DNA from: a virus
Taxonomy: Duplodnaviria > Caudoviricetes
DNA: 57,466 nt
Direction: 5' to 3' (one strand)
Virus record (IMG/VR): IMGVR_UViG_3300048026_000121
Location: 1-57,466 of that record
A model generated the notes under the pieces. The model did not search any database. It worked only from the letters and a program-made list of their open reading frames with translations, and was not told where the DNA came from. Shown piece by piece: positions 1-57,466 of this stretch (position 1 is its first letter; each line of letters opens with the position of its first letter). Both the position numbers and the translations under genes were made by a program.

Positions 1-299
1 ATCTTCTTCCATTGTATTTCCTTAGTATCCAAAGGTGGGATCTGTTGCTTGAAATCCTGTTCGTTGTGCTGCAGGATCGAAGTCAAATATACTACTTCTT
101 GGTCTTGTCATGACCCCGTACCTTAAAGCGTCATATAAGTGATCTTCTGAGTTCGTGTCTACATCCTCAGGGTTTCTTTTGTCTAGAGGAATAGAGGGAA
201 GCTGAGATATAAGATGAGTGCAATTAGAAAATATGACAAGTCTTGGTTCCTCTGTAAACTCATCTACCTGCAGTCTTCTATGTATTTCGTTCTTACCAG
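1..299. repeat. Left copy of end overlap (3' end of terL and portal start codon region)
   Basis: 173-299 is identical to 57340-57466 (127 bp). 1-172 aligns without gaps to 57168-57339 with about 34 mismatches by hand count, mostly synonymous. Confidence 0.95.
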
Positions 300-1608
300 C
301 TACACGAGATCCTTTTGATCTGTCTGCTGGTCTCCATCTACAGCCTTTCATAATCATCTGTTCAGCAAGGCTAGGGCCAGTATCACCACGATTATGCCAC
401 AAAGAAGAGTCAAGAACTCCATACCTGACCTTCTCTTCTTGTTCAATGTCCAGGATCATGTCAGCCAAATCAGTAGCAATTACCTTAGATACATATAGCT
501 CTCTGTAGACTATTAGCTGTTCAGATCCTGGAACAACTGCGAACCAGACTACCCCAGTATAGGAACCATAACCATAGTCGCAAGCTCTGAAACGAACCCA
601 GTTACTTGGTATATCGAATGGTTCAACAACATGGATGCGTCTGTTAAACTCTGGGAAAGCTGCTCCTTCGTTAATATCCCAGTCACCTTCAAGCAACTGT
701 CTTCGTTGATGCTCAGGCAGAGATAAAAGGTTGGCTTCATACATTCCATCTTCAGATAGGTAAGGGTTATCAAATAAGGTAGCAGGAATAAACTTACGTT
801 TAAACAGTGGCTCACCTTCTCGACTGTGACCCTTAGGCCAACATATCACTTCGCCCTGTTCATCTGTAGCCCAGAATGGTTTATCTGGAATACTAGGATC
901 AATGAAGTGTTTCTTTACCCATTGATGCCCAGGTCCACCTGGGTTGGATGTAGCTCTCATGAAGAGGGGTAACCCTGAAGCCATTGTTGCACGTAGACGT
1001 GATCTCATATAGTTCCACGCATATGGTGTAGGCCACTGGGTAAGTTCGTCAAAGCCAATCCAACTAAAGGCTTGACCTTGGTATCTCATAACATCATCGT
1101 CCCTGTCAAGGTATGACATCCAAAGTGTTGCACCATTAGGTGCTACCCAAGTCTTGTCCCTCTCCATAAACTTAATACCAGGAACTGCTTGAGGGTAAAG
1201 CTGCTTACTTACAGAGATAAGCTCTCTAAGCTCTTCTGTAGACCTACGAACAAGTAGCATTCGTGCATGTGGATTTGAAAAGTACCTAACTGGATCTGCA
1301 ACCAACGAAAAGCTTTTTCCACCACCTGCTGCCCCTCCGTATAGGACTTCTTGTTCTGTAGCTGCTAGGAACCTAGTCTGTGGTCCTGGGTTTGGTTCGA
1401 AGATCACCTTTTGTTTGACCGCAGAAGGGGCAACACTCTCCATCTCTGAGTTCGATGTACTCATCGTCTGTGTCGAGATGTCTGGTGTGCTTTCCACCAA
1501 GTCTTTCTTCTTCGATCTTCTTGCTTTTCCTTGCCGCTTCTTTATACTTTTTGGCATACTGGCGGTAGTTGGAGGACGCCCTGCGCCTTTTTTCTTCCAT
1601 TCTGACAC
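22..1608 (-). CDS. terL: Terminase large subunit (true start may be 1464 or 1443)
   Basis: Walker A YGGAAGGGKS, Walker B IGFDELTQW, coupling motif ATSNPGG, nuclease acidic motifs ACDYG and DHLYDALRY; precedes the portal gene in the circular map. Confidence 0.95.
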   Translation of the reverse strand: MSEWKKKGAGRPPTTASMPKSIKKRQGKARRSKKKDLVESTPDISTQTMSTSNSEMESVAPSAVKQKVIFEPNPGPQTRFLAATEQEVLYGGAAGGGKSFSLVADPVRYFSNPHARMLLVRRSTEELRELISVSKQLYPQAVPGIKFMERDKTWVAPNGATLWMSYLDRDDDVMRYQGQAFSWIGFDELTQWPTPYAWNYMRSRLRATMASGLPLFMRATSNPGGPGHQWVKKHFIDPSIPDKPFWATDEQGEVICWPKGHSREGEPLFKRKFIPATLFDNPYLSEDGMYEANLLSLPEHQRRQLLEGDWDINEGAAFPEFNRRIHVVEPFDIPSNWVRFRACDYGYGSYTGVVWFAVVPGSEQLIVYRELYVSKVIATDLADMILDIEQEEKVRYGVLDSSLWHNRGDTGPSLAEQMIMKGCRWRPADRSKGSRVAGKNEIHRRLQVDEFTEEPRLVIFSNCTHLISQLPSIPLDKRNPEDVDTNSEDHLYDALRYGVMTRPRSSIFDFDPAAQRTGFQATDPTFGY

Positions 1609-1894
1609 GTTTATACAACCCTACATGTGAGATGTGTCTACCAGATTGATCAGACAGCCACTTGGCTACTTGCCTAACACTGTACTCTCGTAGAAACAAC
1701 TTTGCTTTTTCTAAAAGTTCTAGTTCTTCAGGGATAGGAATCAGAAGCATTTCATCTTCTTCATCTTGTTTGTACCCAAATGGTACGTGTCTTCCTACTC
1801 TTATAACAGGATACCACTCTCCGTTCTCTCCTTGAAGTGGTATCTGCCAGTCTACTTTAGTTGGATGATCTGCAGTTGATGCTCTCTTACTCAT
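1373..1894 (-). CDS. Putative DNA-binding protein resembling the recombinase domain of large serine recombinases
   Basis: VPFGY...LIPIPEELELL...YSVRQVAKWL pattern, basic helix and C-terminal CCPFC; no catalytic serine-recombinase domain. Confidence 0.55.
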   Translation of the reverse strand: MSKRASTADHPTKVDWQIPLQGENGEWYPVIRVGRHVPFGYKQDEEDEMLLIPIPEELELLEKAKLFLREYSVRQVAKWLSDQSGRHISHVGLYKRVRMEEKRRRASSNYRQYAKKYKEAARKSKKIEEERLGGKHTRHLDTDDEYIELRDGECCPFCGQTKGDLRTKPRTTD

Positions 1895-2249
1895 CTTCTT
1901 TCGCTGGTAGAATAAATAAAGGCTCAGATGCTTTTACTTCTACCTTATCTGTTTTCGTGAAACCTGCACGATCTAGAATGTCTTTAGCTGCTAACATCTT
2001 TTCTTTGACACCCAGATCAGTAGGATCTGCCATAACAGAGAACATAGTGTAAGCGGCTTTAGTAGACGATTGTGCTATGAACTTCTTTGTAAGCTCTGCA
2101 ATCTCGTCTGTCAAGGCATTAACGATACCTGATGTAGAAACACCTTCAGCATAACCTGCAAGTTTCTTAGCAGTCACAGGGTCTCCTTTGGCCTCATCAA
2201 AGAGGACATCAAGAAACTTTTGCTGCTTTTCTGTTAGATTTCTTGCCAT
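1887..2249 (-). CDS. Terminase small subunit (putative)
   Basis: MARNLTEKQQKF...AKKLAGY N-terminal HTH pattern and ILDRAG motif typical of TerS; upstream of terL. ATG 2249 preferred over the track start at 2321. Confidence 0.7.
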   Translation of the reverse strand: MARNLTEKQQKFLDVLFDEAKGDPVTAKKLAGYAEGVSTSGIVNALTDEIAELTKKFIAQSSTKAAYTMFSVMADPTDLGVKEKMLAAKDILDRAGFTKTDKVEVKASEPLFILPAKEDE

Positions 2250-2704
2250 TATGTCACCATATAAATTATGAAGCCAAATATTCCAAAACAAAGTATAAGT
2301 AAAAAGATACTTAGTGTCCAAGTAATAATTTCTTCTTGTAGTTCAGCCTTACGATACTCTTGCTCTTTCTTTTGCTTTCGTATCTTTCCTTCGATGGATA
2401 CTAGCTCATCCCAAGCAGATGGCCCCATCGTGAAACTAATATAGTCCTTGAGTTCTTTTCTCATGGACTCTGCTTTACGTTTTGCAGCAAAAACTTCCAT
2501 CGCCTCTGCTTCTACAGAACCTCCAATGGATTTCCACCAAGGGGGATTCTTTACTTGCTTCTCAGCTTGGCCTAGATCTGCCATATGCCCTGCCCACTTA
2601 GTTAGTTGGCCTGACATATCTTGCAGATCCTTACCAATGGCAAAGCCTTTCTTCAGAGCATTGAAGGCGACAGTGGCCCCACCAATAATTGTAACTGGGT
2701 CCAT
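2249..2704 (-). CDS. Hypothetical membrane-anchored coiled-coil protein
   Basis: MDPVTIIGGATVAF N-terminus, C-terminal transmembrane helix, GGAGG RBS. Confidence 0.75.
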   Translation of the reverse strand: MDPVTIIGGATVAFNALKKGFAIGKDLQDMSGQLTKWAGHMADLGQAEKQVKNPPWWKSIGGSVEAEAMEVFAAKRKAESMRKELKDYISFTMGPSAWDELVSIEGKIRKQKKEQEYRKAELQEEIITWTLSIFLLILCFGIFGFIIYMVT

Positions 2705-2725
2705 TCGCCTCCTCCCAAAGACTAA

Positions 2726-2887
2726 TTAGACTTTACCGTCTCTCACGATTCTTTTGATGTCAGCACGACCAATCCCTAGATCGTTAAGTTCTCTGTCTGA
2801 CATTCTCCAGAGGTGCATCTCAGCAATACGAGCATTTGCTTGGGCTTGTCTTGCTTCAATCATTTTATTAAAGAATTTTTTAAACAT
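2726..2887 (-). CDS. DUF1127 (YjiS-like) small protein, 53 aa, absent from the ORF track
   Basis: Manual translation MFKKFFNKMIEARQAQANARIAEMHLWRMSDRELNDLGIGRADIKRIVRDGKV carries the LxxMSDRELxDLGIxRxDI signature; AAGGAG RBS. Confidence 0.9.
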   Translation of the reverse strand: MFKKFFNKMIEARQAQANARIAEMHLWRMSDRELNDLGIGRADIKRIVRDGKV

Positions 2888-2924
2888 GTTCTACTCCTTG
2901 TGGTTAACCCTTGTTGGGCAGGAG

Positions 2925-2969
2925 TAGTTATATGTTATTAGTTATACTATACTATTACAAAAAATGCAA
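2925..2969 (-). promoter_or_regulatory. Sigma70-like promoter(s) upstream of the DUF1127 gene
   Basis: TTGCAT-N17-TATAAC(TA) plus a second TATAACTA 14 bp downstream, in an AT-rich intergenic gap. Confidence 0.6.
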
Positions 2970-2974
2970 CCCCG

Positions 2975-3334
2975 TTACCCGACAGGAACAAAGGTCTCAG
3001 TTACAGTAACGATAGAATCAATGTGACCAGCAGCACCTGGAACAACTTGAATCTTATCTCCAGGTTGTAATACTAGGTCAATGTCAGCAAACTCGTGGTA
3101 GCCTCCCCCTGCCAAACTTTTATCGTTAAGGAAGTGAGATGTGTAGCTGTCAGCATCAACATACCACTGTATTGTGATATCGTTAGTTGATCCACCACCA
3201 TTGGCTACAATAATATATGTAACCTCTGCAGTGCAGTTAGCAGGACAAACATACACATCCTCTGTCGTGGTCCCAGTGTTGTGACCATACACAGACTTTC
3301 TACGAGAAGGTTTACCAGGGTTCAGGACTGTCAT
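2975..3334 (-). CDS. Hypothetical beta-rich protein, possibly virion-associated
   Basis: ORF coupled to the upstream gene (ATGA overlap at 3331-3334); VYVCPAN...LVLQPGDKI pattern seen in phage structural accessory proteins. Confidence 0.6.
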   Translation of the reverse strand: MTVLNPGKPSRRKSVYGHNTGTTTEDVYVCPANCTAEVTYIIVANGGGSTNDITIQWYVDADSYTSHFLNDKSLAGGGYHEFADIDLVLQPGDKIQVVPGAAGHIDSIVTVTETFVPVG

Positions 3335-3615
3335 TTCTTCTTTGTGACCTTCTTGATTGTTTTGACTACCCAAGCCTCATTGACTTCAGTATCAGGATCA
3401 TCAGCAATGAAGTGCCCATTCTCATCACGAGCACGTTCCATTACCAACTCTTCTTCTACTTTAGCTTTTTTCTTGGGTGCCTTTTTCTTCGCAGGAGCTT
3501 CTTGCTCTTTAATAAATTCTAGGACTTTAGCTTCTTTAGTATGCCAAGTGCCACGAATCTTTTGAGCAAGAACATCTCCACGAGGACCAAGGACTTTATC
3601 TCCTTGTAGTCTCAT
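3331..3615 (-). CDS. Hypothetical protein
   Basis: In-operon ORF; RARDENGHFIADDPDT..NEAW motif and Lys-rich segments. Confidence 0.7.
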   Translation of the reverse strand: MRLQGDKVLGPRGDVLAQKIRGTWHTKEAKVLEFIKEQEAPAKKKAPKKKAKVEEELVMERARDENGHFIADDPDTEVNEAWVVKTIKKVTKKK

Positions 3616-4482
3616 TTAATAGTCTCCAAACTTTTTCTTGTGTTCTGCTACAGTCTCTTCTTTGTAACGAGTAGAGTACTTCTTACCCTTCCAAGTAAAC
3701 GTAGCATTCTTATCTTTACGATTACGTCTGAATGCATCTTTGAATGATTCATTCGTTGTTGGACCTGTTGCAGGACGTAGCTTAGGTTTAGGTGAAGAAC
3801 CTGGTGATACCTTCTTCTTAACGCCAGGATTTTCACCTGTTTTCTTATTTGGTGTAACCTTAGGCTTAGACTTCTTAGGTGTCATAGGCTTAGTATCTAG
3901 ACGCTTAGAAGGTGTACCCTCTTTTTTCTTTTCTACTGGCTTTAGATCATCCTTAGTAATCTCTGGTGCTGCAGGACGTGCAGAATCTCTAAGGATTGCA
4001 GGTCTGCTTGTCTTTGGTTTAGGAGGTAGATTAGGACGAGATCTGACCAACTTCTTATCCATCAGTGGAGCTTTCTTACGACCACGTTTACCTGTGTATC
4101 TTGAACCACCTGTACCGCCTGTAGGTTTAGCAGGAGCCTTAGTGCTTGTCTTAGGCTTTGCAGGAGCAGTTGTCTGCGTCTTAGGTTTCGCAGGTGAAGT
4201 GCTCTTTGGTGCGCTTGGTTTCGCAGGAGGTTTAGCAGGAGCCTTAGGCTTTGCGGGAACTGGGCTAGGCTTTTGAAACTTACCAGTCTTTGGGTTCTGT
4301 GGTTGACGAAGGGACTTGGGCGGTGGTTTTAGAGTATCTACTCTCACACCTTTTGGGGCAGTCGTTGTAACTCTGGCCCTTGGATTATTCTTTTTAATTT
4401 GATCTGCAACTTCTTTAGAGCCAGTCTTAAAGAACTTACCCAAGATCTCAATAAAGTATCTTGCTGCTGTAGCCTTACCCAT
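3616..4482 (-). CDS. Lys/Pro-rich, histone H1-like low-complexity protein
   Basis: PAKP/KPK repeats; C-terminal SFKDAFRRNRK...TFTWKGKKYST module. Confidence 0.7.
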   Translation of the reverse strand: MGKATAARYFIEILGKFFKTGSKEVADQIKKNNPRARVTTTAPKGVRVDTLKPPPKSLRQPQNPKTGKFQKPSPVPAKPKAPAKPPAKPSAPKSTSPAKPKTQTTAPAKPKTSTKAPAKPTGGTGGSRYTGKRGRKKAPLMDKKLVRSRPNLPPKPKTSRPAILRDSARPAAPEITKDDLKPVEKKKEGTPSKRLDTKPMTPKKSKPKVTPNKKTGENPGVKKKVSPGSSPKPKLRPATGPTTNESFKDAFRRNRKDKNATFTWKGKKYSTRYKEETVAEHKKKFGDY

Positions 4483-4483
4483 C

Positions 4484-5011
4484 TTACTTACCTCTTTTTC
4501 CTTGAGTAGGTTTCATTGAAGCACCACAGTCAGCTTGAATTACACCACCATGTGCGTAACCTTTGCGTTTCTTAGCCATACCACCATAGCTGTAACCCAT
4601 CTTCTTGGCTACATCTGGTGCTTCTTTTTTCAGGGCTTGCATCCCTGGGTTCATTTTCTTTTTCATAACGCCACCTTTGTTCATTGCTGTATGATATCCA
4701 GTGCCACCACAATGTGAACACCCTTTTCCTTTGCACTTAGGACAAACTACTTTTTTACCTTTAGCCATGCCACCCTCTGCTGCTCTAAACTTTTTAACTT
4801 TATCTGCTACACCCTTTGGTTGGGCTACAAACTGTTTACCCTTGGCGTTGCCTTTTGCTTTTGCTGCGTTAGTTGCAGCCTTCTCACTTGCACTAAGTGC
4901 TTTCCATGCTTTTTCAGGTAAGTATCTTTTCTTACCTTTAGATGGAGATCCATCAGAAGTTTTCCACTTCTGCTGACCCCACTTCTTAAGAGACTTCTGT
5001 GGTGCTCTCAT
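4484..5011 (-). CDS. Basic hypothetical protein with a DnaJ-like Zn-finger repeat
   Basis: LKKWGQQKW...RYLP N-terminus; CPKCKGKG and CSHCGGTG; several xxxGG motifs. Confidence 0.7.
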   Translation of the reverse strand: MRAPQKSLKKWGQQKWKTSDGSPSKGKKRYLPEKAWKALSASEKAATNAAKAKGNAKGKQFVAQPKGVADKVKKFRAAEGGMAKGKKVVCPKCKGKGCSHCGGTGYHTAMNKGGVMKKKMNPGMQALKKEAPDVAKKMGYSYGGMAKKRKGYAHGGVIQADCGASMKPTQGKRGK

Positions 5012-5310
5012 GATGTGTAGCCTCCACCCTTAGCCTTGTATTGTTTTGCTACCATCTGAGCTTTACGTGCAGACCACTGACCAGGCTTACCACCTTTAGA
5101 TCCTGCTTTAACCTGAGCAACTAGTTTCTTTCTCATACCAGGTTTAGTGTAGTTACCTGCAGCATTTACTGTAGAACCACCTTTACTATAGCCTGTACTG
5201 CTCTTAGAAGCTTTGATAGCTTCACCTTGCTTTACAGCATCAATACGTCTTTTGTAGACCTTTCCAGTCTTACCCCAACGATATCCACCTGGTACTTTCT
5301 CTACTGGCAT
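5008..5310 (-). CDS. Basic hypothetical protein
   Basis: NYTKP...GGKPGQWSARKAQ...YKAKGGGY conserved-looking module; coupled to its neighbours. Confidence 0.7.
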   Translation of the reverse strand: MPVEKVPGGYRWGKTGKVYKRRIDAVKQGEAIKASKSSTGYSKGGSTVNAAGNYTKPGMRKKLVAQVKAGSKGGKPGQWSARKAQMVAKQYKAKGGGYTS

Positions 5311-5498
5311 TATGCACTACTTCCTTCAACCTTATGGCAGTGTGGTGTAGCATACGCTCCTCCTGCTCTAATGTTGGCAACTATTTGTTCAGCTTCTTCT
5401 AAACATGCTTGTTCAGAGTAAAAGGGTTCTGGTTTTGCTATAATCTTACAAGACAGGGCCATAGGATCAAAGCAGACTAGGAGTATCCCTATCCACAT
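5310..5498 (-). CDS. Small exported or membrane protein
   Basis: Hydrophobic N-terminus MWIGILLVC and four Cys; start overlaps the stop of the upstream gene. Confidence 0.6.
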   Translation of the reverse strand: MWIGILLVCFDPMALSCKIIAKPEPFYSEQACLEEAEQIVANIRAGGAYATPHCHKVEGSSA

Positions 5499-5815
5499 TA
5501 CGAACCTTTCTTCCACTTCGTAGAAGAGGATTTAGTTTTAGAGGGCGACCACTTTACTTTATCAGCCCAGTATGCTGCAGACATCTTACCCTTTGATATG
5601 TTCTTGGCGTGGCGAGACTTGAATGCCTCTCGTTGTCCTGCAGTCTGATTGGTTTTCACACCCTTCTGACCAAACTTGATATACTTATACTTACCACCTT
5701 CAGAGGCCATAACGTGATGAGACTTACCACTACCGTCATTAAGACGTTGTGGTTTGTTGACCCCTTTAAGGCCAGCATCTTTCATCTTTGTTTTTACTCG
5801 TTCAGGTATACTCAT
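5498..5815 (-). CDS. Basic hypothetical protein
   Basis: IKFGQKG...FKSRH...SAAYWADKVKW module; in operon. Confidence 0.7.
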   Translation of the reverse strand: MSIPERVKTKMKDAGLKGVNKPQRLNDGSGKSHHVMASEGGKYKYIKFGQKGVKTNQTAGQREAFKSRHAKNISKGKMSAAYWADKVKWSPSKTKSSSTKWKKGS

Positions 5816-5855
5816 GGTAATGTTAGGGGGAACATGGGACGTTCACTATTTACCC

Positions 5856-6248
5856 CTACTCCTTTGTTACTTTAAATCTATCGTACTTAGGATTATCTTT
5901 ACGCCCAAATAATCTTAACACAAAATTAACGAAACCCCTAGCTATTTCTGTTGGTGTGGGCAACAACCAACCTAAAATGAGGAGTAGGATTACCCAGGGT
6001 GGGATATTTGTGTTGATGATGTCTAGGTTTTCCACAGTGCCTGTCTCAACCTCTTTGATGATTTCTGTTTGGACTACATCCCTGCCAGCAGTCACTTCTT
6101 CTTTTTGTTCTACAGAGACTACAGATTGTCTGTTCTCTTTCCCTATCTGAGCATTGCTGTTGACTGTAGGTCCACCAGATCCACCAAAGGGTAGAATAGA
6201 TGTTAGACCACAGCTAGATAATAATAGGATCAGGACCAACCATCTCAT
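5856..6248 (-). CDS. Unimolecular spanin (putative)
   Basis: Lipoprotein signal with LSSC lipobox, beta-rich periplasmic part and C-terminal TM (PPWVILLLILGWLLPTP), matching the T1 gp11-type architecture; in the lysis cluster. Confidence 0.7.
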   Translation of the reverse strand: MRWLVLILLLSSCGLTSILPFGGSGGPTVNSNAQIGKENRQSVVSVEQKEEVTAGRDVVQTEIIKEVETGTVENLDIINTNIPPWVILLLILGWLLPTPTEIARGFVNFVLRLFGRKDNPKYDRFKVTKE

Positions 6249-6385
6249 TTTGCAAATGCATCATCAAGAAGTATGATCTCCAGTCTTTGTACCTGTAGTT
6301 GTAGCTGATTAGTCGTATTGATATTCCAACCAATAAGACCAACTACAGCAGCAAACAGTACAGACACTAAAGCTTTATTATCCAT
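6245..6385 (-). CDS. Small single-TM protein, 46 aa, absent from the ORF track
   Basis: MDNKALVSVLFAAVVGLIGWNINTTNQLQLQVQRLEIILLDDAFAK fills the gap exactly, with an ATGA overlap to the spanin gene. Confidence 0.7.
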   Translation of the reverse strand: MDNKALVSVLFAAVVGLIGWNINTTNQLQLQVQRLEIILLDDAFAK

Positions 6386-6386
6386 A

Positions 6387-6617
6387 TTACTTATTTCTCA
6401 GTGTTTGCTCTATGCTATCTAGTTTCATAAAGATAGCTTTGATGGTTTCTTTCATCTCTTTCATTTCTCTGTCGTGATGAAGAGATCTCTGTTCATGTTG
6501 AGCCTGAATGACTGCAATATCTCTTTCGTTCTTAGTTACTTTATTAAAAAGTACCCAGACAACTACTATGATAGGTGCCACTAACCATTGCATTACTATG
6601 TCAATCATCTCGTACAT
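6387..6617 (-). CDS. Holin/antiholin-like single-TM coiled-coil protein
   Basis: N-terminal TM plus coiled coil; immediately downstream of the endolysin. Confidence 0.55.
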   Translation of the reverse strand: MYEMIDIVMQWLVAPIIVVVWVLFNKVTKNERDIAVIQAQHEQRSLHHDREMKEMKETIKAIFMKLDSIEQTLRNK

Positions 6618-6620
6618 GGC

Positions 6621-7115
6621 TTATTCAATATCTTCTGGTTCGGGACGTGTAATAAGTTGGAAGTGTGGGCCGTCAAGGAACGGTCTACGCCCTTCTGATC
6701 TACGGTTGTCAATGTATCTATTCATTGCGTCTTCCATAGTCCCCATGTGCCCACCAATATTTCCTTGGTCCCAAGCTGCTCCCCAAAGAACTTCAATATT
6801 GTTTTGAGTTGCTGCATGAGCCATAGCATCAGCGATATCATCATACAAATTCAATTCCCAGGCCACATCTGAACCAATATAAGCTACAAGGTCTACAGCA
6901 TGGCTGTAACCATCTTCTTGAGGTAGGTGTAAGGAGTTCATAGTCTGAGACTTACCTGCAGCTACTAGGCGTTCTTGCTCTTCTACAGTTCTAAGACCAC
7001 AAGTTACACCAAAGTCCACTCTTGTGTAGCCTATTGCTTCTTTAACAACCGCAACTAAGTCAGGGTGTACACCCTCTAGTCTGTCTAAAGATCTTTGTGA
7101 AAGTTTAAATGCCAT
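6621..7115 (-). CDS. Endolysin, peptidase M15 (L-Ala-D-Glu peptidase type)
   Basis: LSQRSLDRLEGVHPDL, GLRTVEEQ, SLH, HAVD and DGPHFQL zinc-peptidase motifs. Confidence 0.9.
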   Translation of the reverse strand: MAFKLSQRSLDRLEGVHPDLVAVVKEAIGYTRVDFGVTCGLRTVEEQERLVAAGKSQTMNSLHLPQEDGYSHAVDLVAYIGSDVAWELNLYDDIADAMAHAATQNNIEVLWGAAWDQGNIGGHMGTMEDAMNRYIDNRRSEGRRPFLDGPHFQLITRPEPEDIE

Positions 7116-7125
7116 TTTTTCTTAC

Positions 7126-7446
7126 CTATTTGCTCATTGCCATCTTGTTGCCCATTGGTTTACCAGCCATGTAAGCTGTTGCACCCATGTATGCTGCTAC
7201 TACACCTGTTTGGGCTATGTAGAATAAACCTAGTAGGTCAGCTAAAGCTGCTACTCTTGAATCTGACATCATTGGGGTAAACAAATAGACTGTGAAACCA
7301 ATCATCATCAGCATTGCTACCCAGGCCATCTTCTTCTGGGACTCTGCTTTCTCTTCACGTAGCTCTATTTCAAGCATACGTTCCTTCATAGCTACTTCTT
7401 CTGCTGTGACCTTACCATCACCATCAACATCAAAGTCTACTACCAT
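7126..7446 (-). CDS. Holin-like two-TM protein with an EF-hand-like N-terminus
   Basis: DVDGDGKVTAEE loop followed by two hydrophobic helices; directly upstream of the endolysin. Confidence 0.55.
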   Translation of the reverse strand: MVVDFDVDGDGKVTAEEVAMKERMLEIELREEKAESQKKMAWVAMLMMIGFTVYLFTPMMSDSRVAALADLLGLFYIAQTGVVAAYMGATAYMAGKPMGNKMAMSK

Positions 7447-7700
7447 TATTCCCAGTCCCTTTTCCTGTCAGGATCTAGTACGTCCTGCTTCCTGAGCATA
7501 CCTTCAAGGTACATTGCTCTTTCCATTCTATCTAATGAGACCCAGTGACCTGTAGATTCATAGTAAGCCCTACGAACATAGAAGACATCTGACCTAGGGA
7601 TATGTACCCTACGTAATTTCTTCTCGTTTTTATCAGCTAAGGCTTGGTAGAACTCTTCAAGTACTGAGTCTGACTCAAAGTACTTTATTCTTTTGTTCAT
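7446..7700 (-). CDS. Hypothetical protein, first gene of the - strand arm
   Basis: 84-aa ORF coupled to the downstream gene. Confidence 0.7.
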   Translation of the reverse strand: MNKRIKYFESDSVLEEFYQALADKNEKKLRRVHIPRSDVFYVRRAYYESTGHWVSLDRMERAMYLEGMLRKQDVLDPDRKRDWE

Positions 7701-7802
7701 TTTTATATCTAATGTTCTGTAGTTGTACGTAAAGTACCCTTGAAGTCAACAGATCTTCTCAATTTTCTAACGAAAATAGGACTACAAACAATGATAGTAG
7801 GG

Positions 7803-7897
7803 TACTAATAGTAATTACTTAAAGTTAATTCTTATAAAAGTATATAAATATAAGAATAAAAGACAAAAGAGTAAAACTTTAAGTATTACTATAAGTA
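7803..7897 (-). other. AT-rich long inverted repeat (hairpin A)
   Basis: TAGTAATTACTTAAAGTT (7809-7826) pairs with AACTTTAAGTATTACTA (7875-7891) with one bulge; inner stem TTCTTATA/TATAAGAA. Confidence 0.7.
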
Positions 7898-7908
7898 TTA
7901 TATACCAA

Positions 7909-7937
7909 TAGTTATACCCGCCACAAGTATTCTACAA
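7909..7937 (-). promoter_or_regulatory. Putative promoter of the - strand arm
   Basis: TTGTAG-N15-TATAACTA, the same -10-like word as other intergenic promoters. Confidence 0.55.
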
Positions 7938-7952
7938 GAGAAATCCCCCCAT

Positions 7953-7969
7953 TGAGACAATCTGCCACA
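7953..7969. promoter_or_regulatory. Quasi-palindromic box TGAGACAATCTGCCACA
   Basis: Near-identical copy TGAGACAATCTGTCATA at 12330-12346; both lie upstream of TATAACTA promoters. Confidence 0.5.
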
Positions 7970-8206
7970 GTATATCCCCCAGGATGTAACAAACAGTGTA
8001 ATATATTGAAACATTACGTTACTTATTTAAGTAAAACTGGTTAACATACCTTACCAATTCCCACCTAATTGAAAATACCCCCCCGCTGTCATTGGGCATA
8101 TATGTATAACGCCATACCCCCCAGTGGCCCATGCGCCCCCGATTAACGGTTAAGGCTCTGTTATACATTCAGAAATTACAATATGTTTATTCAACCTATA
8201 GGAATA

Positions 8207-8308
8207 TAGTTTAATGTTAAATCAATTGGTTTAAAGCTAAACTATTATGGGAAAAAAGTAGTTTAACGTTAAACTATTTCTCTATGAATTTCATTTAGCA
8301 TTAAACTA
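8207..8308. repeat. Four copies of an 18-bp palindrome, consensus TAGTTTAA-NN-TTAAACTA
   Basis: 8207-8224, 8227-8244, 8259-8276 (perfect palindrome TAGTTTAACGTTAAACTA) and 8291-8308. Confidence 0.8.
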
Positions 8309-8314
8309 TTGGGG

Positions 8315-8388
8315 TGTGATCACAAAATACACTAGGCAACTACACTTTGTGATCACATTTCTGGTGGTCATCTCTATTTGTGATCACA
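8315..8388. repeat. Three copies of the palindrome TGTGATCACA
   Basis: Exact copies at 8315-8324, 8348-8357 and 8379-8388. Confidence 0.9.
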
Positions 8389-8437
8389 TTCAGAGAAACA
8401 ATATTTTATACCTTATAAATATAATACGCTCATTCTG

Positions 8438-8573
8438 GAACGAATCAGGAACATTGATGTTTCAGTAGAACAAAATAGAAACATAAATAAAAATACTAAA
8501 AAAGAATTGTTTGTTTTCAATAACTTATAAAATAGTTTGGTGAAGTGTATTGCAAAGTGAATAACAATAGAAC
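8438..8573 (+). promoter_or_regulatory. Three alphaproteobacterial-type LexA (SOS) boxes
   Basis: GAAC-gaatcag-GAAC (8438-8452), GAAC-aaaatag-AAAC (8468-8482) and GAAT-aacaata-GAAC (8559-8573); consensus GAAC-N7-GAAC. Confidence 0.7.
8515..8527 (+). promoter_or_regulatory. IHF-like binding site
   Basis: TTTCAA-taac-TTA has one mismatch to WATCAA-N4-TTR and an upstream A-tract. Confidence 0.45.
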
Positions 8574-8606
8574 AATTATTAATCATCGAAACAAGGAAAC
8601 GAGAAA

Positions 8607-9191
8607 ATGAGCTACATCAAAAACATTCTTGCAATCTATGATCAAGCTGATCAATCAGAAATGGCGCATGGATTGAACTGGTATTCTGATGCTAAAATTG
8701 CAGCATTTGAAATTGCTGATAAGTATCAAATGCCATTGTCCATTGTTGTTGGTGTGATTGCAGCGTTATCCCCAACAAATAAATGGGAAAGAAATATTGT
8801 TGATGCTGATAAGCTGATCGAATGTTTTGTTAATGGTGGATATATGGAAGATATCAATGTCTGTACCTATAAAACAATGAAAGAAAAAGCTTGGAATATT
8901 ATGGTGGAAAACAATCCCTTGGTGGATCACATTGTTAAGCTTTTAAATGGGCCAAAGATAACTGATTTTTTCCTATGTATCCTAGGCCATGACGTTTGCG
9001 TAATTGATGGACATGCATGGTGCATTGCAAATGCTGATCGCAGAACATTGCAAGAAGTGCCCAATATTGGGAAGAAATTGCGCAAGGAATTGCAGGATGC
9101 ATACGCTGCTGCAGGTGCAAGCCAAGGTGTGACAGCCTATGAAATGCAAGCAATCACATGGGTTGCATGGAAACGTATTTATAACGTGTAA
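8607..9191 (+). CDS. First early protein, possible HhH-GPD/DNA-glycosylase-like fold
   Basis: GLNWY, IAALSP, GPKI, VIDGHA and MQAITWVAWKR motifs; AAGGA RBS. Confidence 0.6.
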   Translation: MSYIKNILAIYDQADQSEMAHGLNWYSDAKIAAFEIADKYQMPLSIVVGVIAALSPTNKWERNIVDADKLIECFVNGGYMEDINVCTYKTMKEKAWNIMVENNPLVDHIVKLLNGPKITDFFLCILGHDVCVIDGHAWCIANADRRTLQEVPNIGKKLRKELQDAYAAAGASQGVTAYEMQAITWVAWKRIYNV

Positions 9192-9203
9192 AGGAAAGAA
9201 ACA

Positions 9204-9407
9204 ATGCGCAGATCATTCTATATCTATGAAGGTTTTGACAGGGGCCAAGCTTTGGCAATCACCAACAATATGAAACAAGCTAAAACGTGGGCAATCGAAC
9301 TGTCGAAAACGTTGGGCACAATTACAGTTCGTGATGCCCTAGGTGGCCTACGCTTAGAAGTAAATCCAGATGCGCCAGAACAACACCAAGTAAAGGAAAC
9401 AAAATAA
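9204..9407 (+). CDS. Early hypothetical protein
   Basis: AAGGA RBS; in a tightly packed operon. Confidence 0.7.
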   Translation: MRRSFYIYEGFDRGQALAITNNMKQAKTWAIELSKTLGTITVRDALGGLRLEVNPDAPEQHQVKETK

Positions 9408-9628
9408 TGTCGCATACTGACCTACAAGATTGGGAAGCAAACAACGTTGATCTGTGGATCAATAACGATGAGGAATTATATTGCGATGCCTATGGCAAGG
9501 TCACAATGATTGGCCCCAAAGAAGCAGCCAAGGAAATGTGGCGCATGTTGAAAGGAAAGAAAACGCCTGATGGTGCACGATATACCTACAATCGTATCTA
9601 TGAAACACTAGCAAAAATGGAAGTGTAA
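9407..9628 (+). CDS. Early hypothetical protein
   Basis: TAATG coupling and RBS; NVDLWINNDEELY...TPDG motif. Confidence 0.75.
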   Translation: MSHTDLQDWEANNVDLWINNDEELYCDAYGKVTMIGPKEAAKEMWRMLKGKKTPDGARYTYNRIYETLAKMEV

Positions 9629-9630
9629 CA

Positions 9631-9705
9631 ATGGCAATCCCTTACTTTCTACTAGGCGTGTTGATCTGCTGCTATGTGATCGCATGGTTAATTGAGACAA
9701 GATAA
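9631..9705 (+). CDS. 24-aa hydrophobic micropeptide
   Basis: MAIPYFLLGVLICCYVIAWLIETR exactly fills the gap between the flanking ORFs. Confidence 0.5.
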   Translation: MAIPYFLLGVLICCYVIAWLIETR

Positions 9706-9706
9706 A

Positions 9707-9970
9707 ATGAAACAGGAAATACATATGACATATCAAGAAGCACTAGAACAAGTTGAGACAATGCAGGGGCGTGTTGCCTACAAAGAACGTCAAATCCAGA
9801 GCCTAATCAATCAGCATGGGCAAGGTGTCAGACCATCGTGGGTGTCAACTGACCTAGCAATCTACAGCCAACAGATGCAGGACTACACAAAGCAATTATC
9901 GTATGCTGAATATGTTGTTGCCCACTACGAGGCAGCGCAGGATGCACTAGCAGATCAGGAGGGTGAATAG
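9707..9970 (+). CDS. Early hypothetical coiled-coil protein
   Basis: In-operon ORF; start 9707 or slightly downstream. Confidence 0.7.
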   Translation: MKQEIHMTYQEALEQVETMQGRVAYKERQIQSLINQHGQGVRPSWVSTDLAIYSQQMQDYTKQLSYAEYVVAHYEAAQDALADQEGE

Positions 9971-10204
9971 ATGCAGTACAGAATAAACATTGCGAAACGT
10001 GAACAGATACGTATGCGGTATGGCAAGATGGAAGACAGCTATCGCCACTATTTCAAGATTGAAACAGACCTGTTTGGTGATGCCCTGCTGCAACTAATAT
10101 CTGAGCAGAAACAGATGTACCCTGCACCAGAATGGAACGTCACATTGTATAGGGAAACATCCTACTCTGAATTGATAGACCTAGACGAAAAGGAAACAGC
10201 ATAA
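9971..10204 (+). CDS. Early hypothetical protein
   Basis: GGAGG RBS; abuts the upstream stop. Confidence 0.75.
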   Translation: MQYRINIAKREQIRMRYGKMEDSYRHYFKIETDLFGDALLQLISEQKQMYPAPEWNVTLYRETSYSELIDLDEKETA

Positions 10205-10410
10205 TGGACAAGTTCGAGAAAACATTTGCTGCAATATCAGGGCATTTCCTGACACAGCAACTGCCTAATAACTGGAAGGACTTCGATGACGAATATCTTG
10301 AGGAATGGTTTGTTGAATGTGCTGTGCACACCTACGAATATTGGGACTGGGAAAAGGTCTATGCAAAGATAGCAGCAATCACAGAAACAGTACTGGAGTT
10401 AGACAAATGA
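10204..10410 (+). CDS. Early hypothetical acidic protein
   Basis: TAATG coupling and AAGGA RBS. Confidence 0.75.
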   Translation: MDKFEKTFAAISGHFLTQQLPNNWKDFDDEYLEEWFVECAVHTYEYWDWEKVYAKIAAITETVLELDK

Positions 10411-10643
10411 GAGACCACCCAGAAACAGTTTATGTAGTATTCTACACGACACGTAGTGACACAGGCAAACCAAGCCAAGCATGGGGCGACCCAAACAATC
10501 CAGTGTACCTAACAGATCACTGGGAGATTGAATGGACAAGGCGCAGGGCAATCGCAAGGTATGATCAAGTGTTCAAAGAATACGACATACACACAGCAGG
10601 TATTGCGCCTATTGATGAAGAATACAAAACAGATTGGATGTAG
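10407..10643 (+). CDS. Early hypothetical protein
   Basis: ATGA coupling at 10407 and GGAG RBS. Confidence 0.7.
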   Translation: MRDHPETVYVVFYTTRSDTGKPSQAWGDPNNPVYLTDHWEIEWTRRRAIARYDQVFKEYDIHTAGIAPIDEEYKTDWM

Positions 10644-10645
10644 AA

Positions 10646-11023
10646 ATGATATCTCTTAAAGAAGCACGTAAGGCAGCAGGTCTTACACAAGTTGAAGTAG
10701 CAAATTATGTACATGTAACACAAAGCACGATCTGCCAATGGGAGCAGGGTCTAAAGACAATACCAATAGACAGGCTGCGACAGCTATCCAAACTGTACGA
10801 CACCCCAATGTCGGACATCCAAGCAACTGAGGTATCAGAAGAACAATACGTCACTAGCTTAAAGGTTAATATGTCATATAGGCAACGCCACAAATTGGTT
10901 TGCGATGTGATCCATCAACTAATCACTGACTGGTACAACCCCAAGGACAGGGCAATGGCAACTAAACTAATTGAGAATATCTCAAACAGTAAATTGAAAG
11001 AATACATGGAAGGAGTAAAGTAA
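10646..11023 (+). CDS. XRE-family helix-turn-helix regulator
   Basis: LKEARKAAGLTQVEVANYVHVTQSTICQWEQG is a classic HTH_XRE pattern. Confidence 0.9.
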   Translation: MISLKEARKAAGLTQVEVANYVHVTQSTICQWEQGLKTIPIDRLRQLSKLYDTPMSDIQATEVSEEQYVTSLKVNMSYRQRHKLVCDVIHQLITDWYNPKDRAMATKLIENISNSKLKEYMEGVK

Positions 11024-11238
11024 TGTTTAAGATAGAAAAAGGTATACCCATTCCAAAGGGAAAAGGCAGAGCCAAAGGTCAGCTACGACTGACAGTAGAA
11101 CAGATGAACGTTGGCGACAGCATCGTTGTCCCAAAGAAAAACATAGAGCATATGAGAGCACTGCAAGACAGGTGCGGAATAAAAATCAAGGCTCGTAAAA
11201 TTGATGATGAAACCTTTAGAGTATGGAGAACAGTCTAA
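11023..11238 (+). CDS. Small putative DNA-binding protein
   Basis: FKIEKGIPIP...MNVGDS...RVWR pattern common in alphaproteobacterial phages. Confidence 0.7.
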   Translation: MFKIEKGIPIPKGKGRAKGQLRLTVEQMNVGDSIVVPKKNIEHMRALQDRCGIKIKARKIDDETFRVWRTV

Positions 11239-11486
11239 TGCCACACCCAATGAGAGCTGTAATAGTATTAGACATTGACGTTGATAAGGTGCTGGACGCT
11301 GCAGATTTCTCTATGTTCATGAAGACTGTAGCAAACCAGATCGAAAGCCCTCTGGATGGGGTGACGATCACACACAGGATTGCAGGTGTACCACTGAAAG
11401 AAAGACGAGGTAAGAGTGGAACCCTTGAAGAGATAGTATTCAGAGGGACACGAGGCCCATACAAAAAAAGTTTAAAGATGGGTTGA
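11238..11486 (+). CDS. Hypothetical protein
   Basis: TAATG coupling and GGAG RBS. Confidence 0.65.
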   Translation: MPHPMRAVIVLDIDVDKVLDAADFSMFMKTVANQIESPLDGVTITHRIAGVPLKERRGKSGTLEEIVFRGTRGPYKKSLKMG

Positions 11487-11537
11487 AATATTTTTATTAA
11501 TCCCCATGTAATAGTTACAGAAAGAAAAGGAAAACAA

Positions 11538-11897
11538 ATGGAACTTACTGTAAACACAGCAGAAAAAATTCGTGAAGAGGCATGGGCATCTGCAGTCGTA
11601 GCCACAAACAAGTACATCGAAAAGTATCTTGATGGTGAAGACCAGTTTGCCTGTGGGTTTGCTTGGGTCACAGTCTACCCAAAGCACAAGGGCAACACCA
11701 AACTAGGACGTGAAGAACGTAAAGTTCTTACAGCCCTAGGTCTTAAGAAAGACTGGACAGGTAAAGCCTACCAGTGGTGGAACCCTAGCAACTCTGGCTT
11801 CCAGAATGTTGATTGCAAGGAAGCAGGAGCACAGGCTGCAGCAACAATCCTGAAAGCCTATGGCCTAGAAGCCTATGCGGATTCGAGACTAGACTAA
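11538..11897 (+). CDS. Hypothetical protein with CGFAWV motif
   Basis: AAGGA RBS; CGFAWV...SRLD pattern recurrent in phages. Confidence 0.75.
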   Translation: MELTVNTAEKIREEAWASAVVATNKYIEKYLDGEDQFACGFAWVTVYPKHKGNTKLGREERKVLTALGLKKDWTGKAYQWWNPSNSGFQNVDCKEAGAQAAATILKAYGLEAYADSRLD

Positions 11898-12040
11898 TGT
11901 GGATTGATCTTATCATATCAGACAAGGGTGGTTTGCGTATTGCAAATCACCTAGTCAACACAATGGAAGAGGCAACAAAACTCTGGAGAGTTTACACCTC
12001 ATTTGGTTTCACAGTTAAGATTGAGAAGTTGAGAACATGA
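11897..12040 (+). CDS. Small hypothetical protein
   Basis: TAATG and ATGA coupling on both sides. Confidence 0.6.
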   Translation: MWIDLIISDKGGLRIANHLVNTMEEATKLWRVYTSFGFTVKIEKLRT

Positions 12041-12258
12041 TTGATCCAGAGCACGAGATTTCTTACACATTCAACTATGGCGGTAGGCAACGAACATACT
12101 ACTTTGACAGTAGAGATAAGAACATAAAGACACACGCCATGTTCCAAGCTGACAGCATGATCAACCACTGCGTGGATGGGTACTGGAAGCTGACAAACGT
12201 GGATAAACGAGAGTACACTTGGACTAACATCTACGACAGCAGAGCGAACAGAACCTGA
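12037..12258 (+). CDS. Hypothetical protein
   Basis: Coupled ORF. Confidence 0.65.
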   Translation: MIDPEHEISYTFNYGGRQRTYYFDSRDKNIKTHAMFQADSMINHCVDGYWKLTNVDKREYTWTNIYDSRANRT

Positions 12259-12332
12259 TGGAAACATATGAGATTATAGCGATAGCATTGAACGTAGGTT
12301 ACGTAGGGTTACTTGTGTTCATTGGGTGGTGA
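12258..12332 (+). CDS. 24-aa hydrophobic micropeptide
   Basis: TGATG coupling; METYEIIAIALNVGYVGLLVFIGW. Confidence 0.5.
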   Translation: METYEIIAIALNVGYVGLLVFIGW

Positions 12333-12375
12333 GACAATCTGTCATACTTGAAACGAAACAGGATGGATATAACTA
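12330..12375 (+). promoter_or_regulatory. Operator-like box plus promoter
   Basis: TGAGACAATCTGTCATA followed by TTGAAA-N14-TATAACTA. Confidence 0.55.
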
Positions 12376-12383
12376 ATACTAAT

Positions 12384-12449
12384 AGTATTACTAACAGTTA
12401 AAACTTATATCTTTATTTCTTATATAGATTAGTTACTGTTAGTAATACT
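12384..12449 (+). other. AT-rich long inverted repeat (hairpin B)
   Basis: Perfect 15-bp stem AGTATTACTAACAGT (12384-12398) / ACTGTTAGTAATACT (12435-12449). Confidence 0.8.
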
Positions 12450-12467
12450 TTAAGAAAGGAACTTAAA

Positions 12468-12689
12468 GTGTATACTACAGGAAAGCCCTACTGGTTCAGA
12501 GTTATTACAGCTATCAGTGTTCTGATTAATGTAGTATTAGGGGGTAGTAACAACCAAACTTTCAGTGCTAGGAACTGGCAATGGAAAAGAGATAAAAGAT
12601 TTAATATTGTTTGGTTGATTGATGTAGTCCTAGGCAAGGGTCACTGCGCTGAGTGTTGGGTCTACTGGAAAACAAGGAGGAAGTGGTGA
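12468..12689 (+). CDS. Hypothetical protein
   Basis: AAGGA RBS and GTG start; SVLINV..GG...TFSAR...HC motif. Confidence 0.7.
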   Translation: MYTTGKPYWFRVITAISVLINVVLGGSNNQTFSARNWQWKRDKRFNIVWLIDVVLGKGHCAECWVYWKTRRKW

Positions 12690-12886
12690 CAGATGATGAC
12701 TACAAGAAAGTTTTACAGTTGTTGAATGAGGAAGACACAGAGGACTTAGTAAAAAAGATTATGTTGACGAACACTGAACTGATGGAATCAGTCTACGATC
12801 TACAAGAATTTATGGAAGACAGTGGACTAACAGCAGAACAGTTTCATGAGTGGAAGAAACAAAAAGATTTGAGGATGTACCATTGA
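12686..12886 (+). CDS. Hypothetical acidic protein
   Basis: GGAGG RBS and GTGA coupling. Confidence 0.65.
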   Translation: MTDDDYKKVLQLLNEEDTEDLVKKIMLTNTELMESVYDLQEFMEDSGLTAEQFHEWKKQKDLRMYH

Positions 12887-13098
12887 ATATTTATATACCA
12901 GAACCTATTACTATTTTACTTGTAGTCTTATCTTTCTTAGCAGGTTTCCTGTATAGACAGTACACAGACAAGGAAGACATAGCAGACGCATACGATGAAG
13001 GGTTTGAGAAGGGTAGTAAGGAAGTGGTCAAAGCATTCTCTCAATTAACAGGGAAGGATATTGAGATTGAGTTTGACAAGGACTACATGGACAGATGA
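12883..13098 (+). CDS. Hypothetical single-TM protein
   Basis: TM helix followed by AYDEGFEKG; TTG start inferred. Confidence 0.6.
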   Translation: MNIYIPEPITILLVVLSFLAGFLYRQYTDKEDIADAYDEGFEKGSKEVVKAFSQLTGKDIEIEFDKDYMDR

Positions 13099-13137
13099 TC
13101 CACACGATGATGTAACACACTGGCTTGGGAGATTGAA

Positions 13138-13323
13138 ATGATACAGACCAGAACTCTTGAAGGAAGACTAATCAGCCTGGAGAAATATATCTCTGACCTG
13201 GCACGTCAAATAGATGACTACGAGTGGGACAACAAACTTGATCTGGCTGACCTACTCAAGCCACAGTTAGAAGAAGCAAAGAAACGTAGAGAACAAGGTG
13301 AAGTCTGGGAACCTATGTTCTAA
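13138..13323 (+). CDS. Hypothetical protein
   Basis: GGAG RBS; 61-aa ORF. Confidence 0.65.
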   Translation: MIQTRTLEGRLISLEKYISDLARQIDDYEWDNKLDLADLLKPQLEEAKKRREQGEVWEPMF

Positions 13324-13329
13324 GTGATA

Positions 13330-13406
13330 CCACCCTTAGCTCAACTGGATAGAGCAACTGCCTTCTAAGCAGTAGGTTGTAGGTTCGAGTCCTACAGGGT
13401 GGGCCA
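13330..13406 (+). tRNA. tRNA-Arg, anticodon UCU
   Basis: Acceptor stem CCACCCT/AGGGTGG, D-arm TAGCTCAACTGGATAGAGC, anticodon arm ACTGC-CTTCTAA-GCAGT, T-loop GGTTCGAGTCC and encoded CCA. Confidence 0.97.
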
Positions 13407-13423
13407 AAACAAAAGGAAGTAGA

Positions 13424-13720
13424 ATGAAGAAGAGTTATGATGATAAGTACACCAAGGGTACAGAAGTCCTGAAGAAAAGAAAGTTAGGTCTTGTCTTCTA
13501 TAAACCCAATGGACGTTCTGCCTACAAGATAACCAAAAGACTACAGGTTCTAGATGTTAAAACAAACAAGGTTAAAAGTGTATGGTTTGCTCAAACTCTA
13601 AACAGAATTGGTTACTTCCTAGATCCTAACAGAGGCTATGACACAGAGGCGAGTGGACTTTACGAAACATTTGGATGGCAGGTTCAAGGAGATATCATGG
13701 AGGCAATAGAGAATGATTGA
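13424..13720 (+). CDS. Hypothetical protein
   Basis: AAGGA RBS; coupled to the next gene. Confidence 0.7.
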   Translation: MKKSYDDKYTKGTEVLKKRKLGLVFYKPNGRSAYKITKRLQVLDVKTNKVKSVWFAQTLNRIGYFLDPNRGYDTEASGLYETFGWQVQGDIMEAIEND

Positions 13721-13991
13721 AGCATCAAAATTAATAGGCCACAGTGCAGCTAAGTGGTCAAAGACACAACCACATGAAGGTATCTGGTGGACAAATAAAC
13801 TGAGCCAAGGGGTTAAGGGTGCATCTAAATCTTACATTGCTTATTCACCCTTGAAGCATCGACTTATGTATGTCCAACAGCTTTGGAACCCTGAGGAACA
13901 GAAGGTGAAATGGTTAGTTGGTGCTACCAGAAAAACCTTTGATGATCTTGATGAAGCAAAAGAGTTTGCAAAGGAACTGCTAAATGATTGA
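13713..13991 (+). CDS. Hypothetical protein
   Basis: GGAGG RBS; coupled ORF. Confidence 0.7.
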   Translation: MIEASKLIGHSAAKWSKTQPHEGIWWTNKLSQGVKGASKSYIAYSPLKHRLMYVQQLWNPEEQKVKWLVGATRKTFDDLDEAKEFAKELLND

Positions 13992-14667
13992 AGCAACATA
14001 CATAGACCACATGGGATCTGACCTGTCAGTTGTGAACGCTGCACGAGTCAGCTTTGGTAAGAAGTCTGACTGGATGCCAAGAATACACAATGGTGAACCA
14101 AAGGTACTGCAGTTCAAAGATGACAAGCTGATTAAGTATCTAGCCAAGCACAAACACATCAGCCCATTTGGCCATGCCTTTGCATCCTTCCACGTCAAGG
14201 CACCAGTCTTTGTAGCACGTCAGCTAGTGAAGCATAAGTTCTTACGTTGGAATGAAATCAGCAGACGTTACGTTGATGAAGAGCCTGAGCTTTATGAACC
14301 TGATGTTTGGCGTAGACGTAGTGCTGACAAGAAGCAAGGCAGTGAAGGTGCTATTGATCAGTCTGGTTATAGATATGATGCTACTGCTGAACATCTTACT
14401 AGAATTAGTAATGATAATGCTGTATATCTTTACAATCATTTACTTTGGGAGGGTGTCTGCCCTGAGCAAGCACGTATGGTACTGCCACAGTCAATGATGA
14501 CTGAGTGGTACTGGTCTGGATCTCTTGATGCCTTTGCTGACATGTGCCACCTCAGATGTAAGTCAGACACACAACTTGAAACACAGATCGTGGCTAACTA
14601 CATAGATGATAAGATGCAGGAACTATTCCCCATATCATGGGAAGCACTAAGGATGTATGCAGAATGA
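13984..14667 (+). CDS. thyX: Flavin-dependent thymidylate synthase
   Basis: NAARVS, HISPFGH, VARQLVKH, WNEISRRY and EQARMVLP motifs. Confidence 0.95.
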   Translation: MIEATYIDHMGSDLSVVNAARVSFGKKSDWMPRIHNGEPKVLQFKDDKLIKYLAKHKHISPFGHAFASFHVKAPVFVARQLVKHKFLRWNEISRRYVDEEPELYEPDVWRRRSADKKQGSEGAIDQSGYRYDATAEHLTRISNDNAVYLYNHLLWEGVCPEQARMVLPQSMMTEWYWSGSLDAFADMCHLRCKSDTQLETQIVANYIDDKMQELFPISWEALRMYAE

Positions 14668-14876
14668 CTGGTATGATTGGAGTAGAACAAGTAGAGGAAC
14701 ATGAGGATGGCAGTGCCACCTATCAGTTTCATCTTGATAACAAATGCGCCAAGCTATTACAGGAAGAAGGACTGAAGCTAGTCCTCTACTGTGCAGCAGC
14801 AAAGCTAGACATGCAGGTTGTCTATGACTTTATTGAAGACCATATAAGGTATGAGAACGATGAGCAAACTACCTGA
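14664..14876 (+). CDS. Hypothetical protein
   Basis: ATGA coupling; EHEDGSAT motif. Confidence 0.65.
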   Translation: MTGMIGVEQVEEHEDGSATYQFHLDNKCAKLLQEEGLKLVLYCAAAKLDMQVVYDFIEDHIRYENDEQTT

Positions 14877-15042
14877 AGGAAGAAAGCCACTGGGAAATAA
14901 GTGGTATAGTGACAAGATTCGTGCTATGACTTGGGAAGAACGTCAGAGATCGAAAGAAAAGGAACAGAGTAATGACAGCAGCAGTGAACAGCAGCAACGA
15001 GATAACCCACCAGCCTTGCCCCTACGAGGACTGTGCAAGTAG
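14860..15042 (+). CDS. Small hypothetical protein overlapping the primase start
   Basis: Fills the gap between ORFs; 3' part overlaps the primase gene. Confidence 0.45.
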   Translation: MSKLPEGRKPLGNKWYSDKIRAMTWEERQRSKEKEQSNDSSSEQQQRDNPPALPLRGLCK

Positions 15043-16567
15043 TGATGCCTTTGCTTACAATGTAGTGTCTAAGTTAGGTAAGTGTCACTCATGTAATAGG
15101 GCTTACCCTGGTAAGGATAAAAAGTTTTCCTGGGCAGAAGGAACCTACCCTCCACCTCCACCGAAGGTAGACCTACGTAACACCAAGATTATTTCTGGTA
15201 GGTTCAATGACATTCGTGGGTTGGATGAAGACGTAGCCAAACTATACAACATCCAACTGCAGTATGGTGAGAACAACACACCAGTACGTTACGCATTCAA
15301 GTATCCTAACAACGTAAAGTATCGTGGCTTTGCAGAGAAGAAGTTCTGGACTAAAGAACGTGGGGCACCCACTGATCTGTTTGGCCCTGACTTCAATGCA
15401 GGATCAAGCAAACGTATATACATCACAGAGGGTGAGTTCGATGCAGCCAGTCTCTATCAGGTACTAGGCAAGTCCTACCCTGTTAAGTCACTGCCAAGTG
15501 CCAGCCTGTCAGAGAAGTTTATTAAAGATAACTTTGATTACTTGAACGCATTTGAGATGGTAGTCTACGCAGGTGAACTGGACGCAGCAGGTAAGGGTGC
15601 AGCACAGAAACTGTACAGCATGATGCCTGACAAGTTCTACTACGTGCCTATGTCTAAGTGGAAAGATGCCAACGAGTTCCTGACGGAAGGGGATGGTGAT
15701 GACCTGAAGTGGGCAGCACTGAAACCTCAACGTTACAGCCCAGACAATTTCTTTGTAGGTGATCTTGAGGTTGAGAAAGCAATCACAACTGAGAACCCCT
15801 ACGAGTATGTACCCACAGGACACACTGGCCTAGACGATAAACTACGTGGCCTAGTTAAGGGTGGCCTGACATTCATCAAGGCACTACGTGGACAAGGTAA
15901 GACTGAGCTAGTCAGATACTTTGAGGTTGCACTACTTAAGCAACAGACACGAGTGGCTCTACTCCACATGGAAGAGATGAAGTCCACCACCTATCGTGCT
16001 ATGGCAACCTACGAACTGGGTTGGAATGTACGTACCAAAGAGGATGCCATTGCCACAGGGTTTACTGAAGAGCAGGTCATTGCTGCAGCGCAGAAGATGG
16101 CAGGTGGTGAAAGCACTATCATCTTTGAGATGCAATCCCATGATGATCCTATGCAGTTGTTGGAGTATGTACGCCTAGCATCTACAGTCTATGGTGCTGA
16201 GTACATCTTCATTGATCACGTCCAACGTCTGGCCTACCTATCAAACTCTGGGGTGGATGCAGCCACCAGTACACTGACCACACTAGGTTCTCGTATGGCA
16301 CAGCTTGCTAAGGAGTTGAACATTGGTGTAGTCTTTATCTCCCAGGTGAATGAGGATGGACGTACAAAGTATGCAGCATCTCTTGAGGAAGAAGCTATCA
16401 TCTGTATCAAACTACAACGTGATACTGAATCTGATGATGAGATAGTTCGTAACACTACACAGTTCATCGTTGACAAGAATAGACCCTTCGCTAAGTTAGG
16501 AAACGCAGGGTCAGTATACTACGATCCTGAGACTACGATACTGGAGGAGGCAGTGTTTCAGGGATGA
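14972..16567 (+). CDS. T7 gp4-like DNA primase-helicase
   Basis: Zn finger CPYEDC...CHSC, TOPRIM ITEGEFDA, KDANEFL, Walker A ALRGQGKT, IFIDH and KNR. Confidence 0.93.
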   Translation: MTAAVNSSNEITHQPCPYEDCASSDAFAYNVVSKLGKCHSCNRAYPGKDKKFSWAEGTYPPPPPKVDLRNTKIISGRFNDIRGLDEDVAKLYNIQLQYGENNTPVRYAFKYPNNVKYRGFAEKKFWTKERGAPTDLFGPDFNAGSSKRIYITEGEFDAASLYQVLGKSYPVKSLPSASLSEKFIKDNFDYLNAFEMVVYAGELDAAGKGAAQKLYSMMPDKFYYVPMSKWKDANEFLTEGDGDDLKWAALKPQRYSPDNFFVGDLEVEKAITTENPYEYVPTGHTGLDDKLRGLVKGGLTFIKALRGQGKTELVRYFEVALLKQQTRVALLHMEEMKSTTYRAMATYELGWNVRTKEDAIATGFTEEQVIAAAQKMAGGESTIIFEMQSHDDPMQLLEYVRLASTVYGAEYIFIDHVQRLAYLSNSGVDAATSTLTTLGSRMAQLAKELNIGVVFISQVNEDGRTKYAASLEEEAIICIKLQRDTESDDEIVRNTTQFIVDKNRPFAKLGNAGSVYYDPETTILEEAVFQG

Positions 16568-18525
16568 AGATCGTCATCAGTGACATAGAAACTAATGGGC
16601 TAGAGGACAGCACCAAGCTGTGGCTTTGTGGTGGTAAGGATCTTACTACTGGTGAAGTACATAAGTTTGAGAACTGCCACGAAGATCCAGTAGCTAAGGC
16701 AGCAGCCATTGCATGGTATGAATCAGCAGACCTAATTGTTGGTCACAACTTCATACAGTTTGATGCACCTATGCTGAACAAACTACTGAAGCCTCGACTC
16801 ATAGACCCACAGAAAGTCATAGACACATTGGTGATCAGTCGCCTTGTTGACTACGACATTGACACACCCAAGGGTGCTAAGTTTCCTCACAGCCTACAGG
16901 CTTGGGGTATACGATTGAACAAACACAAAGGAGACTTTCATGAGTTTGATAAGTTCAGTGATGAAATGGTTGAATACTGGTATGGAGACATCGAGGTTAC
17001 TCATGATCTTTACAAACATTTCTCTTCTATTATTTGGGATAATGATTGGAAACTTTCTCTAAGGACTGAGCACAACGTACAGATAGAACTGGTACGTACA
17101 CAGTACTATGGTTTCTACTTCGACAAGAACAAGGCAGAGTTCCTACTCAATTCAGTACAGCAAAAGATGAAGACACTGGAAGAACAATTCCAAGTAGACT
17201 TCCCACCTAAGTTGACTGAGATCAATCGCATCAAGTATCGCCTGAAGAAAGATGGTGAAGAGATGGCGACAGTAAAGAATGCCAAGTCCAAGTACGCCAT
17301 GACAACACGAGAAGGTGAAGACTTAGTTTGCTTTGACTGGATTGATTTCAAACCTGGCTCACCCAAGGATCGCATTGATGCCTTATGGAATGCAGGTTGG
17401 AACCCAGTGGACAGAACAAAGACAGCTATCAACTTTGCACGTAAGCAGGTTGGTGATCCCTATGGTAAGTCAGTCGAGGCTATGGATCAGGAGTTCTATG
17501 ATCAGAAGAAAGAACACCTAGACAGATATGGTTTCACTGTGTCTGAGGATAACCTTAGCACACTGCCTGAGGATGCCCCTGCAGGAGCCAAAGCTCTGGC
17601 CCAGTGGCTGACACTAGAAGGTAGGCGTTCCTCACTGGTGGAGTGGATTAACCAAGTCAAAGACGACAACAGAATACATGGTAGGATACAGAGCATTGGT
17701 GCATGGACTGGACGCTGTGCACACAAAGATCCTAACACTGCTAACATCTCTTCTCCTTTTCATGGGGATGCAAAGACAGCAGTCGAGGAAGTAAAGAAGC
17801 AGTATGACGTACACCTACGTGCTTGCTGGACTGTACCCTCAGGCTCTTGGCTAGTAGGCACAGACGCAGATGGGATTCAGCTACGTGTATTGGCTGACTA
17901 CCTTTGGCGTATGTTTGGTGAAGACCAGTATGCCCAAGCCATCATGCTTGGTAAGAAGGAAGACGAGACAGACATCCACAACGTGAACAAGAATGCTCTT
18001 GATGTTCCCAATGGTACACGAGACATGGCAAAGACATTCATCTATGCTTGGCTGCTAGGTGCAGGTGTAGCAAAGACTGCACAGATACTGAAGGTCAACA
18101 AGAAGGAAGCACAGGATGCACGTACTCGTTTCGAGATGAGCATTGGTGGTCTCTACGATCTGAAGAACAGATACATCAAACAGGTTGGAGAGAATGGTTG
18201 GTTCAAAGGATATGATGGACGTAGGGTCAAGGTGCCTAGCACACACAAGGCACTAGCAGGTATACTACAGAATGGCGAGGCTTGCCTGATGAAACACACC
18301 CTCCTACGTTGGCATGACGTAGCACGTAAGGAAGGGATCAAGTTCAAGATGGTTGGCTTTATTCATGACGAATACCAAGTCGAGGTTATAGGCACAGAAG
18401 AAGAAGCAAAACGTCTTGGTCAGATACAGGCAGACGCTATGCTTGCCACTGGTCAAGAACTAGGATTCAAGATACCTACACCAGGATCATATGACGTAGG
18501 AAAAAATTGGGCAGAGACCCATTGA
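16564..18525 (+). CDS. Family A DNA polymerase with 3'-5' exonuclease (T7 gp5-like)
   Basis: ExoI SDIET, ExoII GHNFIQFD, ExoIII YWYGD; motif A DADGIQLR, motif B RDMAKTFIYAWLLG, motif C IHDE. Confidence 0.96.
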   Translation: MKIVISDIETNGLEDSTKLWLCGGKDLTTGEVHKFENCHEDPVAKAAAIAWYESADLIVGHNFIQFDAPMLNKLLKPRLIDPQKVIDTLVISRLVDYDIDTPKGAKFPHSLQAWGIRLNKHKGDFHEFDKFSDEMVEYWYGDIEVTHDLYKHFSSIIWDNDWKLSLRTEHNVQIELVRTQYYGFYFDKNKAEFLLNSVQQKMKTLEEQFQVDFPPKLTEINRIKYRLKKDGEEMATVKNAKSKYAMTTREGEDLVCFDWIDFKPGSPKDRIDALWNAGWNPVDRTKTAINFARKQVGDPYGKSVEAMDQEFYDQKKEHLDRYGFTVSEDNLSTLPEDAPAGAKALAQWLTLEGRRSSLVEWINQVKDDNRIHGRIQSIGAWTGRCAHKDPNTANISSPFHGDAKTAVEEVKKQYDVHLRACWTVPSGSWLVGTDADGIQLRVLADYLWRMFGEDQYAQAIMLGKKEDETDIHNVNKNALDVPNGTRDMAKTFIYAWLLGAGVAKTAQILKVNKKEAQDARTRFEMSIGGLYDLKNRYIKQVGENGWFKGYDGRRVKVPSTHKALAGILQNGEACLMKHTLLRWHDVARKEGIKFKMVGFIHDEYQVEVIGTEEEAKRLGQIQADAMLATGQELGFKIPTPGSYDVGKNWAETH

Positions 18526-18575
18526 CATCCTAGCAGGGTAGTATTACATAACAGATATCAAAAAAGGAGGGCGAC

Positions 18576-19100
18576 ATGCCAGCTACACAAATCGACATCA
18601 AAGGCAAACTAGACTGGGCAAAAGTATTTGAGTCCAATCGTGATCGTGCCGAATGGAATAAAGAAACTGATGGTGAGTATAAGGTTACTGTCACCACAGA
18701 TAAAGATACTGCACAGGCTTTGAAGAAAGCAGGGTGCATGAAAAAGATTGAGGAAGTTACTGATGGCTACAAAGTCACAGTGTCACGTCCTCATACAGGC
18801 GCACAGGACTGGATGGGTGGCGCACCTATCGTTGCTGACGTAACTGGTAAGGCTTGGAACCTACAGGAACAAGGTCTTATTGGTAATGGCAGTGAAGGTA
18901 TCGTGAAGGTAGAAGTTTATCCTACACGTACTGGACGTACAGGTACACGCTTACTAGGTGTCCAAGTCCTTGAGCATGTGGTCTATGAATCAGAAGGTGG
19001 TCCCTCCCAACCACGATCAATGTTCACAGACCATTCGAGTTCTTCTGGATCTTCGTCTTCCACCTCCCAAAAAGAACCAGAGGACTCAATCCCCTTCTAG
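18576..19100 (+). CDS. Single-stranded DNA-binding protein (T7 gp2.5-like)
   Basis: WAKVF, LIGNGS and LLGVQVL patterns; flexible tail ending EDSIPF; GGAGG RBS; upstream TTGACA at 18522. Confidence 0.75.
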   Translation: MPATQIDIKGKLDWAKVFESNRDRAEWNKETDGEYKVTVTTDKDTAQALKKAGCMKKIEEVTDGYKVTVSRPHTGAQDWMGGAPIVADVTGKAWNLQEQGLIGNGSEGIVKVEVYPTRTGRTGTRLLGVQVLEHVVYESEGGPSQPRSMFTDHSSSSGSSSSTSQKEPEDSIPF

Positions 19101-19130
19101 GTTTCCCTGTTTCCTTTCCCTAGAAGCTCT

Positions 19131-19152
19131 CCCTCACCCTTCGGGGTGGGGG
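19131..19152 (+). terminator. cUUCGg hairpin after ssb (no U-tract; terminator or stabilising stem)
   Basis: CCCTCACCC-TTCG-GGGTGGGGG. Confidence 0.55.
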
Positions 19153-19173
19153 TACAAACAAAAAGGATAAGAC

Positions 19174-20043
19174 ATGCCAAGCATCAACACACTCGTCAAA
19201 GATATGGAAGACACAATACTTGGTCTCAAAGGTTGGGATCATTTGATCAGCCTTAAGATGGGTGATCGTGTTGGCAAAGCAGCTACCTCAAGATTCAGAG
19301 CACCACAGAAACCAAGAGGTTATCTGTCTTTCTCTTCTATTGGTAGTCCATGCAAAAGAAAACTATGGTATAAGATCAACGAGACTGCTACAGCAAAGCC
19401 TCTTGCTCCATCGGATTTGCTGAAGTTCTTTTATGGTGACATGATCGAAGAGTTAGTCTTGGCTATTGTCGAGGCGTCTGGTCACACTGTAACTGGGACG
19501 CAGGATCGTATGCGTATCAATGACCTGGCTGGACACAGAGATGCAGTCATTGATGGCATGACAGTGGATGTAAAGTCAGCATCGCCATACTCATTTAAGA
19601 AGTTTGCTGAAGGTAACCTCAGAGAGGATGACCCCTTTGGGTACATCAGTCAGCTTAGTTCTTATGTGTACGCAGCCAAGGACGATCCACTGGTAACAAA
19701 CAAAACTCATGGGGCTTTCCTTGTAGTAGATAAAGTGAACGGTTCAATCTGTCTTGATGTCTATGACTTCACTCCTGAGTTGGAGCAGAAAGAAAAAGAG
19801 ATAGAGCAGGTCAAGTCTATGGTAGCAGGTGGCATACCTGACAGAGGCTTCGATCCTGTCCCTCAATCTAAGACTAGCCCTAACACAAAGCTGCATCCAT
19901 CGTGTGGCTTCTGTGAGTTCAACAAGAAGTGCTGGCCTGAAGCCAGAAGGTTTGTCTACAAGACAGGTGATGTCCTACTGGTAGATGTGGTGAAAGCACC
20001 CAACGTCCCAGAGGATTTTACTTACAATGAGCAGGAAGTTTAG
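19174..20043 (+). CDS. Cas4-like PD-(D/E)XK exonuclease
   Basis: N-terminal C (PCKRKLWY), GHRD, VDVKS, QLSSY and C-terminal CGFCEFNKKC, giving four putative Fe-S ligands. Confidence 0.88.
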   Translation: MPSINTLVKDMEDTILGLKGWDHLISLKMGDRVGKAATSRFRAPQKPRGYLSFSSIGSPCKRKLWYKINETATAKPLAPSDLLKFFYGDMIEELVLAIVEASGHTVTGTQDRMRINDLAGHRDAVIDGMTVDVKSASPYSFKKFAEGNLREDDPFGYISQLSSYVYAAKDDPLVTNKTHGAFLVVDKVNGSICLDVYDFTPELEQKEKEIEQVKSMVAGGIPDRGFDPVPQSKTSPNTKLHPSCGFCEFNKKCWPEARRFVYKTGDVLLVDVVKAPNVPEDFTYNEQEV

Positions 20044-20419
20044 AGCAGCAGCACTCAAGGCAGGTTATCGTTCAGGCTTTGAAGATGATGTAGCAAAAGA
20101 GCTACGATCCAAAGGAATTAAGTTCACCTACGAGAAAGAAAAGATCAAGTGGGTTGACTTAAAAGTAAGAACGTATACACCTGACTTCGTTTTATCTAAT
20201 GGTATCATCATAGAAACCAAGGGACGATTTGTCTCAACAGATAGACGCAAGCATCGTGAAATCCAGAAGCAGTTTCCTGATCTGGATATTCGTTTTGTAT
20301 TTCAAAATAGTAGAGCAAAATTATATAAAGGTGCCAAGTCATCCTATGGTGACTGGTGCAAGAAGTACGGTTTTAAGTACGCAGATAAATCAATTCCTGA
20401 TGATTGGTTGAAAGAATAG
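20027..20419 (+). CDS. T7 endonuclease I-like Holliday junction resolvase
   Basis: YRSGFE, YTPDF, IIIETKGRF and DRRKH motifs. Confidence 0.93.
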   Translation: MSRKFRAAALKAGYRSGFEDDVAKELRSKGIKFTYEKEKIKWVDLKVRTYTPDFVLSNGIIIETKGRFVSTDRRKHREIQKQFPDLDIRFVFQNSRAKLYKGAKSSYGDWCKKYGFKYADKSIPDDWLKE

Positions 20420-20420
20420 A

Positions 20421-20450
20421 TTGACGTAATTAGTTTAGGCTATATAACTT
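20421..20450 (+). promoter_or_regulatory. Putative promoter
   Basis: TTGACG-N16-TATAAC(TT). Confidence 0.55.
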
Positions 20451-20460
20451 GGAGGTTCCT

Positions 20461-20616
20461 GTGTTGTTTGAAGTAACAATGCTGATAGAGTTAGACCCTG
20501 AGGCAAACTTTATTGCTTCAGATAGTATTAGTAGAAGTCTTGAAGAAATTCTTCAGGACACCATATATGATATTGATGACATTGAAGTTGTCGAGATAGA
20601 GGTGAAAGACAAATGA
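20461..20616 (+). CDS. Small acidic protein, 51 aa, absent from the ORF track
   Basis: GGAGG RBS and GTG start; MLFEVTMLIELDPEANFIASDSISRSLEEILQDTIYDIDDIEVVEIEVKDK; ATGA overlap with mazG. Confidence 0.7.
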   Translation: MLFEVTMLIELDPEANFIASDSISRSLEEILQDTIYDIDDIEVVEIEVKDK

Positions 20617-20990
20617 TAAGTGGAGATGACTTAGACGAGTTTGGTTACTTTGAAAACTTTGATAGTGACGAAGTAGACTGGGCAGATCTTTACTCAGCCT
20701 GGGTAGAGAAGAAGATTATGACTGAAGGTCAGGCAAGACTAGTAGAGAATACACTTGGTCTTGTGGGAGAAGCAGGAGAGGTAGCAGAAAAGATCAAGAA
20801 ACTTATTCGTGATAGCTCTCGTTTCCAGAATGAAGAGATCATGAAAGAGCTAGGGGATGTAGTGTTCTATGCTACAGCACTAGCCAACATCTATGGTAAG
20901 GGATTGCAAGAAGTACTAGAACTAAACATTGCCAAGCTAGATGACAGACAAAGACGTGGAAAACTAAAAGGATCAGGAGACAACAGATGA
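20613..20990 (+). CDS. MazG-like nucleotide pyrophosphohydrolase
   Basis: GLVGEAGEVAEKIKK...KELGDVVFY...NIAKL...GSGDNR. Confidence 0.9.
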   Translation: MISGDDLDEFGYFENFDSDEVDWADLYSAWVEKKIMTEGQARLVENTLGLVGEAGEVAEKIKKLIRDSSRFQNEEIMKELGDVVFYATALANIYGKGLQEVLELNIAKLDDRQRRGKLKGSGDNR

Positions 20991-22744
20991 GCATCCCAAA
21001 CACAGAACCAGAGTACGGCCCAACAATCAGCATCTCAGAAGAGATTCATGCTATGAAGTATCGTAGTAAAGGTGAGACTTTCAAAGAGGCTATGACTCGT
21101 GTTGCTGAAGCACTGAAGGATGATGAGGGTCACTTCAATAACTTTCGTAACATTCTGTACAACCAACGTTTCCTACCAGCAGGACGTGTCCAGTCTGCTA
21201 TGGGTGCACCAAGACGTGTGACACCATACAACTGCTTCGTGTCTATGACTATTGAGGATAGCATGGATGGTATCATGGAGGCTGCAAGACGTGCAGCAGA
21301 GACCATGCGTCTAGGTGGTGGCATTGGCTATGACTTTAGTACACTTCGTCCTCGTGGCACAATGATCAAGTCACTAGACAGTAAGTCATCTGGCCCTCTA
21401 TCTTTCATGGGTATCTTTGATGCTGTCTGTCGTACCATTGCATCAGCAGGACACAGACGTGGGGCACAGATGGGTGTACTACGTGTTGATCATCCTGACA
21501 TTGAAGAGTTCATCACAGCTAAGAACAACTCTGACACACTAACACAGTTCAACATCTCTGTAGGTGTGACTGATGAGTTCATGACAGCAGTGAAAGAAGA
21601 CAAAGACTTTGATCTTAAGTTTGAAGGGCGTGTCTACAAAACAGTAAGTGCTACTGCATTATGGGATCAGATCCTACGTTCTACATGGGACTGGGCAGAA
21701 CCTGGTATCCTCTTCATTGATCGTATCAATAAGAAGAATAACCTGTGGTACGCAGAGAAGATTGCTGCAACCAACCCATGTGGTGAGCAACCACTGCCAC
21801 CCAATGGTGCATGTCTACTTGGTTCATTCAACTTGACTAAGTATGTAGTTGAACATGAAGGTAAGTACGTATTCAACATGAACCAATTACGTAACGACAT
21901 CCCACATGTTGTTCGTGCTATGGATAATGTGGTTGATCGTGCAACGTATCCACTGAAAGAACAGGAGCAAGAAGCCAAGAGTAAAAGACGTATGGGCCTT
22001 GGTGTTACTGGGGTAGCAAATGCTATCGAAGCACTGGGGTTTGAGTATGGCAGTGAGAGATTCCTGCAGACCCTCGAAGAAATCATGGGGGTGATTAGGG
22101 ATGTTGCATACAAAACATCTGTTGAGTTGGCTATGGAGAAAGGTCCATTTCCTCTCTTTACTCAGGCTTATCTGGAGAGTGACTTTGCTAAGTCTCTTCC
22201 TGATGATATCCGTAATCTCATTAGTGAGTGTGGTATCCGTAACAGTCATCTTCTTTCGGTTGCTCCAACAGGAACTATCAGCTTGTCAGCCGACAACGTA
22301 TCCTCTGGAATCGAGCCTGTCTTCTCACATTACTACGACAGAACTATCCAAACCTTCGATGGACCCAAGGTTGAACGAGTAGAAGACTACGGCTATCGTG
22401 TCTTTGGTGTGAAGGGTAAGACTGCAGACGAACTGTCTGTGTTTGATCACGTCAAAGTGTTGAACGTTGCTTCTCGTTTTGTTGACTCAGCTTGCTCCAA
22501 GACCTGTAACACAGGCGAGGAAGTAACCTGGGAAGAGTTCAAGCAGGTGTACATGGATGCCTACGATGGTGGTGCCTCTGGTTGTACAACCTTTAGGGCA
22601 GCAGGTAAACGTTATGGTATCCTGAATGCTTCTACCTCTGAGGATGTAGTTGAAGAGCCAGAAGTAGAAGAGACACAGGACTACGTGGATGAAGGTGGTG
22701 CTTGCTACTTTGATCCAGCAACTGGTCTACGTCAGTGTGAATAG
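20987..22744 (+). CDS. nrdJ: Class II (adenosylcobalamin-dependent) ribonucleotide reductase
   Basis: YNCFV, TNPCGEQPL, APTGTIS and C-terminal Cys pair; no beta subunit or activase gene in the genome. Confidence 0.9.
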   Translation: MSIPNTEPEYGPTISISEEIHAMKYRSKGETFKEAMTRVAEALKDDEGHFNNFRNILYNQRFLPAGRVQSAMGAPRRVTPYNCFVSMTIEDSMDGIMEAARRAAETMRLGGGIGYDFSTLRPRGTMIKSLDSKSSGPLSFMGIFDAVCRTIASAGHRRGAQMGVLRVDHPDIEEFITAKNNSDTLTQFNISVGVTDEFMTAVKEDKDFDLKFEGRVYKTVSATALWDQILRSTWDWAEPGILFIDRINKKNNLWYAEKIAATNPCGEQPLPPNGACLLGSFNLTKYVVEHEGKYVFNMNQLRNDIPHVVRAMDNVVDRATYPLKEQEQEAKSKRRMGLGVTGVANAIEALGFEYGSERFLQTLEEIMGVIRDVAYKTSVELAMEKGPFPLFTQAYLESDFAKSLPDDIRNLISECGIRNSHLLSVAPTGTISLSADNVSSGIEPVFSHYYDRTIQTFDGPKVERVEDYGYRVFGVKGKTADELSVFDHVKVLNVASRFVDSACSKTCNTGEEVTWEEFKQVYMDAYDGGASGCTTFRAAGKRYGILNASTSEDVVEEPEVEETQDYVDEGGACYFDPATGLRQCE

Positions 22745-22925
22745 ACAACGTAGAAAGAAACTGGGCACTGTCCCTTCACCCTGCATAAAGGTCTGTCGTA
22801 TTGAAGATGGCTTTTGTGTGGGGTGTAAAAGAACACTTGACGAAATACGTGACTGGATGATACTGTCCGATTACGAGCAGAAGAAACTGCTTCACGAACT
22901 AATGTGGAGGAAAGACAATGGCTAA
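22737..22925 (+). CDS. DUF1289-family small Cys-rich protein
   Basis: SPCIKVC...FCVGCKRTLDEIRDW signature; start uncertain. Confidence 0.85.
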   Translation: MNRQRRKKLGTVPSPCIKVCRIEDGFCVGCKRTLDEIRDWMILSDYEQKKLLHELMWRKDNG

Positions 22926-23073
22926 GGTTCAGATCGTTGGTGCATCAGCTAACTCTCACCAAGCCCTAAAGAAAAAGACTTCTCAGTCTAAGAGAATAGG
23001 TTCTATTAAGTATGGTTCCATGAACAAACATAAACGTAGGGCCACTAAACCATATAGGGGTCAAGGCAAATGA
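22918..23073 (+). CDS. Small basic protein, 51 aa, absent from the ORF track
   Basis: GGAGG RBS; MAKVQIVGASANSHQALKKKTSQSKRIGSIKYGSMNKHKRRATKPYRGQGK. Confidence 0.75.
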   Translation: MAKVQIVGASANSHQALKKKTSQSKRIGSIKYGSMNKHKRRATKPYRGQGK

Positions 23074-23558
23074 AAGTTCATGTACGTAAGTTTAGAAAAG
23101 ATGTTTATGATGAAGTTAATGAACCATCTAAACAAGCTTTGATCAAACTACTTGAGAGGGATGGACATACGGTTCTATCTGATAAAGAAGATTACAACGC
23201 TGATGTAGTTACCACTAAGGACGGTCAGACGTACTACCATGAGGTTGAGCGTAAAGCACAGTGGGGTAAGGACTGGTTAAGTAAAAGAAACTATAATCTC
23301 ACTCCTGAGAGTGGTTGGCCCACAGCATGGGAAGAACTAAGGATTCCTGGTAGAAAGAGAAGACTTGTACAGAAGTACAAAGACAACATAGATAATCTTT
23401 TCTTCTATGTTTTTAATTGTGAGTACGACAAGGCATGGAAAGTTAAAGGCAGTCAGATGACTGACGACTGCATTCGTAGACCAGACTTTGCTAGAGTCCA
23501 CAAAGATGAAACATTCTACCACATCCCTTACACTGAAGCGGAGTTAGTTACTCTATGA
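23070..23558 (+). CDS. Hypothetical protein, possible PD-(D/E)XK nuclease
   Basis: YNADVV...HEVERK catalytic-like motif. Confidence 0.6.
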   Translation: MKVHVRKFRKDVYDEVNEPSKQALIKLLERDGHTVLSDKEDYNADVVTTKDGQTYYHEVERKAQWGKDWLSKRNYNLTPESGWPTAWEELRIPGRKRRLVQKYKDNIDNLFFYVFNCEYDKAWKVKGSQMTDDCIRRPDFARVHKDETFYHIPYTEAELVTL

Positions 23559-23830
23559 CGTACTGCCCTGACTGTGATAACTTACTAGATGATAATGGTG
23601 TGTGTGCAGAGTGTGAAGATATGTTTGATCCAGTACAGAGACCAAGCCACTACGGTCAAGGTGAGATAGAATGTATTGACTACATCAAAGACTTCCTGAC
23701 CAGAGAAGAATACATTGGTTACCTCAGAGGTAACATTGCAAAGTACATGCACAGATGGCGTTACAAGAATGGTGCCCAAGATCTGGAGAAGGCTGAGTGG
23801 TATCTCAAACAACTAATAGAGGTAGCATGA
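23555..23830 (+). CDS. DUF3310 / T7 gp1.7-like nucleotide kinase with N-terminal Zn finger
   Basis: PSHY..GEIECIDYI...GNIAKY..RW..KNG..DLEKA.WYL; CPDC/CAEC. Confidence 0.88.
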   Translation: MTYCPDCDNLLDDNGVCAECEDMFDPVQRPSHYGQGEIECIDYIKDFLTREEYIGYLRGNIAKYMHRWRYKNGAQDLEKAEWYLKQLIEVA

Positions 23831-24075
23831 CAGAACAAAAGAGACCAAGAGGTAGACCACCAAAAAAGAAAACCCTTGAGCAAGAAGCCCAAGAGTTCAT
23901 TAAATCAGAGATTCCTAGTGGTGAAATACCTGCTAGGGATTACTTCGCAGGAGCAGCCTTGTCAGGGTTACTTGCCTCTGGGAAGTATATGCGATCAGAC
24001 GAGATCGTTAGTCAAGCATTCTGTTATTCCTGTCTGATGCTTGATCATAAAAAACAAAAAGATAAATCGTCTTAA
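23827..24075 (+). CDS. Hypothetical protein with AT-hook
   Basis: RPRGRPPK AT-hook and RDYFAGAALSGLLA motif. Confidence 0.7.
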   Translation: MTEQKRPRGRPPKKKTLEQEAQEFIKSEIPSGEIPARDYFAGAALSGLLASGKYMRSDEIVSQAFCYSCLMLDHKKQKDKSS

Positions 24076-24078
24076 ACT

Positions 24079-24110
24079 AAACCCCCAGTTAATCCCTGGG
24101 GGTTTTCTTT
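24079..24110. terminator. Bidirectional intrinsic terminator between the arms
   Basis: AAACCCCCAG-ttaatcc-CTGGGGGTTT followed by a T-rich tail, between convergent stops at 24075 and 24110. Confidence 0.9.
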
Positions 24111-27100
24111 TAGTTTAATGGTGCAATGTTTGGCACAGTAACTAAGAGTTTCATTCGTCTTTCTATTTCATCTTGAACTGTTTCAGAACCTGCTAGGTAT
24201 TCTTCTGCTGATGAACCATTAATCATCTGTGCAGCAGTGTCCAAGTTTCTTCTACCACCTTTACTTCTTGAATAGACTGTGTAGTTATTTCTGATGAAGC
24301 CTCTAGCTTTGATTGGGTTCTCAGCTACAAAGGAGTCAAACATACCCTCTACCTGTTCTTTTTCTTTAGATATTTTATTTGTAATCCATCCTTCTAGGAT
24401 TGCTTTTTTATCTGCGTTGTCAATAGAAGGATCTTCAGAGATCTCGTTGTAGGTCATCTCTCCATAACGTCCAGGCTGACCATTTTTACCTACAGTTGCA
24501 GGTGCATTCTTTTTCCAGTCCTCAAAGTCTTTGTACATTGTCTTTGCTAGTCTGTGTCTAAGAACTAGATCAACGTTAGCTGTTTTAGCTGTAGTGTTTG
24601 TGTATAGTTGGTAGTTCTTTAGATTGTATTTAGACATCTCTCTTTGAAGGGCAGTCGTTGGTGGCTCACCTGTGATACCAGTGATCTGTTTTAGGCCAGG
24701 ATCAATCTTACCTCTAGCCACTGGGTTATCGAAGTCGTAGTAAGACAAGTCTGTCTCACCATTGAATGACTGGGTGTACTGCAGGAACAACATATCAGGA
24801 GCAAAGCGTAGTGCTCTGTTCTTCATCTCCTCAGATGGTTCTCCTGCACCAAGTAGGCTTACGTCAGTACCTTCAGCAAGATCCCTTGTGTATGGTGCAC
24901 CTGCCTGATCATAAGACATCTGTCCAATAACATCCCTGGCGATAGCACCAGGCATTGTATAAGTTGCAAGGAAATCCCCAAACTGTCTTCTTGCCTGTTC
25001 TACTGCAGCATCGTTACCTTCAGTAAGCATTGCTAGAATAGGTCCAGTTGCAAGGCCAAGATCAAATGAGAACTCAGGGATACCACCCAAGACATCTGCC
25101 ATATCTCTTTTGAATTGTTCTGCATTATCAATAGACATAGGCAAGTTGTTGTCGGATCTCCACTTCTGGTCACCTATGTACATGTGTAGCATGGTAGCAC
25201 CTAGTAGAGGTTTGAGGTCAGCATCATCACCAATCTCTTGAATAAGAGTGTTCTTTACAGAACCGTAGTCTACTTCACCTTGACGTTGATTAGCTAGTTC
25301 GTAACCACCCCACAACATCATGGCACCAGTGGCTTGTCGAGCATACCTTGTTGCTGCATCCTCTGGACCTTGTGTGATCTTAGCCTGATGTAATGCCTCA
25401 CCAAAGAGAGGAGCATACTCTGACATCTTTTGGATGTGATTACCCAAATATCTTGGGAATGGTACACCTGCAAAGGTAGATACAAGAAAAGGAACTTTTC
25501 TATTTAGTCTAACCAAAGATCTGGTTGTGGTTCCTACCAAAGAATCAGCATCTCTGAATGTATCCTGCATGGTCATAGAGTTAGCTTCTTTTGTAGCTGC
25601 ATCTATTGAGATACCATCAGGTAAGTTATCTAGTTTTGTGTTTGATCTTAACCAGTCTGTCATAGACAAACCTTGATCTCTAAACTGTCTGTCCAGTGCA
25701 CCGTAGAAGATGGCTTCCTTCAGTGCTGTGTCTGTCAAGGTATTAGCAAAGTTAGCAGCACGTCCTGCCTTAGCAAGGATACTGTTACTTTCCATACCAA
25801 TCTCAAGCCTCATAGCTTCAGAGTACAAACGTCTGGATTCCTCTGGCATTTCATCCAACATGATCTGTCTGAGTAGTTGTGCCTCAGTCTTATTCATGGT
25901 CATGCCTCTGAGGATAGCAGAGGTGTTAGGTATGATGTTCTTAATACCAGTTGTATCACCTTTCATACCTTGAAATATAGCCTTGAATACTTGGTCAGAC
26001 ATATCAGCACCCATAAGGATGCCAGTACTCATGACGTTCCTTGCTGTAGTAGCAGGTTGTGATGTCATGAGAGAAACACGAAGGGTGTCTAGATCCTGGA
26101 AGAAACCATAGATAGCCCCTGTTGTTTCATTTCTAGTAGCAGCAGCAGCTATCTCTTTGGCATCTACACCACTGATAGATGATGCCCCCTTAGCAAAGAG
26201 AACATCAATAGGTGTAGCAGTTCTTCTAATCTCTCCACCTCTCTTGATAGCACTCTGGAAACCAAGAGTTTGACCAGCACGAGAAACCTCTGCCATGTAG
26301 ATCAAAGAGAACTCTTCTTTAGTTAGTCCATACTTATCTTTTACAGTGTTAAGAATATTAAATACTCTTTCTGATCCTTCCCCCTGCATAGCATTAGCTA
26401 TAGCCTCAGTGATACGAATCTCTCCACCTTGTGTGTCGAGTTTAAATTCGTTCATCAAGTCTACAGACGCAGCAGCAATACCTCTCAGGGTATGGGCAGA
26501 CAGTCCTGAACTAAATTCAGGGTTAGCCTTTGGGTCTGTCATAGATGCAAGGATTGCCTGACCTTTACTTACACGTTCTGGGTCTAGTCTACCTTTTAAC
26601 TTAGCACCTTTTACTCCTGCACGAGCAGATAGGATATCGTCTAGGTCAGCAATGATAGTCTGAGCAGCTTTCTTCTGGGCAGGTGAAGCACCTGAGATAG
26701 TACCTAAAGATCTTTGTGCAGCTTTCTCTGCCTCTTCAGCAAAGACCTTTCCTCTTTCCTTGAGGATGTCATCTATCTTGTTTTGTCTACCTCTCCCAAG
26801 GACACCTGACAAATAACCACCTGCACCACCTACAGTAGCATCAGTGATACCACCAATTAGAGAATCGTAGATAAAGTCTCTGGAGGTATACTCAAAGCCT
26901 TCAACGACTTCATCTCTGGTTTCCCCTTGTGCCCCTGCCTGGACACCACTAACAGTAACACCAGTACCAAAACCAATGCCAGCTTCTTTAACTGCTTGCC
27001 TAGCTGCTGATCTTTTTACACCAGTCTTCACTACGTTCTTTTGTGTAGCTTCTTTTAACCCTGCTCTGACAGCAAGCTGTGTTGCTTTAGCTCCTGCCTT

Positions 27101-27508
27101 TGCACCCAACTTAGTAAGACCAAAACTACCAAGACCTAGATAAGTAGAGGGAGCAGTAATGACAGCCTCAGAGAAGTCACCAATAGCATCACCCCAGGTA
27201 CTACCTACCTGTTCAGTATTATCCCATGCCTGGATCAAACGACCAAAGGCATCCTTACCCTTCTGACTAAAGTCCTTGTTCTTTACGTAGTTCAAGTCCT
27301 TCACTGCTGTGACTTCGTTCCAAGACTGTGCTCTCATGTGTTCGACAAACTCTTTTGTCAAACCCTCAAAGCCAATCTCTCTCATTTGATCCTTGGTGTA
27401 CTTATACCTTCCACCAGAGAAGAAACGTACCAGATCCCTTTTGAAATCGTCATCCTCAACAAGATCAACGAAGTTATTATCTGGTGCCTTGTCGATGTAA
27501 CCTGCCAT
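24110..27508 (-). CDS. Large internal virion (ejection) protein, putative
   Basis: 1132 aa, Ala/Gly-rich and helical; last gene of the structural arm, as in podoviruses. Confidence 0.7.
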   Translation of the reverse strand: MAGYIDKAPDNNFVDLVEDDDFKRDLVRFFSGGRYKYTKDQMREIGFEGLTKEFVEHMRAQSWNEVTAVKDLNYVKNKDFSQKGKDAFGRLIQAWDNTEQVGSTWGDAIGDFSEAVITAPSTYLGLGSFGLTKLGAKAGAKATQLAVRAGLKEATQKNVVKTGVKRSAARQAVKEAGIGFGTGVTVSGVQAGAQGETRDEVVEGFEYTSRDFIYDSLIGGITDATVGGAGGYLSGVLGRGRQNKIDDILKERGKVFAEEAEKAAQRSLGTISGASPAQKKAAQTIIADLDDILSARAGVKGAKLKGRLDPERVSKGQAILASMTDPKANPEFSSGLSAHTLRGIAAASVDLMNEFKLDTQGGEIRITEAIANAMQGEGSERVFNILNTVKDKYGLTKEEFSLIYMAEVSRAGQTLGFQSAIKRGGEIRRTATPIDVLFAKGASSISGVDAKEIAAAATRNETTGAIYGFFQDLDTLRVSLMTSQPATTARNVMSTGILMGADMSDQVFKAIFQGMKGDTTGIKNIIPNTSAILRGMTMNKTEAQLLRQIMLDEMPEESRRLYSEAMRLEIGMESNSILAKAGRAANFANTLTDTALKEAIFYGALDRQFRDQGLSMTDWLRSNTKLDNLPDGISIDAATKEANSMTMQDTFRDADSLVGTTTRSLVRLNRKVPFLVSTFAGVPFPRYLGNHIQKMSEYAPLFGEALHQAKITQGPEDAATRYARQATGAMMLWGGYELANQRQGEVDYGSVKNTLIQEIGDDADLKPLLGATMLHMYIGDQKWRSDNNLPMSIDNAEQFKRDMADVLGGIPEFSFDLGLATGPILAMLTEGNDAAVEQARRQFGDFLATYTMPGAIARDVIGQMSYDQAGAPYTRDLAEGTDVSLLGAGEPSEEMKNRALRFAPDMLFLQYTQSFNGETDLSYYDFDNPVARGKIDPGLKQITGITGEPPTTALQREMSKYNLKNYQLYTNTTAKTANVDLVLRHRLAKTMYKDFEDWKKNAPATVGKNGQPGRYGEMTYNEISEDPSIDNADKKAILEGWITNKISKEKEQVEGMFDSFVAENPIKARGFIRNNYTVYSRSKGGRRNLDTAAQMINGSSAEEYLAGSETVQDEIERRMKLLVTVPNIAPLN

Positions 27509-28437
27509 TAATCTTCACCTTCCTCTTCAATGAGGTCTTCTGTTGCAGATGTATTTGGATCTGCAGGTAAAGGTCTTTCTATTGTCTGAGGATTATACTC
27601 AAACGTTGGATAGTTAGTAGCAATATCTCTAAGGTTAGTCATGCCTGTTAGGAAATTAACCTTATCAAAAATCTCAGAATAAACATCACTCTCATCTTTT
27701 TGAATTAGTGGGTCACTGATCTGTACCTTGAAGTACTCCACAGCATTCTGAATAATTTCACCTGCTGCATCAGGGTTCTCCCACTTAATATTACCAGTGT
27801 CTGCATTATAAGAACCACCAAGCTGACCAATGAGAGAACGTTCAATTTGTTTTTGAACCTTTGCCTCTTTGTCAGTGTCAAAAGAAGTAAGAGACATTGG
27901 GTTTACTTTAAACCTGTTAATGTCTGGGGATGCTGCACCAGGGCCAGTAGCTGCACTCAACAGTGGAGTAAGTGCAGTCTCAAAGTCTTCTTCAGTGTTG
28001 GCATAGATAGCTTCAATAAGTTTGTCAGACGTTGGATTTTCTGCGTATCCCATATCTAAAGCATAAGCCATAGCAGAGGCAATCTTCTCTGGTTTAAGGT
28101 TAGCAACTACAGCCTCACTAAGTCTTTCCATACCAGAACTACTGATAGTTTTATCAGGATCTTCCTGTAGTTTCGTAAGTCTAACCAACAAAGTATCAAG
28201 ATCACCAGATGATTCTAGAACTGCAGCAGCTTCCTCTGTCAATCCAAAACCAACACCTGCGTTAACTCTTGCTGCTCTCTTCTGAGCCTTTTCTTTTCTA
28301 GCTTCAATACGAGACATCAACTCAGGTAGGATCTGAGCCTTACGCTTTTCTAGTAGAGACATCATAAATTCGTCAGCCCTAGTAGCTGCGTCTTCCTGGC
28401 GATTAATCTCTGCTACAACACCTGCTAAAAAACCCAT
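27508..28437 (-). CDS. Putative internal virion protein
   Basis: MGFLAGV N-terminus, helical; position in the structural arm. Confidence 0.6.
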   Translation of the reverse strand: MGFLAGVVAEINRQEDAATRADEFMMSLLEKRKAQILPELMSRIEARKEKAQKRAARVNAGVGFGLTEEAAAVLESSGDLDTLLVRLTKLQEDPDKTISSSGMERLSEAVVANLKPEKIASAMAYALDMGYAENPTSDKLIEAIYANTEEDFETALTPLLSAATGPGAASPDINRFKVNPMSLTSFDTDKEAKVQKQIERSLIGQLGGSYNADTGNIKWENPDAAGEIIQNAVEYFKVQISDPLIQKDESDVYSEIFDKVNFLTGMTNLRDIATNYPTFEYNPQTIERPLPADPNTSATEDLIEEEGED

Positions 28438-28439
28438 AG

Positions 28440-29084
28440 TTACATCCTCGCCATAAGACCTTTAGGTTCTGCCTTAGGCTCACCAAGATCCATTTCCATT
28501 TGTTGTTTAGGCTCTTCTACTGGAGCCTCTCTCATTGCAGGTCTCTCAGGAGATCTACCCTCAGATTTAGCAAGAGCACTCCTGACCATAGACATTTCTT
28601 TTTCGTCTTCTTCTTGCTCGTCTTTCTCGAACCCAGACTTGTACTCAATACCTACTTCATCAGCTACATCAGCAATGAACTCATGGACAGTAGGGGCAAT
28701 GATTAGACTTACATCAATGCTGTGGATACCTTCAGCTACTGCACTTCTCAGTAGACCTTCAGTAAGACTACGAACATCTACACCTTTATCTAGCAGCATC
28801 ATAGCTGTGTCTAGTCTTTCTACATCATTAAGACGTGTAAGGTGTAGGCGTAGTGCATCCTCTGGATCAGTGATCTCTGGTGGTCTTTCGTATGGTCTGC
28901 TCTTAGGTTCAGCAGTAAGTGACTGCCCAGGGATAGGAGCATTGAATAACTTAGGGCTTGGTCTACCTACTGGTTTCTTTAGCTTAGGTTTAGCCTTAGG
29001 CTTTGGCCTCGTGTCACCCTTGACTGGTTGCTTAAATACTTGAGCAGCCTGTGCATTCATTGGTTGTTTCTGTGGTGCTAACAT
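28440..29084 (-). CDS. Putative virion-associated protein
   Basis: FNAPIPGQSLT...PYERPP...GIHSIDVSLII...KGLMAR pattern. Confidence 0.65.
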   Translation of the reverse strand: MLAPQKQPMNAQAAQVFKQPVKGDTRPKPKAKPKLKKPVGRPSPKLFNAPIPGQSLTAEPKSRPYERPPEITDPEDALRLHLTRLNDVERLDTAMMLLDKGVDVRSLTEGLLRSAVAEGIHSIDVSLIIAPTVHEFIADVADEVGIEYKSGFEKDEQEEDEKEMSMVRSALAKSEGRSPERPAMREAPVEEPKQQMEMDLGEPKAEPKGLMARM

Positions 29085-29090
29085 TTTTAC

Positions 29091-29927
29091 CTACCCATAA
29101 TATCCTTTGAGACTACCAAGTGTAATTGGTCCATCCCCTTCTGATCTCCATCCAGGATTTGCTTTCCATTCTTTCGAGTTCTTAGCATAGATAACAGTGC
29201 TACTTGGTTTACCCTTTAAGTTTTTAGCTTTACCAGGAGCAGCTTGCATTACAGCTAGTGGAACACTACCATCGTAACCCCAACGCTCCAAGTACTTTCT
29301 ATACTCAGCTACCTGTTCAGATGGCTTAAGTGTTGTCAAAGTTTCGTAGTCAATTCCTGCCTCTTCAGCAGGGGTTTTACCTATTTGGAATAGACCTTTG
29401 TAGCCTAGTTTGTTTGTAGTAGTCCAAGACCAGTCCTTGTTTTCACCATTAATAACAGAATAAATTTCTCTTGTTGTAATGTTAAAGTCTTCAGCTAGTC
29501 TCTTAACTGAATCCTTAAACTCAGGATCATTAGCATCTCTTTGAACTTTAGTTGCTAGTTCTTCAAAACTTAGTAGACCACTATCACCAGGAAGTCTTGG
29601 TTTAATTTCTGGTTCACTTGGCCTAGATGCTACAGCATCCTCACCGTAGTTGTCTTCCATATCAGAGTAATCATCTGCAGGTTTCTTAGATTTAGAAACT
29701 GCATCTGCCATACTAGACCTGTATTCATTCATAGCAGTTCTGTAAGAACCTACAGCCTCACCACCACTAACCTGTGGTGCTGTTTTCTTGATAAGACTTG
29801 TGTCTATTTCACCAAGTGCTCTCTGCGCTTGTTTCTTTCCAGAGTCTACAGAGTGCTTAGATCTTTTACCTGCTACTCTTTCAGATGCTTTAGGTGCACT
29901 CTGTACTGGCTGATTTAAATTATACAT
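29091..29927 (-). CDS. Protein with C-terminal lysozyme/lytic-transglycosylase-like domain
   Basis: Helix ending INGEN (candidate catalytic Glu), YKGLFQI, EQV...YL; among internal virion genes. Confidence 0.6.
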   Translation of the reverse strand: MYNLNQPVQSAPKASERVAGKRSKHSVDSGKKQAQRALGEIDTSLIKKTAPQVSGGEAVGSYRTAMNEYRSSMADAVSKSKKPADDYSDMEDNYGEDAVASRPSEPEIKPRLPGDSGLLSFEELATKVQRDANDPEFKDSVKRLAEDFNITTREIYSVINGENKDWSWTTTNKLGYKGLFQIGKTPAEEAGIDYETLTTLKPSEQVAEYRKYLERWGYDGSVPLAVMQAAPGKAKNLKGKPSSTVIYAKNSKEWKANPGWRSEGDGPITLGSLKGYYG

Positions 29928-29936
29928 TTTACGTCC

Positions 29937-32900
29937 TTAATCAAAGATAGACTTAAAGTCAGAGGAGAAGAATACTTTGGTTAGAAGAGTACCTAATGCC
30001 TGATCTTCCTGTGAGTCAAGCTGCTGTTTAATAGAAGACAACTGCTTATCACCTAGAAGAATACTTAGTGCACGATCAGCTTCATTCTCTGACTGTGTAA
30101 ATGAGTAGTCCATCAGGTCACGTTCCCTCTGCCAGATCTCATCTAGTGTTTTAAGAGTAAGAGCATTCACAGTTTGTGTGTATTCCATATTAGACTCGTT
30201 AGCTGCAGCAGTATTAATAGTTGCCAGGTTCTGTCTCCACTGAGCATTTGCCTGGGCAACTACAAGATAGTTCTGAGCATTAAACATCTCTCTTTGGTTC
30301 TGCATACTAGCATTAAACTCAAGGAGGGAGTTGACCTCATCAGCATTGAACTGCTTCATAGCATTCATCTGTGCTGCATTGAACTGATTGACTGAGGCTG
30401 AAAGGTTAGAGAAGAACTGGTTAGTCTGGTTCTCTGATGTAGCATTAAACTGAGCAGCAGCATTGGCAGCAGCCTGATCAGAAAGGATACTATTGATCAA
30501 TGACTGCTGTTTAAACATAGCTGTCTGCTGTTCATTGGCTAGGTTAGCCATGTCTACTTGCAAGAAGTTCTGAGCATTCTGAACTGCAGCCTGTTGTCTG
30601 TTGTTCAGGTTCTGAGTATCTAGTTGAGATAGAGCAGCAGCTTCTGCCATGACTAGTGCTTGCTCGTTGCTTAGGTTCTGCAAGGCCATAGTGTTTGCAG
30701 CCTTAGAGTTTTCAAGAGCAATCTGCTGTTCAGCAGTGAAGTTCATGTTAGCAATCTCAGAGACTTTGGCAGCATTCATAACCTTAGCTTGGAATGCTTG
30801 ATCAAACTCCATACCCAAGAACTTAGATCTTTGCTCTGCTTTGAATAGGGCAACCTGTTGTTTGTTGCTTGCATCAATCTGAGCAATAGGTAGAGCAGCT
30901 TCCATAGCAGCCTGAATGACTGCTTGTCCTGCCATACTTGAAGCACCTAAACCTCTGGCAGCAAGCATCTGTGAAGCAGCCCTCATAGATCCTGCAGCCC
31001 AAGCAGGTGTGTCACCACCCTCGAACTGAGACATCAAGTTAGCTAGTTCACCCTGTACAGATGCAGCCTGTACTTCACCAGTACCGAATGCTTCTCCTAC
31101 TTTTGCTTGGTCTACACCAGTGCCAGTGATCATCTCACCAGTCTGTTCTGTACGAGTAGGTTGGCCTGTAACATCTACAGAAGAACCTGTAGCAGCATCA
31201 AGACCAGAGACAGAACTCGTCTTCTGCTCTTCTGCTGTAATAGTTTGTGTAGGGCCACCTGTCATGGTGGCAGGTGTCATACCTTCTGTAGCTTTCTGTA
31301 CGTCAGTATAACCTTGGTTAGCTGTGTAGGTTGCAGCACCCTGTCCAGTAGGAACATCAGCAGTAGTAACAGATCCAATCTGTGCTACCTGATCATCTTG
31401 TACCATAGGTGCTGTAGCAAGAGTCTGACCTGCAGTAGATTCAATAACAGAACCGTAGGTATTAGGATCAATGTAGGCTGTAGGAGCAGCAGCCACAGCA
31501 CCACCAGGGGCTACAGTTGACTGTGCAACTAAGTCTCTCTGTGCTTGTGCTAGACCTTCTGCAGTTACATCCATCTGTCCTGTTGGCATATCTGCATTAA
31601 TGCCACCAGTTTCTGGTGGTTGATCAGCTTGATCTGCAGCTTGCTGTTGAGCTTGCATATTCTGTAGTGTAGCAGGGTCAGAAAGGTAAGACTGATAAGC
31701 ACCAAACATTGTATCTTGATCATACCCTGGTAGGTTCATATCATACCCTTGCTGCTGCAGGTATGTATTGTAGTCGGGGAGACCAAGGTTAGACGTACCC
31801 ATATCAAGGGCAGCTTTTGCTTCCATTGCACTGCTGTATGGCTGAGACTGACCGCCATTATTGGGGTACTCAATTACGTACTTATCACCAACTTGTTTAA
31901 CTGTACCACCAGGTTTAAAGTTCATTGCAGGGTTTACTGTTAAACCAGATTCATTAAAACCTTGGATCACACCACCTTGGTTCTGACCTTGCGCTGTAGC
32001 AGTACCCAGTGTCTGAGCTTCAGCTCCAAAGCCTTGTACTCTATAATAACCAGGAGGAATAGGTTGACTAGGTACACCATTGATATGTTGGACATACATA
32101 GACATACCAAACCTGTTACGGTACAACACATTCTCAAACGCAGGAGCAGTACCTGCAGCTTGTTGTTCTTCTAGTGTTTGTGGTTGATATAGTTTAGCTT
32201 GTTCAGAAGCTCTGTTTTCAAACTGTGTTTGCTGTAAACCTAGTCCTGCTTCGTAGGTAGGAATATCTACTTCAGTAAGACCAGTTTGACCTTCACCATA
32301 CACTGGAGTTACTGCACCAATGTTAGGTGTGCTTACAAAGTTAGGGCCAGTATAAGGTGTACCAGAACCTACACCACCAGTACCACCAGTTCCAACTCCA
32401 CCTACACCACCTACATTCACAGTACCTGTGGCCCCAGATCCTCCACCAGTTCCAGCAGTTCTCTTCTCTTCAGCTTTCTTTTTAATTAGATCCCACTCAA
32501 GAATATCAAGAATATTCTCTTGAGTTTTCCAGTTAGGATTATCAGCACCATAGATACCTTTTAATCTATCAAGTTCATCTCTTGCTTCTTGAGCATTTGT
32601 GGCACCTGTCATACCTAGGCTACTTTGGTCACCACCTAGGATACCTCTTCCAGATCCCCACAAACCATACGTTTGATCTGCAGAAAGACCTCTTTTTTTC
32701 ATCTCTTGTTCAAGATACCAGTTAGCATTACTAGCTGAAACAGAGACTTCTGCTGGATCTAAACCTGCATCAATTAGATCTTGATCTGTAGGTTTTTGAT
32801 TAAGGCGGTCTAGTACTATCTGTGCACCTAGGTCTTGTGGTCCAGAATTACTTCCAAAGAATGTCTCTTGTGCCCCTGGATTATACCCTAACTCTTTTAG

Positions 32901-33491
32901 TATCTTATCTTTCTTATAATGAGCACTGGTATCATTTGGGTCAAGACCAAGACTTTCATAGACAGCATTCATATCAGAGGTTTTAACGCCACCATTTTGT
33001 GCTAAGAAGGTAATCTCAGCAGCTTTCTTAAGTACGTTTGCATCAATACTGGAAACATCTACAGTAGCATCATCAGTGCCTACTGGCATAAGCTGCTGTG
33101 ATCCATCACTATCTGTAAAAGAAATTGTACCATCAGAGTTTATAGTGTGCTTGTCACTATTCATAATTGCTGCTTGAGAAGCAGAATCAAGATCATTTAT
33201 ATTTTGGGCACCATACGTAAGAACACCCTCTGTTTTTAAGTATTTAGTTCCAGACCCAGAAGGAGTACTACTACTAGCAGTACTTGCTGCAGCACTAGAA
33301 GGGGTTGTGCCACGAGGCATAGTTTCTTCAAGAGGAACTACAGTATCTTCAACTGGTACTAATTTAGAAGTAATACCACTTCCTTCTTCTCCTGCTACTT
33401 TAGTGTACTTTTGCCCATTAACCGTTACAGAATCGCCAATGTTAGTACCTATAGAAGCATCCTTTAGGTTATCAAATTTAATTGTTGTCAT
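29937..33491 (-). CDS. Large Gln/Ala/Asn-rich internal virion protein, putative
   Basis: 1184 aa; PAWAAG...RGLGASSMAGQA..QAAMEAALPIAQ.DA core and QFNA repeats. Confidence 0.7.
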   Translation of the reverse strand: MTTIKFDNLKDASIGTNIGDSVTVNGQKYTKVAGEEGSGITSKLVPVEDTVVPLEETMPRGTTPSSAAASTASSSTPSGSGTKYLKTEGVLTYGAQNINDLDSASQAAIMNSDKHTINSDGTISFTDSDGSQQLMPVGTDDATVDVSSIDANVLKKAAEITFLAQNGGVKTSDMNAVYESLGLDPNDTSAHYKKDKILKELGYNPGAQETFFGSNSGPQDLGAQIVLDRLNQKPTDQDLIDAGLDPAEVSVSASNANWYLEQEMKKRGLSADQTYGLWGSGRGILGGDQSSLGMTGATNAQEARDELDRLKGIYGADNPNWKTQENILDILEWDLIKKKAEEKRTAGTGGGSGATGTVNVGGVGGVGTGGTGGVGSGTPYTGPNFVSTPNIGAVTPVYGEGQTGLTEVDIPTYEAGLGLQQTQFENRASEQAKLYQPQTLEEQQAAGTAPAFENVLYRNRFGMSMYVQHINGVPSQPIPPGYYRVQGFGAEAQTLGTATAQGQNQGGVIQGFNESGLTVNPAMNFKPGGTVKQVGDKYVIEYPNNGGQSQPYSSAMEAKAALDMGTSNLGLPDYNTYLQQQGYDMNLPGYDQDTMFGAYQSYLSDPATLQNMQAQQQAADQADQPPETGGINADMPTGQMDVTAEGLAQAQRDLVAQSTVAPGGAVAAAPTAYIDPNTYGSVIESTAGQTLATAPMVQDDQVAQIGSVTTADVPTGQGAATYTANQGYTDVQKATEGMTPATMTGGPTQTITAEEQKTSSVSGLDAATGSSVDVTGQPTRTEQTGEMITGTGVDQAKVGEAFGTGEVQAASVQGELANLMSQFEGGDTPAWAAGSMRAASQMLAARGLGASSMAGQAVIQAAMEAALPIAQIDASNKQQVALFKAEQRSKFLGMEFDQAFQAKVMNAAKVSEIANMNFTAEQQIALENSKAANTMALQNLSNEQALVMAEAAALSQLDTQNLNNRQQAAVQNAQNFLQVDMANLANEQQTAMFKQQSLINSILSDQAAANAAAQFNATSENQTNQFFSNLSASVNQFNAAQMNAMKQFNADEVNSLLEFNASMQNQREMFNAQNYLVVAQANAQWRQNLATINTAAANESNMEYTQTVNALTLKTLDEIWQRERDLMDYSFTQSENEADRALSILLGDKQLSSIKQQLDSQEDQALGTLLTKVFFSSDFKSIFD

Positions 33492-33502
33492 GCCTTAGTA
33501 CC

Positions 33503-34273
33503 CTATACTGCTAAAGTCTGCCTAAGCTTTGTTGTATCTGCTTTAGTAAACTCTTGGTAATTACCTTTTAAATTTTCTGGGAAATCAATAAACTCTATAC
33601 TTGCACCAGTCTTGTCTGAGACCTCTAGGGCTACATCGTAAAAGCTACGAGGATTGCCTGTGCCAAAATTCCATATACCTGACTCGTCCACATCAAAGAA
33701 TCTTTGCTGATCCATTACGACTTTACCTACATGTATAAAGTCTCTTAAATACTTAGGGGAACCCTTGAAGATCTTTATCTTCCCAGTCTTCTTAGCCTGT
33801 TCCATAAACTTGGCGAAGGGGCTTGCTTGGTTTCCTTTATGTTCCTCGTGGGGACCATGTACGTTGAAGTATCTAAATATTTGAGTAGTGATATCAGCAT
33901 TTCTAAACTCTATATACTTTTCAAACAGTGCCTTACTACGAGCATAGTGGTTCTGAGGATCAACAGGAGATGTCTCCTTGAAGTCTGACTTTAGTCCATA
34001 GACTGAAGCACTAGAAGCAAACTGAAACTTAACATTGTTTTTAATACACTCTTCGTACAACTTAATACTGAACTCTACGTTCTGTCTGTAGATCTTAGAT
34101 ATATTTGTTTCAGTTGTAGAGCTAATAGCACCTAAGTGTATTACCCAGTCCAGTCCCTCTACACCAGGAAAGGACATGCCCCACTCATTCTTTACCACTT
34201 CGTGGTGAGGTGAGAGGGCATTGACCATATTCTGACCAATGAAGCCATTACTCCCAGTGACTAGTATCTTCAT
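33503..34273 (-). CDS. hldD: ADP-L-glycero-D-manno-heptose 6-epimerase
   Basis: TGSNGFIG, HLGAISSTTE, ASSASVYG, YARSK, RYFNVHGPHEEHKG.QAS, RDFIHV and YQEFTKAD are HldD/RfaD-type motifs. Confidence 0.9.
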   Translation of the reverse strand: MKILVTGSNGFIGQNMVNALSPHHEVVKNEWGMSFPGVEGLDWVIHLGAISSTTETNISKIYRQNVEFSIKLYEECIKNNVKFQFASSASVYGLKSDFKETSPVDPQNHYARSKALFEKYIEFRNADITTQIFRYFNVHGPHEEHKGNQASPFAKFMEQAKKTGKIKIFKGSPKYLRDFIHVGKVVMDQQRFFDVDESGIWNFGTGNPRSFYDVALEVSDKTGASIEFIDFPENLKGNYQEFTKADTTKLRQTLAV

Positions 34274-34626
34274 GCCTGACTGTCACCTTTTGCTACTCTG
34301 TAATTATCTTCTACAGAATCAGGAGTAGAGACCTCTAGGATTGTTCCCTCTTCTAAGCAAATGATTTGATGAGGTACAAGAGTCGGGTTCGTCCAGGCAT
34401 CGCCCTCACCCAAGGACTCAACGTGTGTGGTGGCGTCTTCTGTGTCGATCCAAAGAACCTCAAACTTGCCAGATAGAACGTACCAACTTTCCTTCTTATC
34501 TTTGTGGAAGTGCATAGAGAATTTAGCACCAGTATTAAAAGATAAAAACTTACTACAATACTCGTCATTTGTTACCCATATAAGTTCAGAACCCCAGCCC
34601 TTCTTAACGAAGCCTTCAAGTCGCAT
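34270..34626 (-). CDS. Cupin-fold sugar isomerase-like protein
   Basis: KGWGSE, SMHFH..K.E.WYV, PH and EVST, resembling the type II phosphomannose isomerase cupin. Confidence 0.85.
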   Translation of the reverse strand: MRLEGFVKKGWGSELIWVTNDEYCSKFLSFNTGAKFSMHFHKDKKESWYVLSGKFEVLWIDTEDATTHVESLGEGDAWTNPTLVPHQIICLEEGTILEVSTPDSVEDNYRVAKGDSQA

Positions 34627-35374
34627 GTTGTGTTACCTCTGCTAGTGTAGGAGCATATACTCCTCTGTGTTGGACAGTTATGGCTGCTGCATCCATTGCA
34701 AACTTTATAGCCTTGTCTATATCATAAGTATCTAGATAGTTGAATACAAGACCTGCAAGGAATGTATCTCCTGCACCACACACATCATGAGTTTCTACAC
34801 TAGGGGGTAGGTAAGTTCTGTTCTTATACTCGACTTTCTTTGAGCCGTATGTGACGATCAGATCGTCTGTTAGTGTTTCTGCTGCCTCCAGTTCATACTG
34901 GTTTATCTTTACGAAGCAGCCATCAAACTGAGCTAAGTTGGTCTTCTTAGTATCTACAAAGATAGGGCCGTTATACTTAGCTCTGAAATCTTTTATGTCA
35001 CCTTCGGCTACAAACCCTTTGTTGTAGTCTGAGATAACAACAGCATCATACATACTTACGTCTTCGTCTGCTGTATCTATGTGCTCAGTCTTAATCTTTT
35101 CATCTACTCTGATCAGTTGCTGACCAGTCTTATCTTCAATGTACCTGTGCTTACGCTCTCTGTACTCTGTTATGATGTCTACCCTAGTCCCTAGGTTCAC
35201 TAAGTTGTTGTAGACGTTATAGGCCATGCCTCTTTTGATTACAGAAGATACAAGATCAAAGACAGGGACAGGAGCCTCTGGGCTTATTCTTGATACAGTG
35301 CCTGTGTGATATTCATCATAGCAACTGTCGCCTAGTAATAAAATCTTCGATTGTTTTTGTGGTAGACTGCCCAT
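34616..35374 (-). CDS. hldA: Heptose-7-phosphate kinase (RfaE/HldE domain I, PfkB family)
   Basis: RISPEAPVPV, ISDYNKG and DVCGAGDTF. Confidence 0.9.
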   Translation of the reverse strand: MGSLPQKQSKILLLGDSCYDEYHTGTVSRISPEAPVPVFDLVSSVIKRGMAYNVYNNLVNLGTRVDIITEYRERKHRYIEDKTGQQLIRVDEKIKTEHIDTADEDVSMYDAVVISDYNKGFVAEGDIKDFRAKYNGPIFVDTKKTNLAQFDGCFVKINQYELEAAETLTDDLIVTYGSKKVEYKNRTYLPPSVETHDVCGAGDTFLAGLVFNYLDTYDIDKAIKFAMDAAAITVQHRGVYAPTLAEVTQHAT

Positions 35375-35726
35375 TGGTTCTCTCGTAGAATACTATTTCT
35401 TTGCAGTACTCCTCCCCAAGTATTGTCTTCCCTTTCCAATCAGATCCTTTTACCATTACATCAGGCTGATAAGCTTTTATAATACCTACCAAGTCCTCGT
35501 CTGTATCAAATACTCTGACACTATTGACAGGCTTCAACATAGACATTATATGTTTACGTATTGACAAAGTATTGAAAGGTCTCCCAGTACCCTTGTTATA
35601 CTCAATACGACTGTCTGTGTCAATAGCTACTAACAAATGACCACCTAACATCCCTGCAAAATCAAGGAGATCTAGGTGCCCAGAGTGCAGTACATCAAAT
35701 GCACCATTAACAAAAACTTTCTTCAT
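35316..35726 (-). CDS. hldC: Heptose-1-phosphate nucleotidyltransferase (RfaE/HldE domain II)
   Basis: NGAFDVLHSGH, KGTGRP, KGSDW and RTNGQSTT. Confidence 0.88.
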   Translation of the reverse strand: MKKVFVNGAFDVLHSGHLDLLDFAGMLGGHLLVAIDTDSRIEYNKGTGRPFNTLSIRKHIMSMLKPVNSVRVFDTDEDLVGIIKAYQPDVMVKGSDWKGKTILGEEYCKEIVFYERTNGQSTTKTIEDFITRRQLL

Positions 35727-35743
35727 GAGGTAAAGATCCTAAT

Positions 35744-36391
35744 ATGTCCAGATTTAAACATATTATTTCACAAGAACCAAGTCAACAACCTCAACAAGAG
35801 TTACCGCCAGATTGGCCTACAGTCTTCCCTAAGTCTATTGTAGGTCTAGATCGTGATGGTGTTATCAACGTAGACAAAGGACACTACATTACAGATCCTG
35901 AAGACTTTGAGGTGTACCCTGAGTCCTTAGCAGCTATCCACAAGTTACGTATCAAAGGATACAAAGTGGTAATATTAACTAACCAGGGTGGTATTACCAA
36001 GGGACTACAAACACATGAGCAGGTAGAAGCTGTACACCAACGTATGTTTGAAATGTTTGGACAAGCAGGTATCTACACTATTGATGGTCTCTTCTACTCT
36101 GAGTCTTCATTAAAAGAAGACATGTATGCCAAACCTAATCTAGGTATGTTTCACAGAGCAGAGAAAGAAATCTTTGGTGGAAAGACTAGGTTCAAAGACA
36201 AAGGTTTCTATGTGGGCGATAAGATGTCTGACCTTAAAGCTGCTGAGAGAATTGGTGCCACCCCAATCTTAGTAAGAACTGGTCATGGGGTGGACACTGA
36301 AGGAGAGCTAAAGAAGTTCTCAAAAGAGAAGTTAAGAAAGAAGACTAAGGTTTTCGATAACCTCCTCCAATTTGTGGATAGGCTACCTTAG
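35744..36391 (+). CDS. gmhB: Heptose-1,7-bisphosphate phosphatase (HAD family)
   Basis: LDRDGVIN, TNQGG, KPNLGM, VGDKMSD and VRTGHG. Confidence 0.9.
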   Translation: MSRFKHIISQEPSQQPQQELPPDWPTVFPKSIVGLDRDGVINVDKGHYITDPEDFEVYPESLAAIHKLRIKGYKVVILTNQGGITKGLQTHEQVEAVHQRMFEMFGQAGIYTIDGLFYSESSLKEDMYAKPNLGMFHRAEKEIFGGKTRFKDKGFYVGDKMSDLKAAERIGATPILVRTGHGVDTEGELKKFSKEKLRKKTKVFDNLLQFVDRLP

Positions 36392-38103
36392 GCAGCCTTT
36401 TCCTCTACTTCTTCAACTACTGAGTCATTGTAAGGATACTTCACCAACAGACCTTGTTCTGGTAGGTACAAGTAATTTATGTCTGAGTTCTTAATAGTTC
36501 TCATTGCATCGTCTAGTGTTTCTACCAGTGGCTCACCTGCTAAGTTAAAGCTGGTGTTGAACAAAATAGGTACACCAGTAATCTTACGGAACTCATCAAT
36601 CAAAGTGTGATACGTTCCATTCTGCTCTTTAGTCACAGTCTGAATACGGCAAGTACCGTCTACGTGTGTGATAGCTGGGCACTCTCCATGCTTCTCTAAC
36701 TTGAAGTCCATTGCATACATCATGAATGGTGACTCTTCCATACCGTAGGTATCAAACCATTCCTCAAAGTGTTCCTGCATCATAGAACCTGCAAAGGGTC
36801 TAAACCACTCACGTCCTTTGACCTTGTTCACAGTGTCCTTGCCATCAGGGTCTGTGGGATCGTACAGGATAGAACGATTCCCTAGTGCACGAGGTCCAGC
36901 CTCAGAACGTCCTTGGTACAAAGCTACAATATTCTTCTCAGAGATAAGCTTTGCTACATCAGCAGGTTTTACTTCCTCAGTTTCAATGTCGCCAAAGTCA
37001 TAAGACTCTTCACGTTCAGGACCAAGATACAAAGTGTCTAGTGGACGAATAGTTTTGTCTTTTGTTTCTGTGTAGTGCACTAGCTGTGCTAGACCGATTG
37101 CTGTACCACCATCATGAGAGATAGGATCAACATAAATGTTAAGGTCAGGGAAACGTTTCTTGTAGTAGTAGTTTGCTACGCAGTTAAGACCATAACCACC
37201 TGCAATGACGATGTTCTTTTTACCAGTCATTGATACAGCTTTTTCAATCAAGTCACCTACAAGAGTTTGTGTTTCGTCTTGTACTGCCCAAGCTAAATTC
37301 TTAGCTGCATCTGTAACTTTACTAGGATCGTTATGCCAAGCACGAGGATCTTCAGTCAAGGTTAAGTAGGGGTGGCGAGTATGATCAATATGAGCACCAG
37401 CAGGATAGTTAGGGACAAAAACATTCTTGTTACCTCTACCATTAAAGAACAGGCTGGGGATCATCTCATCATACGTACCGTATGGTGCAAGACCCATTGT
37501 CTTACCTGCTTCAATAAAACCAAAGCCTAGGTATTCTGATACAGCTTCGTATCCTTTAACAAGTGTGATGGCATTGTCCATTTCAATGTTTTCAGAAGTA
37601 ATTCTTTGGGTATCATAGTTACCACCAAAGGCTTGGAATACAGGTTTAATACCTTCTTCGTAGTCACAGTTAAAGATAGTCTCTGTCTCAAACCCTGGGT
37701 TCTTTTGACCCTCTTCATTTATTTGGACCTCTTGACGTGTACCAGATCCGTCTACAATAACAGCAGCAGCATCTTCAAAACCTGAGTTGTAGAAAGCTGC
37801 AGAAGCATGTCCAAGGTGGTGGATATGTCCTAAGTTGATTACTTGTACGTTTGGATAAAACTTACGAACAAGACCAGAATAAGGATCTTCACCAGTCCAA
37901 GGTAGTTGTGGGAACTGTGAATGTGTTCCACCTAAAACAATGACATCAATCCCATAGTGAATTGCTTCAAGGATACCTTTGTATGGGTTGCCATCATATT
38001 TACTACGAGACAGACGTTCTTCTTCAATGTAGAACTTAATCTCACCATCTACTAACAAAGCAGCAGAACCATTATGACCTGGGTTAATTGCTAGGATATT
38101 CAT
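36388..38103 (-). CDS. Carbamoyltransferase (NodU/CmcH/TobZ family)
   Basis: GHNGSAAL, EERLSR.K, HHLGHA, GGYGLNC, EAGPRALGNRS, KGREWFRPFA, HVDGTCRIQTV and NTSFN. Confidence 0.95.
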   Translation of the reverse strand: MNILAINPGHNGSAALLVDGEIKFYIEEERLSRSKYDGNPYKGILEAIHYGIDVIVLGGTHSQFPQLPWTGEDPYSGLVRKFYPNVQVINLGHIHHLGHASAAFYNSGFEDAAAVIVDGSGTRQEVQINEEGQKNPGFETETIFNCDYEEGIKPVFQAFGGNYDTQRITSENIEMDNAITLVKGYEAVSEYLGFGFIEAGKTMGLAPYGTYDEMIPSLFFNGRGNKNVFVPNYPAGAHIDHTRHPYLTLTEDPRAWHNDPSKVTDAAKNLAWAVQDETQTLVGDLIEKAVSMTGKKNIVIAGGYGLNCVANYYYKKRFPDLNIYVDPISHDGGTAIGLAQLVHYTETKDKTIRPLDTLYLGPEREESYDFGDIETEEVKPADVAKLISEKNIVALYQGRSEAGPRALGNRSILYDPTDPDGKDTVNKVKGREWFRPFAGSMMQEHFEEWFDTYGMEESPFMMYAMDFKLEKHGECPAITHVDGTCRIQTVTKEQNGTYHTLIDEFRKITGVPILFNTSFNLAGEPLVETLDDAMRTIKNSDINYLYLPEQGLLVKYPYNDSVVEEVEEKAA

Positions 38104-38104
38104 T

Positions 38105-39031
38105 TTACTTCACCTTCTTTTCGATATCTTTTACGATGTCAGCATAAATACTGTTTATCTCTTCGTCTGTAAACTCAACAGTTACTTCATTAACTCTATC
38201 TGCTAAGTGTGACTCAAGACCTGAAATACGTATAGGTGAGTAAACTTTAGGAACAGCCCTTTCAATTATATTAAAGTAATTTGGGTATGTAGTATTTATA
38301 GGGAAAGTAGATCCTATAATTACTGAACCAGGTTTATTAAGTGCCCTTGCCATATGCTGACCTACAGAATCACAACCTACAAAGTAATCTGCTGCATCAA
38401 TAAAGGATGACCACATACGAAGGTCTGCTTCAGGCTTCATGGTGTATGTGTCTTCAGGCATCCAGAAGTTTTTTTCAGCAAACAAAACCAGATTGTATTT
38501 CGTTGCTAGTTTCTTTACTAGTTTAAGATACGTATCTGGATTAATAGAACGAGAAGATTGATCTAGTAAAACACCTTCCTGTGGTTTCTCAATGGATCTA
38601 CCAAAAGGTTGTATGACAATAGTCTTTTGCTTTTGTTGTTGCTGTCTTACTTGCTGCATAAAGTTAGCAGCATTCAATTCCTCTTGTCTATTTGTTTTAA
38701 GGACAGGAGCACCAAGATCAGAGTGGTCATCAGTCTCATTGATCAAGTAATCAAAAGCTTCAGCAAGAGACTTCTCTTGTTTATAGTAGCCTGGAACTCT
38801 GTATGGTTCTGGAGAGATTACTCTGTCAGCATCCATAAAGAATTGATCCATTGATCCCTTTTGGTCTGGGTTAAATACTTTATCATGTAGCTCAGGGATA
38901 CCCCAGTACAAAGAGTCCCAACCCATGACCATAACTCTAAAGTCTTTATCTTTTTTAGAGTACTTGATAAGAGCAGGAATAGCTGCTATAGCTCTACCTG
39001 CACCACCATCAATCATAAAAACAGTTTTCAT
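38105..39031 (-). CDS. GT-B glycosyltransferase, GT9/heptosyltransferase-like
   Basis: N-terminal DGGAGRAIAAIPAL, VIQPFG, and ADYFVGCDSVGQHMARA resembling the WaaC/WaaF DSGxxHxAxA motif; adjacent to the heptose pathway. Confidence 0.75.
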   Translation of the reverse strand: MKTVFMIDGGAGRAIAAIPALIKYSKKDKDFRVMVMGWDSLYWGIPELHDKVFNPDQKGSMDQFFMDADRVISPEPYRVPGYYKQEKSLAEAFDYLINETDDHSDLGAPVLKTNRQEELNAANFMQQVRQQQQKQKTIVIQPFGRSIEKPQEGVLLDQSSRSINPDTYLKLVKKLATKYNLVLFAEKNFWMPEDTYTMKPEADLRMWSSFIDAADYFVGCDSVGQHMARALNKPGSVIIGSTFPINTTYPNYFNIIERAVPKVYSPIRISGLESHLADRVNEVTVEFTDEEINSIYADIVKDIEKKVK

Positions 39032-39103
39032 AGTCTTCTTCTTTTATTATTATCTTTACAGGGCCATTATAGCCCTGGTGAATTTTATCATAAAATTACT
39101 TCT

Positions 39104-42100
39104 TTAACAAGAACAAATAATTCCTTCATTATACAACCTTAAAGCACCTTCGTAGTAGCCTTCTCCAGCATTTAACTTGTGAGGAGCTTTAGCATTAAGG
39201 GCAGAAGGTGAATTGTATGAAGGTGCTGAAAAATTATTATTAATTCTCAAGTAACATGCATATCTTTTTGTTGCATCTCTATGTAAATGGCAAGGTTTGA
39301 TACAGCAGAATATCATGTTAGAATGACATGCAATACCTTGTCTGTAAGGATTACAACATGTTAATCTGTAATGACAACGAACACATTCATGATCATAGAA
39401 TTGATATAGCTGAGTACACAGACCAGTACCACTAAAAAGACCTCCACAAAGACAAGTACAATGGTACATACCTATGGTTTGATTCATCATGTATGTTCTG
39501 GTTATATTGAACATACAGCAGCATTGCATGGTAGCCCCACCTGAAATAGCATGTGGGCAGAAACAACCTCCATAACACAATCTACAGAATCCTGGGAAGA
39601 ACATATAGTTTGAATCACCAAAACCAAATGTACAAGCATTAAACTGCATTCTGCAAGCTGCACTTGCTGAGAATGGGTGATAGGCTAAAGATCCTAACCA
39701 TCTTATATTCCAAAAGTTCTTCATGATTTCGGATGTATTCCAACCAATACATTCTAGAGGAACATTGAATGGTGCTTTCATTCTTCCTGTTTCTGGGATA
39801 ACTTGCATAATACAGCCATTACATCCACCATATAGAGAAGCACAAGCACCTGTACACAGACACCCAAAGTACTTACTACTACCTATACAGCAGCATTTTG
39901 CTGGCATAATACCACAGTGATTAAAGCAACAAACCCCACCCATAATGAACTGGACGCCACCTACGTCACTTGAATGATCCGACCCATATGTTGTAAAGTC
40001 TAATCCGATTGTTCGGCAGTTTGTACAACCGATGCAAGCTCCAACAACCCCTTCAAACTGTAAACAGTGTCTTAGGCAACAGCAGAGTGTTGGGTCAACA
40101 AACTTACAGTTTACACACTTATCAGTTGAAGGCCAGAGTTGATTAACCTTACTAACACAGCAATTAGTTAAGTCAAAGCATATGGCTCCAAGCCACATAA
40201 AGGTACTTCCAAAGGTGAAACATGTACACGTACCACAGGCAAGAATACCACCTATAAAGACTAGATGATCAGTGCAACAGTTGTAGTACCAGTTTGGTCT
40301 ACAGAAGTTTCCTGTACCAACCAAGTTTAAGTTTGTACCGTTACACCCCCCAAAAGTACCCCAAGTAAAGTGGAAATCGTGTCCTTGGCAATGAGCCAAA
40401 AGACTTGTAGCACAACACCCAGTTATTGCTTGAATACAAGCTGCTACAGTACACTTTGGGCAAGCATCATTGTTACCAAGCCAGAGCCTACCTGCAATGT
40501 CACAAGGAGTACAACCACAATTACACAAATGCATTGGGCTTGAAATATACCATTTAGCCATATGTCTTCTGGCATCTTGAGACTGAATCATTGCGTAGAA
40601 GTTGATACTACACTCAATTTGACAAGTTGATTTATTAAATACTGTATAGACAGGTGTATTTCTACTTGCTTGATCACAATAGCTAGTGTGGGAGTTATAG
40701 TCTCCATTACCAAACATGAGAAGTCTGTTAGCACAAGTAGGGTGTTGTATGATATCACCATGAGTAGTTGGGTCCATCATTGGAACACCACCTGGGCATG
40801 TGTAAACAGAAATCTTACCAGTATCATAAAGAGCACAACGAGTTCTGTCTCTATTTCTACCAACACTACCCTGGGAAGTGAACCCCATCATGCAGAATAT
40901 TCTTTCTGTAGTTGGGTAACAGTTTGTTAGGAATACACACCCTTTGCAACACATCCAAGGCATCATGCACTTAGGTTGAATTGGTGACCAGTACTGGAAA
41001 GATTTATGAGGTCTGCAGAATTTAGTAATAATTAAAGTACAATGTGTTTCAAATCTACATGAACAACCACTACATTGGAAAGCACATGCAGGGGAGTATG
41101 CACAAAGACATGGGAAACACAGCCAGTCAAACATCCATAAAACATCACCATCACAGTCCCAATGCTTCATACCTGAGTTATACCCACCTGCTGTACCTCC
41201 AGGCACACACAACGCAGTTTGACCTGTGCAGGATGCTGGGTAAAGAGTAAGCCACATATTAGGGCAGCAACGAGGATCAAATGATTTTATACATATACCA
41301 TCACAACTTTTTGGGCATTTTGCAGTGTACATGCCTTTATTCCAAATACTAGGAGGACCACTAATGTCAGTCCTACTAGTAAACCAAGGCATCAGACAAC
41401 CTGCTACTCCACCTGTTCCATAACAAATAGACCCAAGACCATCTACTTTTAGGTTTAAACAATTATAACATGGCTTATAACAAGTATTTTGCCAATGGAA
41501 TGGGTAAGGATTTATAGGTCTACCACTATGAGTAAAGAAAGCATAATCACAAACCTCCTCTTCAGGTCCACCTAAAGCTGAGTTTGTACATGCTAGATAA
41601 ATTAAAGGGGGTGCTAAGTAAGGGTGTGCACCAGCAGAAGAACCTGGTGCAGACAGTGGCATTGAGATCATTGGCCCCAAACAAGAAGTTGCCTCAAAGT
41701 AAGAAGGAGCAAAGAAAGGTCCAATATCAATACCTTGTGTACAAGTACAACAGCAAAATGCTGCTATTTGACCTGTTTTACTGTAAACACCACCCTTTTT
41801 AGTGATGACTGCTTCTTCCCAGTCTTGTCTGTGTTCATAACAAGCTACTGCGTATTGTTTTTGTTGGTGCTTTGTATAAATACTACCATCAATCATTGGC
41901 TGATATGTTCCACAAAGTGCGTGGCAAGGCCATAGATTGTTATTTTCGTAACCAAGCAGACAAGGTATATTTCTACATCTACAGCCCCAAGGTTTAACCC
42001 AAGTGTATGCACAGCCCTGCCCTAGACCACAGCACGTACAAACAACAACTTCACCAGTGGTATACTTTACTTCTCCAGGTACATCAGGTCTCCATGCTCC

Positions 42101-42532
42101 AATACAACTGTTAAGGCTGCATCTCCAATTCGTATAGGTGCCAGTAATGTAGAATGGCATTCTCATTCCTGGAGAGGCGTAAAGGTTATTATTTAGAGTT
42201 TGATCATATGGGCATCTAGCAGTTTCATCACACTTACAGAAATTTGATCTGACCGTCATATACATTGTAGAGTAGTAGTCGTTAGAGAACTCATCTGTCT
42301 CTAGCCCACCACCACCAACTGAAGCCCATTCAGTACCGTTGTACGAGATAAGAGAACCTAGGTCTGTATCAAAATAGATAGACCCAGTAGCAGGAGAACC
42401 AGGTCTCTGGGCTGTCGTCCCACTAGGGGCATCCATACGTGAACTAGCTGTAATACAACACGAGGTAACACAACAGGCACAGACGTTCCTGCTGTTATCG
42501 ACCACCGTAGTGCCATTAATCTTATATGCCAT
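39104..42532 (-). CDS. Very Cys-rich tail-fibre-associated protein
   Basis: 1142-aa ORF with GGAG RBS and about 125 Cys by hand count; N-terminal PSGTTAQRP...G.IYFDTD...YNGTEW fibre module. Confidence 0.85.
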   Translation of the reverse strand: MAYKINGTTVVDNSRNVCACCVTSCCITASSRMDAPSGTTAQRPGSPATGSIYFDTDLGSLISYNGTEWASVGGGGLETDEFSNDYYSTMYMTVRSNFCKCDETARCPYDQTLNNNLYASPGMRMPFYITGTYTNWRCSLNSCIGAWRPDVPGEVKYTTGEVVVCTCCGLGQGCAYTWVKPWGCRCRNIPCLLGYENNNLWPCHALCGTYQPMIDGSIYTKHQQKQYAVACYEHRQDWEEAVITKKGGVYSKTGQIAAFCCCTCTQGIDIGPFFAPSYFEATSCLGPMISMPLSAPGSSAGAHPYLAPPLIYLACTNSALGGPEEEVCDYAFFTHSGRPINPYPFHWQNTCYKPCYNCLNLKVDGLGSICYGTGGVAGCLMPWFTSRTDISGPPSIWNKGMYTAKCPKSCDGICIKSFDPRCCPNMWLTLYPASCTGQTALCVPGGTAGGYNSGMKHWDCDGDVLWMFDWLCFPCLCAYSPACAFQCSGCSCRFETHCTLIITKFCRPHKSFQYWSPIQPKCMMPWMCCKGCVFLTNCYPTTERIFCMMGFTSQGSVGRNRDRTRCALYDTGKISVYTCPGGVPMMDPTTHGDIIQHPTCANRLLMFGNGDYNSHTSYCDQASRNTPVYTVFNKSTCQIECSINFYAMIQSQDARRHMAKWYISSPMHLCNCGCTPCDIAGRLWLGNNDACPKCTVAACIQAITGCCATSLLAHCQGHDFHFTWGTFGGCNGTNLNLVGTGNFCRPNWYYNCCTDHLVFIGGILACGTCTCFTFGSTFMWLGAICFDLTNCCVSKVNQLWPSTDKCVNCKFVDPTLCCCLRHCLQFEGVVGACIGCTNCRTIGLDFTTYGSDHSSDVGGVQFIMGGVCCFNHCGIMPAKCCCIGSSKYFGCLCTGACASLYGGCNGCIMQVIPETGRMKAPFNVPLECIGWNTSEIMKNFWNIRWLGSLAYHPFSASAACRMQFNACTFGFGDSNYMFFPGFCRLCYGGCFCPHAISGGATMQCCCMFNITRTYMMNQTIGMYHCTCLCGGLFSGTGLCTQLYQFYDHECVRCHYRLTCCNPYRQGIACHSNMIFCCIKPCHLHRDATKRYACYLRINNNFSAPSYNSPSALNAKAPHKLNAGEGYYEGALRLYNEGIICSC

Positions 42533-42562
42533 TTATATTCTCCGTCCTAAGACTATCGTGAA

Positions 42563-42778
42563 TCAAACCCATTCGGTTCCGTTGTAAGAAACTACTGTGC
42601 CTAAATCTGTATCAAAAAAGATATGACCTGTATTTGGTGAACCAGGTCTCTGTGCTGTTGTACCAGAAGGTATAGTGAGGACGTTAGCTGATACTATCGT
42701 CCCCTGTACTGAAGGTGTTCCTGAAGGAATGTTTTTACTGTCGTCAATAACAGTTGTGCCACTAACCTTTAGAGCCAT
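42563..42778 (-). CDS. Small fibre-module protein paralogous to the N-terminus of the Cys-rich protein
   Basis: MALKVSGTTVIDDSKN...PSGTTAQRPGSPNTGHIFFDTDLGTVVSYNGTEW. Confidence 0.8.
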   Translation of the reverse strand: MALKVSGTTVIDDSKNIPSGTPSVQGTIVSANVLTIPSGTTAQRPGSPNTGHIFFDTDLGTVVSYNGTEWV

Positions 42779-45700
42779 TCTCTAGTTCCTCTACTTTACC
42801 TTGTAGACACTTCACAGTTTCAATGAGTGCACCTACCAAGCCATTATAGTTGACTGATTTGTAACCATCGTCATCTGTTATAACAAGTTCTGGGAATGCT
42901 TCTTCTACTTCTTGAGCAACAACACCCATTGTGTATTTACCAGAATCTTTCCAGCTATAGTTTACACCTCTGATCTGACCGATCTTGCAGTAAGCATCTT
43001 CTACTGTAACAATGTTGTCCTTGCATCTGCAATCAGAAGTAGAGTTGAAGTCAACAGCACAAGCTACGTTAGTTCTAACGGCAGATACACCACAAACAAT
43101 GTTAGCCTTTACACAACACTCTACACAGTGGCAGTTCTCTGTTCTTGCACCGTAGGAGGTAGTACATAACATAGCTGTGTTATTAAAGAGCAAGCACACG
43201 CCACTATTACATGTACCTTTCCACATCCATTCGTTAGTAACATCATTATAGATACCAACAGAATCAGCATTGCCCATGAATACCCATTTGTCTTCAATGG
43301 AGTACCCAGGCCAGTTACCATCACCACCTACAACAGAGATAGAGCCGTAGGTACCTCCTGATTGACAGATACATCTGCCACCTACTGCAAGCCAAGTACC
43401 ACCACAGATAATTGGGGATAGTACACAGGTAGTACCACATACTTTAGGAGCTTTAACACAACAAGAAGCACAGGAACATGTAACAAATGAATAGGGGGAT
43501 TTAAAGCAATTAGCAGCACAGATACATGCACCATTAAAGTTGTTAGATGTAGAGCCATTCGTTGCAGCTTTACCTGACAAACATGTTGCTAGTCCATCAA
43601 CGTTAGCTACTGTGTGGTTGTGGCTATCGTCTGCAATAGTAAGGCTAAGGTTAGCATTACCAAGGTTTGTGAATGTAGCAGAACCTGTAGCATCTCCACA
43701 GATACAAAGTGTAGGATCAGAAGTAGCAGTCGTATTGACTGTGAAGTTACCTGAACCATCTACTGAAGTAGAACCTGTTACTGCACCACAGACACACAGT
43801 GTTCTAGCAGTAGCCCAAGCACTTGCTGTGTCAGCATTACCAGTAACAGCACCTGTGACAGGAGCACATACTCTGGCAAATGTTACTGTATCAGATGTGC
43901 CTACTGCTTGTCCAATGTTAATTCCATTACCATCAACAGTAACACCTGTACCTGCATCAGCAGTAAAAGTTGTACCAGTTAAGGTAAGACCATTACCTGC
44001 ATCGTAAACAGCAGTCTCAGCTACGACAGTAAAGGTAATGTTTGTTGTACCGAATGTTATAACACCAGATGTGTTCATAACATAAAGTTCACCAGAACCA
44101 GTGTTACCTTCTTTTACGAAGAATGCATCACCTTCACCTAGTGCATCTTGGTCTGAAGCACCATAGCTGTCAGCATCTGTAGCACGAGTAAGAACCCAGT
44201 TAGTCGAAGCTGAACCAGTGTTGGTAACTGTGTAGACACCATTCTCGTAGCCATTGGTTTGGCTGTAGATAAGAACACGATCATTTGTGTTTAGTGTTAC
44301 ACCATCAATAACTAGGGCAGCTTGTGCCCCATTGTTAGTAAGGGTAGCACCTACACCATTCGTACCATTGTCGTAGGTAGCACTTAGGTTACCTGCACTG
44401 TCTGGTGATTCAACTCGTACTGGATCGTGATAGTGAATACCAGCAGCAGCAATCGTATCAACGTACTCTTTAGTTGCAAGTTGACAAGCCTGAGTTGGGT
44501 TACCTGTAACACAGACAGATCCAAAGCATACATTGTCTGATGTGCCAACAGCCTGTCCAATAGCTATTGCACCAGATGTGTAAGTAACACCTGTACCACC
44601 TGATAGGTGGCTGTCTACTCTAGCTGTTGTAAAGTACTGGTTTGTACCTTCCGCTAGGTCATCTGTGTCATGGTTACTTATATCACTTACAGTACCAGTG
44701 ACATCACCATTAACATTTCCTGTCAGTGTTCCATATAGGCTAGAGACACAAACAGCACCTGTACCGTAGATGCAGTTAGTACCTGCATTAAGATTGCCAC
44801 CAAGAGCAGGAGAAGAATCCCCTGCAACACATGTAAGAGCATCACCTAGTGTGAATGCTGCAGAAGACCATGCCGAACCATCATACACTCTTAGAGCATT
44901 GTCGGTGGTGTTCCAGTATAATGCACCAGTAATAAGTCCATCACCATCGTTGTCTACTGATGGGTCTGAAGCTTTATCACCAAGGTATCTGTCATCAAAG
45001 TCATCATAAGAAGTAGCTGCATTTGTTGCTGAAGTAGCAGCAGCAGTAGCTGAGTTAGAAGCATTTGTTTCCGATGTAGCTGCAGCAGTTGCACTATTAG
45101 CAGCACAAGTAGCTGAAGTGGCTGCATCTGTAGCTGACTGGAGAATACCATCAACATAAGTCTTCGTAGTCAAATCAGCAGCATCAGTAGGTGTATAAGT
45201 CGTAGTGATCTTATTGGCACCCATATCAATAGTGCCAGTTACAGTACCACCAGAACAAGCTAGTCTTGTATCACGTTGAGTATCTGTGTATGTCTTTGTG
45301 GCTGCATCTTGTGCTAGGGTAGGATCGCCCAGTCCTGTGATCTTTGATGTACCCATAGCAATAGCACCCGACATGGTTCCACCAGTCAGATTTAGCTTTA
45401 GAGCATCTTGATCATCTACATAACCCTTACGAGTAAGAGTATCAGCAGTAGCAGGTGTAGCTGTAGATGTAGCTTTATTAGAACCTAATGCAATGTCACC
45501 AGTCATTGTGCCACCAGCCAATGGTAGCTTACCTGCAATGCTTGTTGTTATTGTTGTACTAAAGTCTGGGTCATCCCCAATAGCTGCAGCAATCTCGTTA
45601 AGAGTATCTAGTGTGCCTGGTGCAGAGTCAATCAAATTAGAAACAGAGGTATCTACATACCCCTTCGTTGCAGCATCTGCATCAGCAGTTGGAGTTGCAA

Positions 45701-47042
45701 GAGAAGTAATTTTTGCAGAACCCATATCAAGTCCTGCTGTACCTGTCATGTTAATATCACAGAAAGTAGAAGTACCTACTGAGGTTACATCACCAGTTAG
45801 ATCACCTGTTACGTTCCCTGTAACTGCACCTGACACATCACCTGTGACATCCCCAACAAAACAAGTGTTAGCTGTAATGGTTGTACCAGTTATAGCATCA
45901 GGCGTGGTAGCACCAACTACACCATCAAAGTTTCCTGTGTGACAACCTACTGCATTACCAGTTAGGTTGCCTGTTACATTACCTGAAACAGCACCAGTAA
46001 CATCACCTACGAAGCAAGTGTTAGCTGTAACTGTTGTACCTGTTATAGCACCTGCTGTAGTCCCACCAATAGTAGCACCGTCAATAGTGCCCCCATTGAT
46101 ATCGACTGAAGAAAAAGTACCCTGTCCTGTCGTACTAACTGTAGTAAAGCTACCTGCAGCAGCACTAGAAGCACCGATAACAGTGCCATCAATATTACCT
46201 GCATTGATATCTACTGTGGCTAGAGTTGCTGTACCTGTGGCAGAAAGGTCTGGTACAGTTACTGTATCACCAAAACCTGCAACACCTGTAACACCAAGTG
46301 TACCTGCCAGTGTAGTATTTCCTGTAATTCCTGCAGTTCCACCAACAGTAAGGTTACCACTAGAGCCAAGAGTTGTAAATTCACCAGAGGCAGCAGTCGT
46401 ATTACCAATTATAGTACCATCAATAGTACCACCATTAATGTCTGCTGTGTCAGCTACAAGGCTGTCAATATTTGCTGTTCCAGTAATGTAAGCATCATTC
46501 CACTCACTACCTGTAGCACCTAGATCATATGTTGCATCTGCAGAAGGGATAAGGTCTGAGGCAACATCAGCATTTACTGTAACAGTATCACTATCGTCAC
46601 TACCAAGAGTAGTATTCCCATTAACGGTAAGGTTACCCGTAATAGTAGCATTCTCGTGAATCGCCAGAGTGTCGATATAACCCACACCATCAATGTAAAG
46701 ATCTTTAAACTCAGCAGCCGAAGAACCCAAATCAATATCTTCATCAGTGACAGGAACAATAGCTCCATCTTGTATCCTTACCTGCTCTACTGCTGCATTA
46801 CCAACGTTAGTAAAGAAATTAATTCTGTTGTTAGCTGTATCAACAACAACTTTACTATACTGGTTAGTGTCTGAAATTAGAGGAATGAGGCCACCTTCTC
46901 CAGTAGAAGTGCCATCATGTCTGTGACCTGTGCTTGCACTAAATGCTGCTACAAGCTGTTCAAATTCATTGTGTACTGGTTCAGCTTTAATAACCTGACC
47001 AGAAACAATATCAGCAGCACTTTGTCTTGTATAACCTGCCAT
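42762..47042 (-). CDS. Tail fibre with C-terminal peptidase S74 intramolecular chaperone
   Basis: GGTIDG and GxVTG repeats, DAATKxYVD repeats, APGTLDTLNEIAAA; SDxRxK...GVVAQEVE...VNYNGL chaperone domain. Confidence 0.9.
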   Translation of the reverse strand: MAGYTRQSAADIVSGQVIKAEPVHNEFEQLVAAFSASTGHRHDGTSTGEGGLIPLISDTNQYSKVVVDTANNRINFFTNVGNAAVEQVRIQDGAIVPVTDEDIDLGSSAAEFKDLYIDGVGYIDTLAIHENATITGNLTVNGNTTLGSDDSDTVTVNADVASDLIPSADATYDLGATGSEWNDAYITGTANIDSLVADTADINGGTIDGTIIGNTTAASGEFTTLGSSGNLTVGGTAGITGNTTLAGTLGVTGVAGFGDTVTVPDLSATGTATLATVDINAGNIDGTVIGASSAAAGSFTTVSTTGQGTFSSVDINGGTIDGATIGGTTAGAITGTTVTANTCFVGDVTGAVSGNVTGNLTGNAVGCHTGNFDGVVGATTPDAITGTTITANTCFVGDVTGDVSGAVTGNVTGDLTGDVTSVGTSTFCDINMTGTAGLDMGSAKITSLATPTADADAATKGYVDTSVSNLIDSAPGTLDTLNEIAAAIGDDPDFSTTITTSIAGKLPLAGGTMTGDIALGSNKATSTATPATADTLTRKGYVDDQDALKLNLTGGTMSGAIAMGTSKITGLGDPTLAQDAATKTYTDTQRDTRLACSGGTVTGTIDMGANKITTTYTPTDAADLTTKTYVDGILQSATDAATSATCAANSATAAATSETNASNSATAAATSATNAATSYDDFDDRYLGDKASDPSVDNDGDGLITGALYWNTTDNALRVYDGSAWSSAAFTLGDALTCVAGDSSPALGGNLNAGTNCIYGTGAVCVSSLYGTLTGNVNGDVTGTVSDISNHDTDDLAEGTNQYFTTARVDSHLSGGTGVTYTSGAIAIGQAVGTSDNVCFGSVCVTGNPTQACQLATKEYVDTIAAAGIHYHDPVRVESPDSAGNLSATYDNGTNGVGATLTNNGAQAALVIDGVTLNTNDRVLIYSQTNGYENGVYTVTNTGSASTNWVLTRATDADSYGASDQDALGEGDAFFVKEGNTGSGELYVMNTSGVITFGTTNITFTVVAETAVYDAGNGLTLTGTTFTADAGTGVTVDGNGINIGQAVGTSDTVTFARVCAPVTGAVTGNADTASAWATARTLCVCGAVTGSTSVDGSGNFTVNTTATSDPTLCICGDATGSATFTNLGNANLSLTIADDSHNHTVANVDGLATCLSGKAATNGSTSNNFNGACICAANCFKSPYSFVTCSCASCCVKAPKVCGTTCVLSPIICGGTWLAVGGRCICQSGGTYGSISVVGGDGNWPGYSIEDKWVFMGNADSVGIYNDVTNEWMWKGTCNSGVCLLFNNTAMLCTTSYGARTENCHCVECCVKANIVCGVSAVRTNVACAVDFNSTSDCRCKDNIVTVEDAYCKIGQIRGVNYSWKDSGKYTMGVVAQEVEEAFPELVITDDDGYKSVNYNGLVGALIETVKCLQGKVEELENGSKG

Positions 47043-48599
47043 TTATAATCTATCCCCCACTCCAAACGTCACAACAATGCCTTGGACACTGTGTGCAGCA
47101 TTCGTGTCATTTGTAACATATCTAAAAGAAACTGATTTACCCGAACCTGAAACATTTACTCTTTGAACGGGAGAGGGGTTACCACTCCATATTGTTGTAT
47201 TAGAAGGTTCATCATATACAGCCTCGTTATAGTAGGCTGCTGCACCTTCATTTGTAAGAATAAAGTTGGTTGGGTTAAGAATGGTGGTATCATCATAGTC
47301 AAAGATAACTGACATTATGATCTCGTTATCACCTTCTGATCTAAGGTAAGTAGCAACAGTATGAATAATCTTACGTTGCTCTGGATCTTGCATGTGCAAG
47401 AATGGTGTTTGGTAAAGGCTTACGATGTTACTACCACCGAAGCTGTTACCTGATTCCTGTCTATAAACTTTTCCTGAGGTATCCCCATGAATGACGTATT
47501 CTTCTTTGTCGATGTATCCACTGTCAGCACAGGTAGCTTCAATGCCAATCATCTGACCAAACTCAAAACCAATGCCACCCTGTTGTCCTAAACGTAGGCC
47601 ACCAAGTAAAGCAGCACCACTGTCTGTATTGTAGAACAATCTAAACTGAGACTTACCTCTGATAATTACAGAGGACACTGCATCTAAGTCATTGTTGAAG
47701 ATAACGTCAGAAATAAAAGATTGGATGTTCTTGGTTAATGTTTCCAAGTTAACGTCACCAATCTTATCTGTACCTGAGATAGGTCTGATACCATCTTGTG
47801 ATAAGAAGATTAGGTCACCACCAATCTCAATAACACTGTCTGATGCTAGGCAACCAAGGTCATCTGTTACGTGTTGTAACTGCCAGTCTGAGATGTTGTT
47901 ACCTACGATCCTTTTGATGTTGTTTGTACCAAACACAAACAAAGCATCACGAAACGGTTTGATTGCTACAACAGGAAAGCCTACGTTAATTACACCAGCA
48001 CCATCTGCAGGTGCCCACTTTGTTTCGTCTGTAGGAGCACTGAAGTAAACGTTATGAGGTTCAGCAGGATCACCTGCAAGCCACATGTGGTTCTTAAATA
48101 CTGCAGCAAACTTAGGATCTGTAGGAGCTTCTGTAGCTGTAATCTGTGTGTAAGTTGTACCATCGTAGGTAGCTGCAGGGTTTATACCATCTGTTAAAAT
48201 AACTTTTGCTGTACCCCAATTAAACCTAGTAAATCTTACTTTAGATACACCTGTCATTGTAGGTAAACCAGAAGTAGTTACTGCAACCCAAGCTGATGTA
48301 GCATCATCCCAGTAGTGTAGGTAGTTGTTACCTGTAGAAGGTTTACGTGCTGCAAGAATGCCATCATTGATACCAGCAGCTACTGCTACACCTAAGACAC
48401 TACCAGAGCTATCACCAGGTACTGTGCCATAGTCATTGCTAAAACCACTAACACGTCTGTATCCACCAGTGGTAGCAGGTTCGTAGTTAAGCAAGGAGAT
48501 AGCAGAACCAGGTTGTGTTTCACCTTGTGACAACACGTCCCTGTTCAGGTTCAATCCACCCTGAGCAAATACTTTAAAGGAGCCTAAGTTGTCTGCCAT
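47043..48599 (-). CDS. Tail nozzle / tubular protein B-like protein
   Basis: 518 aa, beta-propeller-like (GCLASDSV.EIGGDLIFLSQDGIRP); follows the adaptor gene. Confidence 0.7.
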   Translation of the reverse strand: MADNLGSFKVFAQGGLNLNRDVLSQGETQPGSAISLLNYEPATTGGYRRVSGFSNDYGTVPGDSSGSVLGVAVAAGINDGILAARKPSTGNNYLHYWDDATSAWVAVTTSGLPTMTGVSKVRFTRFNWGTAKVILTDGINPAATYDGTTYTQITATEAPTDPKFAAVFKNHMWLAGDPAEPHNVYFSAPTDETKWAPADGAGVINVGFPVVAIKPFRDALFVFGTNNIKRIVGNNISDWQLQHVTDDLGCLASDSVIEIGGDLIFLSQDGIRPISGTDKIGDVNLETLTKNIQSFISDVIFNNDLDAVSSVIIRGKSQFRLFYNTDSGAALLGGLRLGQQGGIGFEFGQMIGIEATCADSGYIDKEEYVIHGDTSGKVYRQESGNSFGGSNIVSLYQTPFLHMQDPEQRKIIHTVATYLRSEGDNEIIMSVIFDYDDTTILNPTNFILTNEGAAAYYNEAVYDEPSNTTIWSGNPSPVQRVNVSGSGKSVSFRYVTNDTNAAHSVQGIVVTFGVGDRL

Positions 48600-49318
48600 T
48601 AGCTTACTCTACTCAAACCTACATTAGCTCTTTCAACTACTGTGGATCTTATTCTTAGAGGTTCGTCTACAAGAACTCTTCTCATAGACTTAATACCATC
48701 TTGGAACACGCCTTGGTGTACTGCAGCACTCTGCTCATTAGATCTAAATCTCATCATGTACATCATAGCACCATCAATGATTACATGTTTAAATCTATCA
48801 GGAATAACTGTTACATCATCGTAAGCACTTAGGTCTGAAGGAAATGACCAGTACACGTACTCAATTTGGTATGCTGCATCAGGAATAGGTGTTACACCAA
48901 ACTTCTCTTCGTTTGTTTGATAAACAAGGGTAGGGGCAGATATACCTGTCTGATCTCCTGTGTCATCTCCTTGACGATACTTTTGAACATACTCGTCATA
49001 AGAAATAACTTTCATAGCTGCAGGAATATTAGTCCCACCTGAAAGTTGTTTGATGTAAAAAGTCTGCCAGTCTGCTCTAGAAAAGTCAGATGGGAAGTCA
49101 TACTCTCTTGTACTTGCAGTCAATGTCTGAGTGTATGTAGTTTTTAGGAAAGGCCACTCCTGACCTGTCTGTAAGATATTTCTAATGGAGTTATTTACAG
49201 CTTGTTTAGCTAGTGCCTGTACATTACGTACATCAGTAAAGCCACTACCCCCTACAGCAAGGGTAACCTCGTTAAGTCTGGTTAATAGTTCATTTACTAG
49301 TGTAACGTAATTAGCCAT
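48599..49318 (-). CDS. Head-tail adaptor / tubular protein A-like protein
   Basis: LVNELL.RLNE, WPFL and PIPD.AY patterns; directly after the capsid gene. Confidence 0.7.
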   Translation of the reverse strand: MANYVTLVNELLTRLNEVTLAVGGSGFTDVRNVQALAKQAVNNSIRNILQTGQEWPFLKTTYTQTLTASTREYDFPSDFSRADWQTFYIKQLSGGTNIPAAMKVISYDEYVQKYRQGDDTGDQTGISAPTLVYQTNEEKFGVTPIPDAAYQIEYVYWSFPSDLSAYDDVTVIPDRFKHVIIDGAMMYMMRFRSNEQSAAVHQGVFQDGIKSMRRVLVDEPLRIRSTVVERANVGLSRVS

Positions 49319-49342
49319 TACAAAAATCCTTCAGATAGCCTA

Positions 49343-49366
49343 AAGGGGCCAGTCGCCCAGCCCCTA
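49343..49366 (-). terminator. GNRA-loop hairpin after the capsid gene (probable leaky terminator)
   Basis: AGGGGCTGG-GCGA-CTGGCCCCT followed by a short T run on the - strand. Confidence 0.6.
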
Positions 49367-49378
49367 AAGTTTTAAGTA

Positions 49379-50452
49379 CTAAGCCAAGTTATACTTAGCT
49401 GTAACCAACGCCTCTGGGCGTAGGATTTTTCTACCGTAAAGGTGCATACCACGAACAATATCGGCAAATGAATCTGGATCACGATATGTCTCAGTCTTGT
49501 TGATCTGCTCTGCAGTAGCAACGGCTGAATCATGACCAGCTACGATTACACCGTAGTTAGTGTTCTGGTTGGCTACGCCTGTTGTAGCTGCGCCAGTACC
49601 AACTGAAGGAAGATTTGATGAAGAGTAAACTCTGAAACCATTCCAGTTGTTGATTACTAGGCCGTTACGTAGACCGCCTGAAGCACCCCATTCAGATTGT
49701 AGGAAGCGTGAATCTTCGTCCATCAAGATTTCCATCATGACAGGGTCAATTACGATCCAACGACCATCTTTGTCAACTTGTTGTTGATCAAGTAGACGAC
49801 CCATACGAGCCACCATCATTGTTGGTGAAACGTATTCTGTTGGTAGTGCAGTTGCACCTGGCAAACGTGCTGCAACAGGGATTGAATGGTCATCAGCATC
49901 TGCTGTTGTGATGTTTCCAAAGTCACCTTTGTTTAGCTTGTTTGCTGCAAGTAGTTCGTCATCACCTGCAGTTGTGTCTGCTTTAGTACCGTTAACAGTA
50001 TCATTAACAGTGTCAGCATTCCCATGTAGGGCAGACTGTTTGTAACCTGCTAGGTAACCTAGAACTTCTTGGTCATGCTGGTCAGCAAGACGGTAAGCTG
50101 CTCTGTTGGTAGCAAGGTTCATAAAATCGATGTGGCTATGAGCCTCTTCGACATCGTCCATCTTGAAAGCAAAATAGTTAGCTTTATCAATGACTAACGA
50201 GAAATCGTCATCTGATAAATCTTGTGCTGCGATGGTTGTGCCACGAGTGTATGCAGAAACTGAGATCTCAGGTTCTTTCATAATCTTCACTGTGTCACCT
50301 TGGTTTGCGATCTCTCCGAAATATTCAGAGTTCGTAATGTCACCTACAACAGTTGCTTTTCTAAAGGCAAGCTGTGTTTTTTTGGAATAGATGACTGGGC
50401 TGAAATTCCCATTTGGTAGGTTAGTATAACCTGATGCGGATGCAAAAGCCAT
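49379..50452 (-). CDS. Major capsid protein
   Basis: NLPNGNFSPVIYSKK, YFGEIANQGDTVKI and FADIVRGMHLYGRK; GGAGG RBS before ATG 50452; follows the scaffold gene. Confidence 0.9.
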   Translation of the reverse strand: MAFASASGYTNLPNGNFSPVIYSKKTQLAFRKATVVGDITNSEYFGEIANQGDTVKIMKEPEISVSAYTRGTTIAAQDLSDDDFSLVIDKANYFAFKMDDVEEAHSHIDFMNLATNRAAYRLADQHDQEVLGYLAGYKQSALHGNADTVNDTVNGTKADTTAGDDELLAANKLNKGDFGNITTADADDHSIPVAARLPGATALPTEYVSPTMMVARMGRLLDQQQVDKDGRWIVIDPVMMEILMDEDSRFLQSEWGASGGLRNGLVINNWNGFRVYSSSNLPSVGTGAATTGVANQNTNYGVIVAGHDSAVATAEQINKTETYRDPDSFADIVRGMHLYGRKILRPEALVTAKYNLA

Positions 50453-50658
50453 GATTAAATCCTCCATGATATTTGGCTTTAGAAGAAAGCTAAACACCTG
50501 AAAGAGGCTGTTACTTTTCTAGGGTGCAGAAAGGTACTCAGTTGCGCAACCGAATACCCACTGGGCCTATACTTGAACAGGTGGTTCTTTGTAGTTTAGA
50601 CTTTTATGAAAAAGTATCTATAGAGGTAGTCCCGAAGGAGGCTCTATATTAGATACGT
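50453..50658 (-). ncRNA. Putative structured leader RNA of the capsid gene
   Basis: About 205 nt non-coding with a cUUCGg-capped hairpin, the GGTATTCGGTTGCGCAACTGAGTACC hairpin and a CACCTG/CAGGTG long-range pair. Confidence 0.45.
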
Positions 50659-50659
50659 G

Positions 50660-50689
50660 TAGTTATATTGAACACTTCTTAAGTGTCAA
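50660..50689 (-). promoter_or_regulatory. Capsid gene promoter
   Basis: TTGACA-N16-TATAACTA. Confidence 0.7.
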
Positions 50690-50693
50690 TAGT

Positions 50694-51650
50694 TTATCTG
50701 GCTGCGCCAGACATGTCGTAGACAAATTTACCAGAAGCCATAGCTTGTGAAATTTCGTCTTGACGTGCCTCAAACTCCTTAGCTGACATCTTAGCTACAT
50801 CAGACTCTTTGATCTGACCTGATACACCTTTAGTGTCAATAGAAGTACGAGTTCCTTTGGTAACAGATGAAGCAGCAGCTCTACGAGTATCTCGTTTAGC
50901 TTCTCTCGTCATTCCATTATCAACTTTATAAAGATCAATCACACGAATAACAGATGCAGGATCATCCATGTTTTCGTACAGAGCATCCTTAACCCACTTA
51001 GGCTGTGCCTCTGCCCAGTTATGGAACTCTTCTGATTGTCTTAATTCATCGAAGTCATCATGAGACTTACGAATAACATTCTCTGCTTTCATTCGTAGTG
51101 CTTCATTATGAGCTTCATCTAACTCTTTTAGACGTTCCTCTGCTTTGCTGAACATCTCTCTTGCTTTCTCTGAAGCAATCTTTTCTACAATACCTGCTAC
51201 GTCTGGGTACTGCTTTGCCCACTCTTCAATGTCTTCATCAGACTTAGGAGGAACAATACTTTGTTTCTTTTTTCCCTTTTCAAGAGATTCAAGGCGTTCA
51301 TTCCATTCCTTTTCTTTCTCTTGCATGTGTCTACGTAGATCACCATAACGTTTCTTGAAAGACTTCTCTTCAGCACTCAGTCCTGCTGTGGCATCGTCTT
51401 CCTGTGCTTCCCCTTCCTGGGATGCTTGTTCTTCTTGTTGGGTATCACTTGAGGCTTGTACCTGGGTGTCCTCAATACTTTCGCTACTGGGTTCACTTTC
51501 TTCAACATACTCTTCGCCACGAGACTCTGCCTCTAATCTTGCAATCTCTTTCTCTTCTTCTTCCATGCGCTTCTTGCGCTGTTGGTTGTTGAAGCTTCTA
51601 TCTACAAACCCTGCTTTCTTAGGGCTTTCCATTGTCATCATTTCAGGCAT
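50694..51650 (-). CDS. Capsid scaffolding protein
   Basis: Acidic coiled coil with FKKRYGDLRRH motif; immediately upstream of the capsid gene. Confidence 0.8.
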   Translation of the reverse strand: MPEMMTMESPKKAGFVDRSFNNQQRKKRMEEEEKEIARLEAESRGEEYVEESEPSSESIEDTQVQASSDTQQEEQASQEGEAQEDDATAGLSAEEKSFKKRYGDLRRHMQEKEKEWNERLESLEKGKKKQSIVPPKSDEDIEEWAKQYPDVAGIVEKIASEKAREMFSKAEERLKELDEAHNEALRMKAENVIRKSHDDFDELRQSEEFHNWAEAQPKWVKDALYENMDDPASVIRVIDLYKVDNGMTREAKRDTRRAAASSVTKGTRTSIDTKGVSGQIKESDVAKMSAKEFEARQDEISQAMASGKFVYDMSGAAR

Positions 51651-51698
51651 AGTATTTTCCTTATGTTGGGGCCAGGGTTGATTCCCTGGGTAGCCTTA

Positions 51699-54600
51699 TT
51701 ATTTTTTCTTATTAGCCTTGGTCATTAGACCACCTTTGTTACCTGCTGCTGCAGATGTAACATAATCCTGCATTGTTTGTTGTTGTTCCTCAGTGCCACC
51801 TGTCGTAGTAACTTCTGAGACATTTCCAGAATCATCAAGAGTAACTTGTGTGTCCACATCTTTGTCTGCTTTTTTAGCTGCTTCTACTAGACTAAATAAA
51901 GGTGGATCATCATCATCACCTGTTAGAAGAGCAGTTTTCTTCTTGTTGGCTTCTGTATCTTTAAAGGTGTAGTTACCCTTTTTATCTTTATCGAAGAGCA
52001 AGCCTAGTCTATTCATAGTAGTCTCAGCTTTTTTGTTACCATCTGCAACAATGTCTTCTAGGAATTGAACAGCGTTATTAGACTGTGCAATATAATCTTT
52101 TACTGCGTCATCAATCTGCTTTGCTTGATCTTCCATACCTTGCGCTCTAGCGATGATAGCTGCTGCACGTAGATCAGATATTTTACCTAGACCCATAGCA
52201 GTTTGAGCAACACCTGCACCAATCATTCCTGCAGGACCAAGGGCTGCACCTGCAAGGGCAGTACCTATACCACCAAGCTTTTCAAGCTTACTTACTTCAA
52301 GAGTTTTTGCAAAGGCTAGTGGATCTGTCCAGTCTACGTCTTGGCCCCACTGTTCAAACTCGTTTCCTGAGGTAGGTGTTGTAGGGGGAGGTGTTGAACC
52401 ACCATCGTCACCACCTGTAGGTTGTTGTGTAGCTTGCTGTGCTTTCTTAAGGGCTGAACTGCCAAACTCATAGTAAGGAGGGACAGTGTACTGCTCATCT
52501 CCAGGGTTCTTTAATTTACCGTTAACGTACTCAAGGACTCTTTTCTGATTTGTCTCAGCATTAACAAACGTTTTAAATGTTGTAACACTATCTTGTTGCG
52601 ATGGTTGATTGAAGGTTGAACCACCAACTGTAGCCCAGTCTTCAGGATTAAACCCACCACCACCTAGCTGCTGTGCTTGCTGCGTATACTCATCAGGCAT
52701 TGTAAGAATACCTGCATTAGCTTGTACAGGCATAGGAGCAGGTTGTCCTGCCTGTGGAGCACCACTCATGTTCTGTTGAATCTGCTGTGGGGTAAGAGGT
52801 TCACCACCAATCCTACCATTCTGTTCCATAGACTGCAAGCCTTGTTTGGCCTTGCCACGTAGTCCTTCAAAGAAGTTTACTCCATAGTATCTAAGAACAT
52901 CAGCAGGAACTACGTATTCACCTTCAGACAACATAGCAGGAATATCATCACGTACTTCTTTAGCTAGTGAGCCAGGAGGAATATCATTTCCAGAGACAGG
53001 ATCTTTCTTCATGCCATCGTCTGCAATACCACCATACTCAAACAACGACATCTGTTTCTGCATATTCATGGCTGCACCACCCTCATTAAAAACTCTAATT
53101 TTATCATCTTTAGTTCTGACACCCATCTCTTTCATCTGCGAGATAGTTGGCTTCTTTACATTCTTAGCAAGAACAAGTGGTCCTACTTGTATAATCTCTT
53201 CAGCTTCAAATACAGGCTTACCTGTTTTCTTGTCGTAGAACCCACTACCACGATATGGATTCATACCTACCTGTGTCCACTCTTTTGATCCTGAAGCAAT
53301 AATTTCTGCAGCTTGACGTTGTAGATCGTAAGGATCTTCTGAGGTGTACTCTCCAAAGATACGAGCAATGGTGGCTTTGTTTTGTTTGGCAGGTCCACCA
53401 GTCTTTTTATCTGTGGCATCTTGCAATGTCTTTCGATCAGTACGTGTACCTCTAGCAATATCTAACGCTGTGTCTGCGTCAGAACCAAACCTAATATTTT
53501 TAAGTCTGATCGCCTGACCGTAACCTACAACAGAACCAGACTTTTGATTTCCATCATGTATAGAGACAACCCACTTATCATAGTCGTCATAAGCAGGAAT
53601 ATCTAGTCGAGATGAAACAACCTGACCTTCTGCTAAATCTGCACCTTCAACACCTAGGATAGGATACCTCGTACCCTTCTTACCTAATGAACCTTGTACT
53701 TCTGTAAGAGAAGGAAGTAATTCCATAACTTCCTCTGCTGTGTATTCTTTTGGTTCAGGGAATGCTTCTTGTATACGCTTCCTTGCTTCTTTAGAAGTAA
53801 TCTTACCCTCTATAAGAGACTGTGCTGCTGCCTGTGCGTCAGGTAAATTCTTTTGCCTCTGGGTCTCAGGTAGTTTATTATCTTTACGCCATTGCTCTAA
53901 TGCATCAAGATCATTACGTAGACGTGCTGCCTCTGCTGCATCTGCTGATCTATCTACAGGAGCTTTTTTCTTAATAGCACCAACACCAAAGGCTGACATT
54001 GCACTTGGGTCAATCTCATACTGTTTTACTTTATCTGATAAGGCTTTAACACCTTTGGCACCGTACTTACCTACAACACCACCCATAAGTAAAAGACCTG
54101 CTTCAAGAGCAGCACTTTGTCCTGCCTCTGTGAACTGACCCTTGATGTAGTCGTAGTCACGTTCACCCTCAGGTTTCATGTATTCTTCTACAACGTTAGA
54201 GATATTTACACCTGAGTCGTAGAAAGGAATTAGAAATGATGCAGCATTCTCCACACCTGCCATAAGTTCGTCTTCAGATACTTGCCCTTTAGCTTCTGAA
54301 AAACTTCTGAACCCAGGTCTACGAGAGTATGCACCACCAAAAGCTTTATCTGTTTGATCAGCTACACCACCTTCATTGTACTGACCTGTACCAAAATGTT
54401 TACTAGGGCTAAACAAGTACTCTACAAAACCTTTAAACTCTTCACCATAAGGCTCAAGCTTTCTTCTTACCTTACTCATAAAGGTTTCATCAGGATCATT
54501 GTAATAGTGCTCAGAGGTAGGGTCACTCTGCAGTCTTGCTATTTCTTTTAGCTCTTCTTCATCAAACCTTGGTTCTTCAGCCATTCCACCCTCATTAAAC

Positions 54601-54869
54601 TTTAAAGAATCGCTACGTTTACGAGCAGCTTCAGTTGCTTCTTTTAAACTGTTATGAATACTTGTGGGTTTAACTATATCCGCTTCCAACATAAGAAGCA
54701 GTGTTTCTTCATCATAGGACTTACCATCAAATATTGTGGGAACATTAACCCACTTACCTTTGTATTTAAATGTTGTAGACTTTTCAGATACTAATTCACC
54801 TTCAGGGGTTTTATATACGTCACGACCTGCCTGTGTTTTCTTACCAGTCTTCTTTCCAACATCAGCCAT
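51699..54869 (-). CDS. Large modular virion-associated protein
   Basis: DPVSGN..PPGS...VRDDIPAMLSEGEYVVPADV core; modules delimited by [FY]xxGG motifs. Confidence 0.7.
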   Translation of the reverse strand: MADVGKKTGKKTQAGRDVYKTPEGELVSEKSTTFKYKGKWVNVPTIFDGKSYDEETLLLMLEADIVKPTSIHNSLKEATEAARKRSDSLKFNEGGMAEEPRFDEEELKEIARLQSDPTSEHYYNDPDETFMSKVRRKLEPYGEEFKGFVEYLFSPSKHFGTGQYNEGGVADQTDKAFGGAYSRRPGFRSFSEAKGQVSEDELMAGVENAASFLIPFYDSGVNISNVVEEYMKPEGERDYDYIKGQFTEAGQSAALEAGLLLMGGVVGKYGAKGVKALSDKVKQYEIDPSAMSAFGVGAIKKKAPVDRSADAAEAARLRNDLDALEQWRKDNKLPETQRQKNLPDAQAAAQSLIEGKITSKEARKRIQEAFPEPKEYTAEEVMELLPSLTEVQGSLGKKGTRYPILGVEGADLAEGQVVSSRLDIPAYDDYDKWVVSIHDGNQKSGSVVGYGQAIRLKNIRFGSDADTALDIARGTRTDRKTLQDATDKKTGGPAKQNKATIARIFGEYTSEDPYDLQRQAAEIIASGSKEWTQVGMNPYRGSGFYDKKTGKPVFEAEEIIQVGPLVLAKNVKKPTISQMKEMGVRTKDDKIRVFNEGGAAMNMQKQMSLFEYGGIADDGMKKDPVSGNDIPPGSLAKEVRDDIPAMLSEGEYVVPADVLRYYGVNFFEGLRGKAKQGLQSMEQNGRIGGEPLTPQQIQQNMSGAPQAGQPAPMPVQANAGILTMPDEYTQQAQQLGGGGFNPEDWATVGGSTFNQPSQQDSVTTFKTFVNAETNQKRVLEYVNGKLKNPGDEQYTVPPYYEFGSSALKKAQQATQQPTGGDDGGSTPPPTTPTSGNEFEQWGQDVDWTDPLAFAKTLEVSKLEKLGGIGTALAGAALGPAGMIGAGVAQTAMGLGKISDLRAAAIIARAQGMEDQAKQIDDAVKDYIAQSNNAVQFLEDIVADGNKKAETTMNRLGLLFDKDKKGNYTFKDTEANKKKTALLTGDDDDPPLFSLVEAAKKADKDVDTQVTLDDSGNVSEVTTTGGTEEQQQTMQDYVTSAAAGNKGGLMTKANKKK

Positions 54870-55050
54870 TCACTTCGTCCCTAAGTCTTTTTAATCTACG
54901 AAGACAGGTCACATGTCCCTGCAACCTGTAAAAGTCTTCTGGTGTTGTAGCCTGTTCCATCTGGACATGAACACGTTCAATCTTCTCGTCCATCTCTTCT
55001 AGAAAAGACTCCCAGATGTCTTTGTTGTTTACGAGTAGTTTAAGGCTCAT
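54862..55050 (-). CDS. Small protein downstream of portal
   Basis: YRLQG helix-hairpin pattern; coupled to the portal gene. Confidence 0.7.
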   Translation of the reverse strand: MSLKLLVNNKDIWESFLEEMDEKIERVHVQMEQATTPEDFYRLQGHVTCLRRLKRLRDEVNG

Positions 55051-57179
55051 CCTTGTCCTTGTCCTGTGTTACCTGAGAACCCTGGTTCACCTGGTGTAGG
55101 AGCACTACCTGTACCTATCTGACCACCACCAGAACCCTGTGTATCCTGTGCCTGTGCTCCTGCAGGTACTGCACCCTGTGGTGCTGCTCCTGGAGGTGCC
55201 TGAGGTGGTGCAGGGGGTGGGTTAGCTTCTTGGAACTTCTTGAGGATTTCAGCTTGGATTGCTGCATCAGTCATTGAGTTTGCTACTTTATCAGGATCAA
55301 GATCCATAGAGTTTGCAATCTCTCTGATAATATAATCCATTTTAGCAAATGGTGCAAGTGCAGGATTCTGCACGACACCCAAGAACTGCATCAAGCGTTG
55401 GCTACGTACTTCGTTAGCCATCAACGAGTTTGTACCTTCTGCTTTAACTTCTAAGTCACCCTTAATCTCAGGATCAAAATCAAACTGCATGTTGAAGCTG
55501 AAGAATGCTTTAGCTAGTGGGCCAAGCAGGTAGTCATCAATGTTCTTAACTACTGTGCGAATAGAACCATTAGCAGCAGACATAAGCATAGAAATACCTG
55601 AAGCAGTCCGACCAACGCCACTGACTCCAGTCTGCCCATGAGCAAACGAAGGAAAACCAGTACTCTCATCTGATAGTTGCCTTGCCTTATCGAACATCTG
55701 CATGTTCTCATTAGATACGTTAGGGAACTTGGTGCCGAAGATGGCCTGACCTGGTGCTCCCCCCATTCTACGTAGGACTTTGCCTGGGTAGATAGACAAG
55801 TCTTGTCCAGGAGCTAGGTTTGTTTCGTCTACTTCGATAAGCAAGTTACCCGAAAGTGCAGCATTATCTACACTCATACGCATAAAACCATTCATTAGGG
55901 TCTGTGTATCATCCATATTCTCTGCTATACCTACCCCAAAGAATGAGTAAGGATTCACTTCATATGGTACAGCATAATACGGAAGTATCGCAGGAGTGAA
56001 TGGGTTCATTACAAGACGTATAACCTGACCATTACAGATCCAGATATTTACTGATAACTGGTCTCTGTCTTTCAATTCCTTTGGAATATCTACGTCATGA
56101 TCTTTTAGAATGTCTGTATCTACATAACCCCAGAACTCAAGGACGTTAAATCTTTCTGATTTAGTCTCTTGGTCTGCATCCTCCATGACCTGTTCCCACC
56201 ACTCTTTGCTATAGGATTCACCCATCTCAATAGCAATATCAATGGCGTTAGATCTGAAGAAAGGTCTGTTTTTTAGTCCTCTCATTTGAGAACGAGACAT
56301 CTTATGACGTTCTACTACGTACTCTGCTTCGTCCATATTGTTAGCATCTGGATCAGGGTAGAAGTTCCAGATAGAAACAGAAGCAGTCTGGGGGATAGTT
56401 TTGAACATAGGAGAGTAGTTACCCTCCTCATCCCAATCAGGATACTCTTTGTCTAGAGCAAATGGCCCCTTCATAATACCTGTACCAAAGAGAGCAGTTT
56501 CAAAGGCTGTATTACGAAGTTGCTTGCTTGCGTTAGATTCTTCTAGCTGATCATGGATCTTCTTTTCCATCTTCTTAGCTGCAACCATTGCAGGATGGAA
56601 AGTAGGTTGAGATGGGGTAGTGCCCTCACCTTCTCTTAGATCATCCATAACAGGATCTAGTTTATTCTTTAATCCACCTAGACGTTCACGTAGATCAATT
56701 ATTGTTTCACCAGGTTGCAACTTCGTGTCTTCTGGTGATAGCTGTGGTGCTTGACCTGTAGCTGCTTTGATCTGTGGGTTAGCTTCAAAGTGTACAGCTT
56801 CTGCTACGCCATCAGGAAGTCTGGTAGGATTAATAGAGATAGGAAACTTATGAGAGCCAAAGAGAACATCTACGATCTGACCATACGCAGCCAAAACCTT
56901 TGTCTTAGTAACTTTAACAAAGACACGAGACTTCTCTGTTGTAGTAAACTGAACATCAGGGCCATATACCCCTCTGTAGTTTTGATATGCTTTAATCCAT
57001 CTCTGTTCATCAGAGTAACGAGCTTTCTCAGCTTTGTTATAACGTTCCTCTACAAAGCCAACAATAGTACCTACTGTAGGATCACTGAATACATCAGAGT
57101 CGTCTACGTCATCTGCGTAAGAGGAAGTAGCCTCGTCAATAGACAGTTCGTCTGATTCAAAAATGTCATCTTCTTCCAT
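55047..57179 (-). CDS. Portal protein
   Basis: 710 aa, FGTGIMKGP, FYPDP, FFGVG and RTASGISML; follows terL. Confidence 0.9.
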   Translation of the reverse strand: MEEDDIFESDELSIDEATSSYADDVDDSDVFSDPTVGTIVGFVEERYNKAEKARYSDEQRWIKAYQNYRGVYGPDVQFTTTEKSRVFVKVTKTKVLAAYGQIVDVLFGSHKFPISINPTRLPDGVAEAVHFEANPQIKAATGQAPQLSPEDTKLQPGETIIDLRERLGGLKNKLDPVMDDLREGEGTTPSQPTFHPAMVAAKKMEKKIHDQLEESNASKQLRNTAFETALFGTGIMKGPFALDKEYPDWDEEGNYSPMFKTIPQTASVSIWNFYPDPDANNMDEAEYVVERHKMSRSQMRGLKNRPFFRSNAIDIAIEMGESYSKEWWEQVMEDADQETKSERFNVLEFWGYVDTDILKDHDVDIPKELKDRDQLSVNIWICNGQVIRLVMNPFTPAILPYYAVPYEVNPYSFFGVGIAENMDDTQTLMNGFMRMSVDNAALSGNLLIEVDETNLAPGQDLSIYPGKVLRRMGGAPGQAIFGTKFPNVSNENMQMFDKARQLSDESTGFPSFAHGQTGVSGVGRTASGISMLMSAANGSIRTVVKNIDDYLLGPLAKAFFSFNMQFDFDPEIKGDLEVKAEGTNSLMANEVRSQRLMQFLGVVQNPALAPFAKMDYIIREIANSMDLDPDKVANSMTDAAIQAEILKKFQEANPPPAPPQAPPGAAPQGAVPAGAQAQDTQGSGGGQIGTGSAPTPGEPGFSGNTGQGQG

Positions 57180-57188
57180 AGGTATTCC

Positions 57189-57466
57189 TTAATAACCAAA
57201 TGTTGGGTCTGAAGCCTGAAAGCCAGTTCTCTGTGAAGCAGGATCAAAGTCAAACAGGCTGCTTCTTGGTCTTGTCATTACGCCATACCTTAGGGCATCA
57301 TACAAGTGGTCTTCAGAGTTTGTGTCTACATCCTCAGGATTTCTTTTGTCTAGAGGAATAGAGGGAAGCTGAGATATAAGATGAGTGCAATTAGAAAATA
57401 TGACAAGTCTTGGTTCCTCTGTAAACTCATCTACCTGCAGTCTTCTATGTATTTCGTTCTTACCAG
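57189..57466 (-). CDS. terL: Terminase large subunit 3' end, second allele (partial; right copy of end overlap)
   Basis: Translates ...DHLYDALRYGVMTRPRSSLFDFDPASQRTGFQASDPTFGY*, three residues different from the copy at 22-299. Confidence 0.92.
   Translation of the reverse strand, partial: GKNEIHRRLQVDEFTEEPRLVIFSNCTHLISQLPSIPLDKRNPEDVDTNSEDHLYDALRYGVMTRPRSSLFDFDPASQRTGFQASDPTFGY

What the first reader, a model, noticed from the sequence alone, without database searches (positions are those of the whole stretch)
42762..47042. Gradient of Cys substitution into standard tail-fibre motifs
Seen: no Cys in roughly the first 340 residues, then rising density towards the tip. Cys sits where familiar motifs have other residues: RLACSGGT versus the internal repeats KLPLAGGT/KLNLTGGT; ARTLCVCGAVTGS; GLATCLSGK; and SDCRCK and VKCLQ versus the usual SDxRLK and VKEL in the S74 chaperone. 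Inference: selection adds Cys at tolerant positions in the distal fibre regardless of fold, as expected for acceptor sites or a thiol/metal coat. Cys in the cleaved chaperone is not explained by a coat and needs accounting for.
Basis: partly seen in the sequence, partly recalled or inferred. Interest (0 to 1): 0.75.

Follow-up and report, generated by a model that had tools for sequence, protein, structure and literature searches.

The report
Cysteine-loaded phage tail tip with sugar cassette
The outer end of this marine phage's tail fibre and the tail protein encoded next to it are packed with cysteine, and such cysteine-packed proteins turn up almost only beside one sugar-and-carbamoyl modifying gene set, which points to an undescribed way of chemically dressing a virus tail.

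Summary
The fibre (42762-47042, minus strand, 1426 aa) has 43 Cys, none before residue 343 and 25 in residues 1154-1352. Every quoted motif is present.

The pattern goes by domain and is not a smooth gradient: residues 854-1058 are Cys-free here and carry 0-1 Cys in 17 of 17 homologues.

The bias acts on the protein. TGY is raised only in the coding frame.

The next gene (39104-42532) is 11% Cys. It belongs to a discrete class of roughly 6-13% Cys proteins.

This class is tied to the downstream cassette of a GT9-like transferase, a TobZ-like carbamoyltransferase and ADP-heptose genes:
- 21 of 21 loci anchored on the hyper-Cys protein have the transferase.
- 59 of 61 loci anchored on the transferase have hyper-Cys genes.
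- 6 of 6 phage records I examined have both.
- Among fibre-anchored relatives, 6 have both, 7 have neither and none is discordant.

Fibres with more than 0.5% Cys occur only in cassette-bearing phages, but some cassette phages have Cys-free fibres.

My best reading is that the thiols are targets of this cassette. That is inferred and not shown. Cross-linking by disulfides or metals is the main rival. Six literature searches found no description.

The parts
46017..47042 (-). Tail fibre residues 1-342, the Cys-free proximal anchor.
   Evidence: 0 of 342 residues are Cys. This part is 45-59% identical to the fibres of Roseobacter phages CRP-1, -2 and -212.
44484..46016 (-). Tail fibre residues 343-853, repeat-rich shaft with scattered Cys.
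   Evidence: 12 of 511 residues are Cys. The region includes ANTCFVGDVTG twice and RLACSGGT.
43869..44483 (-). Tail fibre residues 854-1058, a Cys-free inserted domain.
   Evidence: 0 of 205 residues are Cys here, and 17 of 17 homologues have 0-1. The region matches PDB 9efk orf22 at E 7.7e-13.
43038..43868 (-). Tail fibre residues 1059-1335, the Cys-dense distal region.
   Evidence: 27 of 277 residues are Cys. There are seven CxC pairs in the whole fibre against 2.3 expected. TLCVCG aligns to TITLTG of the Dec protein, PDB 6e3c.
42762..43037 (-). Tail fibre residues 1336-1426 plus the stop codon: the S74 intramolecular chaperone, Cys-bearing allele.
   Evidence: Pfam PF13884 scores 47.2 bits. 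Cys are at 1338, 1340, 1352 and 1412. Fourteen of 14 Cys-type homologues, the window included, share SDCRCK and VKCLQ. Five of 5 Cys-free-type homologues have none of these Cys.
42563..42778 (-). 71-aa ORF that overlaps the fibre's end by 17 bases. It is a Cys-free copy of the next protein's N-terminal domain.
   Evidence: It is 56% identical to residues 1-70 of the hyper-Cys protein. A like ORF was found in 17 of 24 related loci, once before each of the two hyper-Cys genes in L024.
39104..42532 (-). Hyper-Cys tail protein, 1142 aa with 126 Cys (11.0%). About 75 N-terminal residues are conserved and the body is hypervariable.
   Evidence: Searches give the ORF and the counts. All 48 database relatives have 8.1-12.7% Cys. 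No Pfam or NCBIfam family matches. The N-terminus matches tail and virion PHROGs.
38105..39031 (-). GT9-like glycosyltransferase, 308 aa.
   Evidence: Sequence hits are weak: Pfam GT9 at 17.5 bits against a cut-off of 22, and TIGR02201 at E 5.3e-5. The AF2 model has pLDDT 70. Its best 30 Foldseek matches are all GT9 enzymes: 3tov, TibC, WaaC and WaaF, at E 3e-6 to 3e-4.
36388..38103 (-). TobZ/NodU-type carbamoyltransferase, 571 aa.
   Evidence: Pfam Carbam_trans_C scores 207 bits and Carbam_trans_N scores 70.8 bits. TobZ (3ven) matches at E 6.7e-52.
35744..36391 (+). GmhB-like heptose-1,7-bisphosphate phosphatase of the HAD family.
   Evidence: NCBIfam NF006506 matches at E 6.3e-37, below its curated cut-off.
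35316..35726 (-). Heptose-1-phosphate adenylyltransferase, like HldE domain II.
   Evidence: TIGR02199 matches at E 1.3e-27, below its cut-off.
34616..35374 (-). Heptose-7-phosphate kinase, like HldE domain I (PfkB family).
   Evidence: TIGR02198 matches at E 1.1e-34, below its cut-off. Pfam PfkB matches as well.
34270..34626 (-). Small cupin protein, 118 aa.
   Evidence: Weak cupin hits: WbuC at E 2e-6 and a bicupin family at E 3e-7. The cyanophage counterpart is annotated 'cysteine dioxygenase' in GenBank records.
33503..34273 (-). ADP-glyceromanno-heptose 6-epimerase-like SDR enzyme.
   Evidence: TIGR02197 matches at E 9.9e-66, 222 bits against a cut-off of 274.6.

Best explanation
The Cys enrichment is a real, selected, protein-level trait of the host-contacting end of the tail. 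It covers the distal beta-strand regions of the fibre, the fibre's S74 folding chaperone, and above all the 11%-Cys protein encoded next to it.

The trait is functionally coupled to the cassette just downstream. That cassette holds a GT9-like transferase, a TobZ-type carbamoyltransferase and enzymes that make ADP-heptose.

The most likely mechanism runs as follows. In the reducing host cytoplasm, before lysis, the free thiols are the sites of a modification made by this enzyme pair. One version is an S-linked heptose that is then O-carbamoylated. The other is direct S-carbamoylation. In the fibre the Cys occupy the polar face of short beta-strands, where relatives carry Thr, Ser, Asn or Ala, so they would form exposed ladders. 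Chaperone Cys would be modified or tolerated while the chaperone is still attached.

What is shown: the composition, the domain pattern, the periodicity, the turnover and the gene linkage. What is inferred: that the thiols are the acceptors, the chemistry, and the exposure.
For: 1. Protein-level bias. TGY runs at 9.4-11.0 per 100 codons in the coding frame of the Cys-dense parts. It is not raised in the other two frames compared with neighbouring genes.

2. Discrete class. Of 789 same-strand ORFs of at least 150 aa in 80 transferase-anchored loci, 628 have under 4% Cys, none has 4-6%, and 161 have 6-13.3%.

3. Linkage both ways.
- 21 of 21 assessable loci found through the hyper-Cys protein carry the transferase.
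- 59 of 61 assessable loci found through the transferase carry 1-3 hyper-Cys ORFs ending within 5 kb upstream on the same strand. One of the two misses, L172, has three on the other strand.
- 6 of 6 examined phage records have both: P-SSM2, S-SSM7, S-CAM1, S-CAM3, Sf-FS3 and AG-345-O18.
- Among 13 fibre-anchored relatives with at least 8.4 kb downstream, 6 have both and 7 have neither.
- CRP-1 and CRP-235 have neither, and their fibres have 0 of 1080 and 3 of 1419 Cys.

4. Several kinds of substrate. The hyper-Cys proteins in this slot have several N-terminal types with no BLASTP match to the window's protein and different or no PHROG families. What is conserved is the composition, not one fold.

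5. The carbamoyltransferase accompanies the transferase in 37 of 37 loci with full flanks. Heptose genes do so in 24-26 of 37.

6. Fibre Cys look exposed and exchangeable.
- Hydrophobic residues are enriched 1.6-1.8 fold at positions +/-1, and Cys 3.2-3.5 fold at +/-2 and +/-4.
- Spacings 1, 2, 3, 4 were observed 15, 62, 14, 60 times against 40, 36.5, 32, 30 expected.
- The two Cys of TLCVCG align to the two Thr of TITLTG in the Dec protein.
- Cys are no better conserved than average: 31 of 43 shared at 77% overall identity.

7. The transferase model's best structural matches are GT9 enzymes. They include TibC, which heptosylates Ser on a beta-helix protein (PMC4358343, passages).
Against: - No modification was observed. 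Every link between thiol and enzyme rests on gene neighbourhood.
- S-glycosylation by a GT9-type enzyme has no precedent that I know of. TibC modifies Ser and not Thr (PMC4358343).
- The transferase misses the curated cut-offs of Pfam and NCBIfam. It has no sequence match in the PDB, even as a profile. TM-scores to GT9 structures are only 0.40-0.53.
- In the hyper-Cys family, Cys is the best-conserved residue: 42-46% Cys-to-Cys at 16-22% identity for other residues. About 45 Cys columns are invariant or nearly so in 12 sequences. This fits a structural role for part of them.
- CxC pairs tend to be lost together, 6 of 18 cells against 52 of 413 for other pairs. This small sample hints that pairs act as units, as in cross-links.
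- Some cassette phages have Cys-free fibres.
- At two S74 positions and at residue 596, Cys replaces a conserved Leu, which is probably buried.
- Loci are related to one another, so the counts are not independent events.
Confidence: 0.4

Rival explanations
1. The Cys are structural. They cross-link the trimeric fibre tip and the hyper-Cys protein through disulfide 'staples' that form on release into oxidising sea water, or through metal-thiolate sites that form in the cytoplasm. The cassette then serves the same proteins in another way, for example by putting heptose on Ser or Thr to keep Cys-rich, aggregation-prone proteins soluble or shielded.
For: - Cys is the most conserved residue of the hyper-Cys family, and about 45 Cys columns are invariant or nearly so.
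- CxC pairs and even spacings put Cys side by side on one strand face.
- CxC pairs are lost together more often than other pairs: 6 of 18 cells against 52 of 413.
- There is a precedent for disulfide-linked cyanophage tail fibres in Pam3 (PMC9942802, passages).
- From recall: T4 gp37 binds iron through HxH motifs at the same kind of strand positions.
- Metal sites could form before the chaperone is cut off, which would account for the S74 Cys.
Against: - More than half of the Cys positions change at about 25% identity.
- In the fibre, Cys are no better conserved than average.
- Total Cys numbers are often odd: 123, 123, 139.
- CxxC is not enriched. Spacing in the hyper-Cys protein is close to random: 19, 15, 13, 12 observed against 13.8, 12.3, 10.9, 9.6 expected.
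- Pfam found no thiol-redox enzyme among the window's ORFs that I scanned.
- The reading does not by itself explain the near-exclusive two-way linkage with the transferase and carbamoyltransferase.
Confidence: 0.3
2. The cassette acts on the host envelope, as the 'LPS genes' label given to it in cyanophages suggests, or on some other non-protein target. It merely shares a host-range island with fast-evolving receptor-binding proteins, whose Cys richness has an unrelated cause.
For: - Sullivan et al. 2010 call these genes LPS genes of unknown function (PMC3037559, passages).
- GT9 enzymes are classically LPS-core heptosyltransferases, such as WaaC and WaaF.
- Heptose genes are missing near the transferase in 11-13 of 37 loci.
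Against: - Unrelated genes sharing an island should give discordant combinations. None was seen in 13 fibre-anchored loci, and at most 2 in 61 transferase-anchored loci.
- The linkage holds across podovirus and myovirus backgrounds and across hyper-Cys proteins with different N-termini.
- The genes sit inside the late structural operon on the same strand, between tail genes.
- From recall: marine Synechococcus LPS lacks heptose, so an LPS acceptor in those hosts is doubtful.
Confidence: 0.12
3. The pattern is an artefact: a mutational or DNA-motif bias, a wrong reading frame, or a non-standard reading of TGT and TGC.
For: TGT dominates: 34 of 43 Cys codons in the fibre and 94 of 126 in the neighbour. 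The coding strand is T-rich in this stretch.
Against: - TGY is raised only in the coding frame.
- The frames are open for 1426 and 1142 codons and are conserved as protein in many contigs.
- 44 of 57 Cys gains or losses between the window and three close relatives need two or three base changes.
- Other genes of the same genome use Cys sparingly, including at an invariant Cys of the transferase family.
Confidence: 0.02

Closest known systems
Bacterial autotransporter heptosyltransferases (TibC, AAH) acting on TibA and AIDA-I
   Same: A GT9-type enzyme that uses ADP-heptose hyper-modifies many side chains spread along a beta-helical, surface-exposed adhesin, and it does so in the cytoplasm (PMC4358343, passages). 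TibC chains rank 2-4 among the structural matches of the phage enzyme's model.
   Different: TibC modifies Ser, is about 400 aa long, and forms a dodecamer that needs a four-Cys iron finger and an N-terminal beta-barrel. The phage protein has 308 aa and a single Cys. Its partners are hyper-Cys phage tail proteins, and it is always paired with a carbamoyltransferase.
Virion glycosylation in mycobacteriophages (Freeman et al. 2023; recalled, seen here only as a reference entry)
   Same: Phage-encoded glycosyltransferases sit beside structural genes and decorate virion proteins.
   Different: As I recall, the sugars there are O-linked to Ser- or Thr-rich tails of capsid and tail-tube proteins. 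No Cys-rich substrates, heptose pathway or carbamoyltransferase are involved.
S-glycosylated bacteriocins (sublancin with SunS, glycocin F; recalled)
   Same: A sugar is attached to a Cys thiol by a dedicated transferase encoded next to its substrate.
   Different: The enzymes are GT2 (GT-A fold). They act on one or two sites of a small secreted peptide, the sugar is a hexose or HexNAc, and no virus is involved.
HypF carbamoylation of HypE (recalled; weak HypF hit at E 0.003)
   Same: An enzyme of the same carbamoyltransferase superfamily puts a carbamoyl group on a Cys thiol.
   Different: The phage enzyme is far closer to the O-carbamoyltransferases TobZ, NovN and GdmN (E 1e-44 to 7e-52), which act on hydroxyl groups of sugars or macrolides.
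Disulfide- or metal-stabilised phage fibres (Pam3 gp24 with its wedge, PMC9942802 passages; T4 gp37 HxH iron sites, recalled)
   Same: Side chains at alternate strand positions of a trimeric fibre are used for covalent or metal cross-links.
   Different: Those cases use a handful of fixed sites. Here the density reaches 10-13%, positions turn over quickly, and the trait is linked to a modification cassette.
S74 intramolecular chaperone domains of endosialidase and tail fibres (Pfam PF13884)
   Same: The C-terminal domain of this fibre is a clear member, with the S-D-x-x-x-K motif at its start.
   Different: This allele carries Cys at positions 3 and 5 of that motif, once in the following strand, and in the C-terminal helix. 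The Cys occur only where the client domain is itself Cys-rich.

Membership tests
Peptidase_S74 / intramolecular chaperone (PF13884) | Match to the family model above the curated cut-off. | tested here: met
   47.2 bits against a cut-off of 22, residues 1336-1387.
Peptidase_S74 / intramolecular chaperone (PF13884) | Ser and Lys of the self-cleavage motif S-D-x-x-x-K. The role of these residues is recalled. | tested here: met
   S1336, D1337 and K1341 are present in TSDCRCK. Cleavage itself cannot be tested here.
Glycosyltransferase family 9 (heptosyltransferases) | Match to the family's sequence models above the curated cut-offs. | tested here: not met
   Pfam GT9 scores 17.5 bits against 22. 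TIGR02201 scores 22.4 against 170.2. There is no PDB sequence hit for the single sequence or for the profile.
Glycosyltransferase family 9 (heptosyltransferases) | GT-B fold closest to solved GT9 enzymes. | tested here: met
   Model pLDDT 70, pTM 0.72. Ranks 1-30 are all GT9 entries (3tov, 4rap/4rb4 TibC, WaaC, WaaF), with E 3e-6 to 3e-4 and TM 0.40-0.53.
Glycosyltransferase family 9 (heptosyltransferases) | ADP-heptose as the donor. | not testable with these tools
   Context only: GmhB-, HldE- and HldD-like genes are adjacent. They lie within 8 kb in 24-26 of 37 related loci.
BAHT protein heptosyltransferases (TibC/AAH) | Four-Cys iron-finger insertion needed for the dodecamer (PMC4358343). 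| tested here: not met
   The 308-aa protein has only 1 Cys.
BAHT protein heptosyltransferases (TibC/AAH) | Heptose on Ser of a beta-helical substrate. | not testable with these tools
   No chemistry is available. The candidate substrates are rich in Cys.
TobZ/NodU O-carbamoyltransferases | Both Pfam domains above their cut-offs and a close match to solved members. | tested here: met
   Carbam_trans_C scores 207 bits and Carbam_trans_N 70.8 bits. TobZ matches at E 6.7e-52.
ADP-L-glycero-D-manno-heptose pathway (GmhA, HldE, GmhB, HldD) | All steps are encoded. | tested here: inconclusive
   GmhB-, HldE-I-, HldE-II- and HldD-like proteins are the best NCBIfam hits, but all fall below the curated cut-offs. 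No SIS-type GmhA is in the genome. A small cupin may fill that step, or the host may.
Disulfide-rich or metallothionein-like proteins | Fixed Cys framework or CxxC/CxC cluster motifs conserved across the family. | tested here: inconclusive
   42-46% of Cys are kept at 16-22% identity for other residues. About 45 columns are fixed in 12 sequences. Spacing is near random and CxxC is not in excess. The fold could not be modelled: pLDDT 33.
Glycocin-type S-glycosylation systems | A GT2 (SunS-like) transferase next to a small secreted Cys-bearing peptide (recalled). | tested here: not met
   The enzyme is GT9-like, with a GT-B fold. The candidate substrates are 240-1190 aa tail proteins.

The most novel reading that the evidence does not exclude
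Abundant marine phages carry a dedicated system that modifies thiols on their tail tips. The carriers are HMO-2011-type podoviruses and several cyanomyovirus lineages. A GT9-like enzyme and a carbamoyltransferase would attach (carbamoyl-)heptose to dozens of Cys per tail fibre and to more than a hundred per hyper-Cys adhesin. That would be a virus-encoded S-glycosylation on a scale not seen in any organism. It would also explain the long-puzzling 'LPS genes' of cyanophages as virion-modification genes.
Probability: 0.3. Interest if true: 0.92.

Novelty: new variant of a known kind. Interest (0 to 1): 0.8.

Why it matters
The transferase family is very common in ocean data. There are 2288 clusters at 90% identity with E no greater than 1e-5 and at least 570 viral contigs. 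It occurs in phages of dominant marine bacteria.

Cyanophage genomics has so far called these genes 'LPS genes' and asked whether they are functional or merely 'stuffer DNA' (PMC3037559). The strict pairing with a discrete class of roughly 10%-Cys tail proteins gives that question a concrete, testable answer, because several carriers are in culture.

If the thiols are modified, this would be:
- a new post-translational chemistry for viruses;
- a new substrate class for GT9-type enzymes;
- a likely determinant of host recognition, particle stability or protection from enzymes in sea water.

If instead the Cys are cross-links or metal sites, phages would be investing heavily in reduced sulfur and perhaps in trace metals, which bears on ocean sulfur and metal budgets.

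Tried and rejected
- tblastn of the hyper-Cys protein against 50,697 phage records found no match at 1e-5.
- The AF2 model of the hyper-Cys protein, built from a 12-row alignment, has mean pLDDT 33 and is unusable. No fold search was run on it.
- The ESM Atlas gave no usable hit for residues 85-1142.
- PDB sequence searches with the transferase, alone and as a 10-row profile, gave no hit at E up to 10.
- Pfam and NCBIfam find no family for the hyper-Cys protein. Pfam was also blank for 10 of 11 other hyper-Cys proteins scanned. One S-SSM7 protein just reaches Gly_rich_2, at 24.9 bits against a cut-off of 24.3.
- No Cys-poor homologues of the hyper-Cys body were found. phmmer over 1.84 billion representatives gave 671 hits. 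Among the best 150, every match to the body is Cys-rich, and the Cys-poor hits match only the N-terminal motif.
- The idea that the fibre's Cys-dense region was copied from hyper-Cys genes is rejected. The best BLASTP E-value against 102 such proteins is 1.1.
- DNA-level TGT bias is rejected.
- I considered stop-codon read-through joining the 71-aa ORF to the hyper-Cys gene. They are in frame here, 246 bases apart. By my subtraction of coordinates, the offsets in L011, L012 and L015 are 247, 256 and 254, which are not in frame, so I dropped the idea without a proper test.
- CxC covariation gave only a weak signal: 6 of 18 against 52 of 413.
- I sent no complex-prediction job.
- I did not open Table S8 of PMC3037559 (virion proteomics). 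It may show whether relatives of the cyanophage hyper-Cys proteins are in the particle.

Full report
**What the window is.**
The window is a complete 57,466-base virus record. Its genes are those of an HMO-2011/CRP-type marine podovirus:
- terminase, SU10-like portal and adaptor, and a P22-type coat protein;
- family-A DNA polymerase, primase-helicase, ThyX, ribonucleotide reductase and MazG.

The nearest cultured relatives by fibre are Roseobacter RCA phages CRP-1, -2, -212 and -235. The late operon on the minus strand runs in this order:
1. a 518-aa tail protein;
2. the fibre (42762-47042);
3. a 71-aa ORF;
4. a 1142-aa protein (39104-42532);
5. a GT9-like protein;
6. a carbamoyltransferase;
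7. GmhB-, HldE-II-, HldE-I-, cupin- and HldD-like genes;
8. large Cys-free virion proteins.

**Observation check.**
The fibre has 43 Cys, none before residue 343. Counts per tenth are 0,0,3,1,2,6,0,5,15,11.
- Random placement would leave the first 342 residues empty with probability 7.6e-6.
- Residues 1154-1352 hold 25 of the 43 Cys (p 1.9e-11).
- The other virion proteins are nearly Cys-free. The 1132, 1184 and 1056 aa proteins have none.
- All quoted motifs are there.

I make two corrections. First, a block at 854-1058 has no Cys here and 0-1 Cys in 17 of 17 aligned homologues, so the pattern follows domains and is not a smooth gradient. Second, a Cys-free proximal third is not general. Five of 17 homologous full-length fibres have Cys at residue 5, and seven have their first Cys at residue 65 or 66.

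**The bias is on the protein.**
TGT plus TGC reach 9.4 per 100 codons in the coding frame of fibre residues 1150-1426, and 11.0 in the neighbouring gene. The other two frames are not raised compared with neighbouring genes. Between the window and three close relatives (L020, L005, L006), 44 of 57 Cys gains or losses need two or three base changes. ACT to TGT is the commonest path.

**What Cys replaces, and where it sits.**
- Across 19 homologous sequences, the residues aligned to the window's Cys are T 42, L 39, A 37, N 36, V 24, S 22, D 21, I 17 and G 13. This is roughly the fibre's own make-up.
- HMMER aligns ...ARTLCVCGAVTGS... to ...ARTITLTGAVTGS... of the phage L Dec protein (6e3c), so the two Cys stand for two Thr.
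- In the 17 fibres with at least 10 Cys, spacings of 1, 2, 3 and 4 occur 15, 62, 14 and 60 times, against 40, 36.5, 32 and 30 expected when local density is kept.
- Hydrophobic residues are enriched 1.6-1.8 fold at +/-1 from a Cys, and Cys are enriched 3.2-3.5 fold at +/-2 and +/-4.

I infer that fibre Cys line the non-hydrophobic face of short beta-strands. Some exceptions replace a conserved Leu (residues 596 and 1340). Cys are not specially conserved in the fibre. Against L005, which is 77% identical, 31 of 43 are shared, 12 are lost and 18 are gained.

**The chaperone.**
The S74 domain comes in two discrete alleles.
- Fourteen of 14 sequences with a Cys-rich distal region, the window included, read SDCRCK and VKCLQ. 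Eleven of the 14 also have Cys at 1352.
- Five of 5 with a Cys-free distal region read SDINLK, SDQNLK or SDVTLK, and VKTLQ, VKELE or IKDLK.
- CRP-235 reads SDRRLK.

The chaperone Cys therefore travel with a Cys-rich client. A coat on the mature particle cannot explain them. A process that acts before cleavage can, such as modification, metal binding or templated folding. That is inference.

**The neighbour.**
The 1142-aa protein has 126 Cys, or 11.0%.
- All 48 relatives in the 5.8-billion-protein set have 8.1-12.7% Cys.
- About 75 N-terminal residues, including a fixed Cys motif, are nearly invariant. The bodies fall to 23-31% identity or below detection.
- Cys is the best-kept residue of the body: 42-46% at 16-22% identity for other residues. 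More than half of the positions still move.
- Spacing is close to random, with no CxxC excess.
- A full HMMER scan of 1.84 billion representatives found no Cys-poor homologue of the body.
- The fold could not be modelled: pLDDT 33.

A 71-aa ORF just upstream is a Cys-free copy of the N-terminal domain. It recurs in 17 of 24 loci.

**The cassette.**
- The carbamoyltransferase is a clear TobZ/NodU-type enzyme.
- The 308-aa protein misses the GT9 cut-offs by sequence. Its model (pLDDT 70) matches only GT9 enzymes in its first 30 ranks, namely 3tov, TibC, WaaC and WaaF.
- The remaining genes best match GmhB, both halves of HldE, and HldD, all below the curated cut-offs.
- No SIS-type GmhA is present.

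**Linkage tests.**
| Sample | Result |
|---|---|
| 24 viral contigs found through the hyper-Cys N-terminus | 21 reach far enough to judge, and 21 of 21 have the transferase (17 distinct sequences) |
| 6 phage records examined, of 23 that hold the transferase (5 cultured cyanomyoviruses and one single-cell virus, AG-345-O18) | 6 of 6 have two or three proteins of 8.0-11.6% Cys within about 4 kb upstream |
| 80 contigs found through the 518-aa tail protein, blind to Cys and cassette | 13 have at least 8.4 kb downstream: 6 have both, 7 have neither, 0 are discordant (by hand, Fisher 1 in 1716) |
| 80 contigs found through diverse transferases (43-71% identical to that of P-SSM2) | 61 have at least 4 kb upstream, and 59 of 61 have hyper-Cys ORFs within 5 kb upstream on the same strand |

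More detail on these samples:
- In the third sample, two of the six positive loci come from contigs already present in the first sample.
- In the fourth sample, the misses are L171 and L172. L172 has three hyper-Cys ORFs on the other strand. L171 has too little downstream sequence to judge.
- Of the 19 loci of the fourth sample that were not assessable, 12 are positive. The 7 negatives have under 1.9 kb of upstream sequence.
- In the fourth sample, Cys content is sharply bimodal: 628 ORFs under 4%, none at 4-6%, and 161 at 6-13.3%.
- The carbamoyltransferase is present in 37 of 37 loci with full flanks, and heptose genes in 24-26 of 37.
- CRP-1 and CRP-235 lack the cassette, and their fibres have 0 of 1080 and 3 of 1419 Cys.
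- Fibres above 0.5% Cys were seen only with the cassette. Cassette phages can also have Cys-free fibres (L024, L068, L098).
- In AG-345-O18, a 1087-aa fibre-like protein has 1 Cys in its first 860 residues and 25 in the last 227. The window's pattern thus recurs in another lineage.
- All counts are of loci that share ancestry, not of independent events.

**Reading.**
The two-way linkage holds across tail types and across hyper-Cys proteins with unrelated N-termini. It argues that the Cys-rich composition and the enzyme pair work together.

I favour thiol-directed modification in the cytoplasm, at confidence 0.4. The main rival is disulfide or metal cross-linking, with the cassette serving the same proteins in some other way (0.3). 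That rival is supported by the conserved Cys core and by weak co-loss of CxC pairs. A host-envelope role for the cassette (0.12) fits the old 'LPS gene' label (PMC3037559) but not the lack of discordant loci. An artefact is excluded for practical purposes.

**Known relatives.**
The closest working analogy is TibC/AAH heptosylation of Ser on beta-helical autotransporters (PMC4358343, passages). The phage enzyme lacks TibC's four-Cys iron finger, since it has only 1 Cys. I file it as GT9-like and not as a member of that family.

Four comparisons are recalled from memory and were not checked here:
- S-glycosylated bacteriocins;
- HypF and HypE;
- the iron sites of T4 gp37;
- mycobacteriophage glycosylation.

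Disulfide-linked fibres in Pam3 were read in passages.

**Literature.**
Six full-text searches returned no paper that describes hyper-Cys phage tail proteins or links them to this cassette.
- The HMO-2011-type genomics paper mentions cysteine only in its reference list. It contains none of the terms glycosyltransferase, heptose, carbamoyltransferase or tail fiber (PMC9038755, term search).
- A 2025 cyanophage paper has nothing on the point (PMC12801897, passages).
- The library does not cover subscription-only journals.

**Limits.**
There is no chemistry, no coordinates, and hence no measured exposure or Cys-Cys distances. One of the two models was unusable. Virion membership of the hyper-Cys proteins rests on N-terminal similarity to tail and virion PHROGs and on one borderline Gly_rich_2 hit.

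Noticed in passing
window 42563-42778 (-): A 71-aa ORF overlaps the fibre's last 17 bases. It is a Cys-free copy of the hyper-Cys protein's N-terminal domain (56% identity). A like ORF sits before the hyper-Cys gene in 17 of 24 related loci, and before each of the two hyper-Cys genes in L024. Its role is unknown. It could be an adaptor, a cap or an assembly factor.
   Followed up: partly
window 24110-33491 and 47043-57179 (-): The rest of the virion module avoids Cys almost completely. The 1132, 1184, 1056, 372, 318, 309, 278, 239 and 214 aa proteins have 0 Cys. The three largest carry 27-39 Met each.
   Followed up: no
window 34270-34626 (-): This 118-aa cupin sits inside the heptose cassette. 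Its cyanophage counterparts are annotated 'cysteine dioxygenase', and the small HAD-like gene beside them (DIDGT motif) is annotated 'phosphoheptose isomerase'. No SIS-type GmhA is in this genome, so the cupin may be the missing isomerase. The GenBank labels look doubtful.
   Followed up: partly
L028 (S-SSM7) 11977-15585; L034 (Sf-FS3) 8239-8871 and 13062-17520: In cyanomyovirus versions of the cassette, further candidate protein-modifying genes are interleaved: 2OG-Fe(II)/prolyl-4-hydroxylase-like genes, a second carbamoyltransferase and a tryptophan halogenase.
   Followed up: no
L029 (Marine virus AG-345-O18) 15395-18658: A 1087-aa fibre-like protein lies just after the cassette. It has 1 Cys in its first 860 residues and 25 in its last 227. 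This is the same split between a Cys-free proximal part and a Cys-dense distal part as in the window's fibre.
   Followed up: partly
L039 12486-13943; L041 15516-16910; L068 5777-10737; L098 5738-12103: Hyper-Cys proteins (6.6-10.8% Cys) occupy the same slot but have other N-termini. They have no BLASTP match at 1e-5 to the window's protein. The two scanned (from L039 and L098) have no Pfam or PHROG family.
   Followed up: partly
L172 12407-15372 (-): Here the three hyper-Cys genes (9.1-10.9% Cys) lie downstream of the cassette on the opposite strand. This is the only such arrangement among the 61 loci judged.
   Followed up: partly
window 13330-13406 (+): The single tRNA gene, tRNA-Arg(TCT), lies in the early region.
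   Followed up: no
L024 2735-10283: An alternative layout: a short Cys-free fibre (858 aa) without S74, then a hyper-Cys protein, then a separate 280-aa Cys-free protein that ends in an S74 domain, then a second hyper-Cys protein, then the cassette.
   Followed up: no
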